Notes under the pieces: generated by a model
What the model was told of the DNA's origin: nothing
The model's input: only the letters and a program-made list of their open reading frames with translations
Databases searched by the model: none
Shown: positions 1 to 64,000 of the stretch, in pieces
How positions within the stretch are numbered: position 1 is the first letter of the stretch
Layout of the letters: every line of letters begins with the position of its first letter
Translations under genes and position numbers: made by a program
Assembly (NCBI GenBank): GCA_000002445.1
Contig: CM000207.1
Span: 288,001-352,000 of the forward strand
Direction of reading: 5' to 3'
DNA: 64,000 nucleotides
DNA from: Trypanosoma brucei
Lineage: Eukaryota

Positions 1-399
1 GTTTCTACGCCATCTTCAGAAAAAAGGTATTGTACTAAAAAAGGAAAGGAAATACAGAGTGAATAATTTGTGTACTAAACACCACAGCACAGGGAAAACG
101 ATACGTGAGGCGGATGAGGAGGAGACTTTTTAACGTATTTACTAAAAAAGATATATGAAACACAGAAGATGGATGCGACTGTTGATTTAAATGTTATGCT
201 TAATCTTAATGCACATCTGTGAAGAGACAGTGGAAGAAATGTAAGTGAGAATTTGAGTAATTATGAAGTAATATTAAAGTTTTCTTCTTTCAGGTATTGT
301 AATAAGAGATAACATTTGTGGAAAACAATATAATATTTTCTGGCAGAGTATTTTTAAACTAGGTCTTATAATGCATCACTGTAGACATAAAAAAGTAAA

Positions 400-560
400 A
401 AAGTCGGATAATGATGATAATAAAGCATTCTTGTGTACAGTTAGTGGGACTTTGTGAGGTAGAAATTTTTGTGACGGTGCGCCCCCAATTCCATATTGGT
501 TTAAAGTTAATAAACTTAATGTATTCAAACAGCGTATAATTAATATAAGAGTTATCTTTC
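400..560. repeat. Degenerate 70-bp-repeat-like sequence upstream of the first VSG pseudogene
   Basis: TGA/TAA triplets (gataatgatgataataaag), a GT-rich block (ttgtgtacag...tttgtgagg) and an ...ataattaatataagag tail resemble the VSG-upstream 70-bp repeat seen more clearly at 13540-13878. The match is weak. Confidence 0.3.
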
Positions 561-805
561 GCGCGGCTCCAATGGCTCGCGTTGGAGACGCTCAGGCGGA
601 GACATTGCAATTGATAATTCCAAATTAGTGAGTCGCAAATGGCAGAATCCCAAAGCGGAGCAAGATGGCAACAAACAGGAATAAGACAGGAACAAAAGGT
701 CAATTACGTCCACTAGTAAACCACGCTACCTTTTTATTTTGAGTCAAACAGAAGCGCCAAAATCAACATGAGACAGACCCGTTAAAGTAAATAAATCTTA
801 TGCGT

Positions 806-811
<6 letters not shown>

Positions 812-838
<27 letters not shown>
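812..838. repeat. (AT)n dinucleotide microsatellite
   Basis: An uninterrupted atatat... run is visible directly in the sequence. Confidence 0.9.
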
Positions 839-841
<3 letters not shown>

Positions 842-1337
842 GAATGATGCATGTTATATTTAAAAATTGAGATTCTTTGCCATAATTTCGTGTTTGGTAC
901 AGACATAACAGAAACAGAAACTAAAAAAGCTGATCAACCTTTTATTCCAGCACCAGAAACCATCCATGTATATGCAAAACCAGTCTAATTAGAGCGAATG
1001 AAAAACAGAAAAAGAACCGGCGCACGCGTCAACCCATGAACAAACGCACACATACTCGATGTTGGACGCAAGATAACGGCGATCAGCACCATCTTGAGAG
1101 ATCAAACAGTTTTTAAACACTTCCCAACACTTGCCATCTAGAAGGACATTCAAGTTCCGAAAATGGGTAAAATATACTCCCGCTTGTGTTGCTACTGGTA
1201 TAATCACCCGTAAAAGCTCATGATTTATAGGAGCCTGTTCAAAAACAGTTTTTTCTGCTGCAAGGCACGCATAAGCCACAACCACGACTATATAAAACAA
1301 GATAGATAAAGAAAAAAGAATAAAGAATCACTCTTCA

Positions 1338-3118
1338 ATGAACTGTTTCAGCGTGATTCTGACAGAAGCAGCAATAATTTATACCGCGATAGCGTTCGCT
1401 AGAGGCCAACCAGACAACACCAACACTATAGGAAACACGGCAACTACATGGTGCGATGACTTGCACTACACTGAGGCGCTAATGAAAGACTTGAGAGACG
1501 AAGCAGAACAACGGCTAACGGTTCTGACGCACGACAACGATATGCTACAAGCCTGGACCATTTCTTTCTACAACGCAAAAGTGGAAACGGAAAAAAGGTG
1601 GTTCGCCTTTTTGCTTTCCTACGGCATGCCAGTTGCAGGAGACAACAGAAAAAACTACAACAACTTCAAATCGCAATCAACGAAGACAGTGTAACACGTA
1701 ACAGCGAAAGCGCATTACTTACGGCAGGCGGAAACGGTAGCGACACATGGGCAACCTGCGTTTGGCACGACAGCACAGACAAGCTGAAACTCAAACACCA
1801 ACCCACAATAATTTAGCTACGAAAGGTCTTAAATGACTTTATTTAGCAGAAGAATTTCTACTTTTACCGGCGTAATTGCGGCGCTGATCCTGATCTTTCA
1901 GGGAGCACAAGCTAGCACCGGAAACGAAGTGACCAAATAGAACACACCGTGCGACTCTGCTCATTACCTAATCAAACTCGCTGCGGAAGCTGACTCAAAA
2001 CTGCGGGACTTGTTGGAAAAAGCGGCAGAAGCACAGGATGAACAGCAAACAATTGATCTATACTCGGCGACAGCTGATGTGGGAGCAAACAGACCAGCCC
2101 TGGCCTGGCTGCTAGATAACGCATCACGCCGCGTGGCGACGTTAGCGAAGGAAGCTGTAACATGCAGGAAAGCAGTAGCAGAGCTCACAAGAACACTCCA
2201 CATCGAAGCGGGACGCAAATGGCTACTAGCAGATGCCACACAGATCAGCTCCAAAACGGGAACGGAAACAGCGATGTCAACAACAGCCAGCGGTGACTCG
2301 GTCGCAGCGCATCTCAAGCTCGACAAGCTAACTGACAAAACATGTGCCCAAGCATACTCAAAGCAAGCCGGCGACACCAAGAATGACCCAGTCGTTGTGG
2401 CCCTGGAGCAAATCAAAGTGCACAAGCTCGAAGGCAAAGACGCCGCCGAAACCACAAACAACGTCTGCAAAGTCTCATTTGACGGTGCCGAGTGCAGCAC
2501 CGACCCAAACAACATCAAAGTTTCAACGGCAACAACGGCACTTTTCAAAGCCACAGAACATACTCAAGTAACGGTCAAACCAGGCGGCAGCAAAAACGCG
2601 CGAGACGACAGTCCCCAAGGGCTAAAGAAAGAATTGGAAGAACACGCAAAAAATTTATAATACCGGCTCTACAACTTTCTAAAAAACAAACCATGCGACA
2701 CAGATATGGCCTCCATCCGTAACATGGAACTTGTACAAAACGATGAATGTTTTAGGAAAGCAGTTCTGATAGAGTTACAAGGCCTGAATCCAAATATGAT
2801 GCAGGCAATGATTCACAATCCAAAGCCACAACAAGCGGCATAAAAAGCATGTTCGGCGATAGTGAGACAGAATTCAATGCTAAGATATGGGAGAAGGTGA
2901 AGGCGAACACAGTAAAACAAAAAATAGTCGGAAAAGACATTGAAAGCAAAATCGAACAACTTTCTACCGACACCAACAGAGGACTAGTTCTAGCGTACTA
3001 TGCCTCTCAAAGGAAAAACAAGCCAACATGTGACACAGAGGCCTCCACACAAAAATCACAACAATGCGTAAGCCACAAAACACCAGAACACTGTCAAAAA
3101 GAAGGCTGTTATTTTGAT
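1338..3118 (+). pseudogene. Variant surface glycoprotein (VSG) pseudogene, frameshifted and 3'-truncated by an ingi insertion
   Basis: ORFs at 1338-1694 (hydrophobic signal-peptide-like N-terminus), 2010-2660 and 2849-3190 are collinear on the plus strand but lie in frames 0, 0 and 2, with a frame-2 ORF (1598-1816) in between. The last segment carries a Cys-rich VSG C-terminal-domain pattern (CDTEASTQKSQQCVSHKTPEHCQKEGCYFD). The coding sequence breaks at the ingi target-site duplication (3107-3118) and resumes after 8385. Confidence 0.75.
3107..3118. repeat. Target-site duplication of the ingi insertion, left copy (TGTTATTTTGAT)
   Basis: A 12-bp string identical to 8374-8385 immediately flanks the element termini. 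Confidence 0.85.
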
Positions 3119-3389
3119 TTTTTTTGGAATTTTCTTCGTGCCTTTGAGAGAGTTTCCCCCCACTGGCGCGGCCATCAGCTATCACCGTAGAGCCCTGAGA
3201 TGCTATCGGTCTGGCGACTGTGGCAGAGTCTCCCTTTTTTATTCATCCTAATACACTCTCTCTATAACGTTTTGTTGTAGCTCCGCAGTTGAACGGAATA
3301 CAGCAGATGGGGCGAGAAGCCCCCCACCCCGGACTCTCCAAAAGATGTCAATTAGCAATCCTTTTGTTTTGATTTTTGTTATTCGTTTA

Positions 3390-4501
3390 TTATTCTCTCC
3401 CCCTTTTTATGTTTTTGTTGCTTGTTGACTGCATACCCCCTCTGTCTCTGAGGGTGTCTGGACTATTCCTGCATCCGGTGCTTTTCCTGCTAGCTCCACA
3501 CTCGGCAATAAGGGGGGAAGTTGCAGAAGGGAGAGTGGGTTGTATGACTGTTACCTTAGGTGAGGACTTCACCTGCGGCCGGCTCCGTTCAACCGCAATG
3601 AGAAACTGCGCCAGCCTTTTGGAGAAGCATATATCCTGCACACACTCACCTTCCACCGCAAACCTGACACGTAACTCCTTCAAACCGGGACAGCTCATCG
3701 AGTGCAGCGACGTTTCTTCACAGTCGCCGCGTTGGCTGGTAACAGCGCGCTCTACCTTCATACCGTGCATCTTCTTTTGATGTAGGGTGAGGCCAGTTTT
3801 GCTAGCACACTGCCTTCCGCATGTCGGGCACACCAACATGGATGCATTTGTATGCGGGGAATCAGTGGCACAAAATTTTTTGCTTTTGCTGCATTTAAGC
3901 TCGACACCCTCACCTTTGTGGAAAGCCTTACAGTGTCGGATGAGGGAGTCCCTGCAACTGAGCACTTTTTGGCACACACCACACTGCACCTCGCCTTTCC
4001 CCTGGGGACGTTAACGTTTCCCTCACGGGCACGCTTACGAGGGAATTGCACCACCACCACGGTACCGTCCTCCGTCACTATGCTCTTATGTTTGAATTTC
4101 TTGTCTAGTGACAGGGAAGAGCGTGTACCGAAACTCGCCTCACACAGGTCACATTGAAACGGCAGCTTCCGTGTATCCTGAGGGGCTGGCGCTGCTGGGG
4201 CGCTACCATCTCCTTGCACTGAGTCCTCGTTCTCTCGCTCCCTTTTCACGCGGCAACTACCGCTGCCTATGCCATGTATTGTTCTAAGGTGGTGTAATAG
4301 TCGGCCTGGCACTGCGAATTTGGAGGCACAGAGGGTACAATGAAGAACCTGCGGTCTCATCGGGACTCGTGTGTTCGATGGTAGAGGAACGATCACCACC
4401 ACTGGAGGGGGCTCCGGGGGGATATCCACTGCAGGTGTTGCATCGCCGTATTTGATCCTCCGGAGGGCATCAGCTCGCACAAAGCCATGTTTGTTTACCA
4501 T
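3390..4501 (-). CDS. ingi ORF C-terminal fragments with C2H2 zinc fingers
   Basis: Zinc-finger patterns CTLCASKF...HHLRTIH, FQCDLCEASF...KFKH, CPTCGRQCASKTGLTLHQKKMHG and CGVCQKVLSCRDSLIRHCKAFH occur in two overlapping frames, 3758-4501 and 3390-3989. Confidence 0.7.
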
Positions 4502-4756
4502 GCGCGTTACAGCACTCGAGCGGCATTGGTATATGGCATCACATTCCGTACATTTGGTCGGTTCGGAGGTTCTCTGAAGAGTGCGTGTCGCAACAGTTGG
4601 GACCGTTTGTATTGTTTGCCCTATCTCTGCATGTTGCGGGTTGCACCATCGGCACTGTGGGAGCGCACTCGGGTTGATCTTTCACAACATCCATCCATAG
4701 TGCCTTGAAGACCCAACCCGAAAGCGTGCCAGTGCCGTTTCTTCTTCCATCGTTAA

Positions 4757-6886
4757 TTATTCCTTATGTTTTGTTGTAAAGTGGTTGCCCGTGATACCAA
4801 ACCTATGAGTGTTCTCATGGACTTCTTCCGACCTAAGCACTCGCTTCGCATAAGCAATGATGTCGGGGATCCATGTGTCTCGCAACTGTGGTAAATCAGC
4901 GGCCTTTTTGGCCATTTCATCACAAACCTCATTCCGTTTCACGCCACAATGGCCAAACACAAATTGCAGTCGGATACGTATCTTCCTTCTCTGAACTTGA
5001 AGCAGAAGCCTCCATAGTCGTCTCAGAATTGGGTCCGTTACGGCTAGGGGGCCTGTCTGCAGTGCTGTTAACATTGACAGCGAGTCAGAGAAGATGGACA
5101 ACCTGCTCTGTGTGCTTCTGTATGCCGGAAGCCATTTCAGCAGCCGTTGCAGTCCTATCTCTAATGCTACGCATTCCGCTCTGTAACTGCATGAGAGTTC
5201 CTCTGCTCCGGTCTTGGGTGCACAAATCAGCGTGTTGTTTCTATAGAGCAGGGCAGCTGCTCCGGACTTCTCACCGAGGGACACGGATCCATCAGTCCAC
5301 AATTCGTAGTGCTCTCGCCGCGGTGGCTCCTTCCCCCTCCGTGCAAAATGCCGTGCAATCCACTTTTCGGAAGCCTCCCTTTTGACATCATCAGGGTCAT
5401 CAGCGCATACGGGCTTTATCTGCGTGTGAAATAGCGGTCGGCAGCTGTGGCGGAGCGTCGATGTCTCTAGTGGGTGCTCGCGTGGCTCAATGTGGAGGTG
5501 GGGATAGGACCACATGATGCGGGATTGTAGGGCTCTGACCGTATGTTTACTGTGGTATACTTCCTCAGCACTGCGGCGCAAACATCCGCCTCGTGACTCA
5601 CACATCAGCATGAATTTCATGCTGCGCACAAGAGTGGCCGTCTTGAGTAGCAGGAGGTTTGCTTCCAGCACAGAGTTCTCTTTGCGCGTCCCATGCGGTA
5701 TGCCGGCTATGATGCGACTGGCTTTGTGTTGTGCTGATGCAAGGAGGTCGCGACTTCGTTCCGAAGCGTCCCAGTACCATACCTCAATACCATACATGGT
5801 GTGTGCCTGTACGAGTGCTAGATAAAAAGCTCTCAGTACTTGTTGTCTTGGCCCCCATGTAGAAGCTGAGATGGCTACTATCTGCAGTAGTCTGAAGTCC
5901 ATCTTGCGTCTCGTTTCGGTCGCATGTGTTGCCATCCCCTGCAGACACTGGAATGTTACTCCTAGAAGCTTCGGTGTCCTGTCAGCTCCTATTCTTTCGC
6001 CGTCCAGTTGTAATGTAAGGGGGTGGCGCTCTGTACACCCGAAGAGTGTGCACTTTGTTTTCGCTACGTTGACAGACATGAAGTACTCTTTTGACCACTG
6101 TAACACCACGTTTAGGCCGCATTACAGCGTGTGGTTGATGACATCCCTCTCTGTGTGCCTCGCAAGTAGCGTTAGGTCGTCTGCAAAGAATCCGTGCTGC
6201 AGTAACGGCACTTCTGCAAGGCGTTGGCTCAACGAGTTCATGACAATAATGAACATGATTGGGCCAAGGACAGTTCCTTGTGGCACTCCTCGCTCAAATG
6301 TTCTGCTTCTGGAAAGCTTCTCCTTGAATCTCACTCTGCCAGTTCGGTTACTCAGAAATGATACGCACCACTTCACAATGTGGGGTGATACCTTCATTCT
6401 GTGCATTTCCCTCGCAATTTTGTCGTGGTCTACTGTATAAAATGTCTTCTCGTAGTCAACGAATACAGCACCCGTACGATATTGGTGCGTGGGACGGCAG
6501 AGGGCAGCACGGACGTGCAGGAGTTGTTCGAGCGTTGAGCATCCGGGGCGAAAGCCTGATTGCTGCGGCGTCAGCTGGGACTCAACAGTGTCTCTAAGCC
6601 TCGCGGCAATTATGCGCTCCATGACTTTGCAGAGACAGCTCGTGAGCGTCACAGCTCTGTAAGAATCGAGGTCCTCCGCCTTTTTTCCGGCCTTCAGGAT
6701 GGGGATGATAACACCAGTCTTCCATGCAGGCGGCACGACTCCCGTTCGTAGGCTCTTATTGAATAGCTTCAGCAAAACATTCAGCGCTGTTCTACCGAGA
6801 TGTTGCAGTGCCTCGTTGTATAAGCAATCAGGTCCGGCTGCGGATCCACTCGGTAGCAGTTTGATCGATCTCCTTAGTTCAGCCAT
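4757..6886 (-). CDS. ingi ORF fragments: reverse transcriptase (6122-6886 and 4757-6109) plus RNase H
   Basis: RT motifs include LCKVMERIIAARL, QSGFRPGCST, VFVDYEKTF and FADDLTLL (the YxDD-box variant). The RNase H-like stretch is WTDGSV...SYRAECVALEIGL...FSDSLSML. The region is split into two ORFs by a frameshift. Confidence 0.8.
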
Positions 6887-6967
6887 CGTGATGGGACTGA
6901 ACTCACTCGCTATCGTCTTTACTGGTGCTGGTGGGTGTGAGTCGGGGTGCCTTCTTGCGCGGGACGA

Positions 6968-8365
6968 TTACAGCTTACTGAACTTCTCAGCTTGACGGCA
7001 GTCCGTGATGGTCGCGTTATCGACAAGTACAGCCGGTGTGGTTAGTGGTCGTGGCGCATATACTTTCTTGACAATGTGCCAACTGCAGCGGTCTGACACC
7101 GCAAGTCTGGAGCATAGCGTGCTCCATCTCTTCTTTGTGGTACGGTCCAGGATCTGCTTACGCGTGGCTACCAACTTTTCCCTTCGGTGGGAGGGTCCGC
7201 ATCCAGCGATCTCTTCATCGAGTTTCGCGAGCTCAGGTGTCCAATGTGGTGGCGTTGCTCTGCAGCCACGGGGGACGGAGACCTTCGTCGCAACGCGGAT
7301 TTCGGAGCTCAATTTCTGTTCCAGGGTGTTGACATTCTTCTCTCTACCAATTTTCCTACAGAGGTCGTCAACCTTGAGACGGAAATTCCTCCAGTCAGCT
7401 TTCAGCCATACGTACATGGGCTTTCGAGGCCGCGGGCAACTCAGTGCATCTGTGCCGTCTCCAACGATAACGTCAAAAAATATGTGATGGTGATCGCTAT
7501 CGGGAGAATACAGCGATGTCCACGTGTACACTGTGCAATTCCTTGACAGTGTCACATCAGGGGTGGACTCCCCGTGGTGGCGCGCGTACCTGGTGCACTC
7601 ACCAGTGTTGCAGACCAGAAACTGGTTGTCAATGCACCACTGTGTGAGGGTTTCACCCTTGGTATTTGGTGGGCTCGCGCGATCCCATGCCAACGCGTGT
7701 GCGTTAGCGTCTGCACCGATGAGCTGGGCACCGTCAGTCATCAGAAGCGTATCTAGGTCAGTTGCCGTGAAGGTGTGTTTTGGTGGGATGTATGCCGACG
7801 TGACAGTCAGCGCCGTTTCACTTGCAAGGTGAATTGTTGCATGCACTTGTTCAATGCGACTAACAACGGTCATACCGCTCTCGACTGGTAGGTCCTCCCT
7901 CACTAGTATTGATACACCACCTCCTTTGCAGTTACGAGCTATTCCGTGATGTTGGTAGCCAGCAACGCTAAAGCAAACCGCCTCTCCAGGCGTCATCCTT
8001 GTCTCGCTCAACGGACAAAAGGCGATCCGCTCATCAACAAGGGTTTTGTGGAGTGCTAATCTCTTTCCTTGAGATAGCCCGGCGCAGTTCCACTGTATCC
8101 CGCGCAACGACGGGCCGGGATTCTCTTCCACATCACCGGACAGCAACATCTTAGTGCGGATGATACTGCTGATGACACACTGGCACGTGCCCAGGGACCG
8201 ACAAATGAAGAACGGTGTCCCAGCAAGACGCTGCTGATCCCTGTGCTGTATGATGCCGTAGCCGGAGCACAGCAGTGTTCCCCATGAAAGGAACGCTTCT
8301 GACTCTTGGCTTACCCCGATGATACGGGGTACTGGACCCTGGCACCACGTTGAGGTGGCCGGCAT
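6968..8365 (-). CDS. ingi ORF fragment: N-terminal 2A-like motif plus apurinic/apyrimidinic-type endonuclease domain
   Basis: The ATG sits inside the element terminus (LAMPATSTWCQGP). DVEENPGP lies at 8111-8134. Endonuclease-like motifs present include IQWNCAGL, VSILVRED and LTVTSAYIPP. The ORF then breaks by frameshift. Confidence 0.8.
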   Translation of the reverse strand: MPATSTWCQGPVPRIIGVSQESEAFLSWGTLLCSGYGIIQHRDQQRLAGTPFFICRSLGTCQCVISSIIRTKMLLSGDVEENPGPSLRGIQWNCAGLSQGKRLALHKTLVDERIAFCPLSETRMTPGEAVCFSVAGYQHHGIARNCKGGGVSILVREDLPVESGMTVVSRIEQVHATIHLASETALTVTSAYIPPKHTFTATDLDTLLMTDGAQLIGADANAHALAWDRASPPNTKGETLTQWCIDNQFLVCNTGECTRYARHHGESTPDVTLSRNCTVYTWTSLYSPDSDHHHIFFDVIVGDGTDALSCPRPRKPMYVWLKADWRNFRLKVDDLCRKIGREKNVNTLEQKLSSEIRVATKVSVPRGCRATPPHWTPELAKLDEEIAGCGPSHRREKLVATRKQILDRTTKKRWSTLCSRLAVSDRCSWHIVKKVYAPRPLTTPAVLVDNATITDCRQAEKFSKL

Positions 8366-8373
8366 CGCCAGGG

Positions 8374-8385
8374 TGTTATTTTGAT
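8374..8385. repeat. Target-site duplication of the ingi insertion, right copy (TGTTATTTTGAT)
   Basis: Identical to 3107-3118. Confidence 0.85.
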
Positions 8386-8774
8386 GAAAACAAAACGCCA
8401 AAATGTTTTCCAAAAGAGAGCAAAGAAGACAAGAAAAATGGGCATAATGGGAAAACGTAAACTAAAAACACCACAGGAAACACTTCTTTTGTCATTCATA
8501 TGACCCCTCTTTTGCTTGCGCTTTTGATTCTATAATTTAAATTCTAAATTATTTTTTCCAATTTTCTCAAATTTTATATTTTGAGAGAATTGCTATATTT
8601 GTGATATTTTAAAGTTGTTGATGAAAATGTGCAAATTCGTTTAATTTTTTTAAAAATGCGACATGTGTGCATGATAGCTATCTATCGGTGTAAAGTACTA
8701 TGGTGACAGGTTATGGAAAATTAGTGCTTTTCTACTTTGTTTATATAGTTTATTTTATGGATATTAGTCAGGAT

Positions 8775-8850
8775 TATAATAGTAAGGATACGGATAGAAA
8801 AGTGTTGTGAGTGCGTATGTACAAATAATATAGTAATATAGTTGGTGAAG
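8775..8850. repeat. Single degenerate VSG-upstream 70-bp repeat
   Basis: The string gtgttgtgagtgcgtatgtacaaataatatagtaatatag resembles the GT-rich plus AT-rich core of the 70-bp repeat. Confidence 0.5.
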
Positions 8851-10346
8851 CCTTAGTAAACGACCAAAAAGTGACTAAACTAATAACAATGAGAATATTT
8901 GAGAGTACTGGACAGTGATTAATGAGTAGAAAAAAAATATTATAAAGGAAAAACAGAAAGACAAAGAGGTGTAAAAATAGAGATGGCATAAGCGTATTTT
9001 TAAACGAAAACATGACGATGTGTATTATTATGGTATAACTGAAATACGAAACAGTGGAGCAGCTAATGAAAGACGAATAATTCGTTAAATATGTGTTTTT
9101 AAGTTAATCCAGTCATCTGAGAGAGACAATCGAGAAGCATGCAATTGCACAAAAACCTTGCAAAACAAAAACAACACCAAATTTGCAAAATGTGGAAGGA
9201 AACATATGAATGCGGCTAAACACCAAAATAAAAGCGCTTTTGTATAAAAAAAATGCAACAGCAGTGAGATTTAATGGTGACCAGGTAAAGGAAAATTGAA
9301 AAAGTTATTAGACAGAATAAAGCTTTTCATTGTTTCCTAGACTGACAGAATGTGAAGATGCGAAAATTCAGCTCAAATTGAAAATTTAGTGTGTTATAAA
9401 AGACATAGCTTAAAGCATGAAAATTGCTTTTATGTTAAAAGATAAAAACCGCTAGTAAATACTCACTTCAAATAAACACTTCGTCCCCTTAAACATTTTT
9501 GTACAGTTAAGCCTAGAAGACAGCAAAAAGGACGACAATGAAATTGGGCTTACACAAGCAGAAAGATTGCACGTGAACAACAATCGCCGTATTGAAACAG
9601 TTTTACGTACTACCACAAAAACAATTCAGTAACAAAACATCACGGAAACAATCTGGACACCAGCGAACCAGCAATATACGAGGCAAAGTTAAAACCCAAA
9701 CTTACGATGGTGTCTGGGACAATTCACGAACTCGCTAAGAACCAAAAGCAAACAACTCTAAAACCGAAGAGGAGAGTCGTTTTTACACATAAATAGGTAA
9801 TATCTGCAGCGGCAATTAGTAGTTGAGCTTTGCACAGAGACATAATGCGAACATACTGTTGAGTAGAAATAACCATGGGTTCAACCAAAGCATCAGAGAA
9901 CCTGTATGCGCTATTTTCAAGCGGAAGGTATCGTCCAATTTAAATTTAGCAGCAAACAGAAGCATCGGGTGACTACAGCGGGCAGACTCATAGCTATTAC
10001 AAGTCTGTAAATGTTATAACCCACTTTGAGCCCTCTTTTGTGTGACATAATACTATAAGAGAGCAAAGGTTCAATTCAACCTCAATACAACTGTGTAAGC
10101 AGACATCAACAGTAGGTTCACAGACTCTGAACAAAGCACCACCGTGAACGTAGATGGCAACGATCCTCGCCATATATATTCTCTTCTTTGCACAAATAAC
10201 CTCTCTCAGTTTTCAATACCACCGATGCTACCATACCAAAAAATACTATCGAAATACATTTGCTAACGCTAATACAACATGAAAAGCAACCCTACTTACT
10301 ATTCCAGATCCAACTGAGCCAGCTAAGGGAAGCTAGAAGTGAGAAA

Positions 10347-11895
10347 ATGCGGTATTCAGCACTGCACAGTTGCCTCTGGGCCATGTTTCTCTTACTTTTC
10401 CATGAACTAAATGTGGACGCGACTTCAAAAGGCGCGATAAATGGCGACAAGTGAAAACCGCTGTGCACACTAACCAAGGACGCAGTCAAAGTGTATAACC
10501 GTGCACTCAAGCTCCAAAAATTAATTAGGGACTACACCAAAGCGGCCAGCAAGCTGACTGTAGCAGCAATCGCTGCAGCGGAGAAGCTGCAAAGCACAGA
10601 CGCCACCGCGGCAACAATAGGACTTGTGGCTGAGATAAGAGAGCAGCTGAAAGCAAACAACCAAAAGTCGGAAGGTTCTACAAAGTGGCCGTAGAAACAC
10701 CGGCCTTCATGGGCTACACGCACGGACTGATAGCCGAATTCTTAGAAATAATGGGCCACAACAGAGGAGCATCGAACTACGGGTGCCTAGCAAAACTAAG
10801 CTCCCCGAATTCGCCGGCCACCGAAGCAGCAGCAGCACTATTATCGACCTGCAAAATCAAGCCGGATGACATAACAGCAGGAAGCGAACCGACGGCAGTG
10901 CTGACCAAAGCAGGTTTTGTCGGTATGGACGAAGGCACAGGCCTCGTCGCCGGTGTTCTCACGACCGGCGGCAACGAACACTGTGACCTAACGTCAGCCA
11001 CAGCAAGTGCCTTAAACTCAGACACAGGAATACAAGAAGATATTCCGTTCGCAGACGGCTATTTCCTAAAAGGGCCAACCAACACTGCTCAAACAAGTCA
11101 CCCCATAAATTCGCTGTCAAAACAAAGGGAGGAACTCCCAAACAAGGGCCAAAATCAACAATATGTGAGGCTGTGTGACAAGTACGTCCAACTGGAGAAA
11201 TGTGAAGCGGCTTTCAAAGAGGGGTTTTCGAGACCCGAAGCAGAGACACTCAAACAGTCAGGAGCAGTATTAACAGCCCTGAAAAACATAATCGACAACA
11301 AAAGCGGCGAATATGACCCGAGTAAAGACGGCGGCCAGATCAAGACCATGGCTGAGAAATTGTTCAAACCCGGCGTGGACAACTACCCAGAAAAGCTATA
11401 CAAGGAAGTACAAGCAAAGACGTTGACAAAAATACTGATGGCGGGCAACACAGCAACGAGCCTGGCGGAACTGGAAACCCCAATAGACCTGCAAATCGCA
11501 CAAATATACTATATACAACGCAAGATCGATGGTTTTACCGCAAAAACTAAAGGAAGCTGAGAAACAGCTTTCCAAGGCTAAACTGGGTGATTATGGAGCA
11601 GCCGCAGCAGAAGATGCCTGCAATAAACTAGATGGCGAACAAAAATGCAGTTACGAAACGGCAAGTGATGGGACTAAAAAGTGTACATATAATGCAAGCA
11701 AAGCAAAAGCAAACAACGTCCCTGTAGCACGAACTCAAACAGAATCGGCTGAAAAAACAACAAAGAAATGTAAAGGTAATAAAATGGATGACTGCAAGTA
11801 TCCGGATTGTAATTAGGAAGGTAAAACTTGCAAAGACTCTAGTTTTCTCTTCAATACGAAAACGACTCTGATGGCTGCAACTTTTCTGTTTTTTT
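10347..11895 (+). pseudogene. VSG pseudogene with multiple frameshifts and an in-frame stop before the GPI signal
   Basis: A signal-peptide start MRYSALHSCLWAMFLLLF lies at 10347. Collinear ORF pieces follow at 10491-10694, 10685-11560 and 11529-11816. A VSG C-terminal-domain segment (...CNKLDGEQKCSYETASDGTKKCTYNASKAK...) is followed by a TAG and then a GPI-signal-like tail (KDSSFLFNTKTTLMAATFLF). Confidence 0.8.
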
Positions 11896-12254
11896 TTAAA
11901 TTTTTTCACCCTCTATTTCCTTGCTGAAATTTAATATATTTTAACAACTGAAAGTTTCCCGGAAATAGTGTAGTTTTGTAAGTTTGTGATTCTGCAAAGT
12001 TTTTATGATAGCTAAAAAAATTTCTCTATTTTTCACATTTTTTAGAATTTTTTCAGGGTTATGATTTTTTAGAATTTATAGGGTTAGGTTTTTTCAAGGG
12101 CTTTTTAATTTTCGACTTTGTTTAATTTTGTGTCTTTTGGAGCATTTTTTATTTTTTCCTTCGTTTTTTCGGTTTTTTATTTTTGTCCAACTTTTTTAAA
12201 TCTTTTTTTTAATTTTAGGAGAAACAAAACCGATCAACAAGCTGAAAAGAGACT

Positions 12255-12300
12255 AAACAGAGTTGAAGTTAGGGTTAGTGTTAGGGTTATTGGATTGAGG
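12255..12300 (+). repeat. Degenerate TTAGGG telomere-repeat stub downstream of a VSG
   Basis: The string gttgaagttagggttagtgttagggttattggattgagg sits within a T-rich tract that follows the VSG 3'UTR. Confidence 0.5.
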
Positions 12301-12379
12301 TTGTTAATTTTTTGATTGTTTTTTATTTCACTTCTTTTTATTTTTTATTTTTTCTAATTCTTCAATTTTTAAAATTTTA

Positions 12380-12735
12380 TTGATGCAGCGGCTCTTTTTC
12401 TTGATGCGGGATATGACCCTTATTTACCCAGCAAGCATCTTCATTCTTATATTTTTCACCTGCGCCATCTACCTAATTTGTTACTTTTTTGCTTTTGTGC
12501 ATTTTAGCTCGGCATGTAGCGCTGCACGCGGCTTTTTTGTTAACAGTGGCGCGTGGCAGTTTCGCTTCGAGAAACGATTTGCTTTTAAAGAGACGATAAC
12601 AAAAAAATCTTAATATTTGGAAATGGCAAAATATGGAGTTCGGCAGCTAAAGCCAGTCGACGTAGCAGCCTGTACCGGTCGTTGCGCGGCACAGCAACAT
12701 AGCCAAAGTAAGCGGATGAGGCGAGCAGTTAACTG
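12380..12735. repeat. Conserved element, copy A of 2; homologous to 19055-19430
   Basis: By eye it shares about 80% identity with copy B. Both copies contain GATGCAGCGGCT..., gcgctgcacgc, cttaatattt(g/a)gaa(a/g)tggca(a/g)aatatgg and cggcagctaaa(g/a)ccag...cgacgtagcagc...ggcgcggcacagca. Confidence 0.6.
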
Positions 12736-13227
12736 CAGTGTCATCAGGCCACTGCGTGCACATCACCATGCCCCAACAGATCCGGCGGCGACAGTCAAAG
12801 ATCTTAATGCATGGCCCCAAAATCACTAAGTGCATAAATCTACCGCAAAAGCAAAGCAACAAGCCAACAGTAGAGGGACAGAAAAAATGCAAACCACAAA
12901 ACGCAACAGCTGAAGAATACACAAGCGAGGACTGCGAATATGATGCCGCCAAAAACACAGGAATGTAAACCTAAACAAGGAACAGAAACCCCAGCAACAG
13001 GAACAGGAGAGACAAGTTCTGGGGTAGATTGCAGCAAAAACCAAACCCAGAAAACCTGTGAAGCGAAAAACAAGGATGTAAAACCGGGTCAGAAAGCAGT
13101 ATGTGGATGGATAGATTATGTTGACGGCACAGGCAAGCTTCCCAAACCTGAGTGTCGCTCTTTCAGTTTCCTCATCAATAAGAAATTTTCTCTGACGGCA
13201 GATGCTTTCGTGGCTTTGTTAGAATGA
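12617..13227 (+). pseudogene. Orphan VSG 3' fragment (C-terminal-domain cassette), frameshifted
   Basis: ORF 12940-13227 ends ...KAVCGWIDYVDGTGKLPKPECRSFSFLINKKFSLTADAFVALL, a VSG C-terminal domain plus GPI signal. There is no N-terminal domain or signal peptide upstream. The fragment lies in two frames. Confidence 0.7.
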
Positions 13228-13320
13228 TGAGAGTTTAAGCACTCTAAGAATTATTTCTCAATTTTTTGAAATATTGCTATTTAGAAACAATTTACTATAA
13301 TTAATAAATTTGCCACTATG

Positions 13321-13336
13321 TGACATATTTTAACAC
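13321..13336 (+). promoter_or_regulatory. VSG 3'UTR 16-mer, variant TGACATATTTTAACAC
   Basis: One mismatch from the conserved VSG 3'UTR 16-mer TGATATATTTTAACAC. It sits about 100 bp downstream of the stop codon of the VSG C-terminal-domain fragment. Confidence 0.6.
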
Positions 13337-13539
13337 CATTTAGAAGAAAAAAGAAATTTAATGAAATTTAAGGGCTAGAAAATGTAAAAAATGTTTTTAT
13401 GAAAGTGTCATGCTGTTGTTAAGCAGTAGGATATTAGGGTATTAAAAAATAGTGACATTTTAACATGCTTTGTTTTGTTTTCTAATTATGGACATCAAGT
13501 AGGTTTATAATAAAATCAATAGTTAAGAACATTATAATG

Positions 13540-13698
13540 ATAATAATATAAGTGATATTGATAGCGGAGTGTTGTGAGTGTGTATATACTAATATTATAA
13601 TAAGAGCAGTAATAATAATAATAATGATACTAATAATAGAAGAGTGTTGTGAGTGTGTATATACGAATATTATAATAAGAGCAGTAAAAATAATAATA

Positions 13699-13729
<31 letters not shown>

Positions 13730-13878
13730 TAATAATAGGAGAGTGTTGTGAGTGTGTGTATATGCGAATATTATAATAAGAGCAGTAAAAATAATAATAA
13801 TAATGATAATAATAATAATAGAAGAGTGTTGTGAGTGTGTGTATATGCGAATATTATAATGAGAGTGCTGCGGTCACA
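13540..13878. repeat. VSG-upstream 70-bp repeat array, about 4.5 imperfect units
   Basis: The array repeats (TAA/TGA)n, then GAGTGTTGTGAGTGTGTGTATATRCGAATATTATAATAAGAGCAG. (TAA)n runs reach 10 units. Confidence 0.85.
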
Positions 13879-14835
13879 ATTAAACTTTAAAATAGGTGTA
13901 CTTAAAATAATTGAAACTGATCAATGGGAATAAGTAGGTATGCGAGAAAAGGAAGGAAAAAGGAAAGGAGACAAAATGTGCTCAGATTCAAACGACAGTA
14001 TGACGATGGTCATTATTATACACAAAGATATGATAGAGGGGATGATGAGGTAGAAACAATGTGCAGGCCTAATAGAGTTAGAGCGTCACTCGCCCCACCA
14101 CCATCACAGAAATTTGTGATATATAAGTATTAAAAAAAAGATTGGATTTCACATCTCACTATATACTGGATATATTCTTTGCGGAGATGATTGCAGTAGC
14201 AGCAGTAGCAGTAGTTCCAAACGCTACGCTGATGGGAGTCTTATGATGGAAACCGCGTAATTGGAATAGCTAGCACACGGAGCTGGTAAAATTCCTAGCA
14301 TATCTGAACTAAACAGTGACAAAAGATACTTCCATTAAAATAACTATGCGTATAGGTGAAATTTAAGAAATGCAATAAAGGAGTAGAACTCCTCTAGAGC
14401 TCTCGGCACCAGCTGTTGCTAAAACTGAATTATAAAACAAAAACCTGTAGATACACGTTTAAAGAGAAGCTGCACACACTAAGAATACATTTTTCATCAG
14501 ATACATCATAACAATATCAAGTCAATACCTATGTATATAAAACTGTTTCTTAACTAAGCAGCTTAGTAGTACATCTGGCTTATCTTTCATGAGTTTTCTA
14601 CATTTTTTTCTAATAACAGCCTAAAATTATAAAGGTATATTAGGCAATAAAGTTTCGTATGTTGAGAAACTTAACTTTACTGTTTCTATCACATTTAGTG
14701 TGTGTATGCTCTGTATCTATTCAATACAATGAAGTAAATTACATAACAAATATAACAGATAATAATACTAAGAAACCAAGAGCATTTGTGGTTGTGGTTC
14801 AAACTCATGCAACACAAGGATAGTGTAGCCTAACA

Positions 14836-15575
14836 TTGAGAGCCAAACTAAAGCATGTTGAAATTATTAAAATTGTGATAGGAGGTTTGTATAGCCATGT
14901 TAAGAGGCCTAGATGGGTTATGCAATATTTAGAAAATCAGAATTCAAGTGATGAGGATATTGTAATTCATTTGGATGGATCTGATGTTATAGTTAGTGAT
15001 AGAAATAAGTATGAGAGTGCTGTGGAATATTTTATACAAAAAAGTGAATAAACTGTGGAAAAATTCAGTGAGGAGGTTATTTTCAAGGAGAAGCATATTT
15101 CCCCTATTATATTCATGACAACATCCGAGTGTTATCCGCCTAAGTTGGATTTGTTTATGAACTCAGATCACAAGGAGCATGTACAGAGATGTTATTGGTT
15201 TTTTAATGTGGGCTACAGAAAAGAGGAGGATAAGAAGCTACAGCATCTACTAATATAACCTGCAAGTGGAAAATATTGCCTTAGTGGTGGTTTGATAGCC
15301 AGAGTTTGGGCATTTAAAAAATTTGAATATGCTTTTGGAGAGTTACTAAAGGGAAGTGAGGAGTGGTGGTCATACAAGAGTATTTCAAAGCCTCTGCTAA
15401 TATGGAGTGCTACACAAGAAAAGCTGTTGGACAGAGATTTGTTTTGAAGAGAGGAATGATTGGATTGGATTATGAAGAGAGATTCTTTACTATTCCAAAT
15501 AGTGGTGAGATTTTGAATGCACCATTTATTCATTCACTTACCTGGGCAAGCAATTTCGTAGAAAGAAAAGAATGA
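14836..15575 (+). pseudogene. Decayed gene of unknown family in the co-transposed region between the 70-bp repeats and a VSG
   Basis: Three plus-strand ORFs are present. ORFs 14836-15051 and 15055-15258 share a frame and are separated by one TAA. ORF 15363-15575 is frameshifted. I found no recognisable motif. Confidence 0.4.
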
Positions 15576-15944
15576 AGACGATTGTAAAAAATCTTACTTG
15601 GAATAATGAATTGCTAATGTAAAGTCAAAGGTTGAAGACGTAAAAACCACTACAAACATTTTTTGATAACTTTGAAAAAGTGAGCGTAAGATATAACTTT
15701 CGTTGTAGAAATAGACTGTAAAAGGTGCTCTGTTCGTGCCTGAAAAATAGACAGAAAGCAACAAGAAAGTGTGAGTACAGTAATTGGAAACAGAGAATTC
15801 CTGATTTTCGTTATTAACAAAACTGAGTTATTTAAACGCACACAACCTCCAACGGGAGTCAGTCGTGTCTTATTCCAATTTCACTGCGCTTCAAGAGAAA
15901 GGCACCCGAGCTGCAACTTTAAAAGAAATATTCAAAACTGCGCA

Positions 15945-17510
15945 ATGCCACAGATCTCAAGGTGTTCAAGGCACCAATTAACCGTAGCAGCATTGTCGCT
16001 AGTCTTCTCGAATTTAGCAAGAGGCGCGACCACAAACGGCGTAAACGCACCAGCGTACGCAACTTTGTGTGACATTTACAATCTTAAGGATGCTAAACCA
16101 CCAACAGTATGGGCAAAGCAGTTTGATGACGCCCAAAGTTTAATAACGGCCATTTACAATCTGAACATTAGTACCGCAAGTGATACGTGGCTAACAAACA
16201 AAGACGGCGAGTTCGCAAATATCTCCGACAGCGCCGAGAGAGACGGGCAGTTGAAGGAGTGGATTAAGCAAGTCGAAGCGACAACAGCCGCAGACACGAC
16301 CACGGGTAAACCAGGGCCGTACAGCAAAGTACCCAACAACCCCTTCAAACCGATCGCAAACAAGCAAATTGACGCTTTGTACCGGCAAGCGCAAACGAAA
16401 AAAGGAGCCTTCGAGCAAGCTAAGAAAGAAGTAACAGAAGCACACACCAAAGCGAACCGTAAGATTCTGGACGCCATCTACGGCACCGGTAAATCGGCTT
16501 TCGACACTACAGCTTTCACAACCACAAAACAGCAAATGTGTGGCAACGGCAACAACGGCCACGCGAATGTCGGCAAAAACATACTAAACGACATGATCTG
16601 CCTTTGCACGGCGGAAGGCAGCCAATCGGACAAGGCATGCGGAGAGAAAGACATGGGCGAAGTGCAAAGCGACGCGACAGGGGCCGAAGCCGCAGCAGCA
16701 AACCTCGAGGGGGCGTGTACCAAAAAAGAAACAAAACAAGAGCTCTCAGAGGCCCTAATACAAGCGAAGCTAGCAGCGTTTTTCGCACACGTCGGTGCAA
16801 TACCAGACAGCCAAACTGACGCCTCGGTACGATTCGTACTAGGCCAGGCCCAGACAGGCGGCTGTGTAGGATCAAGCAACAAGCAATGCGTAAACTACAA
16901 AGCGCAATTAACTACAGGGGGCGGCGGAATTCCATGGGTCAACCAACTGGAGGAAGCGGCCTCGATTTTACGCAGGGCATCAATAGCATACGCCGAAGCA
17001 GCCCACATCGATGCCGAACTAAAAAGTCTGAAGGCCCAGGCCGCCAGCTTACGCAATGCAGCAGTCATAGGCATTGCTCTGCCTGATATGGCCTCAACAG
17101 AACGCCGCCTCGATAGCCCCAAAGAACTTAGTTAAAGTGCAGAACAAGCTTGTAACAAACTAAATAGTGAACAAAAGTGCAATGCTGATCCGAAATGCAG
17201 TTACGAAACAGAAAGCGATGGCACCAAAAAGTGCAAATATAATGCGACAAAAGCGAAAGAAAAAGGAGTTTCTGTAACACAAGCTCAAACAGGAGGAGGA
17301 ACAACTGCACCCTCAGATAGGTGCACAAAACACAAAGACAAAACGAGCTGTGAAAAGGAAAATGAGGGCCAAAAACCGGCCGAAATTCCGAAAGATAAAA
17401 AATCTGTTTGTGGTTGGATTGAGGAGAAATGCAAAGATTCTTCTATTCTAGCAACTAAAAAATTTGCCCTCAGCATGGTTTCTGCTGCATTTGTGGCCTT
17501 GCTTTTTTAA
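15945..17510 (+). pseudogene. VSG, near-intact, with a single in-frame TAA at 17133-17135
   Basis: A signal-peptide-like start (MPQISRCSRHQLTVAALSLVFSNLARG) at 15945 is in frame with the long ORF. After the TAA the same frame continues through a C-terminal domain, ...CNKLNSEQKCNADPKCSYETESDGTKKCKYNATKAK...SVCGWIEEKCKDSSILATKKFALSMVSAAFVALLF, and reaches a stop at 17508-17510. Confidence 0.8.
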
Positions 17511-17569
17511 GTTCCCCCTCTCAATTTACTAAAAAATTCTTGCTAAAAAATTTTGCTACTTGAAAACTT

Positions 17570-17586
17570 CTTATATATTTTAACAC
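17570..17586 (+). promoter_or_regulatory. VSG 3'UTR 16-mer-like element, variant CTTATATATTTTAACAC
   Basis: It lies downstream of the VSG stop codon and is preceded by ttgctacttgaaaac. Confidence 0.5.
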
Positions 17587-17714
17587 CTTTAAATTCCACC
17601 GAAAAAATTGAGCTGTGTTTGTAAGTTGTAAAGTTTGTGATTCTGTAATTTTCTAATTTTTCTAGCAACTAAAATTTTTTTTTCTTTCCTTTTCCTGTCT
17701 TTTTAATTTTTGTA

Positions 17715-17866
17715 GGTAGGTAGGAGGGGGGGGTAGTTAGGTTAGTTAGGGGGGTTAGGTAGGATTAGGATTAGGATTAGGGTTAGGGTTATGGTTACTC
17801 GGTTAGGGTTAGGGTTAGGGTTAGGGTTAGGATTAGGGTTACTCGGTTAGGGTTAATTTTTCTTTT
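17715..17866 (+). repeat. Interstitial telomere repeat tract (TTAGGG)n, G-strand on the plus strand
   Basis: The tract reads ggtaggtaggagggggggggtagttaggttagttagggggg, then (ttaggg)n with variants ttagga and ttatgg and a ttactcgg spacer. Confidence 0.85.
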
Positions 17867-17879
17867 TTTTTTCTAATCC

Positions 17880-19100
17880 ATTTTTTTTATAAAGTGATGC
17901 AGCGGCTCCTCCTTTTTTATGTGCACCGCCGCAGCCGTTACGATTTATTATGTTTTCATATACCAGGTTGCTTGTTTTTTAATTTTTCAACTTTTTATTA
18001 GTGATGCAGCGACTCCTTTTTTTTTCACTGACGTTTAATTTATTTTTTTTCATATTAGTGATGCAGCGGCTGTTTTATTATGTGGACCCTAACCCTCCTC
18101 CCCCCCACCCCAGACGCCCCCGCGTACGCACCTTTTTTTTTCGTGTTTTTTTGTCTTCTTGATTTTTCGAATTTTTTTTCAATGTTTTATTCGAACTTAT
18201 AATTTTTTTGATTCACTCACAATTTTTAATTATTTTTTTTTAGCCGTGCAGCGGCTGTTTTATTATGCGGACCCTAACCCTCCTCCCCCCCCGCACACCC
18301 GCGCACCCGCACAGTTTTTTTAATTTTAATTTTTTTTACGTTTTGGAATGCGCGAATTTTTTTAGTGCGTTTTTCACAAAGCCTTTTTTACCCTTTTTTT
18401 TGTATTACGTGATTTTATTTTTTTAATTTTCCGATTTTTTGATTTTAGTTTTTTTACGCCACACCCGCGACTTTTTTTGTCTTTTTGGTTTTTCGAATTT
18501 TTTTTCGTTCATTCTTTTGGCTTTTATAATTTTTTTGTTTTTATTTTTTGATTCTATTTTGCATTTGAATTTTTAAGTTTTTTTATTTTTAATTTTTTAA
18601 TTTATTGTTTTTTGCTTTTTAAGTTTTTGACATTTTTTGTTTTTGATTCCTTTTTTTGTCATCGACCGACACAAATTTTCTGTCACCGCCCCTTTTTGTT
18701 CGGCACGGCAGATGCGGTGTTTCGGGTTCAGGTGTTTCGGGTTAGGGGTTAGGGTTAGGGTTACTCGGTTAGGGTTACTTTTTTTCCTTTTCACTTTTTT
18801 TAATTTTTTTTTATGATGCAGCGATTTTTTTCGCAGCCCTGCCGGCAATCCAATTTATTATTTTTATTGTTTCTATTTTACAACACTTTGCTAATTTAAT
18901 TTTTAACTTTTTCTTTAGCGATGCGGCGGCTATTTTATTATGCGGACCCTAACCCTCTCCCCCGCGCGCACCTCCGTTTTTTTAATTTTTTTTGCCGCAT
19001 TTTTCAGCCCCTGTTTTCGAGTTTCTTTCAAATTTTTTTGTTTTTCAACCCAGCGATGCAGCGGCTGTTTTTTCTTCATAAACCCTGACACTTATGCGCG
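17880..19100. repeat. Composite T-rich tract with at least four GATGCAGCGGCT-family units (three followed by inverted CCCTAACCCT) and a second TTAGGG tract
   Basis: GATGCAGCG(G/A)CT-family units lie at about 17893, 18001, 18058, 18246, 18814, 18919 and 19064. The units at 18058, 18246 and 18919 run on into GTTTTATTATG(C/T)GGACCCTAACCCTC(C/T)TCCCCC (through 18108, 18296 and 18969). The others carry the head only. A TTAGGG tract in plus orientation lies at 18719-18778. The remainder is poly-T-rich, low-complexity sequence. Confidence 0.7.
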
Positions 19101-19430
19101 CTACAGCCATCCTCGCTTAAATTTTTTAAATATTCAGCACCTACCCGTGCAGTGGTGTTTGATACTTTTTTGCTTTTTTGAATTTCAGCTCTGCGTTTTG
19201 CGCTGCACGCAGCTTTTCTTTTTACGCTGATGCGTGTCAGTTTCGCTGCAGGAAACGATTTTCCTTTCAAGAGGCGCTAACAAAAAACTCTTAATATTTA
19301 GAAGTGGCAGAATATGGCGCTCGGCAGCTAAAACCAGCCGACGTAGCAGCTTGGACCGGTCGTGGCGCGGCACAGCACCCTAGCCAAAGCAGCCAGAGCT
19401 CTCAAACAATCAGCTGAAGCAGCAGCAGGG
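19055..19430. repeat. Conserved element, copy B of 2; homologous to 12380-12735
   Basis: See copy A at 12380-12735. Confidence 0.6.
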
Positions 19431-19904
19431 CAATGCAGGTGCATCACCATGCCCCAACAGATTAGGCGGCAGATGTAAAACATCTTAATGCTGGGTTCCA
19501 TAAGCACCACTTCCGAAAATACACTGCAAAAACAAAGCAGTAAGCAAACAGTAGAGCAAAAAAATAAATGCAAACTGAAAAACACAACTGCAGGAGCATG
19601 ACCAGAAGCTGACTGCGACAATGATAACACCACAAAGGAATGCAAACCTAAACCAGGATCAGAAAACGCAGCAGCAGGAACAGGAGATGGAGCAAAAAGT
19701 AAGTCTCAACAGTATAAGGACACAGATAGTTGCAAGAATGCACCAGAAGAGAAAAATCTAGCTAAAAATGCAGTCTGTGGTCGGATTTATTTTATTGATG
19801 GTCAAGGAAACGTTGAAGCTTAATGCTGTGATAAAAGTTTTTTTGCAAAAACGAAATTTTCTCTGATCGCCGCTGCTTATATGAGTTTGTTAGCAATTAA
19901 ATGA
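19430..19904 (+). pseudogene. Orphan VSG 3' fragment (C-terminal-domain cassette) with an internal stop
   Basis: The fragment is homologous to 12738-13227. It reads ...KNAVCGRIYFIDGQGNVEA, then a stop, then ...KFSLIAAAYMSLLAIK, then a stop. A 3'UTR 16-mer lies downstream. Confidence 0.7.
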
Positions 19905-20007
19905 TTTTATTACTCTAGTTATTTAATGATTATCGCTCAATTACACGAAAAACAAGAAATTTATAAATTTTTTTATTTTGGGAGAATTTACTAAAAATTC
20001 GAAAATT

Positions 20008-20023
20008 TGATATATTTTAACAC
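20008..20023 (+). promoter_or_regulatory. VSG 3'UTR 16-mer TGATATATTTTAACAC
   Basis: Exact match to the conserved 16-mer as I recall it, about 100 bp after the stop of the C-terminal-domain fragment. Confidence 0.7.
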
Positions 20024-20177
20024 TTTTTTGACAAAATGTACTAATTTTTGAAATTATCAAAAGCTGGTATGATAGTAGGTAATGGGCGTAGTGCCATGCA
20101 CTGATAGTGTGTAAAAATTAAGTACTATTATAATTTGTTTTATTTATTATATGCATATTAGTTATACTTGTATCATT

Positions 20178-20340
20178 AATGGTAATGATGATAGAAGAGT
20201 TGTGTAAGTGTGTATATACTAATACTATAATAACAGCAGTAATAATAATAATAATAATAATATTAATATTAATAATAATAATAATAAAGGAATTTGTGGT
20301 GAGTGTGGACATACTAATATTATTATACGAGTTGTGATGA
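20178..20340. repeat. 70-bp repeat array, about 2 units
   Basis: The array reads gatgatagaagagttgtgtaagtgtgtatatactaatactataataacagcag, then a (TAA)n run, then ggaatttgtggtgagtgtggacatactaatattattatacgag. Confidence 0.8.
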
Positions 20341-21223
20341 ATACTAAATTTCCAGAAAAAATAAAAGCAGTCAGATAAGCGGCAGGGGTGTATTGGAACT
20401 AGTTTATTTAGTAAGTGAGTTTAGAAGTGATAGAGGACGAGAAATATTAAAAGAAGTGCAGAAACTAAGAAAGAAGAATGTTGATTATGAACAGTTTCGG
20501 ATACAAGCATGACGATCGTCATCATGACATGCAAAGGTGATGAAGCACCCATTTAAGAAGCTACAGAATCACGTATACAGGCCTAACGGTGTTGGTGCCT
20601 CATTCAAAGAACCAGCAGCATTAAACAAAAAGGAATGAAAGAATATATGGCATGAAACAGCATGATATGCAGTAAAAAACAAATAGGAATATAGAACAGC
20701 GTGATTATATAGACTCGGAATGACACACCTTATTTTATTTTAAGAATGTATAGACACGGCGGTGGACATGGTTTCATGTATCGTTTGTAATCTGATAATG
20801 GCCAGTTAGATTTAAAATAATAACAGAAGAGTTCTTATTATAAAGTAAAAGCTGGTGCTAACATTTCTCCAGATAATATTTTTAAAGAGAGGAAAGAGGC
20901 TGACTAGCTGTATTTTTGAATGTAATGAAATGGAAAAATAGAACGTGGAGAGCGATGGCCTACAGATAGCACAATACGTTCGGAATAGCCATTAATTCAG
21001 ACCCAAAGATATATGTTGGGACCGCAAAAGGAAACAACAGGAATGAAATCTTTTATCCACAGTAAAAGTAATGCAAAGATTAGGAGCGTATGCATAAACA
21101 ATTTTCAAGTACATTTTGAACCACAGGTGGTAACAATCCATGCTGTTTCCGACGCTGTAACAGTCTGTAGAACCCAATAAAGATTCTTTAACAAAGTTAC
21201 TTTCGTGTTATAAAAGAAAAAAA

Positions 21224-22852
21224 GTGCGAATGATGTTCGGCAAAGCAACTGGAGAAAAGATTGAGCTGGCGAGCACATCGGCGGCGATAACCCTCCTTAT
21301 TTGCATGTTGGGTACCCCTAGCGAGGTGGATGCAACTGCAGGGCACGCTATCAAGAGACAGCATTGGGTTGCTATTTTTGAACTAGGGCAGGATGCAGAA
21401 AAGATACCAGCTTTAGCACTGACAAACCTGAGGAGCGCTGCAAGCGTGGCCGAAGATGCATTCACGAAGCTACTAAGAGCGCTAATTTACGCGCAAGCTA
21501 ACCTCACTAGAAGAACCCTACCAAAGGAAAAGGCAGCATGGTTTTTTTTGGGAGAAGAGGTCGCCGCTGGTCTAGCTTACTTCAAGGGCGGCAAAGCAGC
21601 AGCTGACATAACAGCCGCCCGTAACGCCGGTAGGCTGCAGGGCGCCATCACAGAATTCATTGAGCTCCACGCAGAGGGCTCAGACGGAACTAACGGCTGT
21701 CTCAGCGCAGATGACGACGGGGGCAACCCGATCAGCGGCAAGGCAACTTTCTCAGGCGCAACAACGGCATGCAAAGCAAACTGGGATGACGTAAAAGCAG
21801 CATCAACAAGGCCAACAGTTATCGCCGCCAACGGACTCGTAGGAAAACTGCAAAACGGAGTCGACCACGACAATCTAGTAAACGGAGCGAAACAGTGCGA
21901 TATAAACTCAGCGAAAACGACCTTCAAGCTGTCTGACGGGGCAAGCGACGGAACTAACGTGGGCACGCACATACCGAAAATGGCGGCAGGCATAATAACA
22001 GTGGGCACCACGGGACTCGAGATACCAAGCATGGCAAGCGTGGGACCGACGACTGGGCACCACGACTTCTTGAAATCAATAGTACAAGCAGCAAAGTGCG
22101 ACCAACACAGACTGCAAAAAGCAGCAGTGGACACCCTGGCAGAGGCGCAGAAGGAACCGAGGTTCAAAAAGGCAACAAAAATACACCTCCAAAACAAGAA
22201 ATCCGACGACCCCGATGATGAAGACTCCAGAGAGCGTGCGATAAAGACGGCATACGGCGACGACGACGGCATGCGGAAGGTGCTTTACGCCCACCCAGAT
22301 GGCCAACCAATCCCCAAAGCAGCACTAGGCACCGACGCCGACACAACATTAGGCCAAATCACGGACGTTGGTGAACTGATGCGTTTGTACTTTTACTATT
22401 CGGACTTGAACAAGCAGAAACTACTAGAAGCTGAGAAAAAACTTCAAGAAGTAGAAACCAAGACGGCTACAAAATCAGCAGAAGACAAAGAGAAAGAATG
22501 CAATACCAAAGGGAAAGACAAAAAGGAAGAGTGTGAAAAACTAGCGAAAGAGGGGTGCGTTTTTAACACAGAAGCCAAAAAGTGTGAGTTGAAAAAAGAA
22601 GTGAAACCTGAGCTAGAAAAAGCAAACCAGGAAACAGGAAAGACAACAACAGATAAGTGTGGCATAGAAAAACCTCCTGAGGACTGCGAAAAAGTGCAAG
22701 GTACGAAACCCAAAGGAAAAAATGTCGTTTGTGGTTGGATTGATTATATTGATGGAAAGGGCAAAGTTGAGCCAGCTTGCCGCTCTTCTAGTTTTCTAGT
22801 CGACAAGAAACTTGCTCTTATTTCTGCTGCATTTGTGAGCTTGCTTTTTTGA
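21224..22852 (+). CDS. VSG, apparently intact (542 aa) with signal peptide, N-terminal domain, Cys-rich C-terminal domain and GPI signal
   Basis: This is one uninterrupted ORF. The N-terminus carries a hydrophobic stretch (AAITLLICMLGTPSEVDA). The C-terminus reads ...KECNTKGKDKKEECEKLAKEGCVFNTEAKKCELKK...CGIEKPPEDCEKVQG...VVCGWIDYIDGKGKVEPACRSSSFLVDKKLALISAAFVSLLF. A 70-bp repeat array lies about 0.9 kb upstream and the exact 16-mer lies 90 bp downstream. Confidence 0.85.
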   Translation: MRMMFGKATGEKIELASTSAAITLLICMLGTPSEVDATAGHAIKRQHWVAIFELGQDAEKIPALALTNLRSAASVAEDAFTKLLRALIYAQANLTRRTLPKEKAAWFFLGEEVAAGLAYFKGGKAAADITAARNAGRLQGAITEFIELHAEGSDGTNGCLSADDDGGNPISGKATFSGATTACKANWDDVKAASTRPTVIAANGLVGKLQNGVDHDNLVNGAKQCDINSAKTTFKLSDGASDGTNVGTHIPKMAAGIITVGTTGLEIPSMASVGPTTGHHDFLKSIVQAAKCDQHRLQKAAVDTLAEAQKEPRFKKATKIHLQNKKSDDPDDEDSRERAIKTAYGDDDGMRKVLYAHPDGQPIPKAALGTDADTTLGQITDVGELMRLYFYYSDLNKQKLLEAEKKLQEVETKTATKSAEDKEKECNTKGKDKKEECEKLAKEGCVFNTEAKKCELKKEVKPELEKANQETGKTTTDKCGIEKPPEDCEKVQGTKPKGKNVVCGWIDYIDGKGKVEPACRSSSFLVDKKLALISAAFVSLLF

Positions 22853-22941
22853 TGATTCTAAAATAGTAAAGAATTTTGCTTAATTTTATGATATTTATGA
22901 AATTTGCTATTTTTAGAGAATTTTATAAGATTGCTAAAATT

Positions 22942-22957
22942 TGATATATTTTAACAC
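22942..22957 (+). promoter_or_regulatory. VSG 3'UTR 16-mer TGATATATTTTAACAC
   Basis: Exact 16-mer in the 3'UTR of the intact VSG. Confidence 0.75.
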
Positions 22958-23109
22958 TATTTGATAAAAATGTACAAGTTACTTGAAAATTTAAGAAATT
23001 ACGCACGATTACGGCTTACGGATGTAAAGTAGTTGGGTTGTAGGTTAGTAACAACGAGTGGTATTCTAATTTAGCTTACTTTGTTTATTTTTCTTCATTT
23101 CATGGATAA

Positions 23110-23210
23110 TAGTTAGGGTTATAATAATAATAACAAAGATGATATTAACATGAGAGCGTGCCGAAAGTGTGTACATACTAATATTATAATAAGAGTAGTG
23201 GTGAGAACTA
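23110..23210. repeat. Single 70-bp repeat unit
   Basis: The unit reads ataataataacaaagatgatattaacatgagagcgtgccgaaagtgtgtacatactaatattataataagagtag. Confidence 0.6.
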
Positions 23211-23746
23211 AACTGACGGGGAAAATAAAAGCGATTCAAACACTGACAAGCGTGTGAGCGGAGTAAGTGAATGAAAAAAAGTGAGTGAGTGGGTGTGGGA
23301 GCGCGAGAAATATGATTGGTGTAAACACAAAATAAAGAAGATAGACAGAGGGAAGATATATTGTATTCACATGCTCCGGCAAAAATATGATGATTACCAT
23401 TATAATACACAAGAAGATGATGTATAGAAAAATGGCGTAGCGACAGGACTCAGAGCAAAAGTCAAATAGTGTCGGTACGTTATCTGTAGAAAACTCAACA
23501 GAAGACAAAAAAAGAGCAAAAATACATACTGAAATTGCTGGGTGCGGAAGATTGAATCACAGAATAAACTGATACCATAGGTGATTGTGCTCCGTATTTT
23601 AAACGAATTGATAGAGGCTAATGTAGAGATGATGGGTGGCAACTGTAGTTATTAATCTGATTTGGGAGCCAGGTGTTAGACAATAAGCTGTTACATCAGA
23701 GGCGCAAAGAATGAATGTGTGACCTTTTACTTTAACGGAAGAATAT

Positions 23747-26700
23747 CCCTTGTGACGGCGGTCACCTCATCGTGGTGCAAGGGTCTAGTACTCCGTCCAG
23801 GAGGAAGTCAAGTGCCCGCATTACTCCCGGTCAAACAGGTTGGGACGGGAAATGGGCTTTCGGCGACCAGAGAAGGAGCAATCAGCAGTATCGGCATTCT
23901 GGGATGAAGAAATATATTAAACTTCTCTTCTGCACGTGCGAGCGTGCTTCAATTGGAATGCATAGACTTCTACTGCTTCTTAGCGGGGATGTGAAACAGA
24001 ATCCGAGTCCTGTCATTTGTGGAGCCCAGTGGAACTCTGGGTCGTTACCTCAGGTAAAACGATTTGCCTTGGAAAGGCAACCTCAAAAGGACCACGTACT
24101 ATTCTGTCTGTTGCAGGAGACTCACTTGGCTCCAGCGGAATGTACTGCGCTTAATATAAGATGATTCCAGTATGTGGAATTGGCGAAAAAACCGCACAGG
24201 GGTCGGGTTTCAATTTTAGTAAGAGATAGGGTGGAAGTGGAAATGGGACAGATGGAAAAAGGAGTCCTAGAAAGAGTGTCAGTGACGCTGCGATTTTCAG
24301 CTGATGTAAAATTGACAGTCACTTCAGCTTATTTTCATAGAAAATCGAGGGTTTCCAACACAGCGTCGGAACAATTAGCGGTAGAAAGCGGTCCTCTTGT
24401 AGTAGGGGCTGATGTCAACTCGCATCATGACTTGTGGAACATAATGCAGCATAGTGACGACAAAGGGGAATGTATTGTGTATTGGTGTATCGAAAACGAT
24501 ATGAAGATAGGAAACACCAGAAAAGAAACCCGTCATCAGTCAGGAGGGAACGGCTGTATTGCCTTAAAAAGACATCACCATGTGCGGAGAATGTGAGGTA
24601 GTAGATTGGACAACCACACTGGTTTCTGAAGGTGACCGTTTTGAATCACTTTTGATGATGTGGTGAATGGTGGTACAGAGGCAATTGCACTATTAAAACC
24701 TGCCAGGGTTTTATGCGCGTGAAAAAAAGCGCGTTGGATTTACTTCAGAAAGGTGAGTGATAAGTTCATTTTCAACAAGACTAAGGAAAAAATAAAGGAT
24801 GCGGATGCGTTAAATGAAGCCATCAGGAGAAACATAAGACAGGCAGCCAAGAAAACAATACCAAAGGGTAAGGGTGTAGCGCCGCCTTTCTGGACGTAGG
24901 AGCTGACGAAGCTGGACAAAATGGTTCAGAAGTGCAAGAGCGAACGGAAAAGGGACACCCTGATTCGCTGGAGGAGAAAAGCGCTGGCTGAAATGGCGCT
25001 GGGTCAGTGGAAGGAGAACGTGTCGAAGCTGGCGACCACGGATTCAGCGAACTAGAACTTTGTGAAGTCGATATATACACTGCGGCCGTTGACGTAACCA
25101 GTGGTGGTGGTGGACGGCCATCCGTTGATAAAGCGCAAGCAAGCACAAGCACTGTCCAACATGTACAAGACCAGGTCAACGAAGGCACCACATTTTCCAG
25201 AAATGAAAAGACCCAGCACCAGGTGGAGCGCGGTCCGACCGATCACCTTGGCATAGCTGGAAGTTGCGCTGCGTGAGCTGTCTTCTGGCACGGAACATGG
25301 CGATGATGCGATCGAAAGCGATGATATGAAGCAGATAGGATGAGTAGCCAAAAAGTATGTGCTGCGACTATTTAACTGAAGTCTGCGCACGGGGAGGGTA
25401 CAAGCCAAGTGGAGGCACGGCATCATAGTCCCGCTGCTGAAGCCGAACAATCCAGCTAGCAGTATCGCGTCCTTTCGGCCGGCCACTCTCATGAGCACGC
25501 TGTGCAAGGTGATGGAGCGCATCGTGGCACGTCGTGTTAGGAACTGTATTGAAGACGATCGGCAGCCACAGCAGGCAGGCTTCAGGCCGGCGCGGTCGAC
25601 GCTGGACACGCTCATGCAGGTGATAAGCACAATGCGGCGGAGGAAGGACGGTGAGAAGACCGCAACTGTGTTCATTGACTACGCGCGTGCTTTTGATTCG
25701 GTTGATCACGGCTGCATGGTCGAGGTGCTAGGGTTATTTGGAGTTAAGAAGCATCTGGTGGCGTGGATCGCGGGCTTCCTGCAGTGTCGCACGGCGCAGG
25801 TGAGGGTGAAAAATGCGCTTTCGGAGAATACACAACTCACCTGCGGCGTCCATCAGGGCTCGGTGTAAGGTCTACTGCTGTTCATCGTAACGGTGGATTC
25901 GCTGAGCAAGTGGCTGAACTGCATCCCTGGGTTGCAGCGCGTTTTTTTCGCGGACGACCTCACAATAGTATGCGCGAGCTCTGACCTGAATGCAATCCAG
26001 CGAACCGTCAAACAAGGGCTGGATTGCGTCACGAATTGGTCGGCAGAGTGCTACATGGAGGTGTCGGCGGAGAAGACTGAGTACACGCTGTTCAGGGCGC
26101 GGGACAAGAACCCACTGGGCCTGAGGATTGGAGAGACTGTGTTGAAGGAAGTACGAACACCGAAGCTGCTTGTTCCGACGATGCCACAGCCCTGAGCAAG
26201 CATGCAAGGAGTGTGAAGGCAGCGGCCGACACGCGGCTCTTGCCGCTCAGGGCTGTGGCATCGTCGGAATGGGGCCCAGAAAGGAAGAAACTGCGAACCT
26301 TCTAGCTGGCGCTGGTCCAGGATAAGATCTTTTACGGCATTGCTTCTTGGTGGTTCGATGCCTCGCTGTCGGACCGTGAGAGGCTGGAGAGGGTGCATGG
26401 ACAGGTGGCGCACATAGTGGAGTGTATTCCCAAGGCAGCCAATCGGGAGGATGCCATGCGAGAAGCTCGGCTGAAGTCTATAAACGATGTGGCGTACCGG
26501 AGAGCCTTGGAATACTATCAACGCATGAAAGCCAATGGCCAGACGTATGCACAGCTTGCGAACAGCATATTCACAGCTGAGAATCCAGTCCATGTCAGGC
26601 TTGCGACGGCACAGCGGCTGCACAGCACCATTGATGGCCCGGGCAAGCGACACGATGCGACGGTGTTGCGGCTGGCCAAGCGCGTCCACTTCAACAACAC

Positions 26701-29190
26701 CGAGCTAGGCGACATTAAAGTGGACGCGCCGGAGAAGGACAAGAAGGTGAATACCATGCGGTGGGTACAGCGGTCCAAGGACTATGACAACCAGGTGTGG
26801 ACAGAAGGGTCCGTGGTGCTGGACGTTTCGTCAGACGCAGGTACCCTTGTGCACCCAAAGGAGGGGAAGAGGGAGAAGGTTGTGCTGGGAGCTGGGCCGC
26901 CGGCCTGCAGCTATCGCGCGGAATGTGTGGCGATGGAGGCGGGGTTGAAGAGGCTAGCTGATTTCATGGAGCTAAAAAAGACGCACAGAACGAGAGTTGT
27001 GGCCTTCACGGACTCACTGTCGCTGTTGATGGCGCTGAGTACTGGCTGCGGTGGTGGAGAACGCGATTCTGAGACGTATTTGGGACCTCATCTTGCGTAT
27101 TGTGCGGTTTCGTGTATCCATCCACTTCCAGTTCGTGTTTTCGAATTGCGTGGTGCTACGCAATGACGCAGCTAACAAGGCAGCCGAGAAGGGAAACACA
27201 AAGCTGCAGTCGTATCCAGCATGGATCACGGACGCAGTCACAGGTATAGAAAGGCAAATCCGTTGCGAAAGGAACAATGAATTCAAGGAGGGAAAAACAT
27301 CACAAGGACACCGCAGTGTTCTCCTCAACTATATTAAACCTACGCAGAAAAAACAAAATGGACAAAATAGGGGAATAACTACAAGTGCAATTTAGAACAG
27401 ACACCTCGAAACATTTCGGATGGCTACATCGTGTGCTCAAAAAAACAATGGAGAACACTAAGTGTACGTTGTGTCGTTGTGAATTAGCGAAGTAGGAGAG
27501 AAGTGATAAGATGAAAAAGATAAGTACACAAAATGATAATACGAAGACGCAGTCATCACAGGTGGACGTGCGACATAATGAGCCCATAATATGCCCGTTG
27601 TGCAACGTGGTGTGTGCTCGTCGTCAAGCTGGAGTAGTGCGCCTGATGAATATACACAGTTGGAAAAGAGAAATGGCACTGGAAATGACAAGGATTGCAA
27701 AATTGGCAGTACAGGAGTATAAATGTAAATACAGCTGCCATGTTTGTGAAATGGATTTTGAGAGGTGAGGTTTACTAGTGGAGCACATGGTCACACACAA
27801 ACACGCACGCCCCGGAAATAATATCGCAGGTTGAAAATCAACAGAAAAGGAGCATAAAAGAAGAGGTAGATTCGGAAAGACAAAAGCTAACGTGTCGATG
27901 GTGCCACATTGAATATGTGTCGTATGGATGGTTAAAAAGGCATATGCTAACAAAAAATCCTGAATAGCAGCAAACAGAATACGACAAAAATTAGAATCAA
28001 CAGGCAGAGCATGGCACGGAGGATACGGATATTAATGAGGAGAAACTGGAGTGTCAAAGGTGTAAAATGGTGGTAAAGAGTAAAACTTGGTTGAACAGAC
28101 GCGAATGCATTCGAAATCAGGCAATACTACAGGAGACTTCAAAGAGACAGAAAATCAACTTAAAGAAATATGCTGCACATGTGGAAAGGAGTACCAATAC
28201 AGCTGGTTGCTTCGTCATATGCATAAGAAGAACCCAGGATACGATGAGTCTTTGAGGCCAAGGATGTGAGTGCAGAATAGAAAAGTCAAGAAGGAAACGA
28301 AAAGGGAAGTTAGCGATAACAGGAAAGCAGTGCAGGGTGCAGGGGCAACAATTGATGGGAAAAACCGGGAAAAAGGCCAATAATAGGGAGGCACACAGAA
28401 GTAGAAGAAGGAAGAGATTTTGTGTGTTAGGTAAAATAGTGCATACAAGTCACAATACTCACTGTTATGGCACACACAAACACACTATAAGGGCGCTACA
28501 AATGTTCAAAGAAAGATGAAAGATGACTCGCTAATAATAACTCCTACAATGCAAAGATTACTTCAGCGCCCATACTGCCCAATGAGATGCACACAGAAGC
28601 AGCGCCTCACAATGTATCTACTGGCGAGGCACGGACAGCCGAAGAAGGAAGCCGCGCACAACTTTCTGATGGTCTCATGTGAGGAGTCATCTGTGCGTCT
28701 GCTGGTGCGACAGAAACTTCTGCCAACAAGGAAAAACACGGTGTGGAACACCTTGAAAAAGAGGAAATACATAAAAGTGAACAGATACCAGGATTCCTAA
28801 AAGATCTCTTGAAGGTAAAGGGCCGCGATGAACCCAATCTATACACTCACAAAGAGAAACCCACTCGGGAAGTGAAAATGGGAAGATCGCCAGAAAAGTT
28901 GGATATCCCATCCCACCCTGCGCAGCCTTTGGTAATACAGACAGTCTCTCATATGGAGGGGAGAAAACGCCCTAGCAAAATGTTTCCCCCGTACAGGCAA
29001 AGAGGGGTACAGTTTCGATGGAAGAAGCGAGGACTGAATCGGGGCTATATAAACATCTTCCAAAGATGTGCAGAGAATAGGAAGTAGCAGATAAAATGGG
29101 GAAGCACATGCACATTAAATGCACAACGAAAAATGCACATATTCCATTTCTATTTCTCTCCCCCCGTCTCACTGAGCTATCTTTTAAAAA
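23747..29190 (+). mobile_element. Degenerate ingi-related retroelement (DIRE-like) on the plus strand; the 3' boundary is approximate
   Basis: The 5' end CCCTTGTGACGGCGGTCACCTCATCGTGGTGCAAGGGTC aligns with the ingi 5' terminus. The domain order matches ingi but the ORF is shattered: a decayed 2A motif (GDVKQNPSP), an endonuclease (24174-24596), RT (25491-26195, FADDLTIV), RNase H (26393-27395, WTEGSV...SYRAECVAMEAGL...FTDSLSLL) and C2H2 fingers (27511-28269). The 3' end is placed at the A-run near 29185. No convincing TSD was seen. Confidence 0.6.
23772..28269 (+). pseudogene. Shattered endonuclease/RT/RNase H/zinc-finger ORF of the degenerate ingi-related element
   Basis: Many short plus-strand ORFs in all three frames are each homologous to successive parts of the ingi ORF at 3390-8365 (minus strand). 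Confidence 0.6.
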
Positions 29191-29858
29191 ATATTCCTCG
29201 TGCTATTCCTCTCGCACTCACTTGCTCTTTTACATTGCGCCCTCGGAGTTGGCTTAAGTGCCCCTATTTTGTTTAGCGTCGTTGTGTGCCACCGCTCATA
29301 TCATAAAATTAGTATGTACACTTACATGGCACACCCAATATTACATACTGCTATTACTGTCGTAACCTTAAACTACTCGTAATATCTATTATTAAAACAA
29401 AATAAGCCAAAATAGAAAAAGTTATAATAGAACCCATTTTTCATACTTTATCGCAACACTAAGCTATACCCACAAGTCAAAAATATCTGAAAACATTTAA
29501 GTACTTTCGCATTTTCAAAAACAAATATAAAATTAATCGAATAAACCATAGCTGTAAAAATCCTAAATGGCACTCATTTTCAACACTTCATCAACATATC
29601 ACTTTACATTCAAATATCAAAATTGTACAACAGCAAAAAAAGATCTCCCAAAGTTTCCACATGTTTGCAAAAAGCGCTGAAATACAAACGCACATTTAAG
29701 AATTGTATAAAATATTTTCAAAATGGATGTAAATTTATCTAGTTTATTTCGGCAAAGATGCAAAGTTTCGTACAATAAGATGTTCCAAAAAAAAATCCAC
29801 TACATTAATACATTTCCAAAAAGAAAATTCCACTACATTAAGATACTCCAATAAATTT

Positions 29859-31439
29859 TTATGCTAGGAGCAAAAATGCCATGAACAGAGGAATACTCAT
29901 CAAAGCAGAAATGCCAACTGCACCGTCACAAACTCCATCCTCCCATGTGCAGTCTTCTTTACAGTCTTCCTGCTGTATTGCTTTGCAATTTCCTTCTTGT
30001 CGTGCCATCATCCACTGAAGTGCTCTGGGCCATTTCCGCATTTGAGTTTCGTTCTGTTTCTTTGTGTCTTTCCTTTCGTCTGATTCGCATCTACCTTTTT
30101 CCTCGTTGCCTTCCCATGTGCATTCGCCACTGCAGTCCTGTTTCCCCTTACCACTGCAGCCCGTTTTGGTGATTTCAGTTTCGTCTGATTGTGCTTGCTT
30201 TGCCTCTTCTGTTGGTCTTTGATCTTCCAGATAAATTAGAGCCTTCTGTGCGTTTTTGTTTCTAACCGCATCAAGGAGTGTTTCAGTTACGAATCCTGAG
30301 CCAATGTGGTACGTCACGTTCTTAGTCCACAGAACTTTTACGAAGTCTCTGGTGAAGTTTTGCTTATCCCCCCCGTAAAGTTTTTGAAGTTGCGCTTCGA
30401 CGCTGCTTCCGGCCGAGGATTTACCTCTTGTTTCGTGAAAGAAGCTTTTGAACGCGAGTTGGACTTCGGTCGTGTTTGCTAACGTGACAGGCGTTAGACT
30501 GGATATGGTTATTATCTGAGGATCGGGTTCTTTTATGTATTTGCATAACTTGTTTATCAGTAAGTCGTTATCTTTTTCTGATTTCGTCGATTCATTTTGT
30601 ATCACAGCGCAATTTGTGCTCGAGTCGCTACCCTCGAATATCCTAATCGGCTCTACAGTGATGAGGCTGTCTTTTTCAGTCGTCGATGCCTCGAATTTAA
30701 CATAATGGTCACCTTTCAGCAGATGTCCACACCTCTCAACTAATGCTTCTGCGCTTTCCGGTCCCTTCGTTTTTTTAATCTCAACCAGATGCGTTATTCC
30801 CAGTGGTCTTAGTTTGCTGCTATTTAGCAGTTTGATATGCGTTGCTGTCTTCAAGTTAACGGAAATTCCTTCTGGTTGGCTGTTATCATTGGTTCGGTGT
30901 GCACAACTTCCGTCGCCGCGTAATATCGGTGTTTCATCGCCAGGGCATTCTCCTATGGATACGCTGTAGCCCTGTATTTTGCTTACTCCAACTATTGTCT
31001 TCCCCCGAATATTAATCGCCAGCAACGTGCGCGTTAGTGCCGCTCTCCTGTGCAGAAACTTTGCGGTTGCTACCGCTGCCTTGTACTTCCCATTGTGGAC
31101 CCGCCTTGCTGTCGCCGCTGCGGTGGACATGTACGCGGCAAGGGCATACGTCGCGGCCCGTTTCTCTGTTTGGTTTGTAACTGCGGCAAGAAGATCCCAT
31201 GCCTCTGCATAAATTTGCATGTCGGATATTTCGCGCTCCTGCCTTTCTGCCGCCGCTACGATGCGATTTGCGAGGTACTCCGTATACTTAGCCTCTGTGC
31301 AGAGATTTGTCACCTTGTCAGAAGATGGCTCTGTTACTGCTTGCGCCTGGCAACACCTCGACAATAACATGAGTAGCGCGGGCACACCTGCTGCAACAGC
31401 TGTGTGCGATATTACTTTGGTAGCGGTCTGATTTTGCAT
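29859..31439 (-). CDS. VSG-like GPI-anchored surface glycoprotein gene (526 aa), intact, on the strand opposite to the VSG array
   Basis: This is a long uninterrupted ORF. The N-terminus carries a hydrophobic segment (AAGVPALLMLLSRCC). The C-terminus is Cys-rich (CSGKGKQDCSGECTWEG...CKEDCTWEDGVCDG) and ends in a hydrophobic tail (ISALMSIPLFMAFLLLA) with no cytoplasmic domain. I did not find a canonical 16-mer in its 3'UTR, so it may be an atypical or VSG-related gene. Confidence 0.6.
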   Translation of the reverse strand: MQNQTATKVISHTAVAAGVPALLMLLSRCCQAQAVTEPSSDKVTNLCTEAKYTEYLANRIVAAAERQEREISDMQIYAEAWDLLAAVTNQTEKRAATYALAAYMSTAAATARRVHNGKYKAAVATAKFLHRRAALTRTLLAINIRGKTIVGVSKIQGYSVSIGECPGDETPILRGDGSCAHRTNDNSQPEGISVNLKTATHIKLLNSSKLRPLGITHLVEIKKTKGPESAEALVERCGHLLKGDHYVKFEASTTEKDSLITVEPIRIFEGSDSSTNCAVIQNESTKSEKDNDLLINKLCKYIKEPDPQIITISSLTPVTLANTTEVQLAFKSFFHETRGKSSAGSSVEAQLQKLYGGDKQNFTRDFVKVLWTKNVTYHIGSGFVTETLLDAVRNKNAQKALIYLEDQRPTEEAKQAQSDETEITKTGCSGKGKQDCSGECTWEGNEEKGRCESDERKDTKKQNETQMRKWPRALQWMMARQEGNCKAIQQEDCKEDCTWEDGVCDGAVGISALMSIPLFMAFLLLA

Positions 31440-32879
31440 TGGCTTCTTTCCTTTTTTTTCGAATATGCTCCGTTACTTTTGTGTCTTTAACTTCTTTGTT
31501 GGCAGTGCTTGTATCTTTGTCATTTGTGGCAATACGTGGAATTTCAGTGTTCCGCAGGAGACAGCAGTTGTCCCAATAACAATTTTAAAAGCCAGGACAA
31601 AAATGTTTTTAAGAGCAACCCCTTTAAGGACTACAGTGACTATGAAACCGTGATCATGTTTGCTATCTTCCGTATGCAGAAAAAAAAACGGCTGCGCCAT
31701 TGTCATATCTTCACGTTATTTGTGTTGTGGGTTTTAGCGGAGCTATCACTAATGGAATGCACCCGACCATTACTGCTCTCTTGCTGAATGAGTGTGCCGT
31801 GCCCGCGTGCTTCCTTCTCCAAGCTCCCTTCCACTTCTCACGTTGTGGATCTCACCAAACCATATAGTGGCGCCTTTCCTCATCCCATTGCTCCTCGTAA
31901 ACTTTCTTCCGACGGAAGTTGCGCAATACTTGATCTTTTCGGGAAATATATAATTATGAGTTTGGGCAGCAACTCCTTCCCGAGTATAATCATACCTGAT
32001 ACTTCCTTAAGGCCCTATATTATTTCTGAGCATGGCACAACGCCTCTGCAGCCCTTCACTAGTTCATGCATCCCTCTTCCTCCCTTGGAAGGCCTTGTTA
32101 TTTCAATGTGCCGATATCCTAACCCTAACAGTAACGGACGGATAAGAAAGCATAAAATATGAAATTTCTGCCGCAATATACATGTGAGATGACGGAAAAT
32201 AAACGGATTGTTTATCATTAAAGTTGAAATTGAGTGATAAACTCATAAAAAGAGTTTAAAAGAAATTAGCATAGCAATAATAATGATAAAAATAGTGGAA
32301 GTTTGGACAACCAAAGGGTGTGTCTTTGAATGTACGTCGCAGATGGCACGCCACAATGTCCCAGTCTATCGAATTGCTCTTGGAGATGTTTGAAATACTC
32401 GTTTTCACTTACTCTGTCGTTGGTCTCGAGGAGGGCGGTTGCTTCAACAAAAAGTAGGTCAAGCGTTGTGTAAAACTCACGCGCCCTCTGAGTGAGCTTC
32501 CCTGTCTGGAGCGTCACCACTCGTTTGGATGTTCTGTTGCCGCTGCTTTTTTCTCTGGCATTGGCCAACGTGTGACCGAAGCGTTCGAGGAGCTCCGCGA
32601 CGGTGCACAGGACGGACAACGAATTGTTGCTCTCTTTGGATCCGCCGTCTTGGGCAGCGAGAACCTGCCCGCTGCCAAGCGAAAGCTCAAGAACAAGTTC
32701 CCAGAGAAACCCAAGTCTGCTCACATCTTATAGAATGCTTAAATACTGAATCAAGGGAATTTAAACAACTAGGGAAAGGACGAAAAGGCGATTAATAACC
32801 GTACCTACTTTTATCACGGATATGAAAGATCTCACTGCTCCTTTCCATCAAGGACATTGTCAGTTGATACGAGCAGATA

Positions 32880-35120
32880 AAACTTAATTCACCCAAACTA
32901 GCGAATTACTACTGTAGTGTGGACCGGTAAACCACCAAAAATCAGCAAATCCCGAATAAATGTTACAAAGTTCCCCCAATGTTACAACAGCGGTCGCAAA
33001 CGAACCCGCAGTGACAATGGCCAACACACACACACCCTCAATTTTTTGACAACATTGTCCATAATGTAATCCAACAAAGGAGGGCATGGTTGGTTTCGTC
33101 AAAACTACAAAAGTTCTTAACCCTAACAAACTGGACAATCACACACAACGAGGCACAGTAAACTACCGAACCCCCTAGGTACCACAAGGAGAAAAGCGAA
33201 TCGCGACCACCACCAACGAACATTGCAGTCCGATCACACTAATCGGTCATAAACAGGCAATTAACCTCTGTGAATGACACTCTTATATCGCGCAGCTGCT
33301 CAGACATTCTAACTCACGCAGACCCCGAAAACATCCCAAACTACAGCAACAGCATATTTCAACAGAGATTAACTTCCCGCAACTATTCGAATGAACGTCT
33401 TCAAGCTTCCAGCACAGCCTCACCAAAATGTACTCCAAATACATCACTGAACAAAGACACCAGGATGTACACAAACATCCAAATAGTAAATTACAATTTA
33501 AAAGAAACCGTACACCACAGCTCAATATACAAATCTCAGAGAGGGAAAAAGTTGCAAAGGCGGCTGCTTCAAGACAAAAAAAAAAGAAGCCAAAAACAAA
33601 GACAAAACCTACTAAAGCTGGTGGCGGTGACATGACTAGCAAAAACAACAACAAAGAAACACAAAGATAACACCATTCAGCAAGGGAAGCAGCAGCTGTA
33701 CCGCAGCAGCAAAATAAAGTCAGGACAAGGTGTAGTGACTCCTAGAAATGCCAACAAAAACAAGCCTTTACCCAGAAAGGGTAAGCCAGATAGTAATTGC
33801 AGGTATATCTTCATAACGTAGGAGTGCATTCCACCACAGCGAAAAGTTCACAGAAACACCCAACATACCTGAAAGTTTAAAAAAATTATCAGCGGGATCC
33901 AGACAACATATAAGTAAAAAGTAAACCAACTGAGAGCAGATACTATACCAACCGGCATCTGCAAAGGTAACCCACAAACCCAAACACTAAACAAGGGCAT
34001 CCCAACACGAATAAAAGCAGATAAAAGGCCCCAAAATAAACAAAAAGCCAGGAAGGGCAGCAGTTCCAACAACCAACAAAAAAAGCTCATACACCAAAAC
34101 CTTAGCTATAGCAAAGGATAGCGAAGCGCATCCAGGCGGAAATGCCACAGCAGCTACGACTCCGGCGAAGAAACACAACAACGTAGGCAGCAGGACCCAC
34201 TACCCGAAGGGTGCGGAGTAATCCCTACACTGGAAACATGAAAAAAAGCTAAAAAAACAGTCCCGTACGTCTTGCTGCTGCCACGCCTGCCACCCTGCCA
34301 ACACAGAGCAAAACACCGATGCGAACGCAAAAACAGCAAATGCGCAGAGACAAAGGGACCCAAAGAGACCTGACTCACAATAAGGTTGTGGGCTCGACTT
34401 GCACAACCCACGATTCCAACAATACGTCACAGCAGCAATTGAAGTAATGAAAAAAACGCACAAGATGCCACACCAAACATATTTCGTGCGACATAGCATG
34501 TTCCCTAACCTAAACATCAATGACCCAGCCATAGCAGAAGATAAAAGAGAATAAACATAATTATCTACTGCGGATTTGAGACGTTGAAGAACACATCTCT
34601 TCGGCTCAACCACTTCAATACAAAATAAGCAATGCAAACACACAACCCAAATTTACAGACAGAACAGCTGATGTTTAACCCGCTTTGCGTATCAACTGAA
34701 ATCAAAATCTTGGATTTTTCCAATCCCATCCAACGGATTTAGAGGAACATCTCTAACCAGACATGCTGGTCATAATCCTTCTCAGCAGTATCCGCAAAAA
34801 CGCCTGGTGGCAGAAGTAAAAAACTAACAAAAAATGGCGAACCCACCTAGGTTTTAAAAAGTCATCGAAGGTATCAAGAGCAACAAAGATAATCACAACA
34901 AAAGAATTAACTTTAAACAGACAGGTAAGAAAGCAAAAGAACAACTTCATGGTAATAATAGCACTATCACGAACAAAGGGTCTCTTTTAGAAATGCTGCA
35001 CCGCATAACCCACGTGTACGAAAACACGACACTCACTTTCAAAAAAGCTACAAATACTAAGCAATAAAGGAAGCGGAAGTAATCAACATAAAATTACTGA
35101 AAGCAAAAAGCAAAAAAAAT
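32880..35120. other. Tract of about 2.2 kb with extreme strand asymmetry: the plus strand is A+C-rich and G+T-poor
   Basis: Long stretches contain almost no G or T, for example 33960-34130 and 34400-34560. The stacked hydrophobic minus-strand ORFs follow from this composition and are probably not coding. Confidence 0.5.
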
Positions 35121-35204
35121 ATTGTTATTCATGTCAGGCCCTTCGTTCCCTCAGTTTATCAACAACACAGTGGGGATTTTTTCCAATCCACAGCACAATA
35201 CCCT

Positions 35205-35477
35205 TCAACTCGAGAGTGGTATCAATACCACGAGTTCTTCACTCAAAAACGCTTTGCACTCATCAAGATCCAATTCCTCCAACCCCTTCAAAGTTTCTAG
35301 ACTCCTCAAACCTCCTAATATCTCACAGTTGCGCGGGTTCAGCTTCTTCAACTTAGTCAAATTCTTGGTTACATCAACATTTGAAATTCCTTTGCAACCT
35401 GATAGATCCAGTTCCTCAAGGGCCACCGAACCACGCAACACCACCAAACTGTTCAAATTCACCCCGCATCCAGACAA
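35205..35477 (-). pseudogene. Leucine-rich-repeat protein fragment (ESAG8/LRRP-like)
   Basis: The fragment reads LEELDLSGCKGISNVDVTKNLTKLKKLNPRNCEILGGLRSLETLKGLEELDLDECK, an LxxLxLxxC LRR periodicity. It is short and has no start context. Confidence 0.5.
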
Positions 35478-38350
35478 ATCCAGCCTTCTCCAGCACCCTC
35501 TCGCGACTCCTCAAACCGTTTATAAATCGACGACTGCCCGTCTATTCAATCACCCCCAAGTTCTCTCGCTATCTGATCCATGTTAATATCCTCAGGTTCC
35601 CTCTAACTTTTCCCAACACCTTAATTACATTGTTGATTTAACGTAAAAGTTAAGGGTTAGCCGGCTTGTAATCTGTCACAGGCTCCCAACACAAGGGACA
35701 TCTCCGAAGTTTCGCGGCACATGCGTGGTAGAACATATTTCTGCAGGGTAAAAGTTCCAGTGTTTCTTCACCTCAGTGGCCTAAACATACCGCGCATATG
35801 CCACATTCGTCGTGAAAAAAAAAAAAGATATCAATACAAGAGAAACCCGCCATGAGTGTATCCTATCAAAGGAAGTGGTTCCACTTAGCCTCCTGTTACG
35901 ACCATTGGGCTCTGATACCGTGATGTGGTGGATGGCATGGCAACGGAAAACCTCGTCTGCACAGCTTCGCTGTTGCACCTTCTTTATGTGCTTAAGCTTC
36001 TCACAAATCGCCACCAGTGCAAAGCTTCCTTTACTTCGCCCTTGGAATGTAATAATAAATGTTTTGTGTTTAGTTGACATCCGCTCGCTTACACTCAAAC
36101 TTTCCCATGCATCAGCCACGGTTGAAGTTGTGTATGTACAACGGGTTTGCGAAATTTACCGCCTCGGTTACGATTTAACGACTGTAGAGGAATAAATAAA
36201 TTATGACACTCGAAAACGGGTCAAACTTTCCTGTTGACTGTTCACAAGGTTTAAACTCTAAATTTTTTTTCGAAACAAAAAAAGCAGCAGGAGCCCGTGA
36301 AATGCTCCTGCTGGACCCTCTCTTACATTTAACTGAGAGAACCGGTTCTTTCGCTTTTTTTCTTTTGAGGTTAATGGAAGGGCTCACATAAGATCAATAT
36401 ATAAACGGTATTAACATCATTGCAATCACCCTTTCGGGTCCATCGACAATAATTCCTATACGAAGTTACGTGATGTCCCTTTAGCATCTCTTTTACAGAT
36501 AACAGTTACAAATTATGGTTTCTCTCCTCATTAGCTCCGTTTACTCCCACAGTTCTTATGAAGGAGTGCACTTTATTTAATCCGATTATCCAGTCATAAC
36601 TGCCTACCCTGACAGTTTGCACAAAAAACGTGTCGCTATGCTCCAATTTGTATATCGAAAATATTGTATTTGTTACAAGCATAATTGTTATTTTAGTTTT
36701 ATTTTTTTTAAAAGAAAAATTTAAAGTATCGCTCATACACATTTTTTTGGATGTTTTTGTTCTTCAACTCCTCTCGGGGAGCCCTACTTTAAGTGTGGAG
36801 CGAAAGTGCTCATGAGTCCCATCCGTCACGATTCCGGAGCAAATGACGGCGCATTAAAGCTGTCGCGCCCAACATGCGGAAAAACACTCCCCAGACGAAA
36901 CGGGTCCTACACTTCACATAAAAAAAAAGATGGACAATTTCCGTCTGATGCAAAAATAAACAAATAATAATCACACACCGACACGGCAACTGCGAAGAAA
37001 TGTTGGTGCACTTTCCGTGGACAGCAGACTGTAAAGGAGTATTTGTGCAGTATAAATATGTTCTCTTGGAGACAACTTGCATGGTTTCTCCTCGTGGAAG
37101 AAAAAAATACTTCCAAATACCACCACTCTCTCCTCAGTGAGTGAAGAAACCGCACACCAATTCCCCATTTTTATCACATTTTCTTCACTCTCCGGGAGGA
37201 TTCTCCGAAACAAACATTATGCAAAATTACTGTTGTAACGAACAAAAGGAGATTTTAAATAAATAAAGCATCCTCTAACTGCGTGCAAAGCAGTTACGGA
37301 GAGGTAAAGGATGTAAAAGTAACAAGAATTTATGTCAAAAAGAATTGCTAAGCGGTGTTTATGGGGGTGCGCCTAATTGAGGGAACTTCCCGTTTAGTTT
37401 GCATTACACCGCACCCCAACAACGTTACAAGAAATATATACATCCCGTGCCAGAAGGCAGTGCATGTAAATGAAAGGAATCCTCAGTCCTACTTAATAGC
37501 GGCATCTATAATATCGGATGTGTCTCGCAGCTTCGGTTAATGACCGCGGAAAGTGATGGCAAAGTCCCACAACAACATGGGAAGAAAGAAAAGTTATACT
37601 TATGTTGAGGAATGAGTGGAGATTAACGGTATGATTCTTGTCTCTTAGCGCAAGTCGTGTTGGTGATTTCGCATGCATCAAACCACCCGAGGGCAAGTGG
37701 CGCAATTACAAAACCATCATAAAGGAGTGTCGTGTCATTCTAACTTTTACTGCTTGATGGGGGGAAAAAAAAGAGGTAGGTGCAAAAGCGACATCAAAAT
37801 AGGATACGATACATCTCCTTTTCATCCATTTAGATTTTCTCGCTACCAATTTAGCCAGTAAACGTTTGTGTAAAACGAAACCACGCCTCTCAGTTATTTC
37901 CTCACATTGCTACAACTTTAGTAGTTGCACGAACTTCTAGTGATTATAAGGGAGGGGGAAGGAAATTTATACTGAACAAAAGGCATTTTCTCCTGCCTCC
38001 GACGCGGTGTCAGTGTATGGGTGGGAATGGTCTTCCTTCCGTCACTCAATGGCAGCAGCTGACGTTAGGGGAAAACAACAAACCCAATAAAAAAGAAAAG
38101 TTAAATGTGGATGATCAACAAACGGCTCAACTGTAAAAAACAGCAAACTGATAGTCGTATAATAATGTCACTTCTCTAAGTTTCTGTTTCCCTGCTCCCC
38201 CTTTTTTTTTTCGCTTATATTGAATTCTCTTCATTTCATCTTACTCTATCATCTTTGCATACGTTCGGTATTTCATCTCATCCTTTAGAGCCTCTCTCCC
38301 CCTCTTTCCTCTCCCCCCCCCCAATTGCAGAGGGAGCATAATATATTCTA

Positions 38351-40831
38351 CTACTGTGGCTGCTTTACTTCCTCTGCCACGACACCGATTTTAACGGGGT
38401 AAATGAGCTCAACCAACTTATCCCAAGTTACTGCCCGAGTGTTCTCCATGTTCCCGTACTCACTACGTGTGCAAAGGATCATATCTGCCTCGGTTAAGTT
38501 GCTCTCAACTGTGGCACCGCCCTCCACAATGATGAGGTTCGCCGTGTTGAGATGTCTGGACGAAACAAAACCCTCACTGAATCCAATACGTTTCCGTGCG
38601 ATCGGCAGTTTCACATGTCGGAAACCATACGACAATTCATCAAGCCACATTTTTTGTTTCGTTGACTCATGTACGTATGCCTCGGGAAGTATCCAACACC
38701 CGCGCACAAGAGCTGTCAAGAGTTTTACTGTTAACTGCCCGTTGGTGACTAAGTGGGTTAAATTCGTGGGGACCGGTGAGTTGGATTTACACTCGGCAAC
38801 TGTGGCGTACGGAAGCTTGTGAATTTTCTCAAGTAACTCCGTTCCGTCAAAACCGCTGATTGTAAAAACACGTTGCTCGACGGATCGGCTCCTCTTCGCT
38901 TGCTTACTGGCGGATGGAGGCACATTAGCCGATTGTATGCCCCGAAGGCACACGTTCCCACCTCCAAAATGAAGAGACACGGGCGAATGCGAAGCGTTCC
39001 GCACCGAGCGGCGGAACTCCTCATCCAGTCGCTTCTCAAGCAGGGAACATCTACTCGTGACGGCAGCGAGCTCGATTTCCATATTCTCCGCCCTCTTGCA
39101 CATGGTAAGATACTTGACGCGCAGTTGCTCCAGCTGTTTATCAGTTTGAGATGCCTGTTCGACGGCATGCTGCAGACGCTTCCTATCACACTCCGCTTCC
39201 TCTAGCTTGGATCGAAGATCAGACATATTTGTGATTGCTTCTGTCTCATATTTCATTTTTTCTTGCCTTACAGCGGACAGCTCACTCTCAGTTTGCATCA
39301 ACTTCACTTGCGCCGCGGCCAACTTTTCCTTCAATTCCAGCATATCCTGTGAATAAACAGTTTCAGTCAAATCGTACTGTTGCTGCAAGTGCTGAGTGCG
39401 CTCCTCAGCCTGAAGGAGTTCGCTGCGGGCGGTTTCAAGTTTATCCACCGCAGAGGCGCGGTCACGCTCAGCGGCTTGCAGGGCATTCCTCATCGTGATG
39501 TTCTCACTTTCCAGATGGCTTAGTTGCTCTTCACGCTGCACTATTAGTGCTGCGGCTGCGGATAATTCTTCCGCTGCCTTCACTGCTTGGCGCTTCAAAA
39601 AGGATGTTTCTTCTTCCAAAGACACCCTCCCATTCTTTGCTTCCCGAATGAGAATTTCGGATTCCTGTTGCTGCTGGCATAAAGCAAGGTGGTGTTGGTC
39701 CCGGATACTCCTTAACTCCTTTTCGTGTTCTTGGGTCATTTGTTTAGCCTCAGCTTCGAGCATGCGAACACGGTGTTGTAGATTTGTGATCTCCTCCGAA
39801 AAAGAACCGGATTTTCCCTTGAAGACCTTCAACTCCTCACGGAGCTCATCAATGATTTCTTCCTTGGATGAAATTATCTTCTTCATGCGGTCGTTATTCG
39901 TCGCCATTAGGGAGTCAAGAGCTTCACTTTGGGAGCGCTCAGTCTTCTCGACAAAGATCTTGTGCATGTTTTCCAATTCTGCATAACGAGTCGTGCACGA
40001 TTCCAGGGAGCGTTGGAGTTCGTCACATTTGGCTTGGGTGGACTTAATATTGGCACGAAGGAGTTCATTCTCCCTACCCAGACGGCAGGCTTCTTCACGA
40101 CTCTTCACGTTGCTTTCGTCTAGTGCCTCGATATCTTCCGTTAGTTTGGTTATTTGCTCGCGCATGAACTCCGTACGGCCACTGCCTTCAACTTCCGAGC
40201 GCCCTTCCACCTCTGCTAACTGACGGCAGTGCTCTTCTTTCATAGCTTCCAACTGCTGTTTGAGGAACTCCTTGTCTCTACTGCTTTGAGAAATCGATTT
40301 TTCCAACTGCGCCTCTGAGTTTCGCCGTGCTTTGGCCTCCTTTTCAGCTTTGGCCTCTGCTTCGTCAAGTTGCTCCTTAAGAGTTCTCGCGTATTCACGC
40401 GTTGTTTGTAACTCCTGCTGTGTTTGTACGAGCTCAAACCGCACAATTTCTAATTCTCGCTGGTTACCGGACCACCTTAACTGCTCACGCTTCAGTTGAG
40501 CGATACGCGCTCGCAACTCATCTATTTCATGAAGCGACGCAAAACTTGCATTCGACACCGACTGCCTGCACGAAGCTCGTTGAGAAGTACTGTGAATAAA
40601 TCGCGCTGAGGAGGGACCTGAACTCCCTCCCAATTCTTCCACCTCCTTTGCCATGCCTTCTCCCACCATCAGCAACTCCCCGGGTCTCGAATTCTCGTCC
40701 GTCTCAACCCCTCCTCCAGTGGCTTCCGGTATGGGATCGGCGAGGTGAATACTCTTTTGCAGCCAAAGGCTGTCCGACTCACTGATGCTCATTGAATCAA
40801 TGCACTTACATTTAAACACATGCGTTGCCAT
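38351..40831 (-). CDS. Hypothetical protein (826 aa) with long coiled-coil and C-terminal tandem BRCT-like region
   Basis: The central approximately 500 aa has heptad-like Glu/Leu/Lys/Arg-rich composition. The C-terminus reads ...HLVTNGQLTVKLLTALVRGCWILPEAYVHESTKQKMWLDELSYGF, then a second similar unit. This resembles BRCT only by pattern. Confidence 0.6.
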   Translation of the reverse strand: MATHVFKCKCIDSMSISESDSLWLQKSIHLADPIPEATGGGVETDENSRPGELLMVGEGMAKEVEELGGSSGPSSARFIHSTSQRASCRQSVSNASFASLHEIDELRARIAQLKREQLRWSGNQRELEIVRFELVQTQQELQTTREYARTLKEQLDEAEAKAEKEAKARRNSEAQLEKSISQSSRDKEFLKQQLEAMKEEHCRQLAEVEGRSEVEGSGRTEFMREQITKLTEDIEALDESNVKSREEACRLGRENELLRANIKSTQAKCDELQRSLESCTTRYAELENMHKIFVEKTERSQSEALDSLMATNNDRMKKIISSKEEIIDELREELKVFKGKSGSFSEEITNLQHRVRMLEAEAKQMTQEHEKELRSIRDQHHLALCQQQQESEILIREAKNGRVSLEEETSFLKRQAVKAAEELSAAAALIVQREEQLSHLESENITMRNALQAAERDRASAVDKLETARSELLQAEERTQHLQQQYDLTETVYSQDMLELKEKLAAAQVKLMQTESELSAVRQEKMKYETEAITNMSDLRSKLEEAECDRKRLQHAVEQASQTDKQLEQLRVKYLTMCKRAENMEIELAAVTSRCSLLEKRLDEEFRRSVRNASHSPVSLHFGGGNVCLRGIQSANVPPSASKQAKRSRSVEQRVFTISGFDGTELLEKIHKLPYATVAECKSNSPVPTNLTHLVTNGQLTVKLLTALVRGCWILPEAYVHESTKQKMWLDELSYGFRHVKLPIARKRIGFSEGFVSSRHLNTANLIIVEGGATVESNLTEADMILCTRSEYGNMENTRAVTWDKLVELIYPVKIGVVAEEVKQPQ

Positions 40832-41259
40832 AGAGAAGGAAAGAGAAAGCAGTTAGGATAGCATGCATTCACAACGAATAGTGCCGCAACACGAGTGAAA
40901 CATGTATGTTACCACCAGTGATGCGGCGGTTACAAGTGCAAGTTTCGGTGGGGTGACACTTACATGAGAAACAAAAGACATATATTTTTTTTGTTGTTGC
41001 TTTTGTTGTTGTTGTTGTGCCGTGGGAACACCAGTTAATCATTTATAGTTACGCTGCATAGGAAAACACGCACAAGCATAATATGCCGGTGCATATTAAG
41101 AGACCTTGACACACCATGCAAACCTACTACCACAATAATACCTACCATCCCATGTGCGCAATAATGAATACAGAAAGACGAAAATCGAGTGAGGGGGAGT
41201 GGAAGAAATAATGGAGCGAAGGTAAACGCGAAGGTTTACCATTATTTTTTTTTTTCGCT

Positions 41260-42873
41260 CTACGCACTGGGGTGCATGACCTGTTTCACCATTTTTGTGA
41301 AGAGCCATAGTTGCGACTCCTCCACAGGGGTAGTTGAGCCCCTTGTTATCAGTTCATGAATCCGTGGCCTCTGTTCATTTTCGGAACCATGTGAAGAAAA
41401 CGAACTTGGAACGCAGAAAGTGACACCGTATTTTTTCAACATGGAAGGATCCGCCTGCACTTGCTCAAATATGGCATTCCATGTCTTTATGTCCCCTTGA
41501 CGAATGACGTGGACATAGTATGTGTCTGCCCTCCGCTGTAGCTCTTCTTGGTCACGCAAATAAAGTGGTAGTATTTCCTCAGATGCGTCGGTATCGACGA
41601 AGAAGCTCGTGCGCTCATCATATGGGGCAAATATGTCTTTCGAAAAATGTGTGGGAGAAAACTTACCCTTCTCCCGTGAGAGATCTTGTGAACCCACACC
41701 GGCTACCTCCAATTTTTTGATACTCTCCAAACGCCGAACTCGTCCACCCAACGCTGCCGATTTATCATTAAGGAGTCGAAGAAACTCCGAAACATTTGCT
41801 GAAGTTACCTTCATATGAATACCATTGGGAACAAGTTCAACCAACTTACCACCACGTGGCACACTAAAGGTTAGGTTCTGTTGTGCGATTGCTGGGCCAA
41901 AGATGTGACCATTTTTGATTGCCTCCACTTTCGCTTGGAATTCAGCTTCTGATACCACGACACCAATGAGGGTGGCATCCACTGGATTGGGTTGTTGTAA
42001 CATTATCTCGGAGGGTGAGGGATATTTTTTGACGGCACCGATGTTGGAGTTAAGAAGGTCACTATCCGCAGTGGAGGGAGGGGAAAAGAGTTGATCAAAT
42101 CGCTCTTTTTTGGCGTCAGAAGCACAAACCGCAACCGCAGCACCTTTAGGACGACTGCCGTGCCTGGTGTTTACATCGCAGTGCCGTGCCATTGTTGAAA
42201 TTTCTGTCACACGGGCATTGCGGTACCGTTGTATTTTCTCCAAGTACATTGGTATATCATCGTAGCTCACATTAATCGTAGATCCATTCTCAATGAGCTC
42301 ATGGACGGTGCCATCAGGTAGTGGTGCCACCCACTTCAAGTCTGCCTTCTCGAAATCCTCCCGGTTATGCGTGAGGAGGGCGTCAAGTTGACTAAAAAAA
42401 TCCCTGTTTGATGTTGGAGAAAGCAGCACCTGCGGTTGCTCGGTAGCATATAAGGCGTGGTTTCCAGTTCCTTTATCCCCCACAATTGGAACAGGCGCAG
42501 ATCGCTTCGAAGCTTCCTTGAAACTTAACGATGGTGCGCTGTTTTTTCTCTGGATTTGATCACTGATAAAGTCCATTGCCGTCTGTCCCAAATTCACTTC
42601 GCAGATGTCAGCAACAGTAAAAAGAGACACCGCCAGCCGACCAATTAAAGTTCTCACTTCCTCCTGTTCGAATCGAGATAGTGAGAGAGCGCCTTCACCC
42701 TGTTCTGCAAGATTAGACAACTCGCCTACACCCGACATCATTTGCAGTAATAAACGGCATAAGGATTCATTATTTGCGTTGATACCCATTAACTCCATTC
42801 GCTTCCTGTTTTCAGTGACAATGTCTTCAATAACTAGCATTCGCCTTGGTTGGGAGGCATCTCTGAATACCAT
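41260..42873 (-). CDS. Hypothetical protein (537 aa), possibly a partial HECT-like fold
   Basis: The segment VHELIENGSTINVSYDDIPMYLEKIQRYRNARV resembles the HECT N-lobe motif eheLkpgG..i.VT.eNk.eYv.l...yrl. No catalytic Cys region is evident. The function call is tentative. Confidence 0.5.
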   Translation of the reverse strand: MVFRDASQPRRMLVIEDIVTENRKRMELMGINANNESLCRLLLQMMSGVGELSNLAEQGEGALSLSRFEQEEVRTLIGRLAVSLFTVADICEVNLGQTAMDFISDQIQRKNSAPSLSFKEASKRSAPVPIVGDKGTGNHALYATEQPQVLLSPTSNRDFFSQLDALLTHNREDFEKADLKWVAPLPDGTVHELIENGSTINVSYDDIPMYLEKIQRYRNARVTEISTMARHCDVNTRHGSRPKGAAVAVCASDAKKERFDQLFSPPSTADSDLLNSNIGAVKKYPSPSEIMLQQPNPVDATLIGVVVSEAEFQAKVEAIKNGHIFGPAIAQQNLTFSVPRGGKLVELVPNGIHMKVTSANVSEFLRLLNDKSAALGGRVRRLESIKKLEVAGVGSQDLSREKGKFSPTHFSKDIFAPYDERTSFFVDTDASEEILPLYLRDQEELQRRADTYYVHVIRQGDIKTWNAIFEQVQADPSMLKKYGVTFCVPSSFSSHGSENEQRPRIHELITRGSTTPVEESQLWLFTKMVKQVMHPSA

Positions 42874-43381
42874 CGCTGGAAGTTATTTCTTTTAGCCGTC
42901 ACCGTATGATGGGGTGTTTTACTTAGATGATGCCAGAAACCTCGTGTAATTCGTCCATATAAATATAAATATATATATATATATTAATGAAAGTGGTGAA
43001 ATTAAGAAGGTGGTATAAGAGAGAAGGGGGAAAGAAGTATAAGCAGGAGGTTTTAAAATGCCAACTAAAAAAAAAAAAGGAAATAAAAAGGGAGGGCATT
43101 GAATTGCCCTCCGTATCACTGATCCGGAAAAAATATTAGAGAGATGAGCACCTGAATAACACCAGCAAACCAGCAACCAGAAAAAAAAACAACAAAACAA
43201 ATGAAAGATGGAGTCTCCCAAAACCCTCTTTTGAACAGATGGGCAGAACGGGAGAATCCCTGCAACTCCTAAAAAGAAAAAAACTGCAGACACTCGCCCC
43301 AACGAGCAACAGCGGTTCCCAAAAGCAAATAAAACCACAAGCTGATATCCCTTTTTTAAAAAAAGAAAAGAAAAAAAGACG

Positions 43382-44395
43382 TTACGGTGTGGGAACCGAG
43401 TTGCCAATTGCTGCATCCCAATACTGTTGGACGAAATCATCAACCGCTGAACTTCCAGCCCCACATTCGAGTCGCAACCCACTCAAACGGCAACGCGGCA
43501 CATCATCTCTCCGGTTGTCGGGAGGGATAATGCAAGTTGATGACAGGTTGTCAAAAAAAGAAAGCAACTCCACCATTAAAGGAGAGACACTTACTTGCAA
43601 ATCTTCGGCACATCTGTGATGAAGCGTGGAGCGAGCAACAACTAACAACCGCATAACCTTCTCGTGATTTTGCATTTCCTTCTCACTACCAACAATAACC
43701 GAGTAGTTGTGGCGCATGGTAGACTGCATTGCATTCCTATCCAAGAAAAAATCCTCTTGAGGAGTGCCAGTGGATGCTACTTGAATACAATATCGACACA
43801 CGTCTGTAAGTGCACTCAACAATAACGCCTCCGATTCGGTACTAGCTGTTGTTGAAACAGCTTTACTATATTCTTCCGTAGCAGTTCGAATAAGTTCGGC
43901 AAGATCCTCCACCAAATTCAGCCTGGAGAGCACAAAACGTACTCCACCTTGACTCTCCACCCACTGATGGACGTATTGACGGAGAGCGGCAGCCATTGGT
44001 GGTGATCTTAAAGCAGGAAACGTATTTATATGTTTAAATGTTACAAGGAAACCAGCAAGGGCCGCTGTTGCAAGTAAGGTGGTATGAGTTTCTTCACCCT
44101 TTCCTGCTGCTACAAGCTGAAGAACGTCACGTACCGTTTGAAGTATTACTCCAATTTCGTACCACCGTGGAAATTCTTCGTTCAAAAGTTTCTCTAAAAG
44201 TTGCTGTCGCCTCCGCAAATGCACAATGCAAAACGTTGTAATTGCTTTCTCTTGCAATGTCGAGTCTGAATCCACTTTTTCTCCATTAGCAACACTGCCC
44301 AACAGAGTTACAGTTAGTCCAGACGCCGCACAAGGAGATAATAAAGAGGGAGAGGAATTCTCCACAGGCTCACCTGAAGAATCGGCTGAGTTCAT
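43382..44395 (-). CDS. Hypothetical protein (337 aa)
   Basis: Long minus-strand ORF in the same orientation as the surrounding unit. No motif recognised. Confidence 0.5.
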   Translation of the reverse strand: MNSADSSGEPVENSSPSLLSPCAASGLTVTLLGSVANGEKVDSDSTLQEKAITTFCIVHLRRRQQLLEKLLNEEFPRWYEIGVILQTVRDVLQLVAAGKGEETHTTLLATAALAGFLVTFKHINTFPALRSPPMAAALRQYVHQWVESQGGVRFVLSRLNLVEDLAELIRTATEEYSKAVSTTASTESEALLLSALTDVCRYCIQVASTGTPQEDFFLDRNAMQSTMRHNYSVIVGSEKEMQNHEKVMRLLVVARSTLHHRCAEDLQVSVSPLMVELLSFFDNLSSTCIIPPDNRRDDVPRCRLSGLRLECGAGSSAVDDFVQQYWDAAIGNSVPTP

Positions 44396-45855
44396 TTTTT
44401 ATCGTGTTGGCTACGTGGGGCCCAAATTACGCCACGCAGGCCGTACAGGTGCCTCAGTATAACTAATCTTCACGCACCTGAACAATGAAACCAAAAATAA
44501 TAAAAAGAAAACGAAAACCGGAAACACCGACAAAGCAAAAAAACAAACAAACAAACCATTCAACAGAAAAATAAAGTCAGCAACATGAGGGAAAGGGGGA
44601 AAAAAGAATACTTACATCAATGACACTAACAGCGGTAGCAACAGCCGCTGGTGCAAATAATGAGGCATAAAGTAATTGCACCACGGCAGAAAAACACCAA
44701 AGCCAACTTATTCAACTGGATGCGTGCAAGTGTAGCAAATGATACCTCACTCAAACGCCTGTCCGTCGCCTTCGGCCTCGAGCAGCGGTACGATTTCCTG
44801 TAGTTGCTGCAATATTGACGCCGCCAGTGATACCGGTTGTGGTTTCATTGAACACAACGCCATGCAAATTTCCCACCACATGTTTTCCTTTTGTGCTGAC
44901 AAAATCCAACGGCTGTGCTAAACCAATACTTGCGCTTCGCAGCATTCGTGGGTTAAATGTATTGGCATCAGCTTCCATACTAAAGAGTAACTTGCTTAAA
45001 AGATGAAGTAGCATAAGGTGATGTGAGATATAAACAGCGGAGAGGGAAAGGAGTAATAACTCACGCGAGCAGAAAATAAAGTGCTGAAAGACACGGCAAC
45101 AACAGGTTAAGAAGAACGAATTAAGATGCGTATGTAAACGGTAGTTGCTGAGCGCGTTTGCACAGACGGAGTCGCAGCGACATGAACCGAAGTCCTGCCG
45201 TTTCCAACTACGTCATAGAGTCGGTGCGGAAGCAATTCCTCGTTCGTGTTAAAAGAACAACAACAAAAAAAAGAACCGAGGGTATCGAAATCAACTCCAA
45301 ACTTGATAATTCCAACAACATTCTGCGATCATACATACATTAACCAACTCTTGTATTGTATGGGGTGGGGGAGGGCATACCTGGCGCAGCTTATGCTCAT
45401 GACGAAACTTAAAGTGAAGAGTTATTTCTTAACTTAGTGTTCGCAGTACCGGACATCACACATTGGGATATGGTGGAGCCAACAAACATAAAGTGGATTT
45501 AGTATGCTCTAAAGTGGCATATTTCTCTATCTTCGAACAATAACAACTACATGTGGTAACTTGAAATGAACGAAACTTGGTGAAGAAATAAAAAGTACAT
45601 AAACGATGAAATTCTCCTTGTTAGCAAAAGAAAAAGGGTGCAGAGGATTATTAGACAATTTCAAGAGTTTGCAGAACAGGGTTCAATAATTTGCTTACAA
45701 TAGTTATAATTACGATTACGGTTAGTCAACGTCTTTTTTCTTTTCGCCATACGGTACGCACAAGCAAGCACCTCACAATGCACATCATTCACCTTTAACT
45801 CCATCCACTAACGAAACTAAGAAACATTTCTTGCTCTCATGAAATTTGAGTACCC

Positions 45856-47139
45856 TCATCGAGGAATGTCACCCCTCTGACGAACCTCAATGGGATAACT
45901 CTGTACGGAGGGATAATCGTATAACATCTTATGGTCCTCAAGTTTTGTCTTTCCGCTCCAGAGATCCACAGAACTAGGATCAATACCCTTCTCAGCTGCA
46001 AGCTCATTTTTCAGCTCCCACACATGCTTCATGGGGTCAACCATTTTTCGATACGCGTTGGGGTAAGGGTCATGAGCAATTCCCGACTCTGTAGTATTGT
46101 TTTGCTGTTGGTACTGCCTCTGGTTGGTGTGGGAATTATTCGATGGCATTCGGGGTTGGTGTTTATTCATTTCCAAATCAAGGGGTTTCTTACTTGTAGA
46201 GCCCGCTTGAATACCTGGTGGAATCCTTCCTGACAGCACATCCCTATACCTCTGCCGTAGTGACTGAGCGTCGAGGCAGTCAGAGAAATTCACACCCTTT
46301 TCGTACAATTCCTTTGTAATATCAGTTATTTTCATCGTATCCGCTGGACTCTCCTGGGGTTCTACCTCCACTTCAATTGTTTCCACCTCAATCTCCTCCA
46401 CGCATTTCCCCTGCGTCTCATGATTCCTCGAAGCCATATCCTCAGTAGGCATTACACGCTCCGCTTCAACCTTTTCAACTGCAGGAGCGCCGCCACTCAA
46501 CACCTCAACAATTTTGGGTGGCTCCACATCAAAGTCACTCCCCTCACCACGCGTTTCATCCTTTTCCGATTCCATAACTGGTGTTTCTGTAGAGCACGGA
46601 GGAGAGGCAAATGAAGCAGGTTTTGTTGCTGCTTCCGTCCCCCATATGAGGCGAAGAAGGGCATCGGCTTCTGCTTGAATGGAACGGGCCTCGTTTTGAA
46701 GATTCGTTAAGCGAGACGTGTACGCTTTTAGGGAGGCGGAGAGGGTAGTGCATTTTCCTTTAAAAGATTCGTCGTCGATATTAGCGCGTTTGAGACCTTC
46801 TTGAAGTGAACGCATTGCGGTGCGGGAGGCATCATTCATATCCGCCAAATCAAGTCCTTGTCCTTTGCATTCCTCCTTGAGAGCTCCAAGTTGCTTCGTT
46901 AGAGTGTCACGCGCTTCGCTCGCAAGGTTCAGTAATCGCAGACTACAGCAATAACTGCGGAGGGCATCGCCGCGCTTGAGCCTCCGGAATAACATTGGAC
47001 CGTCTAATGTGTGGTGAAGCCACCAAATCTCAGTTGCTAGTCCACGGAAATATACCTTTCCAAGTGGAGGTAATTCTGTTTTCAGTGTCTCACAAGAAGT
47101 GGATAGGCAGGGGGAAAAAAAAGGTCTCACTAATGACAT
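45856..47139 (-). CDS. Hypothetical protein (427 aa) with coiled-coil N-terminal half and C-terminal ubiquitin-like domain
   Basis: The C-terminus VWELKNELAAEKGIDPSSVDLWSGKTKLEDHKMLYDY has a ubiquitin-fold-like pattern. The middle of the protein is an acidic low-complexity region. Confidence 0.55.
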   Translation of the reverse strand: MSLVRPFFSPCLSTSCETLKTELPPLGKVYFRGLATEIWWLHHTLDGPMLFRRLKRGDALRSYCCSLRLLNLASEARDTLTKQLGALKEECKGQGLDLADMNDASRTAMRSLQEGLKRANIDDESFKGKCTTLSASLKAYTSRLTNLQNEARSIQAEADALLRLIWGTEAATKPASFASPPCSTETPVMESEKDETRGEGSDFDVEPPKIVEVLSGGAPAVEKVEAERVMPTEDMASRNHETQGKCVEEIEVETIEVEVEPQESPADTMKITDITKELYEKGVNFSDCLDAQSLRQRYRDVLSGRIPPGIQAGSTSKKPLDLEMNKHQPRMPSNNSHTNQRQYQQQNNTTESGIAHDPYPNAYRKMVDPMKHVWELKNELAAEKGIDPSSVDLWSGKTKLEDHKMLYDYPSVQSYPIEVRQRGDIPR

Positions 47140-47470
47140 AAAATGTTCCCCCCCCCCGCATTAATGGAAGTGAAGAAGGAAATACGCACGATGAATCGGA
47201 TAAAGTATTGCCATAACGCACTACAAACCGGAGGGAGGAGAAGGGTAAACCAGCATCACCTTAGGAAGGCAATTAGGTCCCCACTTTACCACTTACACTC
47301 AATTTTAACACCGTGATTATTGTCTCACGTTTTTAAATACCGACTATATTCTCAAGGAAGAGAAAATAATGGAACGGCACATGCTAATCTCGGGGAAGAG
47401 GCATCCTGAACCGGCAAATCACACATCCCCTTGCTCAGTTGAGTACTGATGTCAACACCGGCTTCTCCAA

Positions 47471-47719
47471 TCAAGCAATCACAACATCACGCACGCCATT
47501 GAGTGCGTTGCATCGCAAAAGAAAAGCATGGCGTTCCTCCTCATTGCAAATAATACGCACCGTTAACGAACACGTGGGACATTCCGCAACAACTGAGCCC
47601 TTCGCGAACTCACTTAGGGAGAGTTCAAATAGATCACCGCAAGGACATGGGTAACGCAACTTGCCGTCCTCCAGTAACATGTCGGAGAGGGCAACTTCTT
47701 CATAAGGTGCGGCGTGCAT
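47471..47719 (-). CDS. DPH3: DPH3/KTI11-like CSL zinc-finger protein (diphthamide biosynthesis protein 3)
   Basis: The protein reads MHAAPYEEVALSDMLLEDGKLRYPCPCGDLFELSLSEFAKGSVVAECPTCSLTVRI, which matches the CSL-type YPCPCGD...CPSCSL signature. The ORF track extends to 47818 through an unlikely N-terminal extension. Confidence 0.7.
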   Translation of the reverse strand: MHAAPYEEVALSDMLLEDGKLRYPCPCGDLFELSLSEFAKGSVVAECPTCSLTVRIICNEEERHAFLLRCNALNGVRDVVIA

Positions 47720-48100
47720 CTTCTTATTCCCACTTATCCTGCTTTGGAAACCGTTAAGGCAACTTTCTTCTTCCCTCCTGTGTACAACTGTATGCGAATG
47801 ATTGCCAGGTACACACACGCACCACTTTTCCCCCTTTGAGAAAAAAGTTTTCTTTTTGAAAGGGAGGGGAAATAGAGAGGAGTGTAGAGGTCAAAGAAAG
47901 AAGCAAGCAAAAAATAAAATAAAATAAAATGGAACGGAAGCGATTAACCAACCGTCGAGAGAAACCAAGCTGCATCCAGAATATCAACTTCTTTATCGTA
48001 GTTTGCCTCCCTTTCCTTCCCTGGTTTATTTACGCCTTTGTAGACCAAAATACACGGTGGGTTACGAGAAACGGGTTATCGTTAAAGAAACAAAATTCCA

Positions 48101-49477
48101 TTAGTTCCTGTACGCCGTTTCCATCTTGATCTTAGGATCGACTTCTAGTTGCTGGGCACTATATGACCAGTTAGCCAACCAACGCTGAAACCACACCAAA
48201 CTTAGCGAGGGAATCACACTCAACATTCCGTTACGCAGCCACGTATGTGAGAGTGAAGTGAAGCGACGAGCCCTCCGCGACTGACGAATATACCCCTCAA
48301 TGCGGTCACGCCGCACTGTTTCGAATTGCCTAAATGCGTACTCAAACCCTGCGTCATTGCATAAAGGTACGTCAACCAGAGAGGTTGATAACAAAGCGGC
48401 GTCCTCCACACAGAGAGAGGCATCTTGTGCCAAGAAGGAAGGCAATGAGGCATGAGCTGCCTCGCCAATAAGAACAGCACGTTTGTTGTACCACCGTGGC
48501 ATCACAGGTACTTCCACAAGCTCGGAAGGTATCGCCAATTCTGCACGAGAAAGTGTATTCGTTATATCACCACCAAAGGATGCGAATTCCCGCCGCAACA
48601 AACTGCGGTAAACCTCTCGTAATTCAATGGGGTCCATCTCTTTGCTCACATCAACAATTTCTGTTGGAGGGTCATACAGCGTGGCTGAGAAGGCAAAGTG
48701 TCTCCTTCCATCCCACTGAAGAGGAATGCAAGACAATACGCGCCTCTTCCCCCAAACCTCAGCGGGAGACTCACCTGTAGGCCACGGCTCGTCGCCAAGT
48801 TCCACATACCCGTCCACTTGTGTCATCCCCAGTGTTCGACAGCTCGTGCCAATGTACTCATCTGGGTAAAGTAACTTACGAACTGTACTGTGTCCACCGT
48901 CGGCTCCAACAACCACGTCACCCCACTCGGTTTGCCCATTATCAAGTACTACGTGTACGCCGCCCTTAATGCCATCATGTGGTCTCAGATCCACTACATT
49001 GGCATTGAAGCGTATTTCCTGCACGTATTTGCGTAAAATACTTCGAAGATAATCCGCACTAAACGTTGTACGTAGTGGTACACAGCCAAGATCCTGTTTT
49101 AGTTCCTCAGCTAAGCGACGTGATACGGTTGAATCGCTGTTAGCTGGTGGGGCCGTACTAAGTGGCACACAGTCCTCTTGACCAAGCGCCTGTAGTTGCA
49201 CCACCCTATTTCGTACCCTCAAAAGCCATTGCAAGCGCTCGTTCTGTATACCGAAGTGGCTCTCGGAAATTGCATCACCAGTGTAGAATCCGTCATCCAA
49301 CTCGAATGCTTTAAAGCAACTGAGTGCGTTAGCATAAAGTGTATAAGGTGGCTGGTACGTCGCCCGTAAAAACGGCGACTGCTCAAGCACTACACAATCG
49401 ATATTGATACGGCGCAGGAAAGCTGCGAGCGATAAACCAGATAAACCTGCACCAACGATGACAACACGCATAGCCAC
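48101..49477 (-). CDS. FAD-dependent aromatic-ring monooxygenase-family protein (458 aa)
   Basis: An N-terminal Rossmann VVIVGAGLSGLSLA (GxGxxG), the motif VVGADGGHSTVRKLL (DG...S.vR) and the C-terminal IGEAAHASLP (GDAAH-like) are present. Confidence 0.75.
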   Translation of the reverse strand: MAMRVVIVGAGLSGLSLAAFLRRINIDCVVLEQSPFLRATYQPPYTLYANALSCFKAFELDDGFYTGDAISESHFGIQNERLQWLLRVRNRVVQLQALGQEDCVPLSTAPPANSDSTVSRRLAEELKQDLGCVPLRTTFSADYLRSILRKYVQEIRFNANVVDLRPHDGIKGGVHVVLDNGQTEWGDVVVGADGGHSTVRKLLYPDEYIGTSCRTLGMTQVDGYVELGDEPWPTGESPAEVWGKRRVLSCIPLQWDGRRHFAFSATLYDPPTEIVDVSKEMDPIELREVYRSLLRREFASFGGDITNTLSRAELAIPSELVEVPVMPRWYNKRAVLIGEAAHASLPSFLAQDASLCVEDAALLSTSLVDVPLCNDAGFEYAFRQFETVRRDRIEGYIRQSRRARRFTSLSHTWLRNGMLSVIPSLSLVWFQRWLANWSYSAQQLEVDPKIKMETAYRN

Positions 49478-49773
49478 CCTCTTCCGTCAAAACTTAGAGA
49501 TGAACAGCAGTATAGTGAGGAAGAGAGGAGGTGCGTAAGCAGTGCATACATTAATTTTCATTATTGGGTAGAATCAAAAGTGCCACCACAGCTCCACAGA
49601 TGACCAGAATGTGCTTAATATAACCCCTTCACATAGGGAGAATATACCTACCACAATCTCAGTTGAGGTGTCACTCTTTAAAGTAAATGGCGCAGAAGTT
49701 ACCGCAGGGGGCACAAGGTTCTCAACAACCGGATGCAGATTTCTCCAGCGCCCTCTTCCTCACGTACAGTTCA

Positions 49774-51867
49774 TCACTCCTCCCATAATCCACCACTGTA
49801 GAAGGCACCCGCTTCACTCATTGTATGCTTATCTGGTGCCTCATCAACTTTACTGTCAGCCAGCTCCGCCTCTACCTCAGTCACTTCTACCGTCTCCGCA
49901 GGTTTTGCTTCCTCACACACGTCAACATCACTCGCTTTATCAAGACCTTCACACACTTCGTCCGCGACATTAATTGCCGTCTCACAATTATCAGCGTCAC
50001 CGGAAAGTTCTGCCTGTGTGGACTCTTGCTGTGCCCCCGCCTCAGCCCTATTGCTCCCCTGCTGCACCCCGCAACACCCTTGTTGCGACTCACGCACCAA
50101 ACTGCAGCTTTCCATTACCTTTCTCGCGAGCACAATTCCCGTGGCAAGTGAAGAGCGCTCGTCACTTAAAGACTCGGAAACAGGAAGGGTCAATTGTATG
50201 CCTGGGTTCCCTATCAACGCAATGGAGGCGCTGTTACCGTCCAGGCTGATCAGTTTCCATCCAAAAAGTTGACACAGCGAGCTGCTCCTTTGCATGGTTT
50301 CCTGAAGCAGGGACCTCCGTACCTCCTCCAAAAGCGAGTTAAACACGGCACTGTCCTGCGGTCTGTCAATCGAACGCACAGCCAATTCATACCGTCTCTT
50401 CCATTCCAATACTTCGCTTTTATAACTCTCTGCTGCACGGCGTAGAGACGCCACTTGTTCATCCGCCTGTAACTGCCTCGCCAATAGAGTTTTAAAGCCT
50501 TCGTCAGACGTTCTCTGTCTCTTACGCTCCGGGCCTGTTTCCGAAACACTGTGATAAAATAGTCCCTGCCCCTCTGCATGCCTTTGGTGCTCGTCACGAA
50601 GTCGCTTCAGTTCTCGACTCAACTCCGACAGTTTTTCGACGTCCCGGGCCAGCGTTTCAATTGTAGACCCGTCGCCGCCCGCACAGTTACGATTTATTTC
50701 ACGGGAAAGAAGTAACTCACGCCCCTCAGCAACTACCAGGCGCTGATTGAAGCATTCTTCCTGCGTGATGAGGTACGCCCTGAGGGCTTCCGCACTACTT
50801 ACAACATTTTGCCTTCGTTCGCTTCGAAGAGCCAACAACTCATTGTAGAGAGGAATAATACTATCCACACCTTCTTTGTTCAGCACCAACCGCACCTCTG
50901 CCGTGCTATCCTGTAGTTTGCATAACTCTTCCTTAATATTACCAACCGCCTCTGTTTCGCATTGCAACGGTTCTGGCGCTAGGGACAAAGGTCTACCGGA
51001 AGGAGCTCTGTAGGTAGTATCCGCCTCTGAAGAAGTTGGTGTTGCAACAAATGCAGTGTTCAACCCGATTTTAGCACCTGTTAGATCTAGTTCACTGAAA
51101 ACCTGGCGCGTCCTCTCCATGGAATGTTGGATTGCGCCGAGCCACTCCGGTTCGTCATCCATGTAAGCGGCTGCAGAAGAGTCCGTCAATGCTTCCTTCA
51201 CGTGCCCTGAAGGCGGTGGGCGCCTGGCCAATTCCAAGAGTCGTTGTGACAGGTTCAGAAGTGTGAGGTTGCCAGAAGAAGTTATTTGTCCCTCAACATC
51301 GTTACAAGCGCCTTGTGAAAGTTTGTTTTGGTAAGTCGAACCAGTAACTGAGTGGAAGAGCTCGGCGACAACGCCGGTCAACCGTCCAATTGCATCCGAT
51401 TCCAAAATTTCCTCGGTGTTCGTGCCCGTGTCAATTTGCATACGCGATGCCTGTGCGAAGCTACAAGCGTTAGCATCTGAAGTTCGAGTTAAGCCAGCCT
51501 GGTTTCCTACTATATCCGCACCACTGCCCGCTGTGGATGAATAGGAAGAGTCACGTGGTGATGACGAGGAATGCGAATCTTCTATCACGTATACGTCACT
51601 GCTATTGCTGGACATCGACCTAACTTTCTCCTTCCCTTTTCTAATTGTAAATTTCTTCACACACATTTTTTTTTTACAATAGAAGGGAATGCAGCAACAA
51701 AATCTGGAAGTGGTTGACAAGACCCTCAAACAAGCAGGAAAACAAGACATGTTTTCAGAAAGGGAAATCGTTTCGTTCTGCTGTGAGGTGGAAGGGGAAC
51801 TGTACGCGTAAAATATATAAATAATAGCCAAACATTCACAAACTTTGCCGTCACTACCATACACCAC
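49774..51867 (-). CDS. Hypothetical protein (697 aa) with coiled-coil regions
   Basis: Long ORF in line with the surrounding unit. No recognisable catalytic motif. Confidence 0.55.
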   Translation of the reverse strand: MVYGSDGKVCECLAIIYIFYAYSSPSTSQQNETISLSENMSCFPACLRVLSTTSRFCCCIPFYCKKKMCVKKFTIRKGKEKVRSMSSNSSDVYVIEDSHSSSSPRDSSYSSTAGSGADIVGNQAGLTRTSDANACSFAQASRMQIDTGTNTEEILESDAIGRLTGVVAELFHSVTGSTYQNKLSQGACNDVEGQITSSGNLTLLNLSQRLLELARRPPPSGHVKEALTDSSAAAYMDDEPEWLGAIQHSMERTRQVFSELDLTGAKIGLNTAFVATPTSSEADTTYRAPSGRPLSLAPEPLQCETEAVGNIKEELCKLQDSTAEVRLVLNKEGVDSIIPLYNELLALRSERRQNVVSSAEALRAYLITQEECFNQRLVVAEGRELLLSREINRNCAGGDGSTIETLARDVEKLSELSRELKRLRDEHQRHAEGQGLFYHSVSETGPERKRQRTSDEGFKTLLARQLQADEQVASLRRAAESYKSEVLEWKRRYELAVRSIDRPQDSAVFNSLLEEVRRSLLQETMQRSSSLCQLFGWKLISLDGNSASIALIGNPGIQLTLPVSESLSDERSSLATGIVLARKVMESCSLVRESQQGCCGVQQGSNRAEAGAQQESTQAELSGDADNCETAINVADEVCEGLDKASDVDVCEEAKPAETVEVTEVEAELADSKVDEAPDKHTMSEAGAFYSGGLWEE

Positions 51868-52113
51868 TCATTAGAACCACTTCCGTTCACTTCAAGGATG
51901 TCCACTGAAGTGAACTGCACAAACTCATCCCGTAAATAGCACTAAAGCCTTCCTTACCCGTTGTGTGACAACGAAACACAACCCGTCACATTCCCATCGT
52001 CGGGTTTGCCATACAATTTTATTCTCAAAAATATCCAACAGAGACACAAGCAGGCAACATCAAATCAATCGCTGCGCGCAAAACGAAACGCGTGATATGC
52101 GTTCTTGCAAATG

Positions 52114-53040
52114 TTATGGTGGGGCATGAGACTGAGAAACGTCACCAACATGCAACTTATCATCAACACCTGAAATTCCTTGCGCCGTGCTACACCTAAA
52201 CTCACTTTGCTCATTTAGAAGCTGCATAACACGCTCCCACCGTTTTCTGTTTTCATCTGCTTGAGACCGCAGACCGGAAGATCCCAACTCTGTTATCACT
52301 TCATCTCCCCCGTCACCGCGTCCCAGCTTATGGGACAGCGATTGATCGAACGGCCGCTGCAGATCGGATTGCCGAACAATAAACTGCTGGTGCGTTTCAC
52401 TGATATTCCATGGAGGGCTGTGATGGACCTTATTACCTTCATGCGTTCCATGAACATCTACCAACTGCGCCGATGACTGAGCGTGCCATTTAACCACACG
52501 CCGTTTGTCCCTTTCCACATCTTCAAGAGTTATATTATCCCAACGACTGTCACGAGCACGTTGTAAAACCACCTTCAACTCTTCGAACGGATCGCATGGC
52601 ACCACCTCTCGGGTCCGCCACACGTACAGCGCTTTCGCATCATCGTAGTGGGCAGTGGCACTGAATTTTACATAACACCCCGGTGACACTTTCAAAGTAT
52701 TGGATGATTTCTCCTTTCTGCAAACATCGCTCACTTGCGGACCAGTCCCGCCAGACGAAGTCAATGGGAACCAAACGCTCACACATTCCTCGTTGGAGGG
52801 AGAGAGGGGCGCAGCCGCGTCCATGGGCAGTTGAGATGTCCCTGATTTATCGGTGAAGGAGGCTCGAAACCACGAGGCTGGTGGGGATAACATCAACAGA
52901 AAACCATAGCCGCGCTGCGGGAAAACCTTTTCTACAACTCCAATGGCCTGCAGTGGTTGTAAACTGTGAAGGTGACCCACATGACGGAAGAAACATCTCC
53001 CAACGTTCGTAAGCCCCCTTTTAATCCACCGCTGAGTCAT
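52114..53040 (-). CDS. Hypothetical protein (308 aa), possibly with an N-terminal cold-shock-like fold
   Basis: GVVEKVFPQRGYGFLLM resembles a cold-shock-domain G.V.wf...GfGFI pattern. The match is weak. Confidence 0.45.
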   Translation of the reverse strand: MTQRWIKRGLTNVGRCFFRHVGHLHSLQPLQAIGVVEKVFPQRGYGFLLMLSPPASWFRASFTDKSGTSQLPMDAAAPLSPSNEECVSVWFPLTSSGGTGPQVSDVCRKEKSSNTLKVSPGCYVKFSATAHYDDAKALYVWRTREVVPCDPFEELKVVLQRARDSRWDNITLEDVERDKRRVVKWHAQSSAQLVDVHGTHEGNKVHHSPPWNISETHQQFIVRQSDLQRPFDQSLSHKLGRGDGGDEVITELGSSGLRSQADENRKRWERVMQLLNEQSEFRCSTAQGISGVDDKLHVGDVSQSHAPP

Positions 53041-53336
53041 TTCTGCCTAACTGTTGGTACACACATGCAATAAAACGGCAGACGTAGTGGGACAAGACGT
53101 CACGATATTAAGTAGTTAAATAACAGCAGCTACCGTCGAAAGCACTATCTGGCACTTTCACGCGATAACGCTCAAAGCGGAGGAGCCAGTGACAATTTTC
53201 CTGAAATAATACGTGGTAGAACCCACTGCAACAAGTCCAAATCACAATCTTAAGCATATATATATATATATATATATTTACTGGAAAACGACAAATCTGA
53301 TATCAATTATAACTTTAGTCGGCAAGAAAATATCGA

Positions 53337-53714
53337 TCACACGGCATCCAACCGCAACCACGAGCAGCAGCCAAGGCGACTTTTTTGTTGAGCCGCTGCT
53401 CCATCAAAGTATCCCGCGTAAAGACTTTTCACCTCTTGGCAAGATGTGTTAACCTCGGCTTCAGTTACAACATATCTCCCTAGTAAACGAAATATATCGG
53501 CATCAACAGAGGCTTGATCAGCATCTAAAGATCGTAATATGCAGTACGTCAGTGCTTTCTCCTGCAAAGCATTTGAGAAGTAATGAGGTAAGCCACACAT
53601 CCCTCCATCAACAACTAATAAATCATGTGGGATTTTCTTCAGAGGCAGTGATGCGGAATATGGCGCATGCGACGGCAACTCTTTAGTGGCCCCAAGACAA
53701 ACCATTCCCATCAC
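53337..53714 (-). CDS. Hypothetical small protein (125 aa)
   Basis: ORF on the same strand as the surrounding unit. No motif recognised. It could be non-coding. Confidence 0.3.
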   Translation of the reverse strand: MMGMVCLGATKELPSHAPYSASLPLKKIPHDLLVVDGGMCGLPHYFSNALQEKALTYCILRSLDADQASVDADIFRLLGRYVVTEAEVNTSCQEVKSLYAGYFDGAAAQQKSRLGCCSWLRLDAV

Positions 53715-54197
53715 TAAACTTCTACGACCTACGACGTAAAGTCGAAAAAATTATGATATTTACAATAACCAGAGAAAACAGTTATTTTCCACTTGAACAA
53801 ATGTTCCCCTCAACAAACCAAAGTCGCAAACAACAATAAACATACCATTATAAACAATTATAGAAAGCTACAAACTCACAAAATAATAATAATAATAACA
53901 ATAGTAATAATAATAATTATTATTATTATAGTTACGTCGCGCATTTTATATACTAGCACAAACAATTACGGTATCTCGTGCATGAGTAGGTAGAAACTTT
54001 ATGAGAGCGATGGGGAACTAATGCAATTCTTAGTGGATGTTAAGGCAAATACCGCAGAAATCAGCAACCTCAGCCATGCCATCATATTTCCCGCTGCGCA
54101 ACAGTCGAAATAAGAGAAGATAAGCATATAATGATTGTATGATATCATATGAAACACACAATGAGAAACACAGGATAACACACTACACAACTGCAAT

Positions 54198-54228
<31 letters not shown>

Positions 54229-54651
54229 CATTTCCTTATGCAAAAAATAAAATATCATGCACTAAACGAACATAGCATATAAATTGTACCTATATTAGAC
54301 TAATAGGAGGTATGCAACGTCAGAAACCCACTGCAAGCGCACAACTATACATAAGTGGTGTCAAAGATGGCAAACATGAAAAGAGAAGAAATGTGTGAGG
54401 AAGAAGGATATCAAGTTAGTGGACAATATCAAAGGTAAACACAGCACAAAGTAGCCATACCCACAACAACCACAACACAAGACTGAATTACAAAAACAAA
54501 AGCATAAAATTTTAGCCACAGGGTGCGCGGCGGTAATAATCATTTGAGGTTTAGGTTGAAACTTGCTCAACCACTTACCCCACAGATACCAGTTGTACAT
54601 GTATGCTACATTCCCCGTCCCCGAAACTAAAGCGCGCAACGAAGAAAGACA

Positions 54652-57156
54652 TCACGCCTTTACAGAACCATGAAAGAATTGGGTCGAAAAAAGAGCAAAA
54701 AAGAAACCAAAAAGGCGATTATGCCGCTTATCTTCACCAATAGGTTCTCTAGAATCCGCTGCAACATCACTACTGAGTGTTGACCGAGGGCGTGTGAGAT
54801 GTTGCCACACCCACCTTACAGGTTTGAATTCCCGCTCAATTACTAATATCCACTGCCAAATAACAAAAGCAAACACGGGATACATGGGCCACAGTAACTT
54901 TGCCTCAGCAGTGTAGATGGCCTCCATGCCTTCACCAATAATGTAGCTAACAAACTTACCGAGTTGAACGAGCCCAGCGATGCAGGCCACAGATAAAGCA
55001 TCTGCCGCACACCACGACGCGGTAACAGAACAATTCGGGTAAGTAATGGCAAACAGAAATGGAACCAACACCGTAGTAAGAAAACAAACTGTCAAGATGG
55101 TAAACGACCCGGATGTGAGTTCAAACATTGCCATGTCACGAGAGTCAGGTTGCACCACCGAGGCCAAGCCACCCACGTTGTATCGCAAACAAGGTATAAA
55201 CCACATAAGCAACACACACACAGCAGTGGCAGCGCCATTTAACCCACGTAATACAAATCGCATCAAGTCACACTTTTTACCCTTTGATGAATTCGTATCA
55301 AGTTCATCATCTCTTTCTGCTTCAACCACATCATTCTCACTGTGTGATGGTTCCGACGGACTGCACTTCTGATCCAGTCGTACGGAAGTATTACGACGCC
55401 ATAGGTATAAAGCATAGTTTCCGACGAAAATTGTGAGAATTGTAGCGAAGAGGAAACAGTAGAATCCAGGTCGAATGTGCACCTCCGCTATCCCCGATAA
55501 CTCCAAGCCCCCGACCATCACAACCATCGCAAACGTATCAATGAAAGAAAACTTGCCTGTACAGTCAAGTAACCTCACGAATGCATGTTGAGGTTTTCGA
55601 AAACCAAGAGTGCATACAAGGATGCATAACAGTTTCACATATGGATAAACTCCGCTAAAAAAGAAAAAACCGATGGCTAGGTCAACATGTCCAGCTTTGA
55701 AAATTTTGCTGGTGATTTCCATCAAAGAGAGTTGCAACATATTAAATTCACCTCCCACCACAACTGCGGCAGCTGTCGTGCTGTTGGACCACACAAGTAA
55801 GAATGTAGCACTTAGAGTAAGCAACAACAACAGACCATCCTCAGTAAGTGCTCGGCATTGCGAAATCGGTGAACCATCAGCCAGTGTTGCGGGATCCTTT
55901 CGATGTCGGTAGATGCTCCAGCAAATACCCAACGCGAATGCAACAACCGACATACAAAGTGCGGTAAGCCAAAGCGATAGGGGAGGTACATCACGTACTT
56001 CAGCAGCATGAAGCAAGGGAAGGGGTCGTCGCTCCTCCCCAGCAGTACAGTTCGATGCAAGCACAGAGTTAATAAGGCTCTCCACATGTGGAAGCAACAG
56101 ATCTTCCATATTGTTGCCAGCCACCTTGTTTATATCACCAAGACCGACCGTTCTCAAATTCTGCAACAACACAGCATCGGAACACGGTATGGTACAATTT
56201 AGTTTCGCTTCATCACTGCAGCGAACATCCGTCACCACAACATCCATAGACATGGTAAAACTACTCGGAATGTCAACTACTGCATTAGTGACATTCACGG
56301 CAGGAATCATTTGACTAATATTGGCCACAAGACCATCCAGTGAAAGAGCTTTTAGTGCGTCTTCCACAGAAGCCAGTAAAGAGGATATCGCAGGAGATAA
56401 GGCACCATCCTCATACAGAGTCATGTTCACACCGTTCGGCAACGTGAAGTTCGTACGAGTAGCAGTGTCTTCGTGCATTTTCGCACCGAGACGAACACCA
56501 AAAACAACAGGAATATTGTTTACAACATTCGTCACACCCCGGAAAACTGGAGTAGTGTTCAAGACAACAGCGCCATCAACAGGGGGAGGAGCTGGTTTCT
56601 CCGGCTTCACTTCACTTATCACAAATTTATTCCCCAGTAACGGAAGGTGCGCATTGCATAATAGTGTTTCGGATTTTTCTTCAATTATGTACTGCGCAAT
56701 AGGTTTGAACATCTCAAAAAGTTCAAATTTAGGAACCATATTAATGTCATTCACCTTCACATTAAGGCTGCAGCGGTCCACAATGAAGTTTGTAGTAAAA
56801 CAAAGGTCGTCTAACTCCCTTCCGACGGTGATCTCGTTGAGGTGCACAGCCAAGTCAACAGTAATATTGGTTGAAGCAGCCCCCAATTGAATGCCGGCCG
56901 AACACACAACATTGGAAGGTTGGTCTATTTTCACAGAAAGTTGCGAAGAGTTGAGTGTACCACTACCTTCACCGATGCTGACGCGTGAACATGAGGCGTT
57001 ATCCAACTTCACCGTCAAGAAGGATGTCGAAAGACCGGGAAATTCGAGACCCGTCAATAATACCGAGCTCCACCACACGGCAAACAACGGACATGCAGCT
57101 GACATTATTGGACAGGAGGTAATCGAGTCAATCCCTTTCCGTGTGTTTACGGACAC
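54652..57156 (-). CDS. Hypothetical multi-pass membrane protein (834 aa) with a signal peptide and large N-terminal luminal or extracellular domain
   Basis: The N-terminus is hydrophobic. About 400 aa carry many N-x-S/T sites, followed by at least eight hydrophobic helices in the C-terminal half. Confidence 0.6.
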   Translation of the reverse strand: MSVNTRKGIDSITSCPIMSAACPLFAVWWSSVLLTGLEFPGLSTSFLTVKLDNASCSRVSIGEGSGTLNSSQLSVKIDQPSNVVCSAGIQLGAASTNITVDLAVHLNEITVGRELDDLCFTTNFIVDRCSLNVKVNDINMVPKFELFEMFKPIAQYIIEEKSETLLCNAHLPLLGNKFVISEVKPEKPAPPPVDGAVVLNTTPVFRGVTNVVNNIPVVFGVRLGAKMHEDTATRTNFTLPNGVNMTLYEDGALSPAISSLLASVEDALKALSLDGLVANISQMIPAVNVTNAVVDIPSSFTMSMDVVVTDVRCSDEAKLNCTIPCSDAVLLQNLRTVGLGDINKVAGNNMEDLLLPHVESLINSVLASNCTAGEERRPLPLLHAAEVRDVPPLSLWLTALCMSVVAFALGICWSIYRHRKDPATLADGSPISQCRALTEDGLLLLLTLSATFLLVWSNSTTAAAVVVGGEFNMLQLSLMEITSKIFKAGHVDLAIGFFFFSGVYPYVKLLCILVCTLGFRKPQHAFVRLLDCTGKFSFIDTFAMVVMVGGLELSGIAEVHIRPGFYCFLFATILTIFVGNYALYLWRRNTSVRLDQKCSPSEPSHSENDVVEAERDDELDTNSSKGKKCDLMRFVLRGLNGAATAVCVLLMWFIPCLRYNVGGLASVVQPDSRDMAMFELTSGSFTILTVCFLTTVLVPFLFAITYPNCSVTASWCAADALSVACIAGLVQLGKFVSYIIGEGMEAIYTAEAKLLWPMYPVFAFVIWQWILVIEREFKPVRWVWQHLTRPRSTLSSDVAADSREPIGEDKRHNRLFGFFFALFSTQFFHGSVKA

Positions 57157-57558
57157 AGCACAGCCAGATCAAGTGTCTGAATGGCTCTTAACCGAGTGAC
57201 CACACTACTCTCCTTTCGGTTTAAGTGTTCTTCTATAAACGCACAGTTACCTACAGTTACCTAGAGCTCCACTGTAAAACTATTGAACAAAACAAGAAAA
57301 TTGGACAACGCCACACATAAGTGAAGAGAGGTAGGAACCATATAATACAGAAACATCAGAAAGACATTTGAACAGGCATAGGGAATGGGGATATGAAGAA
57401 TACACATATGAACAAAGTTACAAAGGTATTCAGGCACTTAATTCGGTACGATAAGGGAACAAAAGGGTTATTCAATCCTCTGTGCAAGACAGCACCTATT
57501 CGTTACACCTATTACACACTGCACACCGGTGCTTTATAGATTACTGCAATTATTCAGT

Positions 57559-58086
57559 TCAAAGTCTACCTGCACGCTTTGCTCTCGTAGAATCACTTCC
57601 CTTAGTTGCCCTCTTCGCTTTGCTACGTTCATGGCGGGCACGTAACTCAGCGCGCCCAATCGGGTTCTTACGCAACACGTTAAGGGCGATATCACGCACC
57701 TCAGGGGCCACCTTCCCAACAACAGGCACCGCCCGACTGCGCTGCGCATATCTCACAGCCGCCTTCGTATCACCCTCTTTTCTCTTTTTGTGCCGCAAGA
57801 GCAATATGCGTTTTGACACATCGTCTTCCAATACAACAGATGAGGGTGCGACCATTCCTTCAGCAGCCTCCACGGCTACAGCGCTGGCGTGCTCTTCTCC
57901 TTCGCGTACGAGACGAGCAAGGCGCCATCCCTCTTCTATAGACACAACCCGACCAGCAGGCAGTTTTAATCGTGGTTGCAGTACCGTCTGCCGAAGCATC
58001 TGCTTACCTACAATATCACGCAGTGCCATGTGAATCACACGGTAAACCTTTTTCGTCAGGACAACAGGAAAAAGGGTATGTAACAA
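57559..58086 (-). CDS. Hypothetical basic protein (175 aa)
   Basis: Lys/Arg-rich C-terminus. No motif recognised. Confidence 0.4.
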   Translation of the reverse strand: MLHTLFPVVLTKKVYRVIHMALRDIVGKQMLRQTVLQPRLKLPAGRVVSIEEGWRLARLVREGEEHASAVAVEAAEGMVAPSSVVLEDDVSKRILLLRHKKRKEGDTKAAVRYAQRSRAVPVVGKVAPEVRDIALNVLRKNPIGRAELRARHERSKAKRATKGSDSTRAKRAGRL

Positions 58087-58500
58087 TAGGTAAAATTTTA
58101 GAGTACTCGCATGCTAAGAGAGTAATACAGAAACATAGTAGGGGAAGTTGACACTTTCATTTATTCAAAACAATGAGGTTGTACCTCGCAAGAATAGGGG
58201 AAATGTCAAGGAAAGTAACCAAACACAAGTCAAAAAACAAAAGACGAATCTTCCTCCTCCACCCAGCAGACGGGAGAGGTCTGGGGTATCAACGAGGGGA
58301 AACAAAAGGAATAAAAGCAATGTCAGTGGACAAATTAAGAGAACGAAGCACAATATAAAATAAAATGGAATAGAATGGAATGGATCGATAACCCAATGAA
58401 AGCACTGCAAACATCCATAGATAACTGTAGGTAGGAAAAAGAAAGGTAACGAGATGTTTGCTCACCACTGTAGTCGGTAGTACACATTAAGTAGGCATGA

Positions 58501-59943
58501 TCACTTGACAATCTTCTGCGATACCCACGAAACAACCTGCTCCACATCAACATGAGGTTTTAGCGACAATAATACTTTGAATAGACCGTTCTCAAGCAAC
58601 TCTTTATCATGCCTCCGCTTGGCAATAAGAACATGCACAAGCAAAAGGGTTTCGAGATCTCCATCAAGCAACTGCCGTAGTTTCGCAACCCATGCTTTGT
58701 CTCCCACACCCTTTTCTGCTACCTGAAGCAATTGTTCCAGCAAATTGGAACCCAGTTTCTCACTGTCAACTGATGCTGCAGCAACCCTTGGTGTAGCTGG
58801 AGTGGCACGTAAAGATTGCCTGCACTTTGGAGAGACATTATGTTTAGGTGAGCCGCTGTCAGGGCGAGGTTGGGGTCGACGTACAGGTGTGACAGGCGAA
58901 ATCCGGCGTATTGGAGACTCCATAATCGCACGCAGTGGAGAAACCTTAGGGGCTTCGCGACACACAGGTATGCCTTTCTCCCGCACGTATGACGTCAGAC
59001 GTGATGCGAATCCCACGAGCAAATCATACGCAGTAGGCCGGCCCCTCTCGTTCTTGCAAAGGCATGCCTCCACAGCGCGTACGAGACACGTTTCGTATCG
59101 CCCTCGCGCTATCTGCCTAAGACAAGGCATAGGGTCCATGTTCAGGATAGCATGGAAAGACTGTTGCTCCGTGTAGTGCTTCTTCCAGAAAGCACGTTGC
59201 CGTGTTAGGAGTTCAAAAAAGGTTGCACCAGCGGAAAATATGTCCGTCTTGCTGCTGTATGCCTCCCCGGCAACAATCTCTGGTGAGCAGTAACAGGGAG
59301 TTCCAACACGCGTCTGTGCAAGTTCCGTCGTCTGCTGCAGCGGACGTGCAAGCCCATAGTCCCCGACAAGGGCCTTCGACACCGACCCCTCCTTGTTGTC
59401 ATTACGAACAAGAAGCAGATTGGCAGGTTTGATGTCGCGGTGAATTATGTGCTGCGCGTGACTGTGGTTCAGTGCTGAGAGTATCTGCAACATTATCATC
59501 ATAGCGAGTTCGTTAGGGACAAACTCCTCACGAAGGGAGTACTCACGAATAAGCCCGTGTAGGTCACCACCATCACAATGTGTCATTGCCAAGCAAACAC
59601 TCCCACAGTGTTCCCCCACACCGCTTTCCACCCAAGCACCTACGTACCGCACAATGAAGGGATGATTCAGCGACCGAATTGCATCAATTTCTTTCAATAT
59701 CATCGCTGCACCGTCAGCTGGAAGTATACCACGTCGCATCACCTTCACAACGAAGCGCTGCGGATATTGAAATGCACTTGCTGTACCAGTTGTACATACA
59801 GGCCTCGCAAGAAAGACGCTTCCGTTTGCACCAGATCCGAGCAGTTCAGCGAGTACAACCTCCCGTCCCAATAAGCACCGTTCGCACACGCCATCCATCG
59901 CTATAGACACGACGAAACTAAGAAGCTGCGTTACCGGCTGCAC
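58501..59943 (-). CDS. NEK (NIMA-related) family serine/threonine protein kinase
   Basis: Kinase subdomains are present: LGSGANGSV (Gly loop), VVKVM (VAIK-like), HRDIKPANLLL (catalytic loop), DYGLAR (DFG variant) and GTPCYCSPE (APE), plus DIFSAGATFFELL. The true start is probably the internal Met (MDGVCERC) near 59898. Confidence 0.8.
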   Translation of the reverse strand: MQPVTQLLSFVVSIAMDGVCERCLLGREVVLAELLGSGANGSVFLARPVCTTGTASAFQYPQRFVVKVMRRGILPADGAAMILKEIDAIRSLNHPFIVRYVGAWVESGVGEHCGSVCLAMTHCDGGDLHGLIREYSLREEFVPNELAMMIMLQILSALNHSHAQHIIHRDIKPANLLLVRNDNKEGSVSKALVGDYGLARPLQQTTELAQTRVGTPCYCSPEIVAGEAYSSKTDIFSAGATFFELLTRQRAFWKKHYTEQQSFHAILNMDPMPCLRQIARGRYETCLVRAVEACLCKNERGRPTAYDLLVGFASRLTSYVREKGIPVCREAPKVSPLRAIMESPIRRISPVTPVRRPQPRPDSGSPKHNVSPKCRQSLRATPATPRVAAASVDSEKLGSNLLEQLLQVAEKGVGDKAWVAKLRQLLDGDLETLLLVHVLIAKRRHDKELLENGLFKVLLSLKPHVDVEQVVSWVSQKIVK

Positions 59944-60861
59944 ACGCTACAGATACAAATACACATACACATACACACGCACACGCACAAGTGCATACGG
60001 AAAATAACAGAGACGAAAAGAAGAAGTTGCACAGTAGGTAATAGCACGCTTTAGCACGTGTTTAAATGCTTAGAGGATAACCGCAAAGAGAGAAAATGCA
60101 TATGGACAGGTGACCAGAAACGCAAAGTCATTGTAATAGCCAAACTCCACAGTGTCACACTAAATTTCCTATAAATTCTTCATAATCCAGCATCCCACAG
60201 TCAACGTGTGTATCGGTCACAAACTCACAGCTGAGGGTTGCAAGAGTGGTTGGTTAAATCCACCAAAAAATATGTGTAAAGATATGGCGGTTTTCTCTTA
60301 ATGAAGAATAGTATATATTTCTCCTGTTTTTTTACTACAATGTTACATCGGACGTACCCGCGATGTGGTGGCTCTGCTTTAATTTTTTTGTGATGTCACA
60401 CTCATACACATAATCTTTCTTTTTTTTTTCTTAGTTGAGGAACAAGAGTTAATTAAGCTTCTATGTGTGTTAGATTTGTCGGTGAATTTTCATACAATTA
60501 TGAGTTTGCTGATTTTTTTTTTCTATGGTTTTCAGCTATGTTTGCCTTCGTGATGATCAATTGGTGGTGGTATGAATATCCAACTCCTTCTTGCTTCTTT
60601 TCCATCCATATTTGCGGTGTATTGTTGTTTTCGTGAAATGCATTAGTACATCCTTTCTCAGTTGCATTTTGATTGGAGAAGGCTGCCACCACCTTTCTTT
60701 CTTTTTTTTTTTCGCGTCCACCAGGTGTAACCGTGAAAATCACCCAACTGCGAAAAGGAGGGGGTTGGCGACTGAAAGCATGACGAAACTGCGCAGTTTA
60801 GATCTCGTTTTTGTTGACTCTATTCTTTTCGTTAGTTGCTATGGCGAAAGGGTTAGGGGAG

Positions 60862-62355
60862 TTAGTAGTTGTTTCCATTTTCCTCTTTTGTAAGTTTGCC
60901 TCCATTCATAGCAATCCATCCTTCACAGCATTCAGATCCACAGCAACATTGAAATGGTGGTGTTGTTTCATCCCTAAATAGACGGTAGTCCATTGTAAGT
61001 TCTTCGCCTCGGGCAATATCACGGGTGGCGTAGAGATTCAAAGACCGATTTGGTCCAAAGTTCATGTTGGGAACACAGGAGTGACTAAATGTGCGCCAAT
61101 TTGTTGGCTCATTATCCCAAAGGGCATAGTAATGACCATCTCCACCAAGTGGCCACGCTTTTTGTGCGAACTGATCATACTCCTCTTTTCCCCTCGTCGC
61201 CTTTACATGAGGTTTTGTGTAAAGACGAACCGACTGCCCCTCTGCTTCAAAAATAGGGGATCCTGCTGATATGTCACGCGTAGCGCACATCCGATACCCC
61301 TGTGCAGGGTTATATACGCAGCGGAACAGAGGTTGCATGCGCTCATTCCGTCTAAGGGCCTCCTTTATCTGAAGCAGAGTAAATTCCCTTTGATTGAAAC
61401 CTGGTGTCAAACGCAAGATCCAATCAGCTGATCCCTCTTGCCCGGGTGGATACATGACGCCGCAGTTAGGGTTAATCTCCAAGAATACAACATCATGTGT
61501 CGACCGGTCGATGCGCACATCCACCCTCCCATATCCTACACCTCCCATCATATGCATAAACGATGTTCGTGCTGTGGAAAGGACTTGTGACAACGCAGGG
61601 TCATCTTCCGGCATAAGACGCCACTCCATTCCCTCATATGTTTCCCACTTCAAATGAAAATGTTTGAAATCTTCACCCTCAGGAAATTGCACCATTACAG
61701 GAGGGAAAACACGAATGCCATCAGGTTGCGTGCTGTCTGCACACACAAGTATCGTCGCCTCATCGCCAACAACGAATTCTTCAACGAGAGCAATTTGATA
61801 CTGTTCAATAAAGCGAGTTACACGACTGTGCAAGCTATCCATGTCATAAACTTTGCACGACTTATCCATTCCAACACTGCTGTAACCGGAAACGTGTTTG
61901 ATTATCAGTGGGAATGAAAGCACCGAACATAATTCACGTATATTGTCACCAGCTTCTAAAACAGCATGTTTGGCCGTTTTTATCCTAAAGTAGTGAGCAA
62001 TCTGCTTCATCTCCGGCTTAGATAATTCGTAGTACTTGGAAACTGCACCAGTAAAGGGTACGTGAAAACTCTCGAGGGCTTGCACGACGTCAACACCCGC
62101 CTTGTCCTCGTCTAAAGCTCCGTCACATTGGTTATAAAAGACATCATACGCGCCTGATTTCACAAGCTGACGTATTTGCCGATATGTCGTTGCCTTTTTA
62201 ATGAACGCAAGATCAAAGACAACTTCGTTTTGGTCTTCTTTTGTGAAGTAATGCTGAGGGGTCTGCACAAGTTCTCCCTCGTATGTTTTTAGCTCGCTGT
62301 CAGATCCCTCGTAGGAACAAACCAAAACACAAACCCGAGTGGGTTTGGCCGGCAT
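60862..62355 (-). CDS. SET-domain lysine methyltransferase with an N-terminal ATP-grasp-like domain
   Basis: The C-terminus carries SET signatures NWRTFSHSCVPNM (NHSCxPN-like) and RGEELTMDY, then a post-SET Cys cluster CCCGSECC. The N-terminal approximately 300 aa resemble an ATP-grasp fold, for example GYGRVDVRIDRSTHDVVFLEINPNCGV compared with the D-Ala-D-Ala ligase C-terminal motif. Confidence 0.7.
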   Translation of the reverse strand: MPAKPTRVCVLVCSYEGSDSELKTYEGELVQTPQHYFTKEDQNEVVFDLAFIKKATTYRQIRQLVKSGAYDVFYNQCDGALDEDKAGVDVVQALESFHVPFTGAVSKYYELSKPEMKQIAHYFRIKTAKHAVLEAGDNIRELCSVLSFPLIIKHVSGYSSVGMDKSCKVYDMDSLHSRVTRFIEQYQIALVEEFVVGDEATILVCADSTQPDGIRVFPPVMVQFPEGEDFKHFHLKWETYEGMEWRLMPEDDPALSQVLSTARTSFMHMMGGVGYGRVDVRIDRSTHDVVFLEINPNCGVMYPPGQEGSADWILRLTPGFNQREFTLLQIKEALRRNERMQPLFRCVYNPAQGYRMCATRDISAGSPIFEAEGQSVRLYTKPHVKATRGKEEYDQFAQKAWPLGGDGHYYALWDNEPTNWRTFSHSCVPNMNFGPNRSLNLYATRDIARGEELTMDYRLFRDETTPPFQCCCGSECCEGWIAMNGGKLTKEENGNNY

Positions 62356-62881
62356 CGCTATCGGTCGTGAAAACTACAACTTTTCTATTTATACGTCTGC
62401 TACAACCACCTGCCCCCTATTTCCCATCTACTCCATATCAAATCAGTGACAACAAAAATGAAGAGTAGTTCATTTTATTTTTATTTTATTTTTACATACC
62501 ATCAAACAGATATGTGAAGCACAGAAGCGAAAATATTGAAATCCAACAGGAATTAATACCACCAAAGCAACGAGTTACAAATCTCCCCGCACTGCTACCA
62601 ACCTTTCGCAATGAGTAGGAGATCAGATGGGAGAACAAAGGGGGCTAAGAACATGAACAATAACATTAAAAATAACATTAAAAGTAACAGCAACAGCAGA
62701 CACCACGAAAAGTTTGTGTAGGCGAAGGCGGAACATTCAGCACCGTCATTCCTTTGCACCTCCTCCTGCACTATTTTTTCTTTTTTTTGGGGGGGGAGAA
62801 GAGGAGTCCCCCCAAAAAAAAATCAAAATAATTAATACAGTGCAGTGAATCCAACTGTCATAAGGAACAGAAATCAAAATA

Positions 62882-63103
62882 TCAACGTCTTCTCTCATCT
62901 AAAGTGTCAGTTTCTCTGGAGGTGTCGGGGAGGTCATCGGGAAGAGGTCCTCTTGTAAATATAATGCGTTGAGAATACACGGGCGATATCACATTTCTAA
63001 AAAGCCATAAAATCATGTAACCGAACACCACAAATGGAATGATGTATTCTCGAAGAGCATATACAAGTGGTCCCTCTTCAGGAATCTCTTCAGCTGCCAT
63101 CAA
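62882..63103 (-). CDS. Hypothetical small single-pass membrane protein (73 aa)
   Basis: One hydrophobic helix (IIPFVVFGYMILWLF). Confidence 0.3.
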   Translation of the reverse strand: MMAAEEIPEEGPLVYALREYIIPFVVFGYMILWLFRNVISPVYSQRIIFTRGPLPDDLPDTSRETDTLDERRR

Positions 63104-63553
63104 TGGACCTTAATACGAAGGCTAAATTTTTTTTTAATTATATTTTCTTTCTTGAAACGAAAAAAAAATTTATAACAAAAGGGGATTCAGGCAGCACCGC
63201 GCAGGTACAGCAAAAAGTTGGTGACAAACACGCAATATCCTGAAACTCAAATAAGTAGCGGTTTTTTTTTCAAAAAAAACGACAAATAAACAGAGAGCAT
63301 GATAAAAATAAATAATTAATAATAATAATCTTTTTACAAAAAAGGTAGCAAAAAGAGGGGAAACCTCTTTCCCACGACGGCACTCGTTTGAAGCTTTATA
63401 TGCTCGAAAAATAAAAAAATAAATACGTTCACTGGTTACAAGTAATAGTGTTCATAATAGTGATGCACGCTCTCAGCGAAGGAAAAATAAAAAGAGTAAA
63501 AAAAAGAAAAAAAAAGAAAATTGCAGTAGGAATGGTAAAACCCCAATACATGT

Positions 63554-63826
63554 TTACTCATCAAAACAGATCTGGAAATGTGTAGGCTTGTCTTTTACTG
63601 TTTGCGGTTTAACCAAAACAGTGCGTAACTTTGGGCTCTTAATTAGCGCTTGATGGGCCTCTCGGAGGATCCACGTGCGAAGCGGAAGCCCATCCTCCTC
63701 TGGCGTGTCGCCTATTTTACTTAAGCAGTTGAGAAGCAAATCATCTGTTGCATATTCTTCATTCCTTATGCGATCCAGGGGGATATGTATCTCAATTACT
63801 GCGGGAGCCATCGTTGCGTACGTCAA
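63554..63826 (-). CDS. Hypothetical small protein (90 aa)
   Basis: ORF on the same strand as the surrounding unit. No motif recognised. Confidence 0.3.
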   Translation of the reverse strand: MTYATMAPAVIEIHIPLDRIRNEEYATDDLLLNCLSKIGDTPEEDGLPLRTWILREAHQALIKSPKLRTVLVKPQTVKDKPTHFQICFDE

Positions 63827-64000
63827 ATGATATGCCTCAGCAGTGGAATCGCTTCAATAAAATTTTCTTTGCCTTCCCACTTCAGTTTCTTGGTTGCTAC
63901 TAAGCACACAAACAAAAAAAAAATTTCCTTCGATAAGAGAAGACACAATATTACTCTCCCGTTACACCACCAATAAGAAATCACAATAATTGTACAGGAA

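Follow-up and report, generated by a model that had tools for sequence, protein, structure and literature searches.

The stretch of DNA analysed here (64 kb in full, hereafter the window) belongs to chromosome 9 of Trypanosoma brucei brucei TREU927, and five of its proteins match TREU927 entries exactly (EAN76254, EAN76257, EAN76264 and EAN76270). Near its start, a plus-strand VSG gene with an A-type N-terminal domain is interrupted by a full-length Tbingi non-LTR retrotransposon of 5255 bp lying on the minus strand (3119-8373). The 5' part of the VSG (1833-3118, codons 1-429) was delimited by tblastn with A0A1V0G0A9, a T. brucei VSG carrying PF00913: amino acids 1-317 of this protein align with 1833-2783 and amino acids 318-429 with 2783-3118 in another frame. 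Pfam finds Trypan_glycop at 26.7 bits, and most of the translation of the N-terminal domain is unrecognised by Pfam; homology was set by the paralogue instead. The alignment spans amino acids 1-471 of A0A1V0G0A9, at 56% in the N-terminal part and 79% in the C-terminal part. A previous sequence-only reading of this DNA had started the interrupted gene at 1338, but positions 1338-1805 derive from another VSG, a fragment of which directly adjoins it.

The VSG reads ...CQKEGCYFD up to 3118, as had been noted, and its frame, split after codon 429, resumes in phase at 8386 (ENKTPKCFPKESK...) and runs to a GPI signal (...SFVIHMTPLLLALLIL) and a natural stop at 8533-8535. This plus-strand 3' part (8386-8535, about 50 codons) contains what remains of the C-terminal domain together with the GPI-anchor signal, as delimited by alignment with A0A1V0G0A9 after virtual excision. 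The previous placement of 3'UTR-like sequence from 8386 onwards thus has to be shifted, as coding sequence continues to 8535. A degenerate VSG 3'UTR, read directly as TTGCTA...GTGATATTTTAAAG, begins at about 8536 and extends to 8640 on the plus strand. Even with 3 mismatches allowed, the canonical 16-mer TGATATATTTTAACAC, which follows five other VSGs of the window, is not found beyond 8535. When the element and one copy of the flanking repeat are removed, amino acids 318-471 of A0A1V0G0A9 align over 154 uninterrupted residues (79%), gapless at the junction. This T. brucei VSG paralogue is continuous over the junction (CQKEGCDFDENKTPKCF), the sequence on either side of the insertion point being ...GGCTGTTATTTTGAT and GAAAACAAAACG.... 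The insertion of an ingi inside the C-terminal domain of a VSG is therefore confirmed. The gene has a recognisable signal peptide, hydrophobic GPI signal and cysteines in its C-terminal domain, but its ORF is not intact: besides the insertion, it carries three in-frame stops (1938-1940, 2658-2660 and 8458-8460) and a frameshift at about 2783, and the VSG is a pseudogene.

The element is flanked by two exact copies of the 12-bp sequence TGTTATTTTGAT, at 3107-3118 on its 3' side (VSG codons C-Y-F-D) and at 8374-8385 on its 5' side. They show no mismatch, cannot be extended on either side and are the only two copies in the whole 64-kb window, which upholds the perfect target-site duplication proposed previously. 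The junction sequences between VSG and ingi are GGCTGTTATTTTGATTTTTTTTGGAA and GCCAGGGTGTTATTTTGATGAAAAC. The enclosed element starts with CCCTGGCGATGCCGGCCACC... and ends with ...GAAGAAAATTCC(A)7, so that the short poly(A) announced for its 3' end can be read directly on the minus strand at 3119-3125. With the opening A of the 12-bp repeat included, this tract would reach 8 A. The size of the target-site duplication is conserved at 12 bp in the ingi clade (PMC3820030), and the present copy has an A7 tail and an exact 12-bp duplication. The termini had been described as defined to the base, and at this resolution both agree with the ends of L001:4513-9765, an independent T. equiperdum copy of ingi that has the same type of poly(A) end.

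This copy, the only independent ingi comparator used, aligns with element positions 1-5255 from end to end at 95.2% identity (5261 alignment columns, 7 small indels), with divergence evenly distributed along the element, in agreement with its previous description as a full-length ingi. The best protein match (93%) is a 'reverse transcriptase [T. brucei equiperdum]', whereas proteins of Tvingi and Tcoingi show only 39-41% identity. All features described below lie on the minus strand. The 5' terminus, correctly recognised before as that of RIME/ingi, differs from L001 at 1 of its first 40 nt and carries from nt +1 the Pr77 hallmark (element nt 1-77, 8297-8373). Pr77 has been published as an internal promoter and an HDV-like ribozyme, and the oligonucleotide of the L1Tc Pr77 is printed in PMC1874656, where 76.6% identity is stated between ingi/RIME and L1Tc over Pr77. 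The present copy shares 36 of its first 40 nt with this oligonucleotide, and its identity over 79 nt is 73.8%. A scan of the whole window with Rfam at gathering thresholds gave no match; a sub-threshold match to the HDV-like ribozyme (18.1 bits, E=0.13) starts at element nt +1 and spans the full model, and the fold of Pr77 has a z-score of -2.2. The 5' terminal 20-mer of the element was not found in full texts of papers.

Along the element, the order is 2A motif, APE, RT, RNase H and C2H2. The 2A-like ribosome-skipping motif GDVEENPGP (8111-8137, from the translation) lies 77 codons after an ATG at element nt 9, and both its sequence and its position agree with the signature -GD(V/I)ExNPGP- of ingi-clade ORFs (PMC3708506). 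It is followed by an APE-type endonuclease domain (7481-8098; Pfam Exo_endo_phos_2, 1.3e-12; Exo_endo_phos, 4.8e-4), a reverse transcriptase domain (6146-6679; RVT_1, 4.3e-36), an RNase H domain (4898-5311; RNase_H, 1.5e-10) and, downstream of a frameshift, a C2H2 zinc finger (3765-3833; zf-C2H2_4, 1.9e-5, below the curated cutoff). The ORF, which ends at a canonical stop at 3392-3390 and would comprise 1657 codons once repaired, is disrupted by four nonsense codons (TAA at 6970-6968, 6124-6122 and 4759-4757, TGA at 4684-4682) and by a 2-nt insertion near 4004-4003, all mapped against L001. The four nonsense codons are all sense codons in this one other copy. Judged from these lesions, the element is a full-length pseudogene copy and is not retrotransposition-competent by itself.

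The element was already known, as an entry for the reference genome in a published catalogue. It is listed there with 100 nt of 5' flank as 'Complete INGI' at NC_007282:291118-296373 and is placed at positions 1-5254 of the Repbase INGI (PMC4660242 supplement 1). This catalogue has three known flaws: its plus-strand rows take in the first base of the element (43 of 44 end in C), entries recur under chunk-local coordinates, and RIMEs carry the label 'Complete INGI'. The 5' flank of the present element is found for one locus only, a second listing being the same element in chunk-local coordinates.

A weight matrix was built from 83 of the catalogued ingi/RIME flanks (PMC4660242 supplement 1) and yields the consensus T-14, G-13, S-12, G-10, T-9, G-7, G-6, T-4. 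Conserved bases upstream of the duplication, suggested previously as a sign of endonuclease preference, can thus be derived for the family, but the present site is only a modest match (5 of 8 positions, 2.5 bits). The G favoured at -10 and -7 is missing, as is the T at -14, and among the catalogued sites this one stands at the 29th percentile, which speaks against a strong target. In its favour, it ranks within the top 2.5% of window positions. A T-rich upstream target found on the antisense strand of VSGs only was also considered and rejected: 12 of 18 positions are T here (1.4% of 18-mers), whereas none of the catalogued flanks has at least 12 T at positions -18 to -1 (mean 5.8), where the signal is G/T-patterned.

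Taken as a whole, these data almost certainly reflect the integration of a Tbingi by target-primed reverse transcription, in antisense orientation, into a silent array VSG, within the sequence that codes for its C-terminal domain. From the geometry of the junctions and the standard model for this class of elements, the process can be viewed as follows. The ingi endonuclease would have nicked the plus strand after T3118 and before what is now G8386 (5'-TGTTATTTTGAT|GAAAAC-3'). The freed 3'-OH would then have primed reverse transcription on the short poly(A) of the ingi RNA, and a second nick on the other strand, 12 nt away, would have generated the 12-bp duplication. With both its VSG and its ingi now dead, the locus is typical of the decaying subtelomeric VSG archive.

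The insertion had been called cleanly datable, a claim that is not supported: as a clock, 12 bp of perfect repeat are very weak, since 0 changes in 24 nt only bounds change to less than about 12.5% per site. In a first alternative, the copy was dead on arrival: its source RNA, already coding-defective, would have been mobilised in trans by an intact ingi, as RIME is, so that the insertion would be recent and the perfect repeat meaningful. Five disabling lesions in the ORF beside a perfect repeat speak for it, as does the mobilisation in trans of non-autonomous partners, the model accepted for this clade (PMC3820030). On the other side, the lesions bear no sign of inheritance (the four stops are sense in L001) and divergence from L001 is evenly spread. 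Moreover, if all four nonsense mutations arose after insertion (decay of about 2.4% per site), the repeat would still be perfect 56% of the time. Bringaud and colleagues are said to have reported in 2004 that intact ingi copies are a small minority, yet that many keep 12-bp repeats, which counts in favour of a copy dead on arrival. On balance, this alternative is less likely than not.

Segmental duplication and gene conversion are common in VSG arrays, and an ancestral VSG cassette already bearing the ingi might have been copied here by such events. The evolution of VSG arrays by duplication and the fragment of another VSG directly adjoining the gene, which shows local rearrangement, are consistent with this. 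However, the 5' flank belongs to a single locus in the TREU927 catalogue and no second ingi or RIME was found in the window, so this origin is very improbable; even then, the event and its anatomy would stay the same and only the place would differ. Finally, that the 12-bp repeat is coincidental, with boundaries elsewhere (such as a joint formed by recombination of ingi copies), is practically out of the question: no support for it was found apart from the degenerate flanking repeat of L001 (8/12), which shows that the duplication is not preserved in every ingi copy, and it is refuted by the exact repeat (chance match of 12 bases flanking both ends, about 7e-8), the agreement of the boundaries with L001 to the base and the exact return of the VSG frame upon excision.

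The T. brucei reference genome contains roughly a hundred ingi copies, and RHS pseudogenes are the classic 'hot spot' of ingi/RIME. The insertion had been presented as affecting a VSG rather than the usual RHS targets, a distinction that the catalogue does not bear out: 7 of its 90 unique TREU927 5' flanks lie in VSG C-terminal coding sequence, at least 6 other catalogued elements adjoin such sequence, and RHS-type flanks are also present. In addition, ingi has been tied to subtelomeric VSG regions in earlier literature (PMC2854126; PMC4660242). Five of the seven catalogued VSG-flank insertions are in sense orientation, whereas the present one is antisense. A preference for antisense insertion into VSGs was therefore discarded, even though matches to the matrix are 3.6 to 7.6 times commoner on the antisense strand. 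The sense insertions at GTTTGCTGTTGGATTGA fit the target consensus far better than the present site. A broader reading is offered tentatively and is rather unlikely to hold: VSG C-terminal coding sequence might be a recurrent secondary ingi/RIME hot spot, a possible reason being that the conserved V-C-x-W-I-D motif of the domain (GTTTGCTGTTGGATTGA) spells the G/T-rich target consensus, with the present insertion as a lower-affinity antisense example, perhaps trans-mobilised as a dead full-length copy. If so, retrotransposition would be a systematic contributor to VSG pseudogenisation, leaving 5-kb blocks of homology dispersed across the archive.

On its own, the insertion carries little weight, as its subtelomeric VSG context is expected and it is already catalogued. 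Its use is that of a clean textbook case, with exact junctions and a paralogue from which the empty site can be rebuilt, and the element could act as a presence/absence marker in strain comparisons. The flank-derived consensus, together with several VSG C-terminal insertions, might merit genome-wide follow-up.

Compared with known systems, the copy resembles Tbingi (autonomous, ingi4 subclade of the ingi/L1Tc clade) in its termini, Pr77, 2A motif, domain order, poly(A) and 12-bp duplication; it differs in its four nonsense codons and 2-nt frameshift, and its target site lies below the median in its fit to the upstream consensus of the family. L1Tc of T. cruzi shares the clade, the architecture, the 77-nt 5' hallmark, the 2A motif and the 12-bp duplication, but belongs to another species and subclade. 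Its upstream target signature differs (PMC3820030), and it has little nucleotide similarity to ingi except in Pr77 (PMC1874656). The RIMEs of RHS pseudogenes rely on the same retrotransposition machinery and produce the same 12-bp duplication, but are 0.5-kb forms inserted in an RHS gene, whereas a 5.25-kb autonomous-type form is inserted here in a VSG. Further parallels, from the same element family and genome, are other catalogued insertions into VSG C-terminal domains, which lie in other VSGs and at other positions of the domain; examples are the complete antisense ingi at NC_007282:241094-246342 and those at NT_165288:113874 and NT_165288:37564, which are sense insertions at the C-x-W-I-D motif.

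Two exact copies of the 12-mer TGTTATTTTGAT, at 3107-3118 and 8374-8385 and without a third mismatch-free one anywhere in the 64-kb window, enclose 5255 bp (3119-8373) of minus-strand sequence. Neither copy of this repeat can be extended, and an agreement of both flanks over 12 bases would arise by chance with a probability of ~7e-8. Read on the minus strand, the element starts with CCCTGGCGATGCCGGCCACCTCAACGTGGTGCCAGGG and has ...GAAGAAAATTCC before a terminal run of seven A. A blastn search of the window detected no further ingi or RIME. Pfam domains occur on the same strand in the order APE-type endonuclease, RVT_1, RNase H and C2H2 finger. A protein search gave 93% identity to a 'reverse transcriptase [Trypanosoma brucei equiperdum]', whereas the ingi relatives from T. 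vivax and T. congolense are merely 39-41% identical. The T. equiperdum DNA surrounding the former protein (L001, from CM010675.1) carries an independent ingi copy whose flanks are unrelated to those in the window. Element nt 1-5255 align with L001:4513-9765 from the first base to the last (95.2% identity, 243 evenly distributed mismatches and seven small indels); therefore, the ends that the sequence-only reading had placed to the base are the true termini of the family. The duplication around the T. equiperdum copy is degenerate (TTTTCCAGTGCA at L001:4501-4512 and TTTTACTGTGTC at 9775-9786, 8/12 matches) and this copy adjoins a B-type VSG.

The 5' hallmarks of the clade are also present. The first 79 nt of the element are 73.8% identical to the L1Tc Pr77 oligonucleotide (PMC1874656), with 36/40 identities at the start; 76.6% was reported between ingi/RIME and L1Tc Pr77 (PMC1874656). 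Pr77 has a published ribozyme role (PMC4035085), with which a full-length but sub-threshold Rfam match to an HDV-like ribozyme (18.1 bits, E=0.13), starting at element nt +1, is consistent; the fold z-score of the region is -2.2. Furthermore, GDVEENPGP is found 77 codons past the ATG at element nt 9, which matches the 2A signature and the position described for ingi (PMC3708506). Taken together, the end-to-end alignment, the domains, Pr77 and 2A bear out the identification as a full-length ingi, but this term holds for its length alone and not for its coding capacity. Compared with the frame that is open in the T. equiperdum copy, the window copy is interrupted by nonsense codons at four positions, element nt 1404 (TAA vs TAC), 2250 (TAA vs CAA), 3615 (TAA vs GAA) and 3690 (TGA vs CGA), and by a 2-nt insertion near nt 4370. 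Repair of these lesions gives a 1657-codon frame that opens with the ATG at nt 9 and closes with the TAA at nt 4982. The window copy is unable to encode the retrotransposition machinery. The T. equiperdum copy has ORF lesions that differ from these.

The only significant relatives of the stitched translation of the flanks are T. brucei VSGs. In a tblastn search with the best of them, A0A1V0G0A9 (476 aa), residues 1-317 match 1833-2783, residues 318-429 match 2783-3118 in another frame and residues 425-471 match 8371-8508, all on the plus strand; the four-residue overlap of the segments is the duplicated C-Y-F-D. When 3119-8385 is removed, residues 318-471 align in a single segment at 79% identity, without any gap at the junction (CQKEGCYFDENKTPKCFPKESK in the window, CQKEGCDFDENKTPKCFPKESK in the paralogue). 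Virtual excision therefore restores a continuous VSG C-terminal domain, a failure of which would have refuted the sequence-only reading, and the uninterrupted target would have read ...GAAGGCTGTTATTTTGATGAAAACAAAACG.... The limits proposed for the gene need to be moved on both sides. VSG 3'UTR-like sequence had been placed from 8386; instead, 50 more codons lead to a GPI signal and a stop at 8533-8535, and the 3'UTR, which is degenerate, only starts after 8535. In the same way, the gene starts at an ATG at 1833 instead of 1338. The segment 1338-1805 (plus strand), which contains internal stops, corresponds to the first ~156 codons of another VSG (63% identity to VSG 1125.1167) and ends 27 bp short of this ATG. 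It looks like a VSG fragment joined head-to-tail to a full-length pseudogene, the joint being probably a relic of recombination. Apart from the insertion, the interrupted VSG is damaged by three stops, at 1938, 2658 and 8458, and by a frameshift at ~2783.

This pseudogene belongs to a plus-strand VSG array that extends to ~23 kb, minus-strand housekeeping genes being found from ~38 kb; five window-encoded proteins have identical counterparts in T. b. brucei TREU927 (EAN76254, EAN76257, EAN76264, EAN76270). A conserved VSG 3'UTR 16-mer at 11932, 13321, 17571, 20008 and 22942 (plus strand) marks five further cassette ends. Only one of these cassettes contains an intact VSG (21230-22852, EAN76254), and those ending near 13.3 and 20.0 kb are probably pseudogenes because they lack a long ORF. 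The window also contains a VSG at ~10.2-11.9 kb, 70-bp-type repeats (13610-13865) and (TAA)n (20240-20287). About 17 degenerate TTAGGG telomere repeats (17730-17855, plus strand) lie inside the array, ~150 bp downstream of the 3'UTR (16-mer 17571-17586) of a B-type VSG pseudogene (15.9-17.5 kb). A telomeric VSG has this arrangement, which suggests either the remains of a former chromosome end or a telomeric cassette that was copied here. A GC-rich (55-57%) degenerate ingi-related element, DIRE (23856-27681, plus strand), separates the array from an intact 'VSG, atypical' (29859-31439, minus strand, identical to EAN76257); the identity of this element to the ingi protein is 24-36% over the APE, RT and RNase H regions, which lie in several frames. 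The atypical VSG lies on the strand opposite to the array, at its boundary with the housekeeping cluster.

At the insertion, the junction geometry is that of a cDNA joined to the 3' end of plus-strand T3118, with a 12-nt stagger and the ingi antisense to the VSG; the enzymology would follow the standard target-primed reverse transcription model of the clade (PMC3820030; PMC4035085). The perfect duplication had been taken to make this event cleanly datable. Zero differences in 24 nt of repeat, however, bound the change only to < ~12.5% per site. If all four nonsense codons arose after insertion, the change would be ~2.4% per site, which would leave the repeat perfect with a probability of 0.56. 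The sequence does not distinguish between a copy that was dead when it inserted recently and one that inserted earlier and then decayed at this site.

A target pattern was built from 83 unique 5' flanks in the TREU927 ingi/RIME catalogue (PMC4660242), after correction of a one-base offset in the plus-strand rows. Upstream of the duplication, the signal resides in T-14, G-13, G/C-12, G-10, T-9, G-7, G-6 and T-4, giving the consensus TGCTGTTGGATTGA/T... (the slash marks the start of the duplication, where T or A is favoured). This pattern persists when RHS-type flanks are removed. In element orientation, the window site reads ...TTTTGGCGTTTTGTTTTC/ATCAAAATAACA and scores 2.5 bits; among the catalogued sites this is the 29th percentile, and among all window positions it is in the top 2.5%. 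The interrupted VSG has 74 other antisense positions with an equal or higher score. The site would be an acceptable, not a preferred, ingi target.

The insertion is real and had been correctly identified, several of its details being corrected here. Its location in a VSG instead of the usual RHS target, which had been put forward as a distinction, is less singular. In a blastx comparison of the 90 unique catalogued flanks with just eight VSG proteins, VSG C-terminal-domain coding sequence extends up to the insertion point in seven (e.g. NT_165288:113874, NT_165288:37564, NC_007282:241094); therefore, ingi at this place is not exceptional in TREU927. Five of the seven insertions are sense and two antisense, the latter being the window element and the complete ingi at NC_007282:241094. 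Two of the sense insertions occurred at V-C-x-W-I-D codons (GTTTGCTGTTGGATTGA), where the DNA perfectly matches the derived consensus. Ingi/RIME may have a secondary hot spot in the C-terminal domains of VSGs. Ingi typically accompanies VSGs and ESAGs in subtelomeres and is polymorphic between subspecies (PMC2854126), and its insertion in VSG regions has already been described (PMC4660242). The supplement of the latter work lists the window element itself with its 100-nt 5' flank as a 'Complete INGI' (NC_007282, chromosome 9, 291118-296373, minus); this flank appears there for one locus only, as a second listing merely repeats the element with chunk-local coordinates. This ingi-in-VSG arrangement is nothing unusual in the T. 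brucei reference genome, where it had already been catalogued.

Follow-up and report, generated by a model that had tools for sequence, protein, structure and literature searches.

Little is yet understood of how the archive of VSG genes is assembled and renewed. Most VSG fragments in the archive are reportedly C-terminal, and in other eukaryotes short internal tracts of telomere repeats, the interstitial telomeric sequences, mark past rearrangements. VSG fragments are a recognised class of the archive (PMC1868767), and subtelomeres hold residual expression-site sequences that stem from recombination (PMC10686619). Telomere-proximal VSGs carry TTAGGG-like repeats on their 3' side (Aline & Stuart 1989, as cited in PMC3708902). 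The distance from a VSG to the telomere is 200-1590 nt, and the extra VSG pseudogenes in bloodstream expression sites have been ascribed to the copying of one cassette into another (PMC2567434). Here we describe a block, present twice in a silent VSG array, in which a telomere-type 3' flank is joined to the tail of a VSG gene.

Genomic context

The window that we analyzed is a 64-kb stretch of T. b. brucei TREU927, and all recurrence counts refer to these 64 kb. Three VSG cassettes lie on its + strand, in the following surroundings:

Ends near 11899, + strand: VSG1, an A-type pseudogene with several defects; 16-mer-like site at 11932
15942-17510, + strand: VSG2, B-type, with an in-frame TAA at 17133
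21230-22852, + strand: VSG3, A-type, intact
8802; 13505-13865; about 20177-20347; about 23100-23200: 70-bp repeats
About 23.7-28 kb, + strand: ingi-like retroelement, after the VSG3 cassette
From about 38 kb to 64 kb, minus strand: housekeeping genes

The TAA of VSG2 (17133-17135) is its single in-frame stop and falls between the N- and C-terminal domains; the rest of the gene is full length and in one frame. Retroelement ORFs (endonuclease/reverse transcriptase and RNase H, ingi-like) flank the + strand array, at 1964-8413 on the minus strand and at about 23700-28000 on the plus strand, and gene orientation switches at the second of these elements. Farther on, a 526-aa ORF at 29859-31439 on the minus strand gave a sub-threshold match to A-type VSG (18.3 bits; cut-off 22.1) and has a hydrophobic tail (...MSIPLFMAFLLLA) with no 16-mer after it; we class it as an atypical gene, or one related to VSGs, at the boundary between array and core. 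Isolated telomere-like motifs were seen outside the array on the minus strand, TTAGGGTTAGGA at 32117-32128 and CCCTAACCCT at 60849-60858, the latter among the housekeeping genes. The same housekeeping region holds a (TAA)n run (53882-53931) that is 83-87% identical to the TAA part of the 70-bp repeats.

Two colinear copies of a composite block

The original prediction held that one block occurs twice in the same order, namely a telomere-like tract, a T-rich tract with a GATGCAGCGGCT unit, a non-VSG stretch, a VSG tail and 70-bp repeats. We confirmed this order behind VSG1 (copy A) and behind VSG2 (copy B), and every landmark that had been named (GATGCAGCGGCT, GCGCTGCACGC, CTTAATATTTRGAARTGGCARAATATGG, the C-terminal domain and the 16-mer) was found in both copies. 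The VSG 3'UTR was recognised by the 16-mer TGATATATTTTAACAC. Downstream of the telomere-type flanks, which are listed in the next section, the two copies consist of the following parts:

12477-12640, + strand: conserved T-rich non-coding part of copy A; 81% identical to 19158-19321; polypyrimidine tract plus AG
12641-12860, + strand: coding-like T-poor stretch of copy A; 74% identical to copy B; ancestral stops at 12648 and 12663
12861-13227, + strand: C-terminal-domain relic of copy A (Pfam PF10659); frameshift near 12957-12961; last 88 codons open
13228-13336, + strand: relic 3'UTR of copy A; 16-mer variant TGACATATTTTAACAC at 13321 (15/16); array-type flank leading into the 70-bp repeats at 13505-13865
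19158-19321, + strand: conserved T-rich non-coding part of copy B; degenerate unit core at about 19198-19223
19322-19904, + strand: coding-like stretch and C-terminal-domain relic of copy B; single phase from 19314, five in-frame stops
19905-20023, + strand: relic 3'UTR of copy B; exact 16-mer at 20008-20023; array-type flank leading into the 70-bp repeats at about 20177-20347

A BLASTN search with 11900-13500 against the window aligned 12477-13010 with 19158-19687 (536 bp, 76.5% identity, E 6.5e-111), and softer scoring extended the match to 12477-13222 against 19158-19893 (E = 2e-123). The conserved segment that had been placed ahead of the VSG tail does exist, but its strong conservation is confined to one gap-free block of 484 bp (12477-12960 / 19158-19641, 75.6% identity), whereas 12380-12476 was merely 50-58% identical between the copies. 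Identity collapsed past about 13010. In 50-bp windows it peaked at 86-90% at 12571-12700, which is upstream of the recognisable C-terminal domain, since VSG similarity starts at 12861 (copy A) and 19560 (copy B) in tblastn, and in the Pfam search at about 12949 and 19542. The pairwise alignment thus bore out the proposal that homology extends beyond the C-terminal-domain coding part. No third copy of the block was found in the 64-kb window, and pattern scans for copies in collections of metagenomes and prokaryote genomes gave no hits.

Assembly of subtelomeric repeats is difficult, and it is odd to see telomere-like tracts within an array, which might lead one to suspect that telomeric clones had been misjoined into the array. 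Such an artefact is, in our judgement, extremely improbable. The copies differ at 24% of positions and lie in distinct, internally consistent contexts, and a collapse or chimera would not give two diverged, colinear junctions.

In both copies the composition shifts from T-rich to T-poor and coding-like at a homologous position, about 12620-12640 in copy A, and this shared switch indicates that the junction was made once. Two stops, 12648/19329 and 12663/19344, are common to both copies. The gap-free alignment across the junction, taken together with these shared stops, shows that the junction and the pseudogene state predate the duplication, and that the whole block, junction included, is of common descent.

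The coding-like stretch immediately behind the junction (12641-12860) gave no Pfam or tblastn match and no detectable VSG similarity, and an N-terminal-domain profile matched the fragments in no frame. Its similarity, in the phase of the C-terminal domain, to the closing part of a B-type N-terminal domain is weak and no more than a hint (E 0.43); the stretch is probably the decayed end of a VSG N-terminal domain. A comparison of 12720-12965 with a 1.84-billion representative library matched no VSG and returned two hits only, both tandem-repeat proteins of Ancylostoma duodenale, which were judged spurious because the score was summed over 18 low-complexity repeats. On the minus strand, each copy has an open antisense ORF, of 103 aa at 12647-12958 and of 105 aa at 19328-19645; the two share their stop and have no homologues in the databases. 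The purine-rich composition of the sense strand probably accounts for them, given that the intact VSG3 also carries an antisense ORF, of 231 aa.

Telomere-type flanks and their repeat unit

An alignment of five 3' flanks separated them into two classes. The flanks of VSG1 and VSG2 contain GTAAGTTTGTGATTCTG, T-rich tracts and TTAGGG-like repeats, whereas those of VSG3 and of both relic tails run into 70-bp repeats. The motif GTAAGTTTGTGATTCTG lies at about 17627-17645 in the VSG2 flank and is absent behind VSG3 and both module tails; it marks what we call the telomere-type 3' flank. The TTAGGG-like repeats begin about 190 nt past the VSG1 and VSG2 stops. The features of these flanks are as follows:

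11978-11994, + strand: motif GTAAGTTTGTGATTCTG, just past the 16-mer-like site of VSG1
12037-12094, + strand: degenerate, weaker TTAGGG-like tract of copy A, also given as about 12055-12094 (CAGGGTTATG, TAGGGTTAGG); TRF period-27 array with GGGTTAG
12269-12303, + strand: telomere stub of copy A (TTAGGGTTAGTGTTAGGGTTATTGG...)
12304-12430, + strand: T-rich tract and repeat unit of copy A; GATGCAGCGGCT core at 12382-12393; decayed CCCTAA-like piece GACCCTTATTTACCC
17700-17855, + strand: large TTAGGG-like tract behind VSG2; TTACTCGG-interrupted repeats with a 44-bp period
17866-18720, + strand: T-rich region with four units; cores at 17896, 18003, 18060 and 18247
18720-18779, + strand: second telomere stub of copy B
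18785-19157, + strand: T-rich region with three units; cores at 18815, 18920 (then CCCTAACCCT at 18947) and 19055

Copy B had been placed at 19055-20023. Its G-strand telomere tracts, at 18720-18779 and 17700-17855, lie outside this interval, upstream of 19055, from which extra repeat units separate them. Region 12259-12341 of copy A matches both of the stub-plus-T-tract regions in copy B (17811-17890; 18746-18814) at 70-72% identity. Between the TTAGGG-like tracts of copy A lies an A-rich, non-repetitive 50-bp segment, AGGAGAAACAAAACCGATCAACAAGCTGAAAAGAGACTAAACAGAGTTGAAG (12218-12268), which is without a counterpart in copy B.

The T-rich regions are built from a repeat unit, TAGYGATGCAGCGGCTGTTTTATTATGCGGACCCTAACCCTCC, that comprises a T run, TAG(T/C)GATGCAGCGGCT, GTTTTATTATGYGGACCCTAACCCTCC and a C-rich run. 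Its core occurs eight times (12382, 17896, 18003, 18060, 18247, 18815, 18920 and 19055); GATGCAGCGGCT is exact at 12382 and 19055, and ATGYGGACCCTAACCCTCC with a C-rich run follows the cores at 18060 and 18247. With at most one mismatch, GATGCAGCGGCT was found 6 times in the window against 0.21 expected, always within 12382-19066, and TTAGGGTTAGGG 13 times against 0.12 expected. Within the flank of copy B, 17815-17904 and 18736-18823 are 80% identical, and 18034-18104 and 18895-18963 are 83% identical. Roughly, the flank of copy B would correspond to two tandem super-units, each of a stub plus units, and that of copy A to one shortened super-unit. The position of the units beside TTAGGG-like tracts suggests that this family may be typical of true telomeric VSG flanks.

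The C-strand telomere motif CCCTAACCCT occurs on the + strand within three of the units (18087-18096, 18272-18281 and 18947-18956), and G-strand TTAGGG tracts lie a few hundred bp away on that strand. Head-to-head joining of telomeres could have left this telomere sequence of opposite orientation as a trace.

The telomere-type flank does not stand at a chromosome end, as it is followed by more cassettes and then, from about 38 kb, by the housekeeping genes. If these genes represent the core, the G-strand points coreward, which would argue against a former chromosome end preserved in place and for import or inversion.

The conserved non-coding part

The landmark GCGCTGCACGC occurs at 12519 and 19200, and CTTAATATTTRGAARTGGCARAATATGG at 12609-12636 and 19290-19317. 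In copy A, GCGCTGCACGC is contained in TAGCGCTGCACGCGGCTTTTTTGTTA (12517-12542), which matches the core of the repeat unit at 22/26 positions with one 1-nt indel (z = 4-5 versus block shuffles). This alignment of the landmark to the unit core implies that the 5' part of the element is a further, degenerate unit of the T-rich family of the flank. The element of about 270 bp had been called unexplained; its 5' part can now be assigned to the flank repeat, but about 100-120 bp (12543-12665) had no match among all the comparisons made.

Two origins within a VSG cassette were considered. The idea that the element is a VSG 5' flank with a start codon was rejected: an ATG (12633/19314) does share the phase of the C-terminal domain, but two shared stops and no signal-peptide-like sequence come after it, and real VSG 5' flanks within the window are rich in A and do not resemble the element. 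A comparison with decayed VSG 3' ends and 3'UTRs gave short matches only (TTGCTTTTTTGA; TTCTTATAT-TTTT--CACCT), which were not significant after multiple testing.

Mismatches between the copies fall on the three codon phases as 33/45/39 (p = 0.40), with no concentration at third positions, and transitions are about as frequent as transversions. Together these observations suggest neutral drift of both copies. The T-rich non-coding part is slightly more conserved than the coding-like part (81% versus 73% identity, Fisher p = 0.044), which could hint at constraint or local conversion, and we do not take it as evidence of function. This slight excess, together with the 86-90% peak, is what speaks for the conserved stretch being a functional element itself, such as an RNA, a promoter or a boundary element. 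We regard this as very unlikely, however, because the peak straddles the junction and delimits no discrete element, and because part of the stretch is just another repeat unit. In addition, the stretch had no Rfam match at E <= 1, and its folding energy was no better than that of shuffled sequences (z = +0.60 and -0.21).

Decay of the VSG tails

Both relics scored above the Pfam PF10659 cut-off of 21.4 bits (57.3 bits for copy A and 35.4 bits for copy B), and a protein query with the C-terminal domain matched two VSG proteins and no others. Neither fragment is a complete cassette: upstream of each is a telomere-type flank, and they are without 70-bp repeats of their own or a full N-terminal domain. 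One stop, at 12717, is private to copy A, whose GPI tail is atypical, containing Asp and ending in ...DAFVALLE. The in-frame stops of copy B lie at 19329, 19344, 19476, 19599 and 19821. The last three are private to it, those at 19599 and 19821 are inside the C-terminal domain, and its GPI tail is decayed (...AAYMSLLAIK). Judged by their reading frames, both tails are pseudogenic, with no uninterrupted frame that has a usable GPI signal. Past the 16-mer, the 70-bp repeats begin after about 170 bp.

The distal half of copy A shows 69% protein identity over 91 aa to P0001, a VSG of another strain from another data set, whereas copy B shows 31% (both by tblastn). This disparity implies that at least one of the tails was patched by segmental exchange.

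Such a past exchange, the exact 16-mer of copy B, and a C-terminal domain and 3'UTR that can still be recognised would all fit orphan tails that are maintained as 3'-end donors for mosaic VSG formation. The original prediction went as far as to call them ideal donors for 3' segmental conversion, a description that their degenerate state contradicts: stops interrupt the C-terminal domain of copy B, copy A carries a frameshift and a mutated 16-mer, and the GPI tails are decayed in both. The apparently neutral drift also speaks against maintenance. Moreover, 3' donation has been ascribed mainly to the retention of a C-terminal domain already in the expression site or to telomere-proximal donors, and published 3' donors are mostly telomere-proximal or resident in expression sites (PMC3708902). 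We therefore hold a donor role to be decidedly unlikely.

Neighboring cassettes

The genes upstream of the two blocks are unrelated, VSG1 being A-type and VSG2 B-type; their similarity is limited to some 100 bp within the C-terminal domain (11643-11742 versus 17193-17292). Downstream, the cassettes have nothing in common beyond the 70-bp repeats and a generic C-terminal-domain/UTR similarity, and no larger duplication taking in the adjoining cassettes was found. The two blocks form an island of homology between unrelated cassettes.

That homologous blocks stand behind two unrelated VSGs, both with telomere-type 3' flanks, could also be read as the mark of a telomere-mimic docking slot. Here 70-bp repeats upstream and a telomere-type flank downstream, as at expression sites, would let an array position repeatedly capture telomere-proximal VSGs, and the apparently tandem super-units upstream of copy B are what repeated unequal exchange would yield. 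If true, this would provide a route for telomeric genes into the silent archive. Yet VSG1 and VSG2 are both pseudogenes, so there is no sign of a recent import of functional genes, and the passive survival of a spacer predicts the pattern of these two cases equally well. We consider a docking slot unlikely.

A probable recombination scar between VSG cassettes

The reading that we favor is that the block is an inherited recombination scar, which now serves as a spacer between VSG cassettes and is not a purpose-built donor cassette; we think this account probable. In a first step, a VSG 3' flank of the telomere-proximal type, with its TTAGGG-like tracts and T-rich repeat units, would have become fused in one ancestral event to the final ~190 codons of a VSG already resident there. 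The resident piece would have reached from where the N-terminal domain ends, through the C-terminal domain and the 3'UTR, up to and including the stretch that leads into the next 70-bp repeats. The composite would then have been duplicated within the array, and its copies would have drifted as non-coding DNA to about 24% divergence. Finally, the cassettes on both sides may have been replaced independently by ordinary VSG gene conversion, with conversion tracts that terminated within the 70-bp repeats at one end and within the 3'UTR or the telomere-type flank at the other, so that the block was spared. The ingredients of this proposal are already known, and it concerns one duplicated scar, of which two copies were examined.

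Internal telomere-type flanks joined to VSG tails would be footprints of past exchange between chromosome ends and the array. Should such blocks prove common, the archiving of telomeric genes could be traced with their help.

Comparison with known systems

The block resembles the VSG fragments of the silent archive in that it contains a truncated, pseudogenic 3' end (C-terminal domain, GPI signal and 3'UTR) in a subtelomeric array. It differs from them in that a conserved telomere-type flank is joined to this end on its upstream side, and in that the composite is present twice. With the 3' flanks of telomere-proximal VSGs it shares the T-rich surroundings and the TTAGGG-like tracts behind VSG1 and VSG2, whose distance of about 190 nt from the stops is close to the published range of VSG-to-telomere distances (PMC2567434); the tracts described here, however, are internal, short (35-155 bp) and followed by more cassettes. 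The extra VSG pseudogenes of expression sites offer a parallel in their proposed origin, in which the resident gene is only partly displaced by an incoming cassette. Those pseudogenes are telomeric and lie between 70-bp repeats, whereas the block lies in a silent array and carries a telomere-type flank. Unlike the interstitial telomeric sequences of other eukaryotes, finally, the telomere-like tracts of this array are embedded in a lineage-specific family of repeat units and are tied to antigen-gene cassettes.

Follow-up and report, generated by a model that had tools for sequence, protein, structure and literature searches.

How do tandem telomere-type hexamers come to lie inside a variant antigen array, with the chromosome continuing on both sides? 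The question is raised by a locus of Trypanosoma brucei TREU927, in a window of 64 kb (the whole stretch of DNA that was analysed) whose first ~24 kb form a subtelomeric VSG array, adjoined on the right by core genes (HECT, kinase, SET). All three VSGs of the window are on the plus strand. The second is followed by two short TTAGGG tracts, with 17 kb of sequence to their left and 45 kb to their right. We consider it fairly probable that the locus represents an old, degenerate interstitial telomere tract joined to a T-rich repeat block, and that the two form an inherited 3′-flank module of array VSG cassettes. The features of the locus and of its counterpart upstream are as follows.

15945..17510, plus strand: VSG pseudogene with a B-type N-terminal domain and a C-terminal domain (Pfam PF13206, E 2.3e-64; PF10659, E 8.7e-28; translation)
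17511..17715, plus strand: VSG 3′UTR and downstream pyrimidine tract, with the element ...ATATATTTTAACAC... and the 3′ end TTTTTGTAG (sequence)
17716..17751, plus strand: G-rich degenerate junction, GTAGGTAGGAGGGGGGGGTAGTTAGGTTAGTTAGGGGGGTTAGG (sequence)
17752..17855, plus strand (the G-strand is the VSG sense strand): interstitial telomere tract 1, 104 nt (TRF, hexamer census)
17856..18735, plus strand: T-rich block 1 (T 0.50), with units u1 at 17896, u2 at 18003, u3 at 18060 and u4 at 18245
18736..18777, plus strand: interstitial telomere tract 2, 42 nt (TRF, hexamer census)
18778..19157, plus strand: T-rich block 2, with units u5 at 18815, u6 at 18920 and u7 at 19055
19158..19541, plus strand: conserved block, common to 12477 to about 12860 behind the A-type VSG
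19542..19934, plus strand: VSG C-terminal-domain fragment, a pseudogene (PF10659, E 1.4e-8; tblastn)
10685 to about 11897, plus strand: A-type VSG pseudogene (PF00913)
12037..13287, plus strand: paralogous, shorter and diverged module behind the A-type VSG pseudogene

The VSG ahead of the tracts carries a single in-frame stop in its translation, at 17133-17135, and its 3′ flank (17511..17715) aligns at ~62% with that of the A-type VSG (11916-12186). The G-rich junction begins 205 nt after the stop codon of the gene, and the first TTAGG stands at 17737. In 17 bloodstream expression sites whose sequence was determined, 200 to 1590 nt separate the VSG from the telomere (PMC2567434), and the distance at the locus falls inside this range. 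The 70-bp repeats (TAA-rich/GT-rich) are found at about 13500-13865, ~2 kb 5′ of the start of the B-type VSG. An earlier note, made from this DNA alone, had proposed the layout of a telomeric VSG expression site, and the 70-bp repeats upstream, the VSG C-terminal domain with its 3′UTR, the sense-strand G-strand and the 205-nt distance all support it. What sets the locus apart from a telomeric VSG cassette is a degenerate tract of only 104 nt at an internal position, past which the chromosome goes on for at least another 45 kb. T-rich repeats and more VSG cassettes come after this tract, which points to the core.

Both plus-oriented tracts of which the earlier note spoke were recovered, at 17752-17855 and 18736-18777. 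In tract 1, TRF reported a period of 6 (17 copies, 79% matches) and a higher-order period of 44 bp (2.2 copies, 90%), while a hexamer census gave nine perfect TTAGGG and three TTAGGA. Its longest perfect run, at 17801-17831, is 31 nt, and the tract is broken by TTACTCGG variants at two to three places. The two tracts together hold 13 perfect TTAGGG, and both end in the same type of 3′ junction, GGGTTACTCGGTTAGGGTTA, followed by T-rich DNA. The telomeric sequence TTAGGGTTAGGG, with at most one mismatch, occurs 13 times in the window where 0.12 would be expected; ten of these occurrences are at the locus, all of them on the plus strand. Consisting of non-terminal tandem hexamers whose degenerate variants were inherited with duplicated flanks, the tracts are interstitial telomeric sequences. 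They are too short and too degenerate to serve as a chromosome end. Their G-strand runs toward the core genes on the right; with the chromosome end placed leftward on the basis of gene content, this orientation appears opposite to that of the native end on this arm. We also considered whether TTACTCGG could record telomerase reading past the template boundary (TbTR template 5′-CCCUAACCCUA-3′), and rejected this origin because read-through would come after ...GGG, while the variant breaks after TTA.

The T-rich DNA that follows each tract is built from repeated units. The T fraction is 0.47 across 17716-19157, with an AT skew of -0.4 to -0.6. The GATGCAGCGGCT unit occurs, with at most two mismatches, 14 times in the window against 3.95 expected, and seven of the matches are the plus-strand units u1 to u7, within 1.3 kb, in keeping with the earlier count of at least seven copies; an eighth stands at 12382. 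Three of the units, likewise as first described, run on into an extension, a 69-nt repeat at 18048-18116, 18233-18301 and 18908-18976 (83-84% identity). C-rich blocks belong to u3 (74 nt) and u4 (70 nt), with 64-67% GC, and to u6 (56 nt); ACCCTAACCCT is present in those of u3 and u4, which follow one another at a spacing of 185 nt. T-rich block 2 is colinear with the first part of T-rich block 1.

Beyond the units, the conserved block aligns with its counterpart behind the A-type VSG at 76% identity over 536 nt (E 1e-110). It has no Pfam match, and the idea that it represents the end of a VSG N-terminal domain was rejected, as neither Pfam nor tblastn supports it. The VSG fragment that follows has its own 3′UTR, and then 70-bp repeats, recognized by repeat homology, at about 20177-20350. 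The module at 12037..13287 shows the same elements in a reduced form: GGGTTA remnants at 12055-12090 and a tract at 12268-12292, T-rich DNA, the GATGCAGCGGCT unit at 12382, the conserved block and a VSG C-terminal fragment at 12997-13224. Its portion 12301-13287 is colinear with 18979-19967 (67% over 1010 nt, E 3e-127), and the junction from tract to T-rich DNA exists in three homologous copies in two cassettes, with 75-80% identity: 12259-12341 matches 17811-17890 at 75%, 17824-17891 matches 18746-18813 at 78%, and 17815-17904 matches 18736-18823 at 80%. The VSGs ahead of the two modules differ in class (PF00913 versus PF13206). This comparison covers two loci, both within one 64-kb window. 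Behind the third VSG of the window, which is intact (21230-22852; 100% identity to XP_803417.1), the module was looked for and is absent, and therefore it is not universal. The ingi element at 3.3-8.7 kb finds no match at E 1e-10 in the region 23.3-29.9 kb.

The module thus recurs behind another VSG and in tandem, and therefore the junction was formed once and then copied. The recurrence at 12.0-13.3 kb and the tandem pair at the locus itself speak against the proposal that a telomere was captured or healed at this very site. The internal copies of the locus are 72-84% identical and therefore old. Taken together, these relationships incline us, with some confidence, to regard the module as the relic of a telomeric VSG cassette that was later copied by segmental and tandem duplication, rather than as the product of local healing, fusion or misassembly.

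The history of such a relic may be pictured as follows. An ancestral telomeric VSG would have consisted of 70-bp repeats, the VSG, about 200 nt of flank and sense-strand TTAGGG repeats. Most of the telomere tract would then have been lost, and the remnant joined to T-rich subtelomeric DNA, beyond which came a 3′ VSG fragment and then the following cassette. This composite flank was presumably copied with the array by segmental duplication, and it now stands behind at least two unrelated VSG bodies, A-type and B-type. The bodies were perhaps swapped by gene conversion that had its limits at the 70-bp repeats and at the 3′ end of the gene, with the flank being kept. The second tract was probably generated by an unequal exchange, through which about 0.98 kb comprising tract, T-rich DNA and units came to be present twice in tandem, and the 185-nt unit of GC-block and spacer would have been amplified locally; for the copied flank and for both of these later steps, the homology of the copies is seen directly. 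Most probably the module is by now a neutral relic. From its sequence, it is predicted to do no more than bind TRF/RAP1 weakly, contribute DNA prone to G-quadruplexes on both strands and lend homology to ectopic recombination.

A different view, which we regard as doubtful but as the most serious of the alternatives, is that the tracts never were a chromosome end and that they belong, as subrepeats derived from telomeres, to a canonical family of T. brucei telomere-associated repeats located 3′ of many VSGs. 29-bp subtelomeric repeats were reportedly described by Van der Ploeg and colleagues in 1984, and Aline and Stuart are said to have reported in 1989 a "conserved sequence organization 3′ to telomeric VSG genes". 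The minichromosome subtelomere attributed to Weiden and colleagues (1991) reportedly contains GGGTTA repeats, 29-bp telomere-derived repeats and 74-bp direct repeats rich in G+C, with about 155 bp from one to the next. The architecture of the locus resembles this description, in that telomere-derived variants accompany G+C-rich repeats of ~70 nt alternating with A+T-rich spacers: the C-rich blocks are 56-74 nt long with 62-67% GC, the T-rich spacers 79-111 nt with 19-32% GC, and the period is 185 nt. The tract itself shows variant higher-order repeats, with a 44-bp period and recurrent TTACTCGG, rather than perfect repeats of the telomerase type. Moreover, the order at 17856-18777, T-rich/GC units and then TTAGGG, is the inside-to-tip order that the minichromosome subtelomere is said to have. 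However, the spacers of the locus, about 80-110 nt, are shorter than the roughly 155 nt reported for that subtelomere, TRF detected nothing in the window that repeats with a period close to 177 bp, and the periodogram of the T-tracts, with a crude control, peaks at 8, 9 and 13-14 nt and not at the 10-11 nt helical phasing expected of bent DNA. Tract 1 also lies exactly at the position of the telomere behind a telomeric VSG. In Leishmania, telomeric repeats likewise alternate with conserved telomere-associated satellites (LCTAS; PMC12676763). By description, the likeness is that of trypanosomatid hexamer repeats alternating with conserved non-telomeric blocks, but LCTAS belongs to another genus and to true chromosome ends, while the locus is inside an antigen-gene array.

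Another possibility, distinctly less likely, would be that the module is not a relic but a selected cis-acting element. Its sense-strand pyrimidine tracts and AG dinucleotides (consensus YAG-YGATGCAGCGGCT) could have a role behind VSGs in RNA processing or in the termination of transcription, its TTAGGG and G4-prone blocks could recruit TRF/RAP1 and silence the array VSGs, or it could provide downstream homology to the telomere repeats of expression sites for VSG gene conversion. The T-richness is indeed strictly on the sense strand, and a T-run precedes six of the eight units, with AG two bases before GATGC (YAG sites before GATGCAGCG); however, the AG belongs to the duplicated unit, which means that these six do not count as independent cases. 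Of the five G4 motifs of the window, four also sit in the locus, two per strand: 17806-17826 in tract 1 and 18739-18760 in tract 2 on the plus strand, and 18093-18121 and 18278-18308, within T-rich block 1, on the minus strand. On the other hand, the only intact VSG of the window lacks the module, both VSGs that bear it are pseudogenes, and the copies have diverged and differ among themselves in length as well as in composition, with no sign of constraint. A bolder version, to which we give slightly less credence still, holds that the 185-nt repeat of GATGCAGCGGCT and C-rich DNA and the TTAGGG tracts constitute an undescribed functional 3′ boundary element of array VSG cassettes. Such an element might attract TRF/RAP1 (and base J) within the array, fold into G-quadruplexes on both strands and give telomere-side homology for the copying of an array VSG into an expression site as far as the telomere. 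If true, such an element would influence which silent VSGs become activated.

That the locus is the scar of a head-to-head telomere fusion, or of a breakage-fusion-bridge cycle, in which the plus-strand TTAGGG meets the inverted CCCTAA of another end, is very improbable, and this reading is largely refuted. It had two attractions. The plus strand carries three copies of ACCCTAACCCT, located 230 to 1100 nt beyond the plus-strand TTAGGG tracts, and the VSGs of the array are directed away from the presumed chromosome end, an orientation that a history of inverted duplication could explain. In the earlier note, the extension of the three units was taken for a reverse-complemented version of the junction seen at 17730. 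However, GGGGGGGAGGAGGGTTAGGG has no plus-strand match near 17730 within three mismatches and matches the minus strand only, at 18087-18106 and 18272-18291; the best inverted alignment to 17727-17745 covers 15/19 nt (E about 10), and none of the inverted alignments at the locus is significant (E 1.4-10). Nor does the telomere DNA truly run in both orientations, as the C-strand content is 11 nt per unit (ACCCTAACCCT) within a direct repeat, in the manner of one event triplicated through duplication of the unit, and other copies of this unit carry CCCTGACAC or TGACCCTTAT at the same position, where they do not resemble telomere DNA. These 11-nt runs lie at least 230 nt away from the tract, with no abutting (TTAGGG)n/(CCCTAA)n arrays, and telomere-like 10-mers occur elsewhere in the window about once per 12 kb. 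The units all have one orientation, and the polarity of the flanks never inverts: the T-rich strand, the VSGs including the next one, the C-terminal fragments and the 70-bp repeats are all on the plus strand. In relics of the human 2q13 type, the telomere arrays are inverted and abut each other. The locus is like them in that a single DNA strand represents both telomere strands in the space of about 1.2 kb, but it has no abutting inverted arrays, its flanks are uninverted and its C-strand part is 11 nt in a direct repeat. Thus, of the interpretation first offered, the telomeric-VSG layout around the VSG-proximal tract stands, while the fusion and the local healing or capture fall away.

The least probable reading is an assembly artefact, a chimera in which a clone from the array is joined to one from a true telomere, as subtelomeric repeats are difficult to assemble and we take the assembly of the window to be an older, clone-based one, but the tracts of 104 and 42 nt are degenerate and unlike real telomere reads, the layout is repeated in a diverged paralogue 5.5 kb away, and the internal duplicates differ by 16-28% and are therefore evolutionary copies, not collapsed reads.

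The relic of a copied telomeric cassette finds its closest general parallels in the human subtelomeric (TTAGGG)n islands and in the internal TG1-3 tracts between the X and Y′ elements of yeast, which mark the boundaries of duplicons and are usually oriented as the nearby telomere. As there, short degenerate tracts lie between repeated blocks and are spread by segmental duplication; the differences are that the G-strand of the locus appears to be directed to the core and that the blocks are antigen-gene cassettes.

The searches for further copies returned little. For the open reading frames that cross the units, a word-indexed protein search found nothing, and when 1.84 billion proteins were searched with a HMMER profile, only two unrelated repeat proteins came up. 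In a metagenome scan, the 32-nt unit had no match and the TTACTCGG tract variant matched only two unrelated contigs. An Rfam search of 17300-20200 gave no match, and a literature search by sequence strings gave unrelated primers only. In the full-text literature that was searched, we found no description of the GATGCAGCGGCT unit or of interstitial TTAGGG in T. brucei VSG arrays.

If such modules stand behind many array VSGs, they would be a record of how the silent archive was built, with cassettes from chromosome ends internalised and then copied. If widespread, they would in addition bring sites for the binding of telomere proteins, DNA prone to G-quadruplexes and homology to telomere repeats into the archive, with possible effects on silencing, fragility and donor choice in antigenic switching. 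What is seen at the one locus points to an old decayed relic, more an example of an established principle than the start of a new one: weak subtelomeric peaks have been interpreted as "residual ES sequences from recombination" (PMC10686619).

Two TTAGGG tracts with the G-strand on the plus strand, at 17752–17855 (tract 1) and 18736–18777 (tract 2), lie, as the earlier note had proposed, 3' of the VSG at 15945–17510, a B-type pseudogene. The array in which they are found and its chromosomal surroundings are organized as follows.

1 to ~24 kb: subtelomeric VSG array, left part of the window
3758–8413 (−): ingi-type non-LTR retrotransposon with endonuclease, reverse transcriptase and RNase H domains and a zinc finger
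10685 to ~11897 (+): A-type VSG pseudogene
15945–17510 (+): B-type VSG pseudogene, one stop at 17133
21230–22852 (+): intact A-type VSG
13500–13865, 20177–20350 and ~23120–23200: 70-bp-type repeats (TAA run, then GT-rich GAGTGTTGTGAGTGTGT), 5' of each VSG
from ~29.8 kb on (−): housekeeping genes (HECT, kinase, SET, others)

The intact gene, the sole intact VSG of the window, is 100% identical to the T. brucei brucei TREU927 protein XP_803417.1. Since the core genes lie to the right of the plus-strand VSGs, the latter are directed at the chromosome core. The ingi-type element is broken into four ORFs and is therefore probably degenerate; at a cutoff of E 1e-10, the array-to-core interval (23.3–29.9 kb) does not resemble it in DNA sequence.

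From the stop codon of the B-type VSG, 205 nt that comprise the 3'UTR and a pyrimidine tract lead to a G-rich junction and then to tract 1, a degenerate array of 17 TTAGGG copies (79% matches) with a 44-bp higher-order period, in which nine hexamers are perfect, three read TTAGGA, two TTACTCGG interruptions occur and the longest perfect run is 31 nt. The features described here are present in the locus at counts far above chance: the window contains 13 matches to TTAGGGTTAGGG with ≤1 mismatch (0.12 expected) and 14 to GATGCAGCGGCT with ≤2 mismatches (3.95 expected). Seven plus-strand copies of GATGCAGCGGCT, the units u1 to u7, fall within 17896–19066, in agreement with the at least seven counted previously, and the extension of three of them is indeed a repeat, of 69 nt and 83–84% identity. 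The surroundings are T-rich, as noted before (47% T, AT skew down to −0.6). Units u1 to u4 sit in T-rich block 1, 3' of tract 1; the C-rich blocks of u3 and u4 (74 and 70 nt, 64–67% GC) belong to units 185 nt apart, and the intervening spacers are ~19% GC. Tracts 1 and 2 share a 3' junction, consisting of GGGTTACTCGGTTAGGGTTA, T-rich DNA and, after 37–40 nt, a GATGCAGCG unit (80% over 96 nt), and block 2 (u5, u6 and u7) is colinear with the start of block 1, indicating a tandem duplication of ~0.98 kb within the locus. A conserved block of ~380 nt (19158–19541), with neither a Pfam nor a VSG tblastn match, separates the T-rich region from a fragment of a VSG C-terminal domain (PF10659, E 1.4e-8); 3' of this fragment come a 3'UTR, then 70-bp repeats and, after these, the next VSG.

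A shorter second module of this kind, absent from the earlier note, is located 3' of the A-type VSG pseudogene at 12037–13287.

12055–12090: GGGTTA remnants
12268–12292: TTAGGGTTAGTGTTAGGGTTA, 5' of T-rich DNA
12382: GATGCAGCGGCT, after T-rich DNA, followed by the conserved block, a VSG C-terminal fragment and 70-bp repeats

The segments 12301–13287 and 18979–19967 are colinear (67% over 1010 nt, E 3e-127), 12259–12341 matches the tract-1 junction at 75%, and the conserved block is 76% identical between the two cassettes (19158–19541 versus 12477 to ~12860). The N-terminal classes of the two module-bearing VSGs differ, and thus the flanks are paralogous but the gene bodies are not. Within the 64-kb window of one strain, over which the copies were compared, the telomere-repeat/T-rich junction appears to have arisen once and been copied at least three times, with the copies now 20–35% diverged. 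The third, intact VSG has no telomere/T-rich module; its 3'UTR leads directly to a 70-bp remnant and then to unrelated sequence (22853–23700). This remnant is a single copy that includes GTTAGGGTTA at 23112.

In 17 expression sites, the VSG-to-telomere distance is 200–1590 nt (PMC2567434). The proximal tract therefore stands where a telomere usually stands, with its G-strand on the sense strand, although it is short, decayed, internal and directed at the core, unlike that of a telomeric VSG. The tract is best read as what remains of a telomeric VSG cassette, which would have been incorporated into a heritable 3'-flank module within the array, later expanded through segmental and tandem duplication. 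The fossil telomere of the earlier note thus survives as a relic, but as an inherited rather than a local one, given the paralogous module behind another VSG. Weak subtelomeric peaks have been termed "residual ES sequences from recombination" (PMC10686619), a wording that fits the relic view and indicates that the general idea is already known. In the literature searched, with incomplete coverage of the 1980s–2000s, interstitial telomere tracts are not described for the VSG arrays of T. brucei, an absence that does not amount to novelty. The locus belongs with the subtelomeric interstitial telomeric sequences that have telomere-associated repeats.

A closely competing reading takes the tracts as built-in, telomere-derived subrepeats belonging to a canonical telomere-associated repeat. 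In their alternation, the GC blocks and AT spacers of the locus resemble the minichromosome subtelomere, as reportedly described by Weiden et al. in 1991.

The earlier note further took the unit extension as the reverse complement of the junction near 17730. This does not hold: GGGGGGGAGGAGGGTTAGGG has no plus-strand match there with ≤3 mismatches and occurs only on the minus strand, in two units, and the junction, aligned in inverted orientation, matches at 15/19 nt at best (E about 10). Aligning all eight units leaves eight invariant columns, TGC.GCG and two T positions only. The same unit position reads ACCCTAACCCT in u3, u4 and u6, CCCTGACAC in u7 and TGACCCTTAT in the 12382 copy; because the last two differ there, the telomere-like state is an 11-nt variant of a direct-repeat unit, to judge from the alignment triplicated along with that unit. 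Five telomere-like 10-mers occur elsewhere in the window (~1 per 12 kb). Among them (32118–32120) is an isolated 12-mer, TTAGGGTTAGGA, at 32117–32128 (−) in a core intergenic region. A head-to-head fusion is rejected because the C-strand motif is this 11-nt variant, such 10-mers form a background and nothing is inverted across the locus.

Some present-day properties are possible. The 64-kb window has five canonical G-quadruplex motifs, and four of them, two per strand, fall within the 1.3-kb locus.

17806–17826 and 18739–18760 (+): G-quadruplex motifs in the tracts
18093–18121 and 18278–18308 (−): G-quadruplex motifs in the C-rich blocks
50046–50079 (−): fifth motif of the window

A T-run and AG precede six of the eight units, cases that are not independent, in a context that, as sequence, resembles a trypanosome splice acceptor. 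An Rfam search of the locus matched no family, and its T-tracts lack helical phasing.

Degenerate TTAGGG tracts with the rare GGGTTACTCGGTTAGGGTTA variant, and also a TTACTTGG variant, are found in two unrelated metagenome contigs (Ga0163111_10099063, 1–190; PJEL010008663.1, 540–760), where GGGTTACTCGGTTAGGGTTA seems to reflect either chance or a recurrent mutation path. In the former contig, a duplicated, coding-like segment rich in GC flanks the tract.

Follow-up and report, generated by a model that had tools for sequence, protein, structure and literature searches.

The window, meaning the whole 64,000-nt stretch of Trypanosoma brucei DNA that was analysed, encodes on its minus strand a protein in which a D-alanine–D-alanine ligase (Ddl)-like ATP-grasp module is joined to a SET domain. 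The features of this locus are as follows.

60862-62355, minus strand: complete ORF of the Ddl-like ATP-grasp and SET fusion protein (497 aa, ATG start, stop codon 60862-60864)
62011-62355, minus strand: aa 1-115, absent from the shorter (382-aa) gene models
61336-62355, minus strand: ATP-grasp ligase module with three Ddl sub-domains, aa 1-340 (full Ddl fold)
61882-61899, minus strand: KHVSGY, aa 153-158, containing K153, the counterpart of the ATP phosphate-binding Lys K144 of E. coli DdlB
61459-61527, minus strand: motif RVDVRID...FLEINPNCG, aa 277-299, RVDVRIDRSTHDVVFLEINPNCG, with counterparts of the phosphoryl-transfer and Mg2+-ligand residues
60898-61323, minus strand: SET domain with a helical, aromatic-rich SET-I insert and a post-SET zinc cluster, aa 345-486 (Pfam SET, PDB profile search, Foldseek)
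61066-61089, minus strand: FSHSCVPN (NHSCxPN cofactor-binding motif), aa 423-430; H425 and C427 conserved, Asn replaced by Ser here
60985-61008, minus strand: GEELTMDY (active-site Tyr motif), aa 450-457; Y457 aligns with Y124 of the SET enzyme BurB
60925-60954, minus strand: FQCCCGSECC (post-SET Cys cluster), aa 468-477; C470, C472 and C477 with C427 are the expected Zn site

Other genes in the window (a protein kinase, a PqiA-domain protein, a FAD monooxygenase and a HECT fragment) are unrelated to the fusion. The PqiA (paraquat-inducible protein A) domain is found in an 834-aa ORF at 54652-57156 on the minus strand (E 5e-13), and the PqiA membrane-protein family is mainly bacterial. A 537-aa ORF at 41260-42873 (minus strand) has a short HECT match only (aa 326-370 to profile positions 101-148 of 306), the full domain being absent. 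Judged from ORFs of at least 200 aa, coding changes from minus to plus (divergent) at about 8400-10700 and from plus to minus (convergent) at about 27200-29900, and both places look like kinetoplastid strand-switch regions. Searches of the 64,000-nt window for tRNAs and Rfam families gave no match. To our knowledge, genes in kinetoplastid polycistrons are not clustered by function, and gene order is functionally uninformative.

An in-frame stop lies 7 codons 5' of the ATG of the fusion ORF. The 497-aa protein is identical to a Trypanozoon entry (SCU68485.1/XP_067079639.1; SCU68485.1 is located on contig CZPT02000991.1 of assembly GCA_001457755.2) labelled [quoted passage not shown], and has 99-100% identity to T. 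brucei entries. In T. brucei TREU927 (XP_803440/Q38FZ5) and T. b. gambiense DAL972 the gene models are of 382 aa and start at M116, with both domains present. The reading frame of the missing segment is open and intact here and in the 497-aa models of other strains. Given that aa 1-115 hold the invariant family positions L11, K54, D71, N75 and C77 and make the N-terminal Ddl sub-domain, the correct gene model is that of 497 aa; the 382-aa models are truncated annotations, and a split gene is excluded.

The preliminary description of this locus had proposed a single ORF, and indeed one continuous 497-aa frame is found, with every motif quoted for it present in its place and no gene model that divides it in two. 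Both domains thus reside in one polypeptide. That an assembly or gene-calling artefact has merged two genes has a negligible probability in our view. The 382-aa models of TREU927 and DAL972, set against 497 aa elsewhere, might suggest it, but they are shortened at the N-terminus only and retain both domains. In addition, the fusion recurs in independent kinetoplastid and bacterial genomes, including that of the isolate Chlorobium ferrooxidans DSM 13031, and the ORF here is continuous and its product has confident inter-domain packing; the artefact is effectively excluded.

Profile searches and structure prediction agree with the ATP-grasp N-terminus of Ddl type and the SET C-terminus that had been read from motifs. 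Pfam Dala_Dala_lig_C matches aa 130-299 with 46.3 bits (cut-off 24) and Pfam SET (PF00856) matches aa 353-457 with 50.7 bits (gathering score 22.4); the post-SET Cys cluster is present, and the Pfam RimK and TTL models have no match to the fusion protein. The N-terminal half has the three-domain fold and ends in a long helix (aa 322-340) running into the SET domain, and AlphaFold models the ligase and SET domains as one packed unit.

Ligase residues were assigned by profile alignment (hhalign, probability 98.8) to E. coli DdlB, the sequence of which is identical to that of PDB 2dln, and conservation was counted over 154 full-length family members. The correspondences from hhalign are listed here.

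K113: DdlB K97
K153: DdlB K144
S159/S160: DdlB S150/S151
E192: DdlB E180
E199: DdlB E187
K236: DdlB K215
R277: DdlB R255
D279: DdlB D257
E293: DdlB E270
N295: DdlB N272
G299: DdlB G276

The protein has the features of the ATP-grasp superfamily, namely the three-domain fold and aligned counterparts of the phosphate Lys, the adenine/ribose Glu and the Asp/Glu/Asn Mg2+ ligands. K153, S160, E192, E199, K236, R277, D279, R281, E293, N295 and D311 are invariant (154/154), and in the flexible loop right after KHVSGY the invariant S160 is accompanied by a near-invariant G162. Because the ATP/Mg catalytic residues are invariant in all members, the ATP-dependent acyl-phosphate machinery is intact as far as sequence can tell.

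The residues that confer specificity for D-alanine have fared differently from the catalytic set. From the DdlB triad E15-S150-Y216 and H63, only S150 is kept (S159/S160). Y216 is replaced by Trp (W237) and H63 by Cys (Cys77, in 151/154 members of the family), and E15, the ligand of the D-Ala1 amine, corresponds to Ser/Thr (S18 here) in a manual register, since the N-terminus is outside the hhalign alignment. After N295 there is an insert peculiar to the family, in which Y302 and D311 are invariant. With the NCBIfam Ddl models, the fusion protein reaches at best 70.4 bits against curated cut-offs of at least 243, and its bacterial relatives reach 72-97 bits against cut-offs of 243-246. Given that the D-alanine specificity residues are replaced, the ligase half is predicted to work like Ddl and yet to be no real Ddl, with substrates other than D-alanine.

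Some database names imply a real D-alanine–D-alanine ligase, here fused to a histone methyltransferase, and we regard this as very improbable. The NCBIfam scores and the substitutions at E15, Y216 and H63, as well as the insert with Y302 and D311, argue against a true Ddl, as does the host, because kinetoplastids are not known to have peptidoglycan. As to the methyltransferase part, nothing ties the fusion to chromatin, and the SET proteins of T. brucei are mostly cytoplasmic (PMC8559703). Like the artefact, this alternative is effectively excluded.

In the SET half, the residues H425, C427, P429, N430, D456, Y457, C470, C472 and C477 are present here and conserved in the family, and S426 is present as well. 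H425 is kept in 149 and C427 in 144 of the 154 members, and position 457 is Tyr in 136, Phe in 8 and Cys in 2. The four cysteines C427, C470, C472 and C477, each kept in about 145/154 with exceptions that are mostly gaps, are the predicted Zn site. Consensus aromatic positions W388, F396, W/Y401, W413 and W420 characterise the helical SET-I insert. The motifs first described as NHSCxPN-like and GEELTxDY are at their stated places; the usual Asn of NHSC, found at position 424 in 120/154 members, is Ser in the T. brucei group.

By sequence, the best solved relative of the SET domain in the PDB is BurB (E 2e-19 with the family profile, compared with 1.6e-15 for MLL1). BurB is a Burkholderia thailandensis SET enzyme that S-methylates free methionine (PMC12542666; PDB 9l4t/9l4v), a stand-alone tetramer of 172 aa from a polyketide-related cluster (PMC12542666). 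It is also the best solved relative in a single-sequence search, more weakly than with the family profile. The alignment covers the C-terminal half only (query 423-482 to BurB 91-149), and in Foldseek with a SET-only model, in which MLL1 is found with E 4e-8, BurB is placed no higher than MLL1 or ASH1L. We take the affinity for BurB, as read from the alignments, as a lead and do not claim membership. BurB holds Met through main-chain atoms (PMC12542666), so its side chains give no test for Met as the substrate here. SETD3 is reported to methylate a histidine nitrogen, and sequence and fold do not discriminate between protein lysine and other nucleophiles. The earlier assignment as a lysine methyltransferase stands for the SET and post-SET domains, but the lysine target was an assumption, the best sequence relative being an enzyme that acts on free Met.

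The T. brucei group departs from the SET consensus by W388R, N424S and M465T, three positions at which 115-120 of the 154 members agree, and in T. cruzi marinkellei and T. rangeli the active-site Tyr is replaced by Cys. Within the genus Trypanosoma the SET half has 57-64% identity, compared with 76-84% for the ligase half; in other close pairs both halves diverge equally (85/83, 86/83, 70/71). Given W388R, N424S and M465T and the faster divergence of the SET half, the methyltransferase in the T. brucei lineage may be altered or weakened. Taken further, these substitutions, the Cys variants and the faster evolution of SET could mean that one of the two modules is a pseudo-enzyme or serves regulation only, an idea proposed for TTLL12; in the T. 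brucei group it would be the SET domain that is degenerate, and the protein would act as a ligase alone. This we think improbable, although less so than a real Ddl. H425, C427, Y457 and all post-SET cysteines are intact here, the catalytic set of the ligase is complete, and none of the trypanosomatids looked at has a broken SET reading frame. Moreover, Y/F variation is tolerated, the Y124F variant of BurB keeping more than 60% of its activity (PMC12542666).

The fusion is conserved across kinetoplastids. Identities of the two-domain protein are 70-78% in Trypanosoma, 63-65% in Leishmania and relatives and 56% in Trypanoplasma borreli, with 43% in Spongospora, and the fusion is also present in other kinetoplastid-like and unnamed protist sequences. 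Bacterial fusions align over their full length with 33-39% identity; they come from Bacteroidota, Chlorobium ferrooxidans DSM 13031, Caldilineaceae, Gemmatimonadota and Actinomycetota. With each bacterial species represented by one genome, relatives are encoded at 349 loci or more, and 201 matches with E <= 1e-30 were found among 1.84 billion cluster representatives at 50% identity. Among the named matches there is no animal protein. The fusion family is modest but real. A rough neighbour-joining tree, which is indicative only, places the eukaryotic sequences in one clade separate from the bacterial ones. The distribution is patchy, and we consider the fusion to be horizontally spread across distant bacteria and protists. 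The architecture had been called unusual, which holds in comparison with characterised proteins only, as the family is conserved and already annotated by both domains.

Two sets of sequences were set aside. The SET-less "homologues" P0079 and P0088, considered as evidence for split genes, come from eukaryote-like contigs with fragmentary gene calls and were rejected. P0135 (6220 aa), considered as an NRPS/PKS, lacks the motifs and is of low complexity; it is probably a merged eukaryotic gene model.

For the bacterial neighbourhoods, ORFs were called and clustered in 80 of the loci that encode a relative. About 27 Bacteroidota loci have a same-strand operon of tightly spaced or overlapping genes in which a small SET protein (~165 aa) comes first, a second Ddl-like ATP-grasp protein (~380 aa) second and the fusion (~478 aa) third. 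In 20 loci a ~300-aa ABC-type transmembrane-domain protein (PF13748) is next; this membrane protein has no informative solved relative. The cassette fusion has 32-38% identity to the trypanosome protein over its full length, and the second ligase 25-28% to the trypanosome ligase half. The second ligase has retained the catalytic residues and differs on the substrate side (K113T, K231L, K236L, Y302S, D311G). The small SET proteins are BurB-sized, with BurB as their best match. Chlorobium has the order SET, fusion, full ABC exporter, SET, and Caldilineaceae SET, fusion. In a Gaiellaceae locus the genes after the fusion encode a pair of ABC transporter proteins and a class I methyltransferase, and one is of glutamine-synthetase type. 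Examples, variants included, are at the following positions.

L013, 8255-12535: cassette
L017, 8211-11437: cassette
L010, 9470-13760: cassette
L011, 3628-5694: cassette

Genes flanking the cassette vary by locus or are housekeeping genes. Conserved neighbours in Chitinophagaceae (PIF1-like helicase, MnmG, YbeY, SSB) were considered as partners and rejected as housekeeping genes in mere synteny. Outside Bacteroidota, Chlorobium and Caldilineaceae the fusion is solitary, five solitary bacterial homologues having no shared partner nearby, and the genes around close SET-less bacterial relatives (Polyangium, Rhodothermia, Anaerolineae) show no consistent pattern. A gene of the PF00144 beta-lactamase/transpeptidase family lies within a few kb of the solitary fusion in several bacteria outside Bacteroidota, an unproven association that could be chance.

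L001, 7351-8424: PF00144 gene
L003, 6727-7857: PF00144 gene
L004, 1295-2080: PF00144 gene
L005, 988-2148: PF00144 gene
L006, 1066-2226: PF00144 gene

The same modules are also combined within single chains. P0071 consists of the second ligase and the fusion, P0219 is ligase-SET-SET-ligase, and P0126 joins several SET domains to the fusion, with four or five SET domains and a ligase in one chain. In P0221 and P0222 the ligase is joined to a clostripain-family (C11) peptidase, which replaces SET. The evidence as a whole supports a bacterial-type modular ligase/methyltransferase toolkit.

What the two modules act on can be considered from these observations. It is possible that the protein is a protein modifier, in which the ATP-grasp module links an amino acid to a target protein, at its C-terminus or on a side chain, as do RimK, LysX/ArgX and TTL, and SET methylates Lys of the same target, histone or other. 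This is the main rival to a small-amide product, and we hold it to be rather unlikely. SET enzymes usually act on proteins, and LysX/ArgX and RimK are the next-best matches of the ligase half by structure. However, Ddl/VanA are clearly ahead of the protein-modifying ATP-grasps, and the Pfam RimK and TTL models give no match. The operon partners are a second ligase, a BurB-like SET protein and ABC-type membrane proteins, with no candidate for a target or carrier, and no precursor peptide or conserved small ORF was found upstream of the bacterial operon. The patchy spread through bacteria and protists also suits specialised metabolism better than a conserved protein target.

We suspect instead that the fusion is a bifunctional enzyme, one that assembles a small amide derived from amino acids and also methylates it, our best reading, to which we give an even chance. 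It is favoured because the ligase is nearest to dipeptide ligases, because the SET modules are nearest by sequence to the sole known SET enzyme for a free amino acid, because the cassette is self-contained and has membrane-transport partners, because a precursor peptide or target protein is absent, and because the distribution is patchy and horizontally spread. Counting against it are the structural ranking of BurB, no better than MLL1 or ASH1L, and the restriction of its alignment to the C-terminal half, the place of LysX/ArgX and RimK, modifiers of protein C-termini, as next-best structural matches, the solitary bacterial fusions with uninformative neighbours, the lack of functional information in kinetoplastid gene order, and the substitutions and faster divergence of the SET half in the T. 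brucei lineage. Where the preliminary description had suggested a bifunctional or regulated modifier, a bifunctional one is the most reasonable reading.

In this scenario, the fusion would be a cytosolic enzyme of bacterial type. The ligase module would bind ATP/Mg2+ and phosphorylate a carboxylate to an acyl-phosphate, which an amine would attack to form an amide bond, with substrates other than D-alanine. Afterwards or beforehand, the SET module would move the methyl group of SAM to an N or S nucleophile of the same small substrate, yielding a methylated amide that is dipeptide-like or derived from an amino acid. A basic or sulfur side chain on the substrate is conceivable, which is speculation. 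In Bacteroidota the fusion would be one step of a short pathway with the second ligase and second small SET protein, the product probably being moved across a membrane; kinetoplastids would have retained the fusion alone. The fold, the intact catalytic residues, the conservation and the operon and fusion partners are observed; that both activities act on one small molecule, in what order, and on what kind of substrate, is inferred.

A more specific proposal is tentative, and we think it somewhat more apt to be wrong than right. Ddl-type ligases and BurB-type SET proteins could form an unrecognised, horizontally spread pathway that turns free amino acids into a dipeptide-like metabolite carrying methyl groups as a quaternary ammonium or sulfonium. 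Bacteroidota would use a four-gene cassette and membrane transport, and kinetoplastids and other protists would have kept the core fusion. In that case trypanosomes and Leishmania would produce a metabolite that has so far been linked to no gene, and there would be just two clear examples of small-molecule SET chemistry.

The bacterial operon and the BurB affinity point to small-molecule chemistry and away from chromatin. If this holds, SET action on metabolites would be broader than the single BurB/MSMT example, and kinetoplastid parasites would keep a conserved ligase-methyltransferase of bacterial type, which could point to an unassigned parasite metabolite or serve as a selective target. 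It is also a caution that trypanosome SET proteins are not all to be counted as histone or protein lysine methyltransferases. The ligase-SET architecture is already in public annotation and hence is not new. Full-text searches of the searchable literature for the architecture and its accessions, and checks of selected papers on kinetoplastid SET proteins, returned no paper on the fusion family, only TTLL12 and unrelated mentions, and NCBIfam has no curated model that covers it. We know of no earlier description of the BurB affinity or of the bacterial cassette.

From the perspective of known systems, the fused SET domain resembles two groups. With MLL/SET1, ASH1L, NSD and SETD2 it aligns over the whole domain, including the post-SET zinc cluster (profile E ~1e-15, Foldseek E ~1e-7). 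Unlike these, the fusion protein is without chromatin-reader or complex-binding modules and without a pre-SET/AWS region; its partner is a metabolic-type ligase, and its family is found in bacteria, in an operon setting. The part that aligns with BurB covers the NHSC motif, the DY motif and the post-SET F-x-C-x-C-G-x-x-C-R-x-x-I-x-G stretch, but BurB-like small SET proteins are without the long aromatic-rich helical insert of the fused SET domain. BurB also demonstrates that SET enzymes can act on free amino acids in biosynthesis.

On the ligase side, the fusion differs from Ddl/VanA (E. coli DdlB, PDB 2dln) in its SET domain, in the extra Y302/D311 loop and in hosts without peptidoglycan. The pairing of an adjacent precursor-peptide gene with a RimK/MdnC-like ligase, which marks RiPPs of the graspetide type, is not seen. 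In the searchable literature, the one described kind of protein found to pair SET-like and ATP-grasp modules is TTLL12, a SET-like and tubulin-tyrosine-ligase-like protein (PMC3520985). Its layout, a TTL-clade ATP-grasp C-terminal to a SET-like domain, is different from that of the trypanosome fusion. The L-amino-acid ligases BacD/YwfE, RizA and BL00235 are likewise ATP-grasp enzymes, and join free amino acids into small peptides. In Ngg (N-acetylglutaminylglutamine synthase) a ligase is fused to a second tailoring activity, and this serves as a working model for the fusion.
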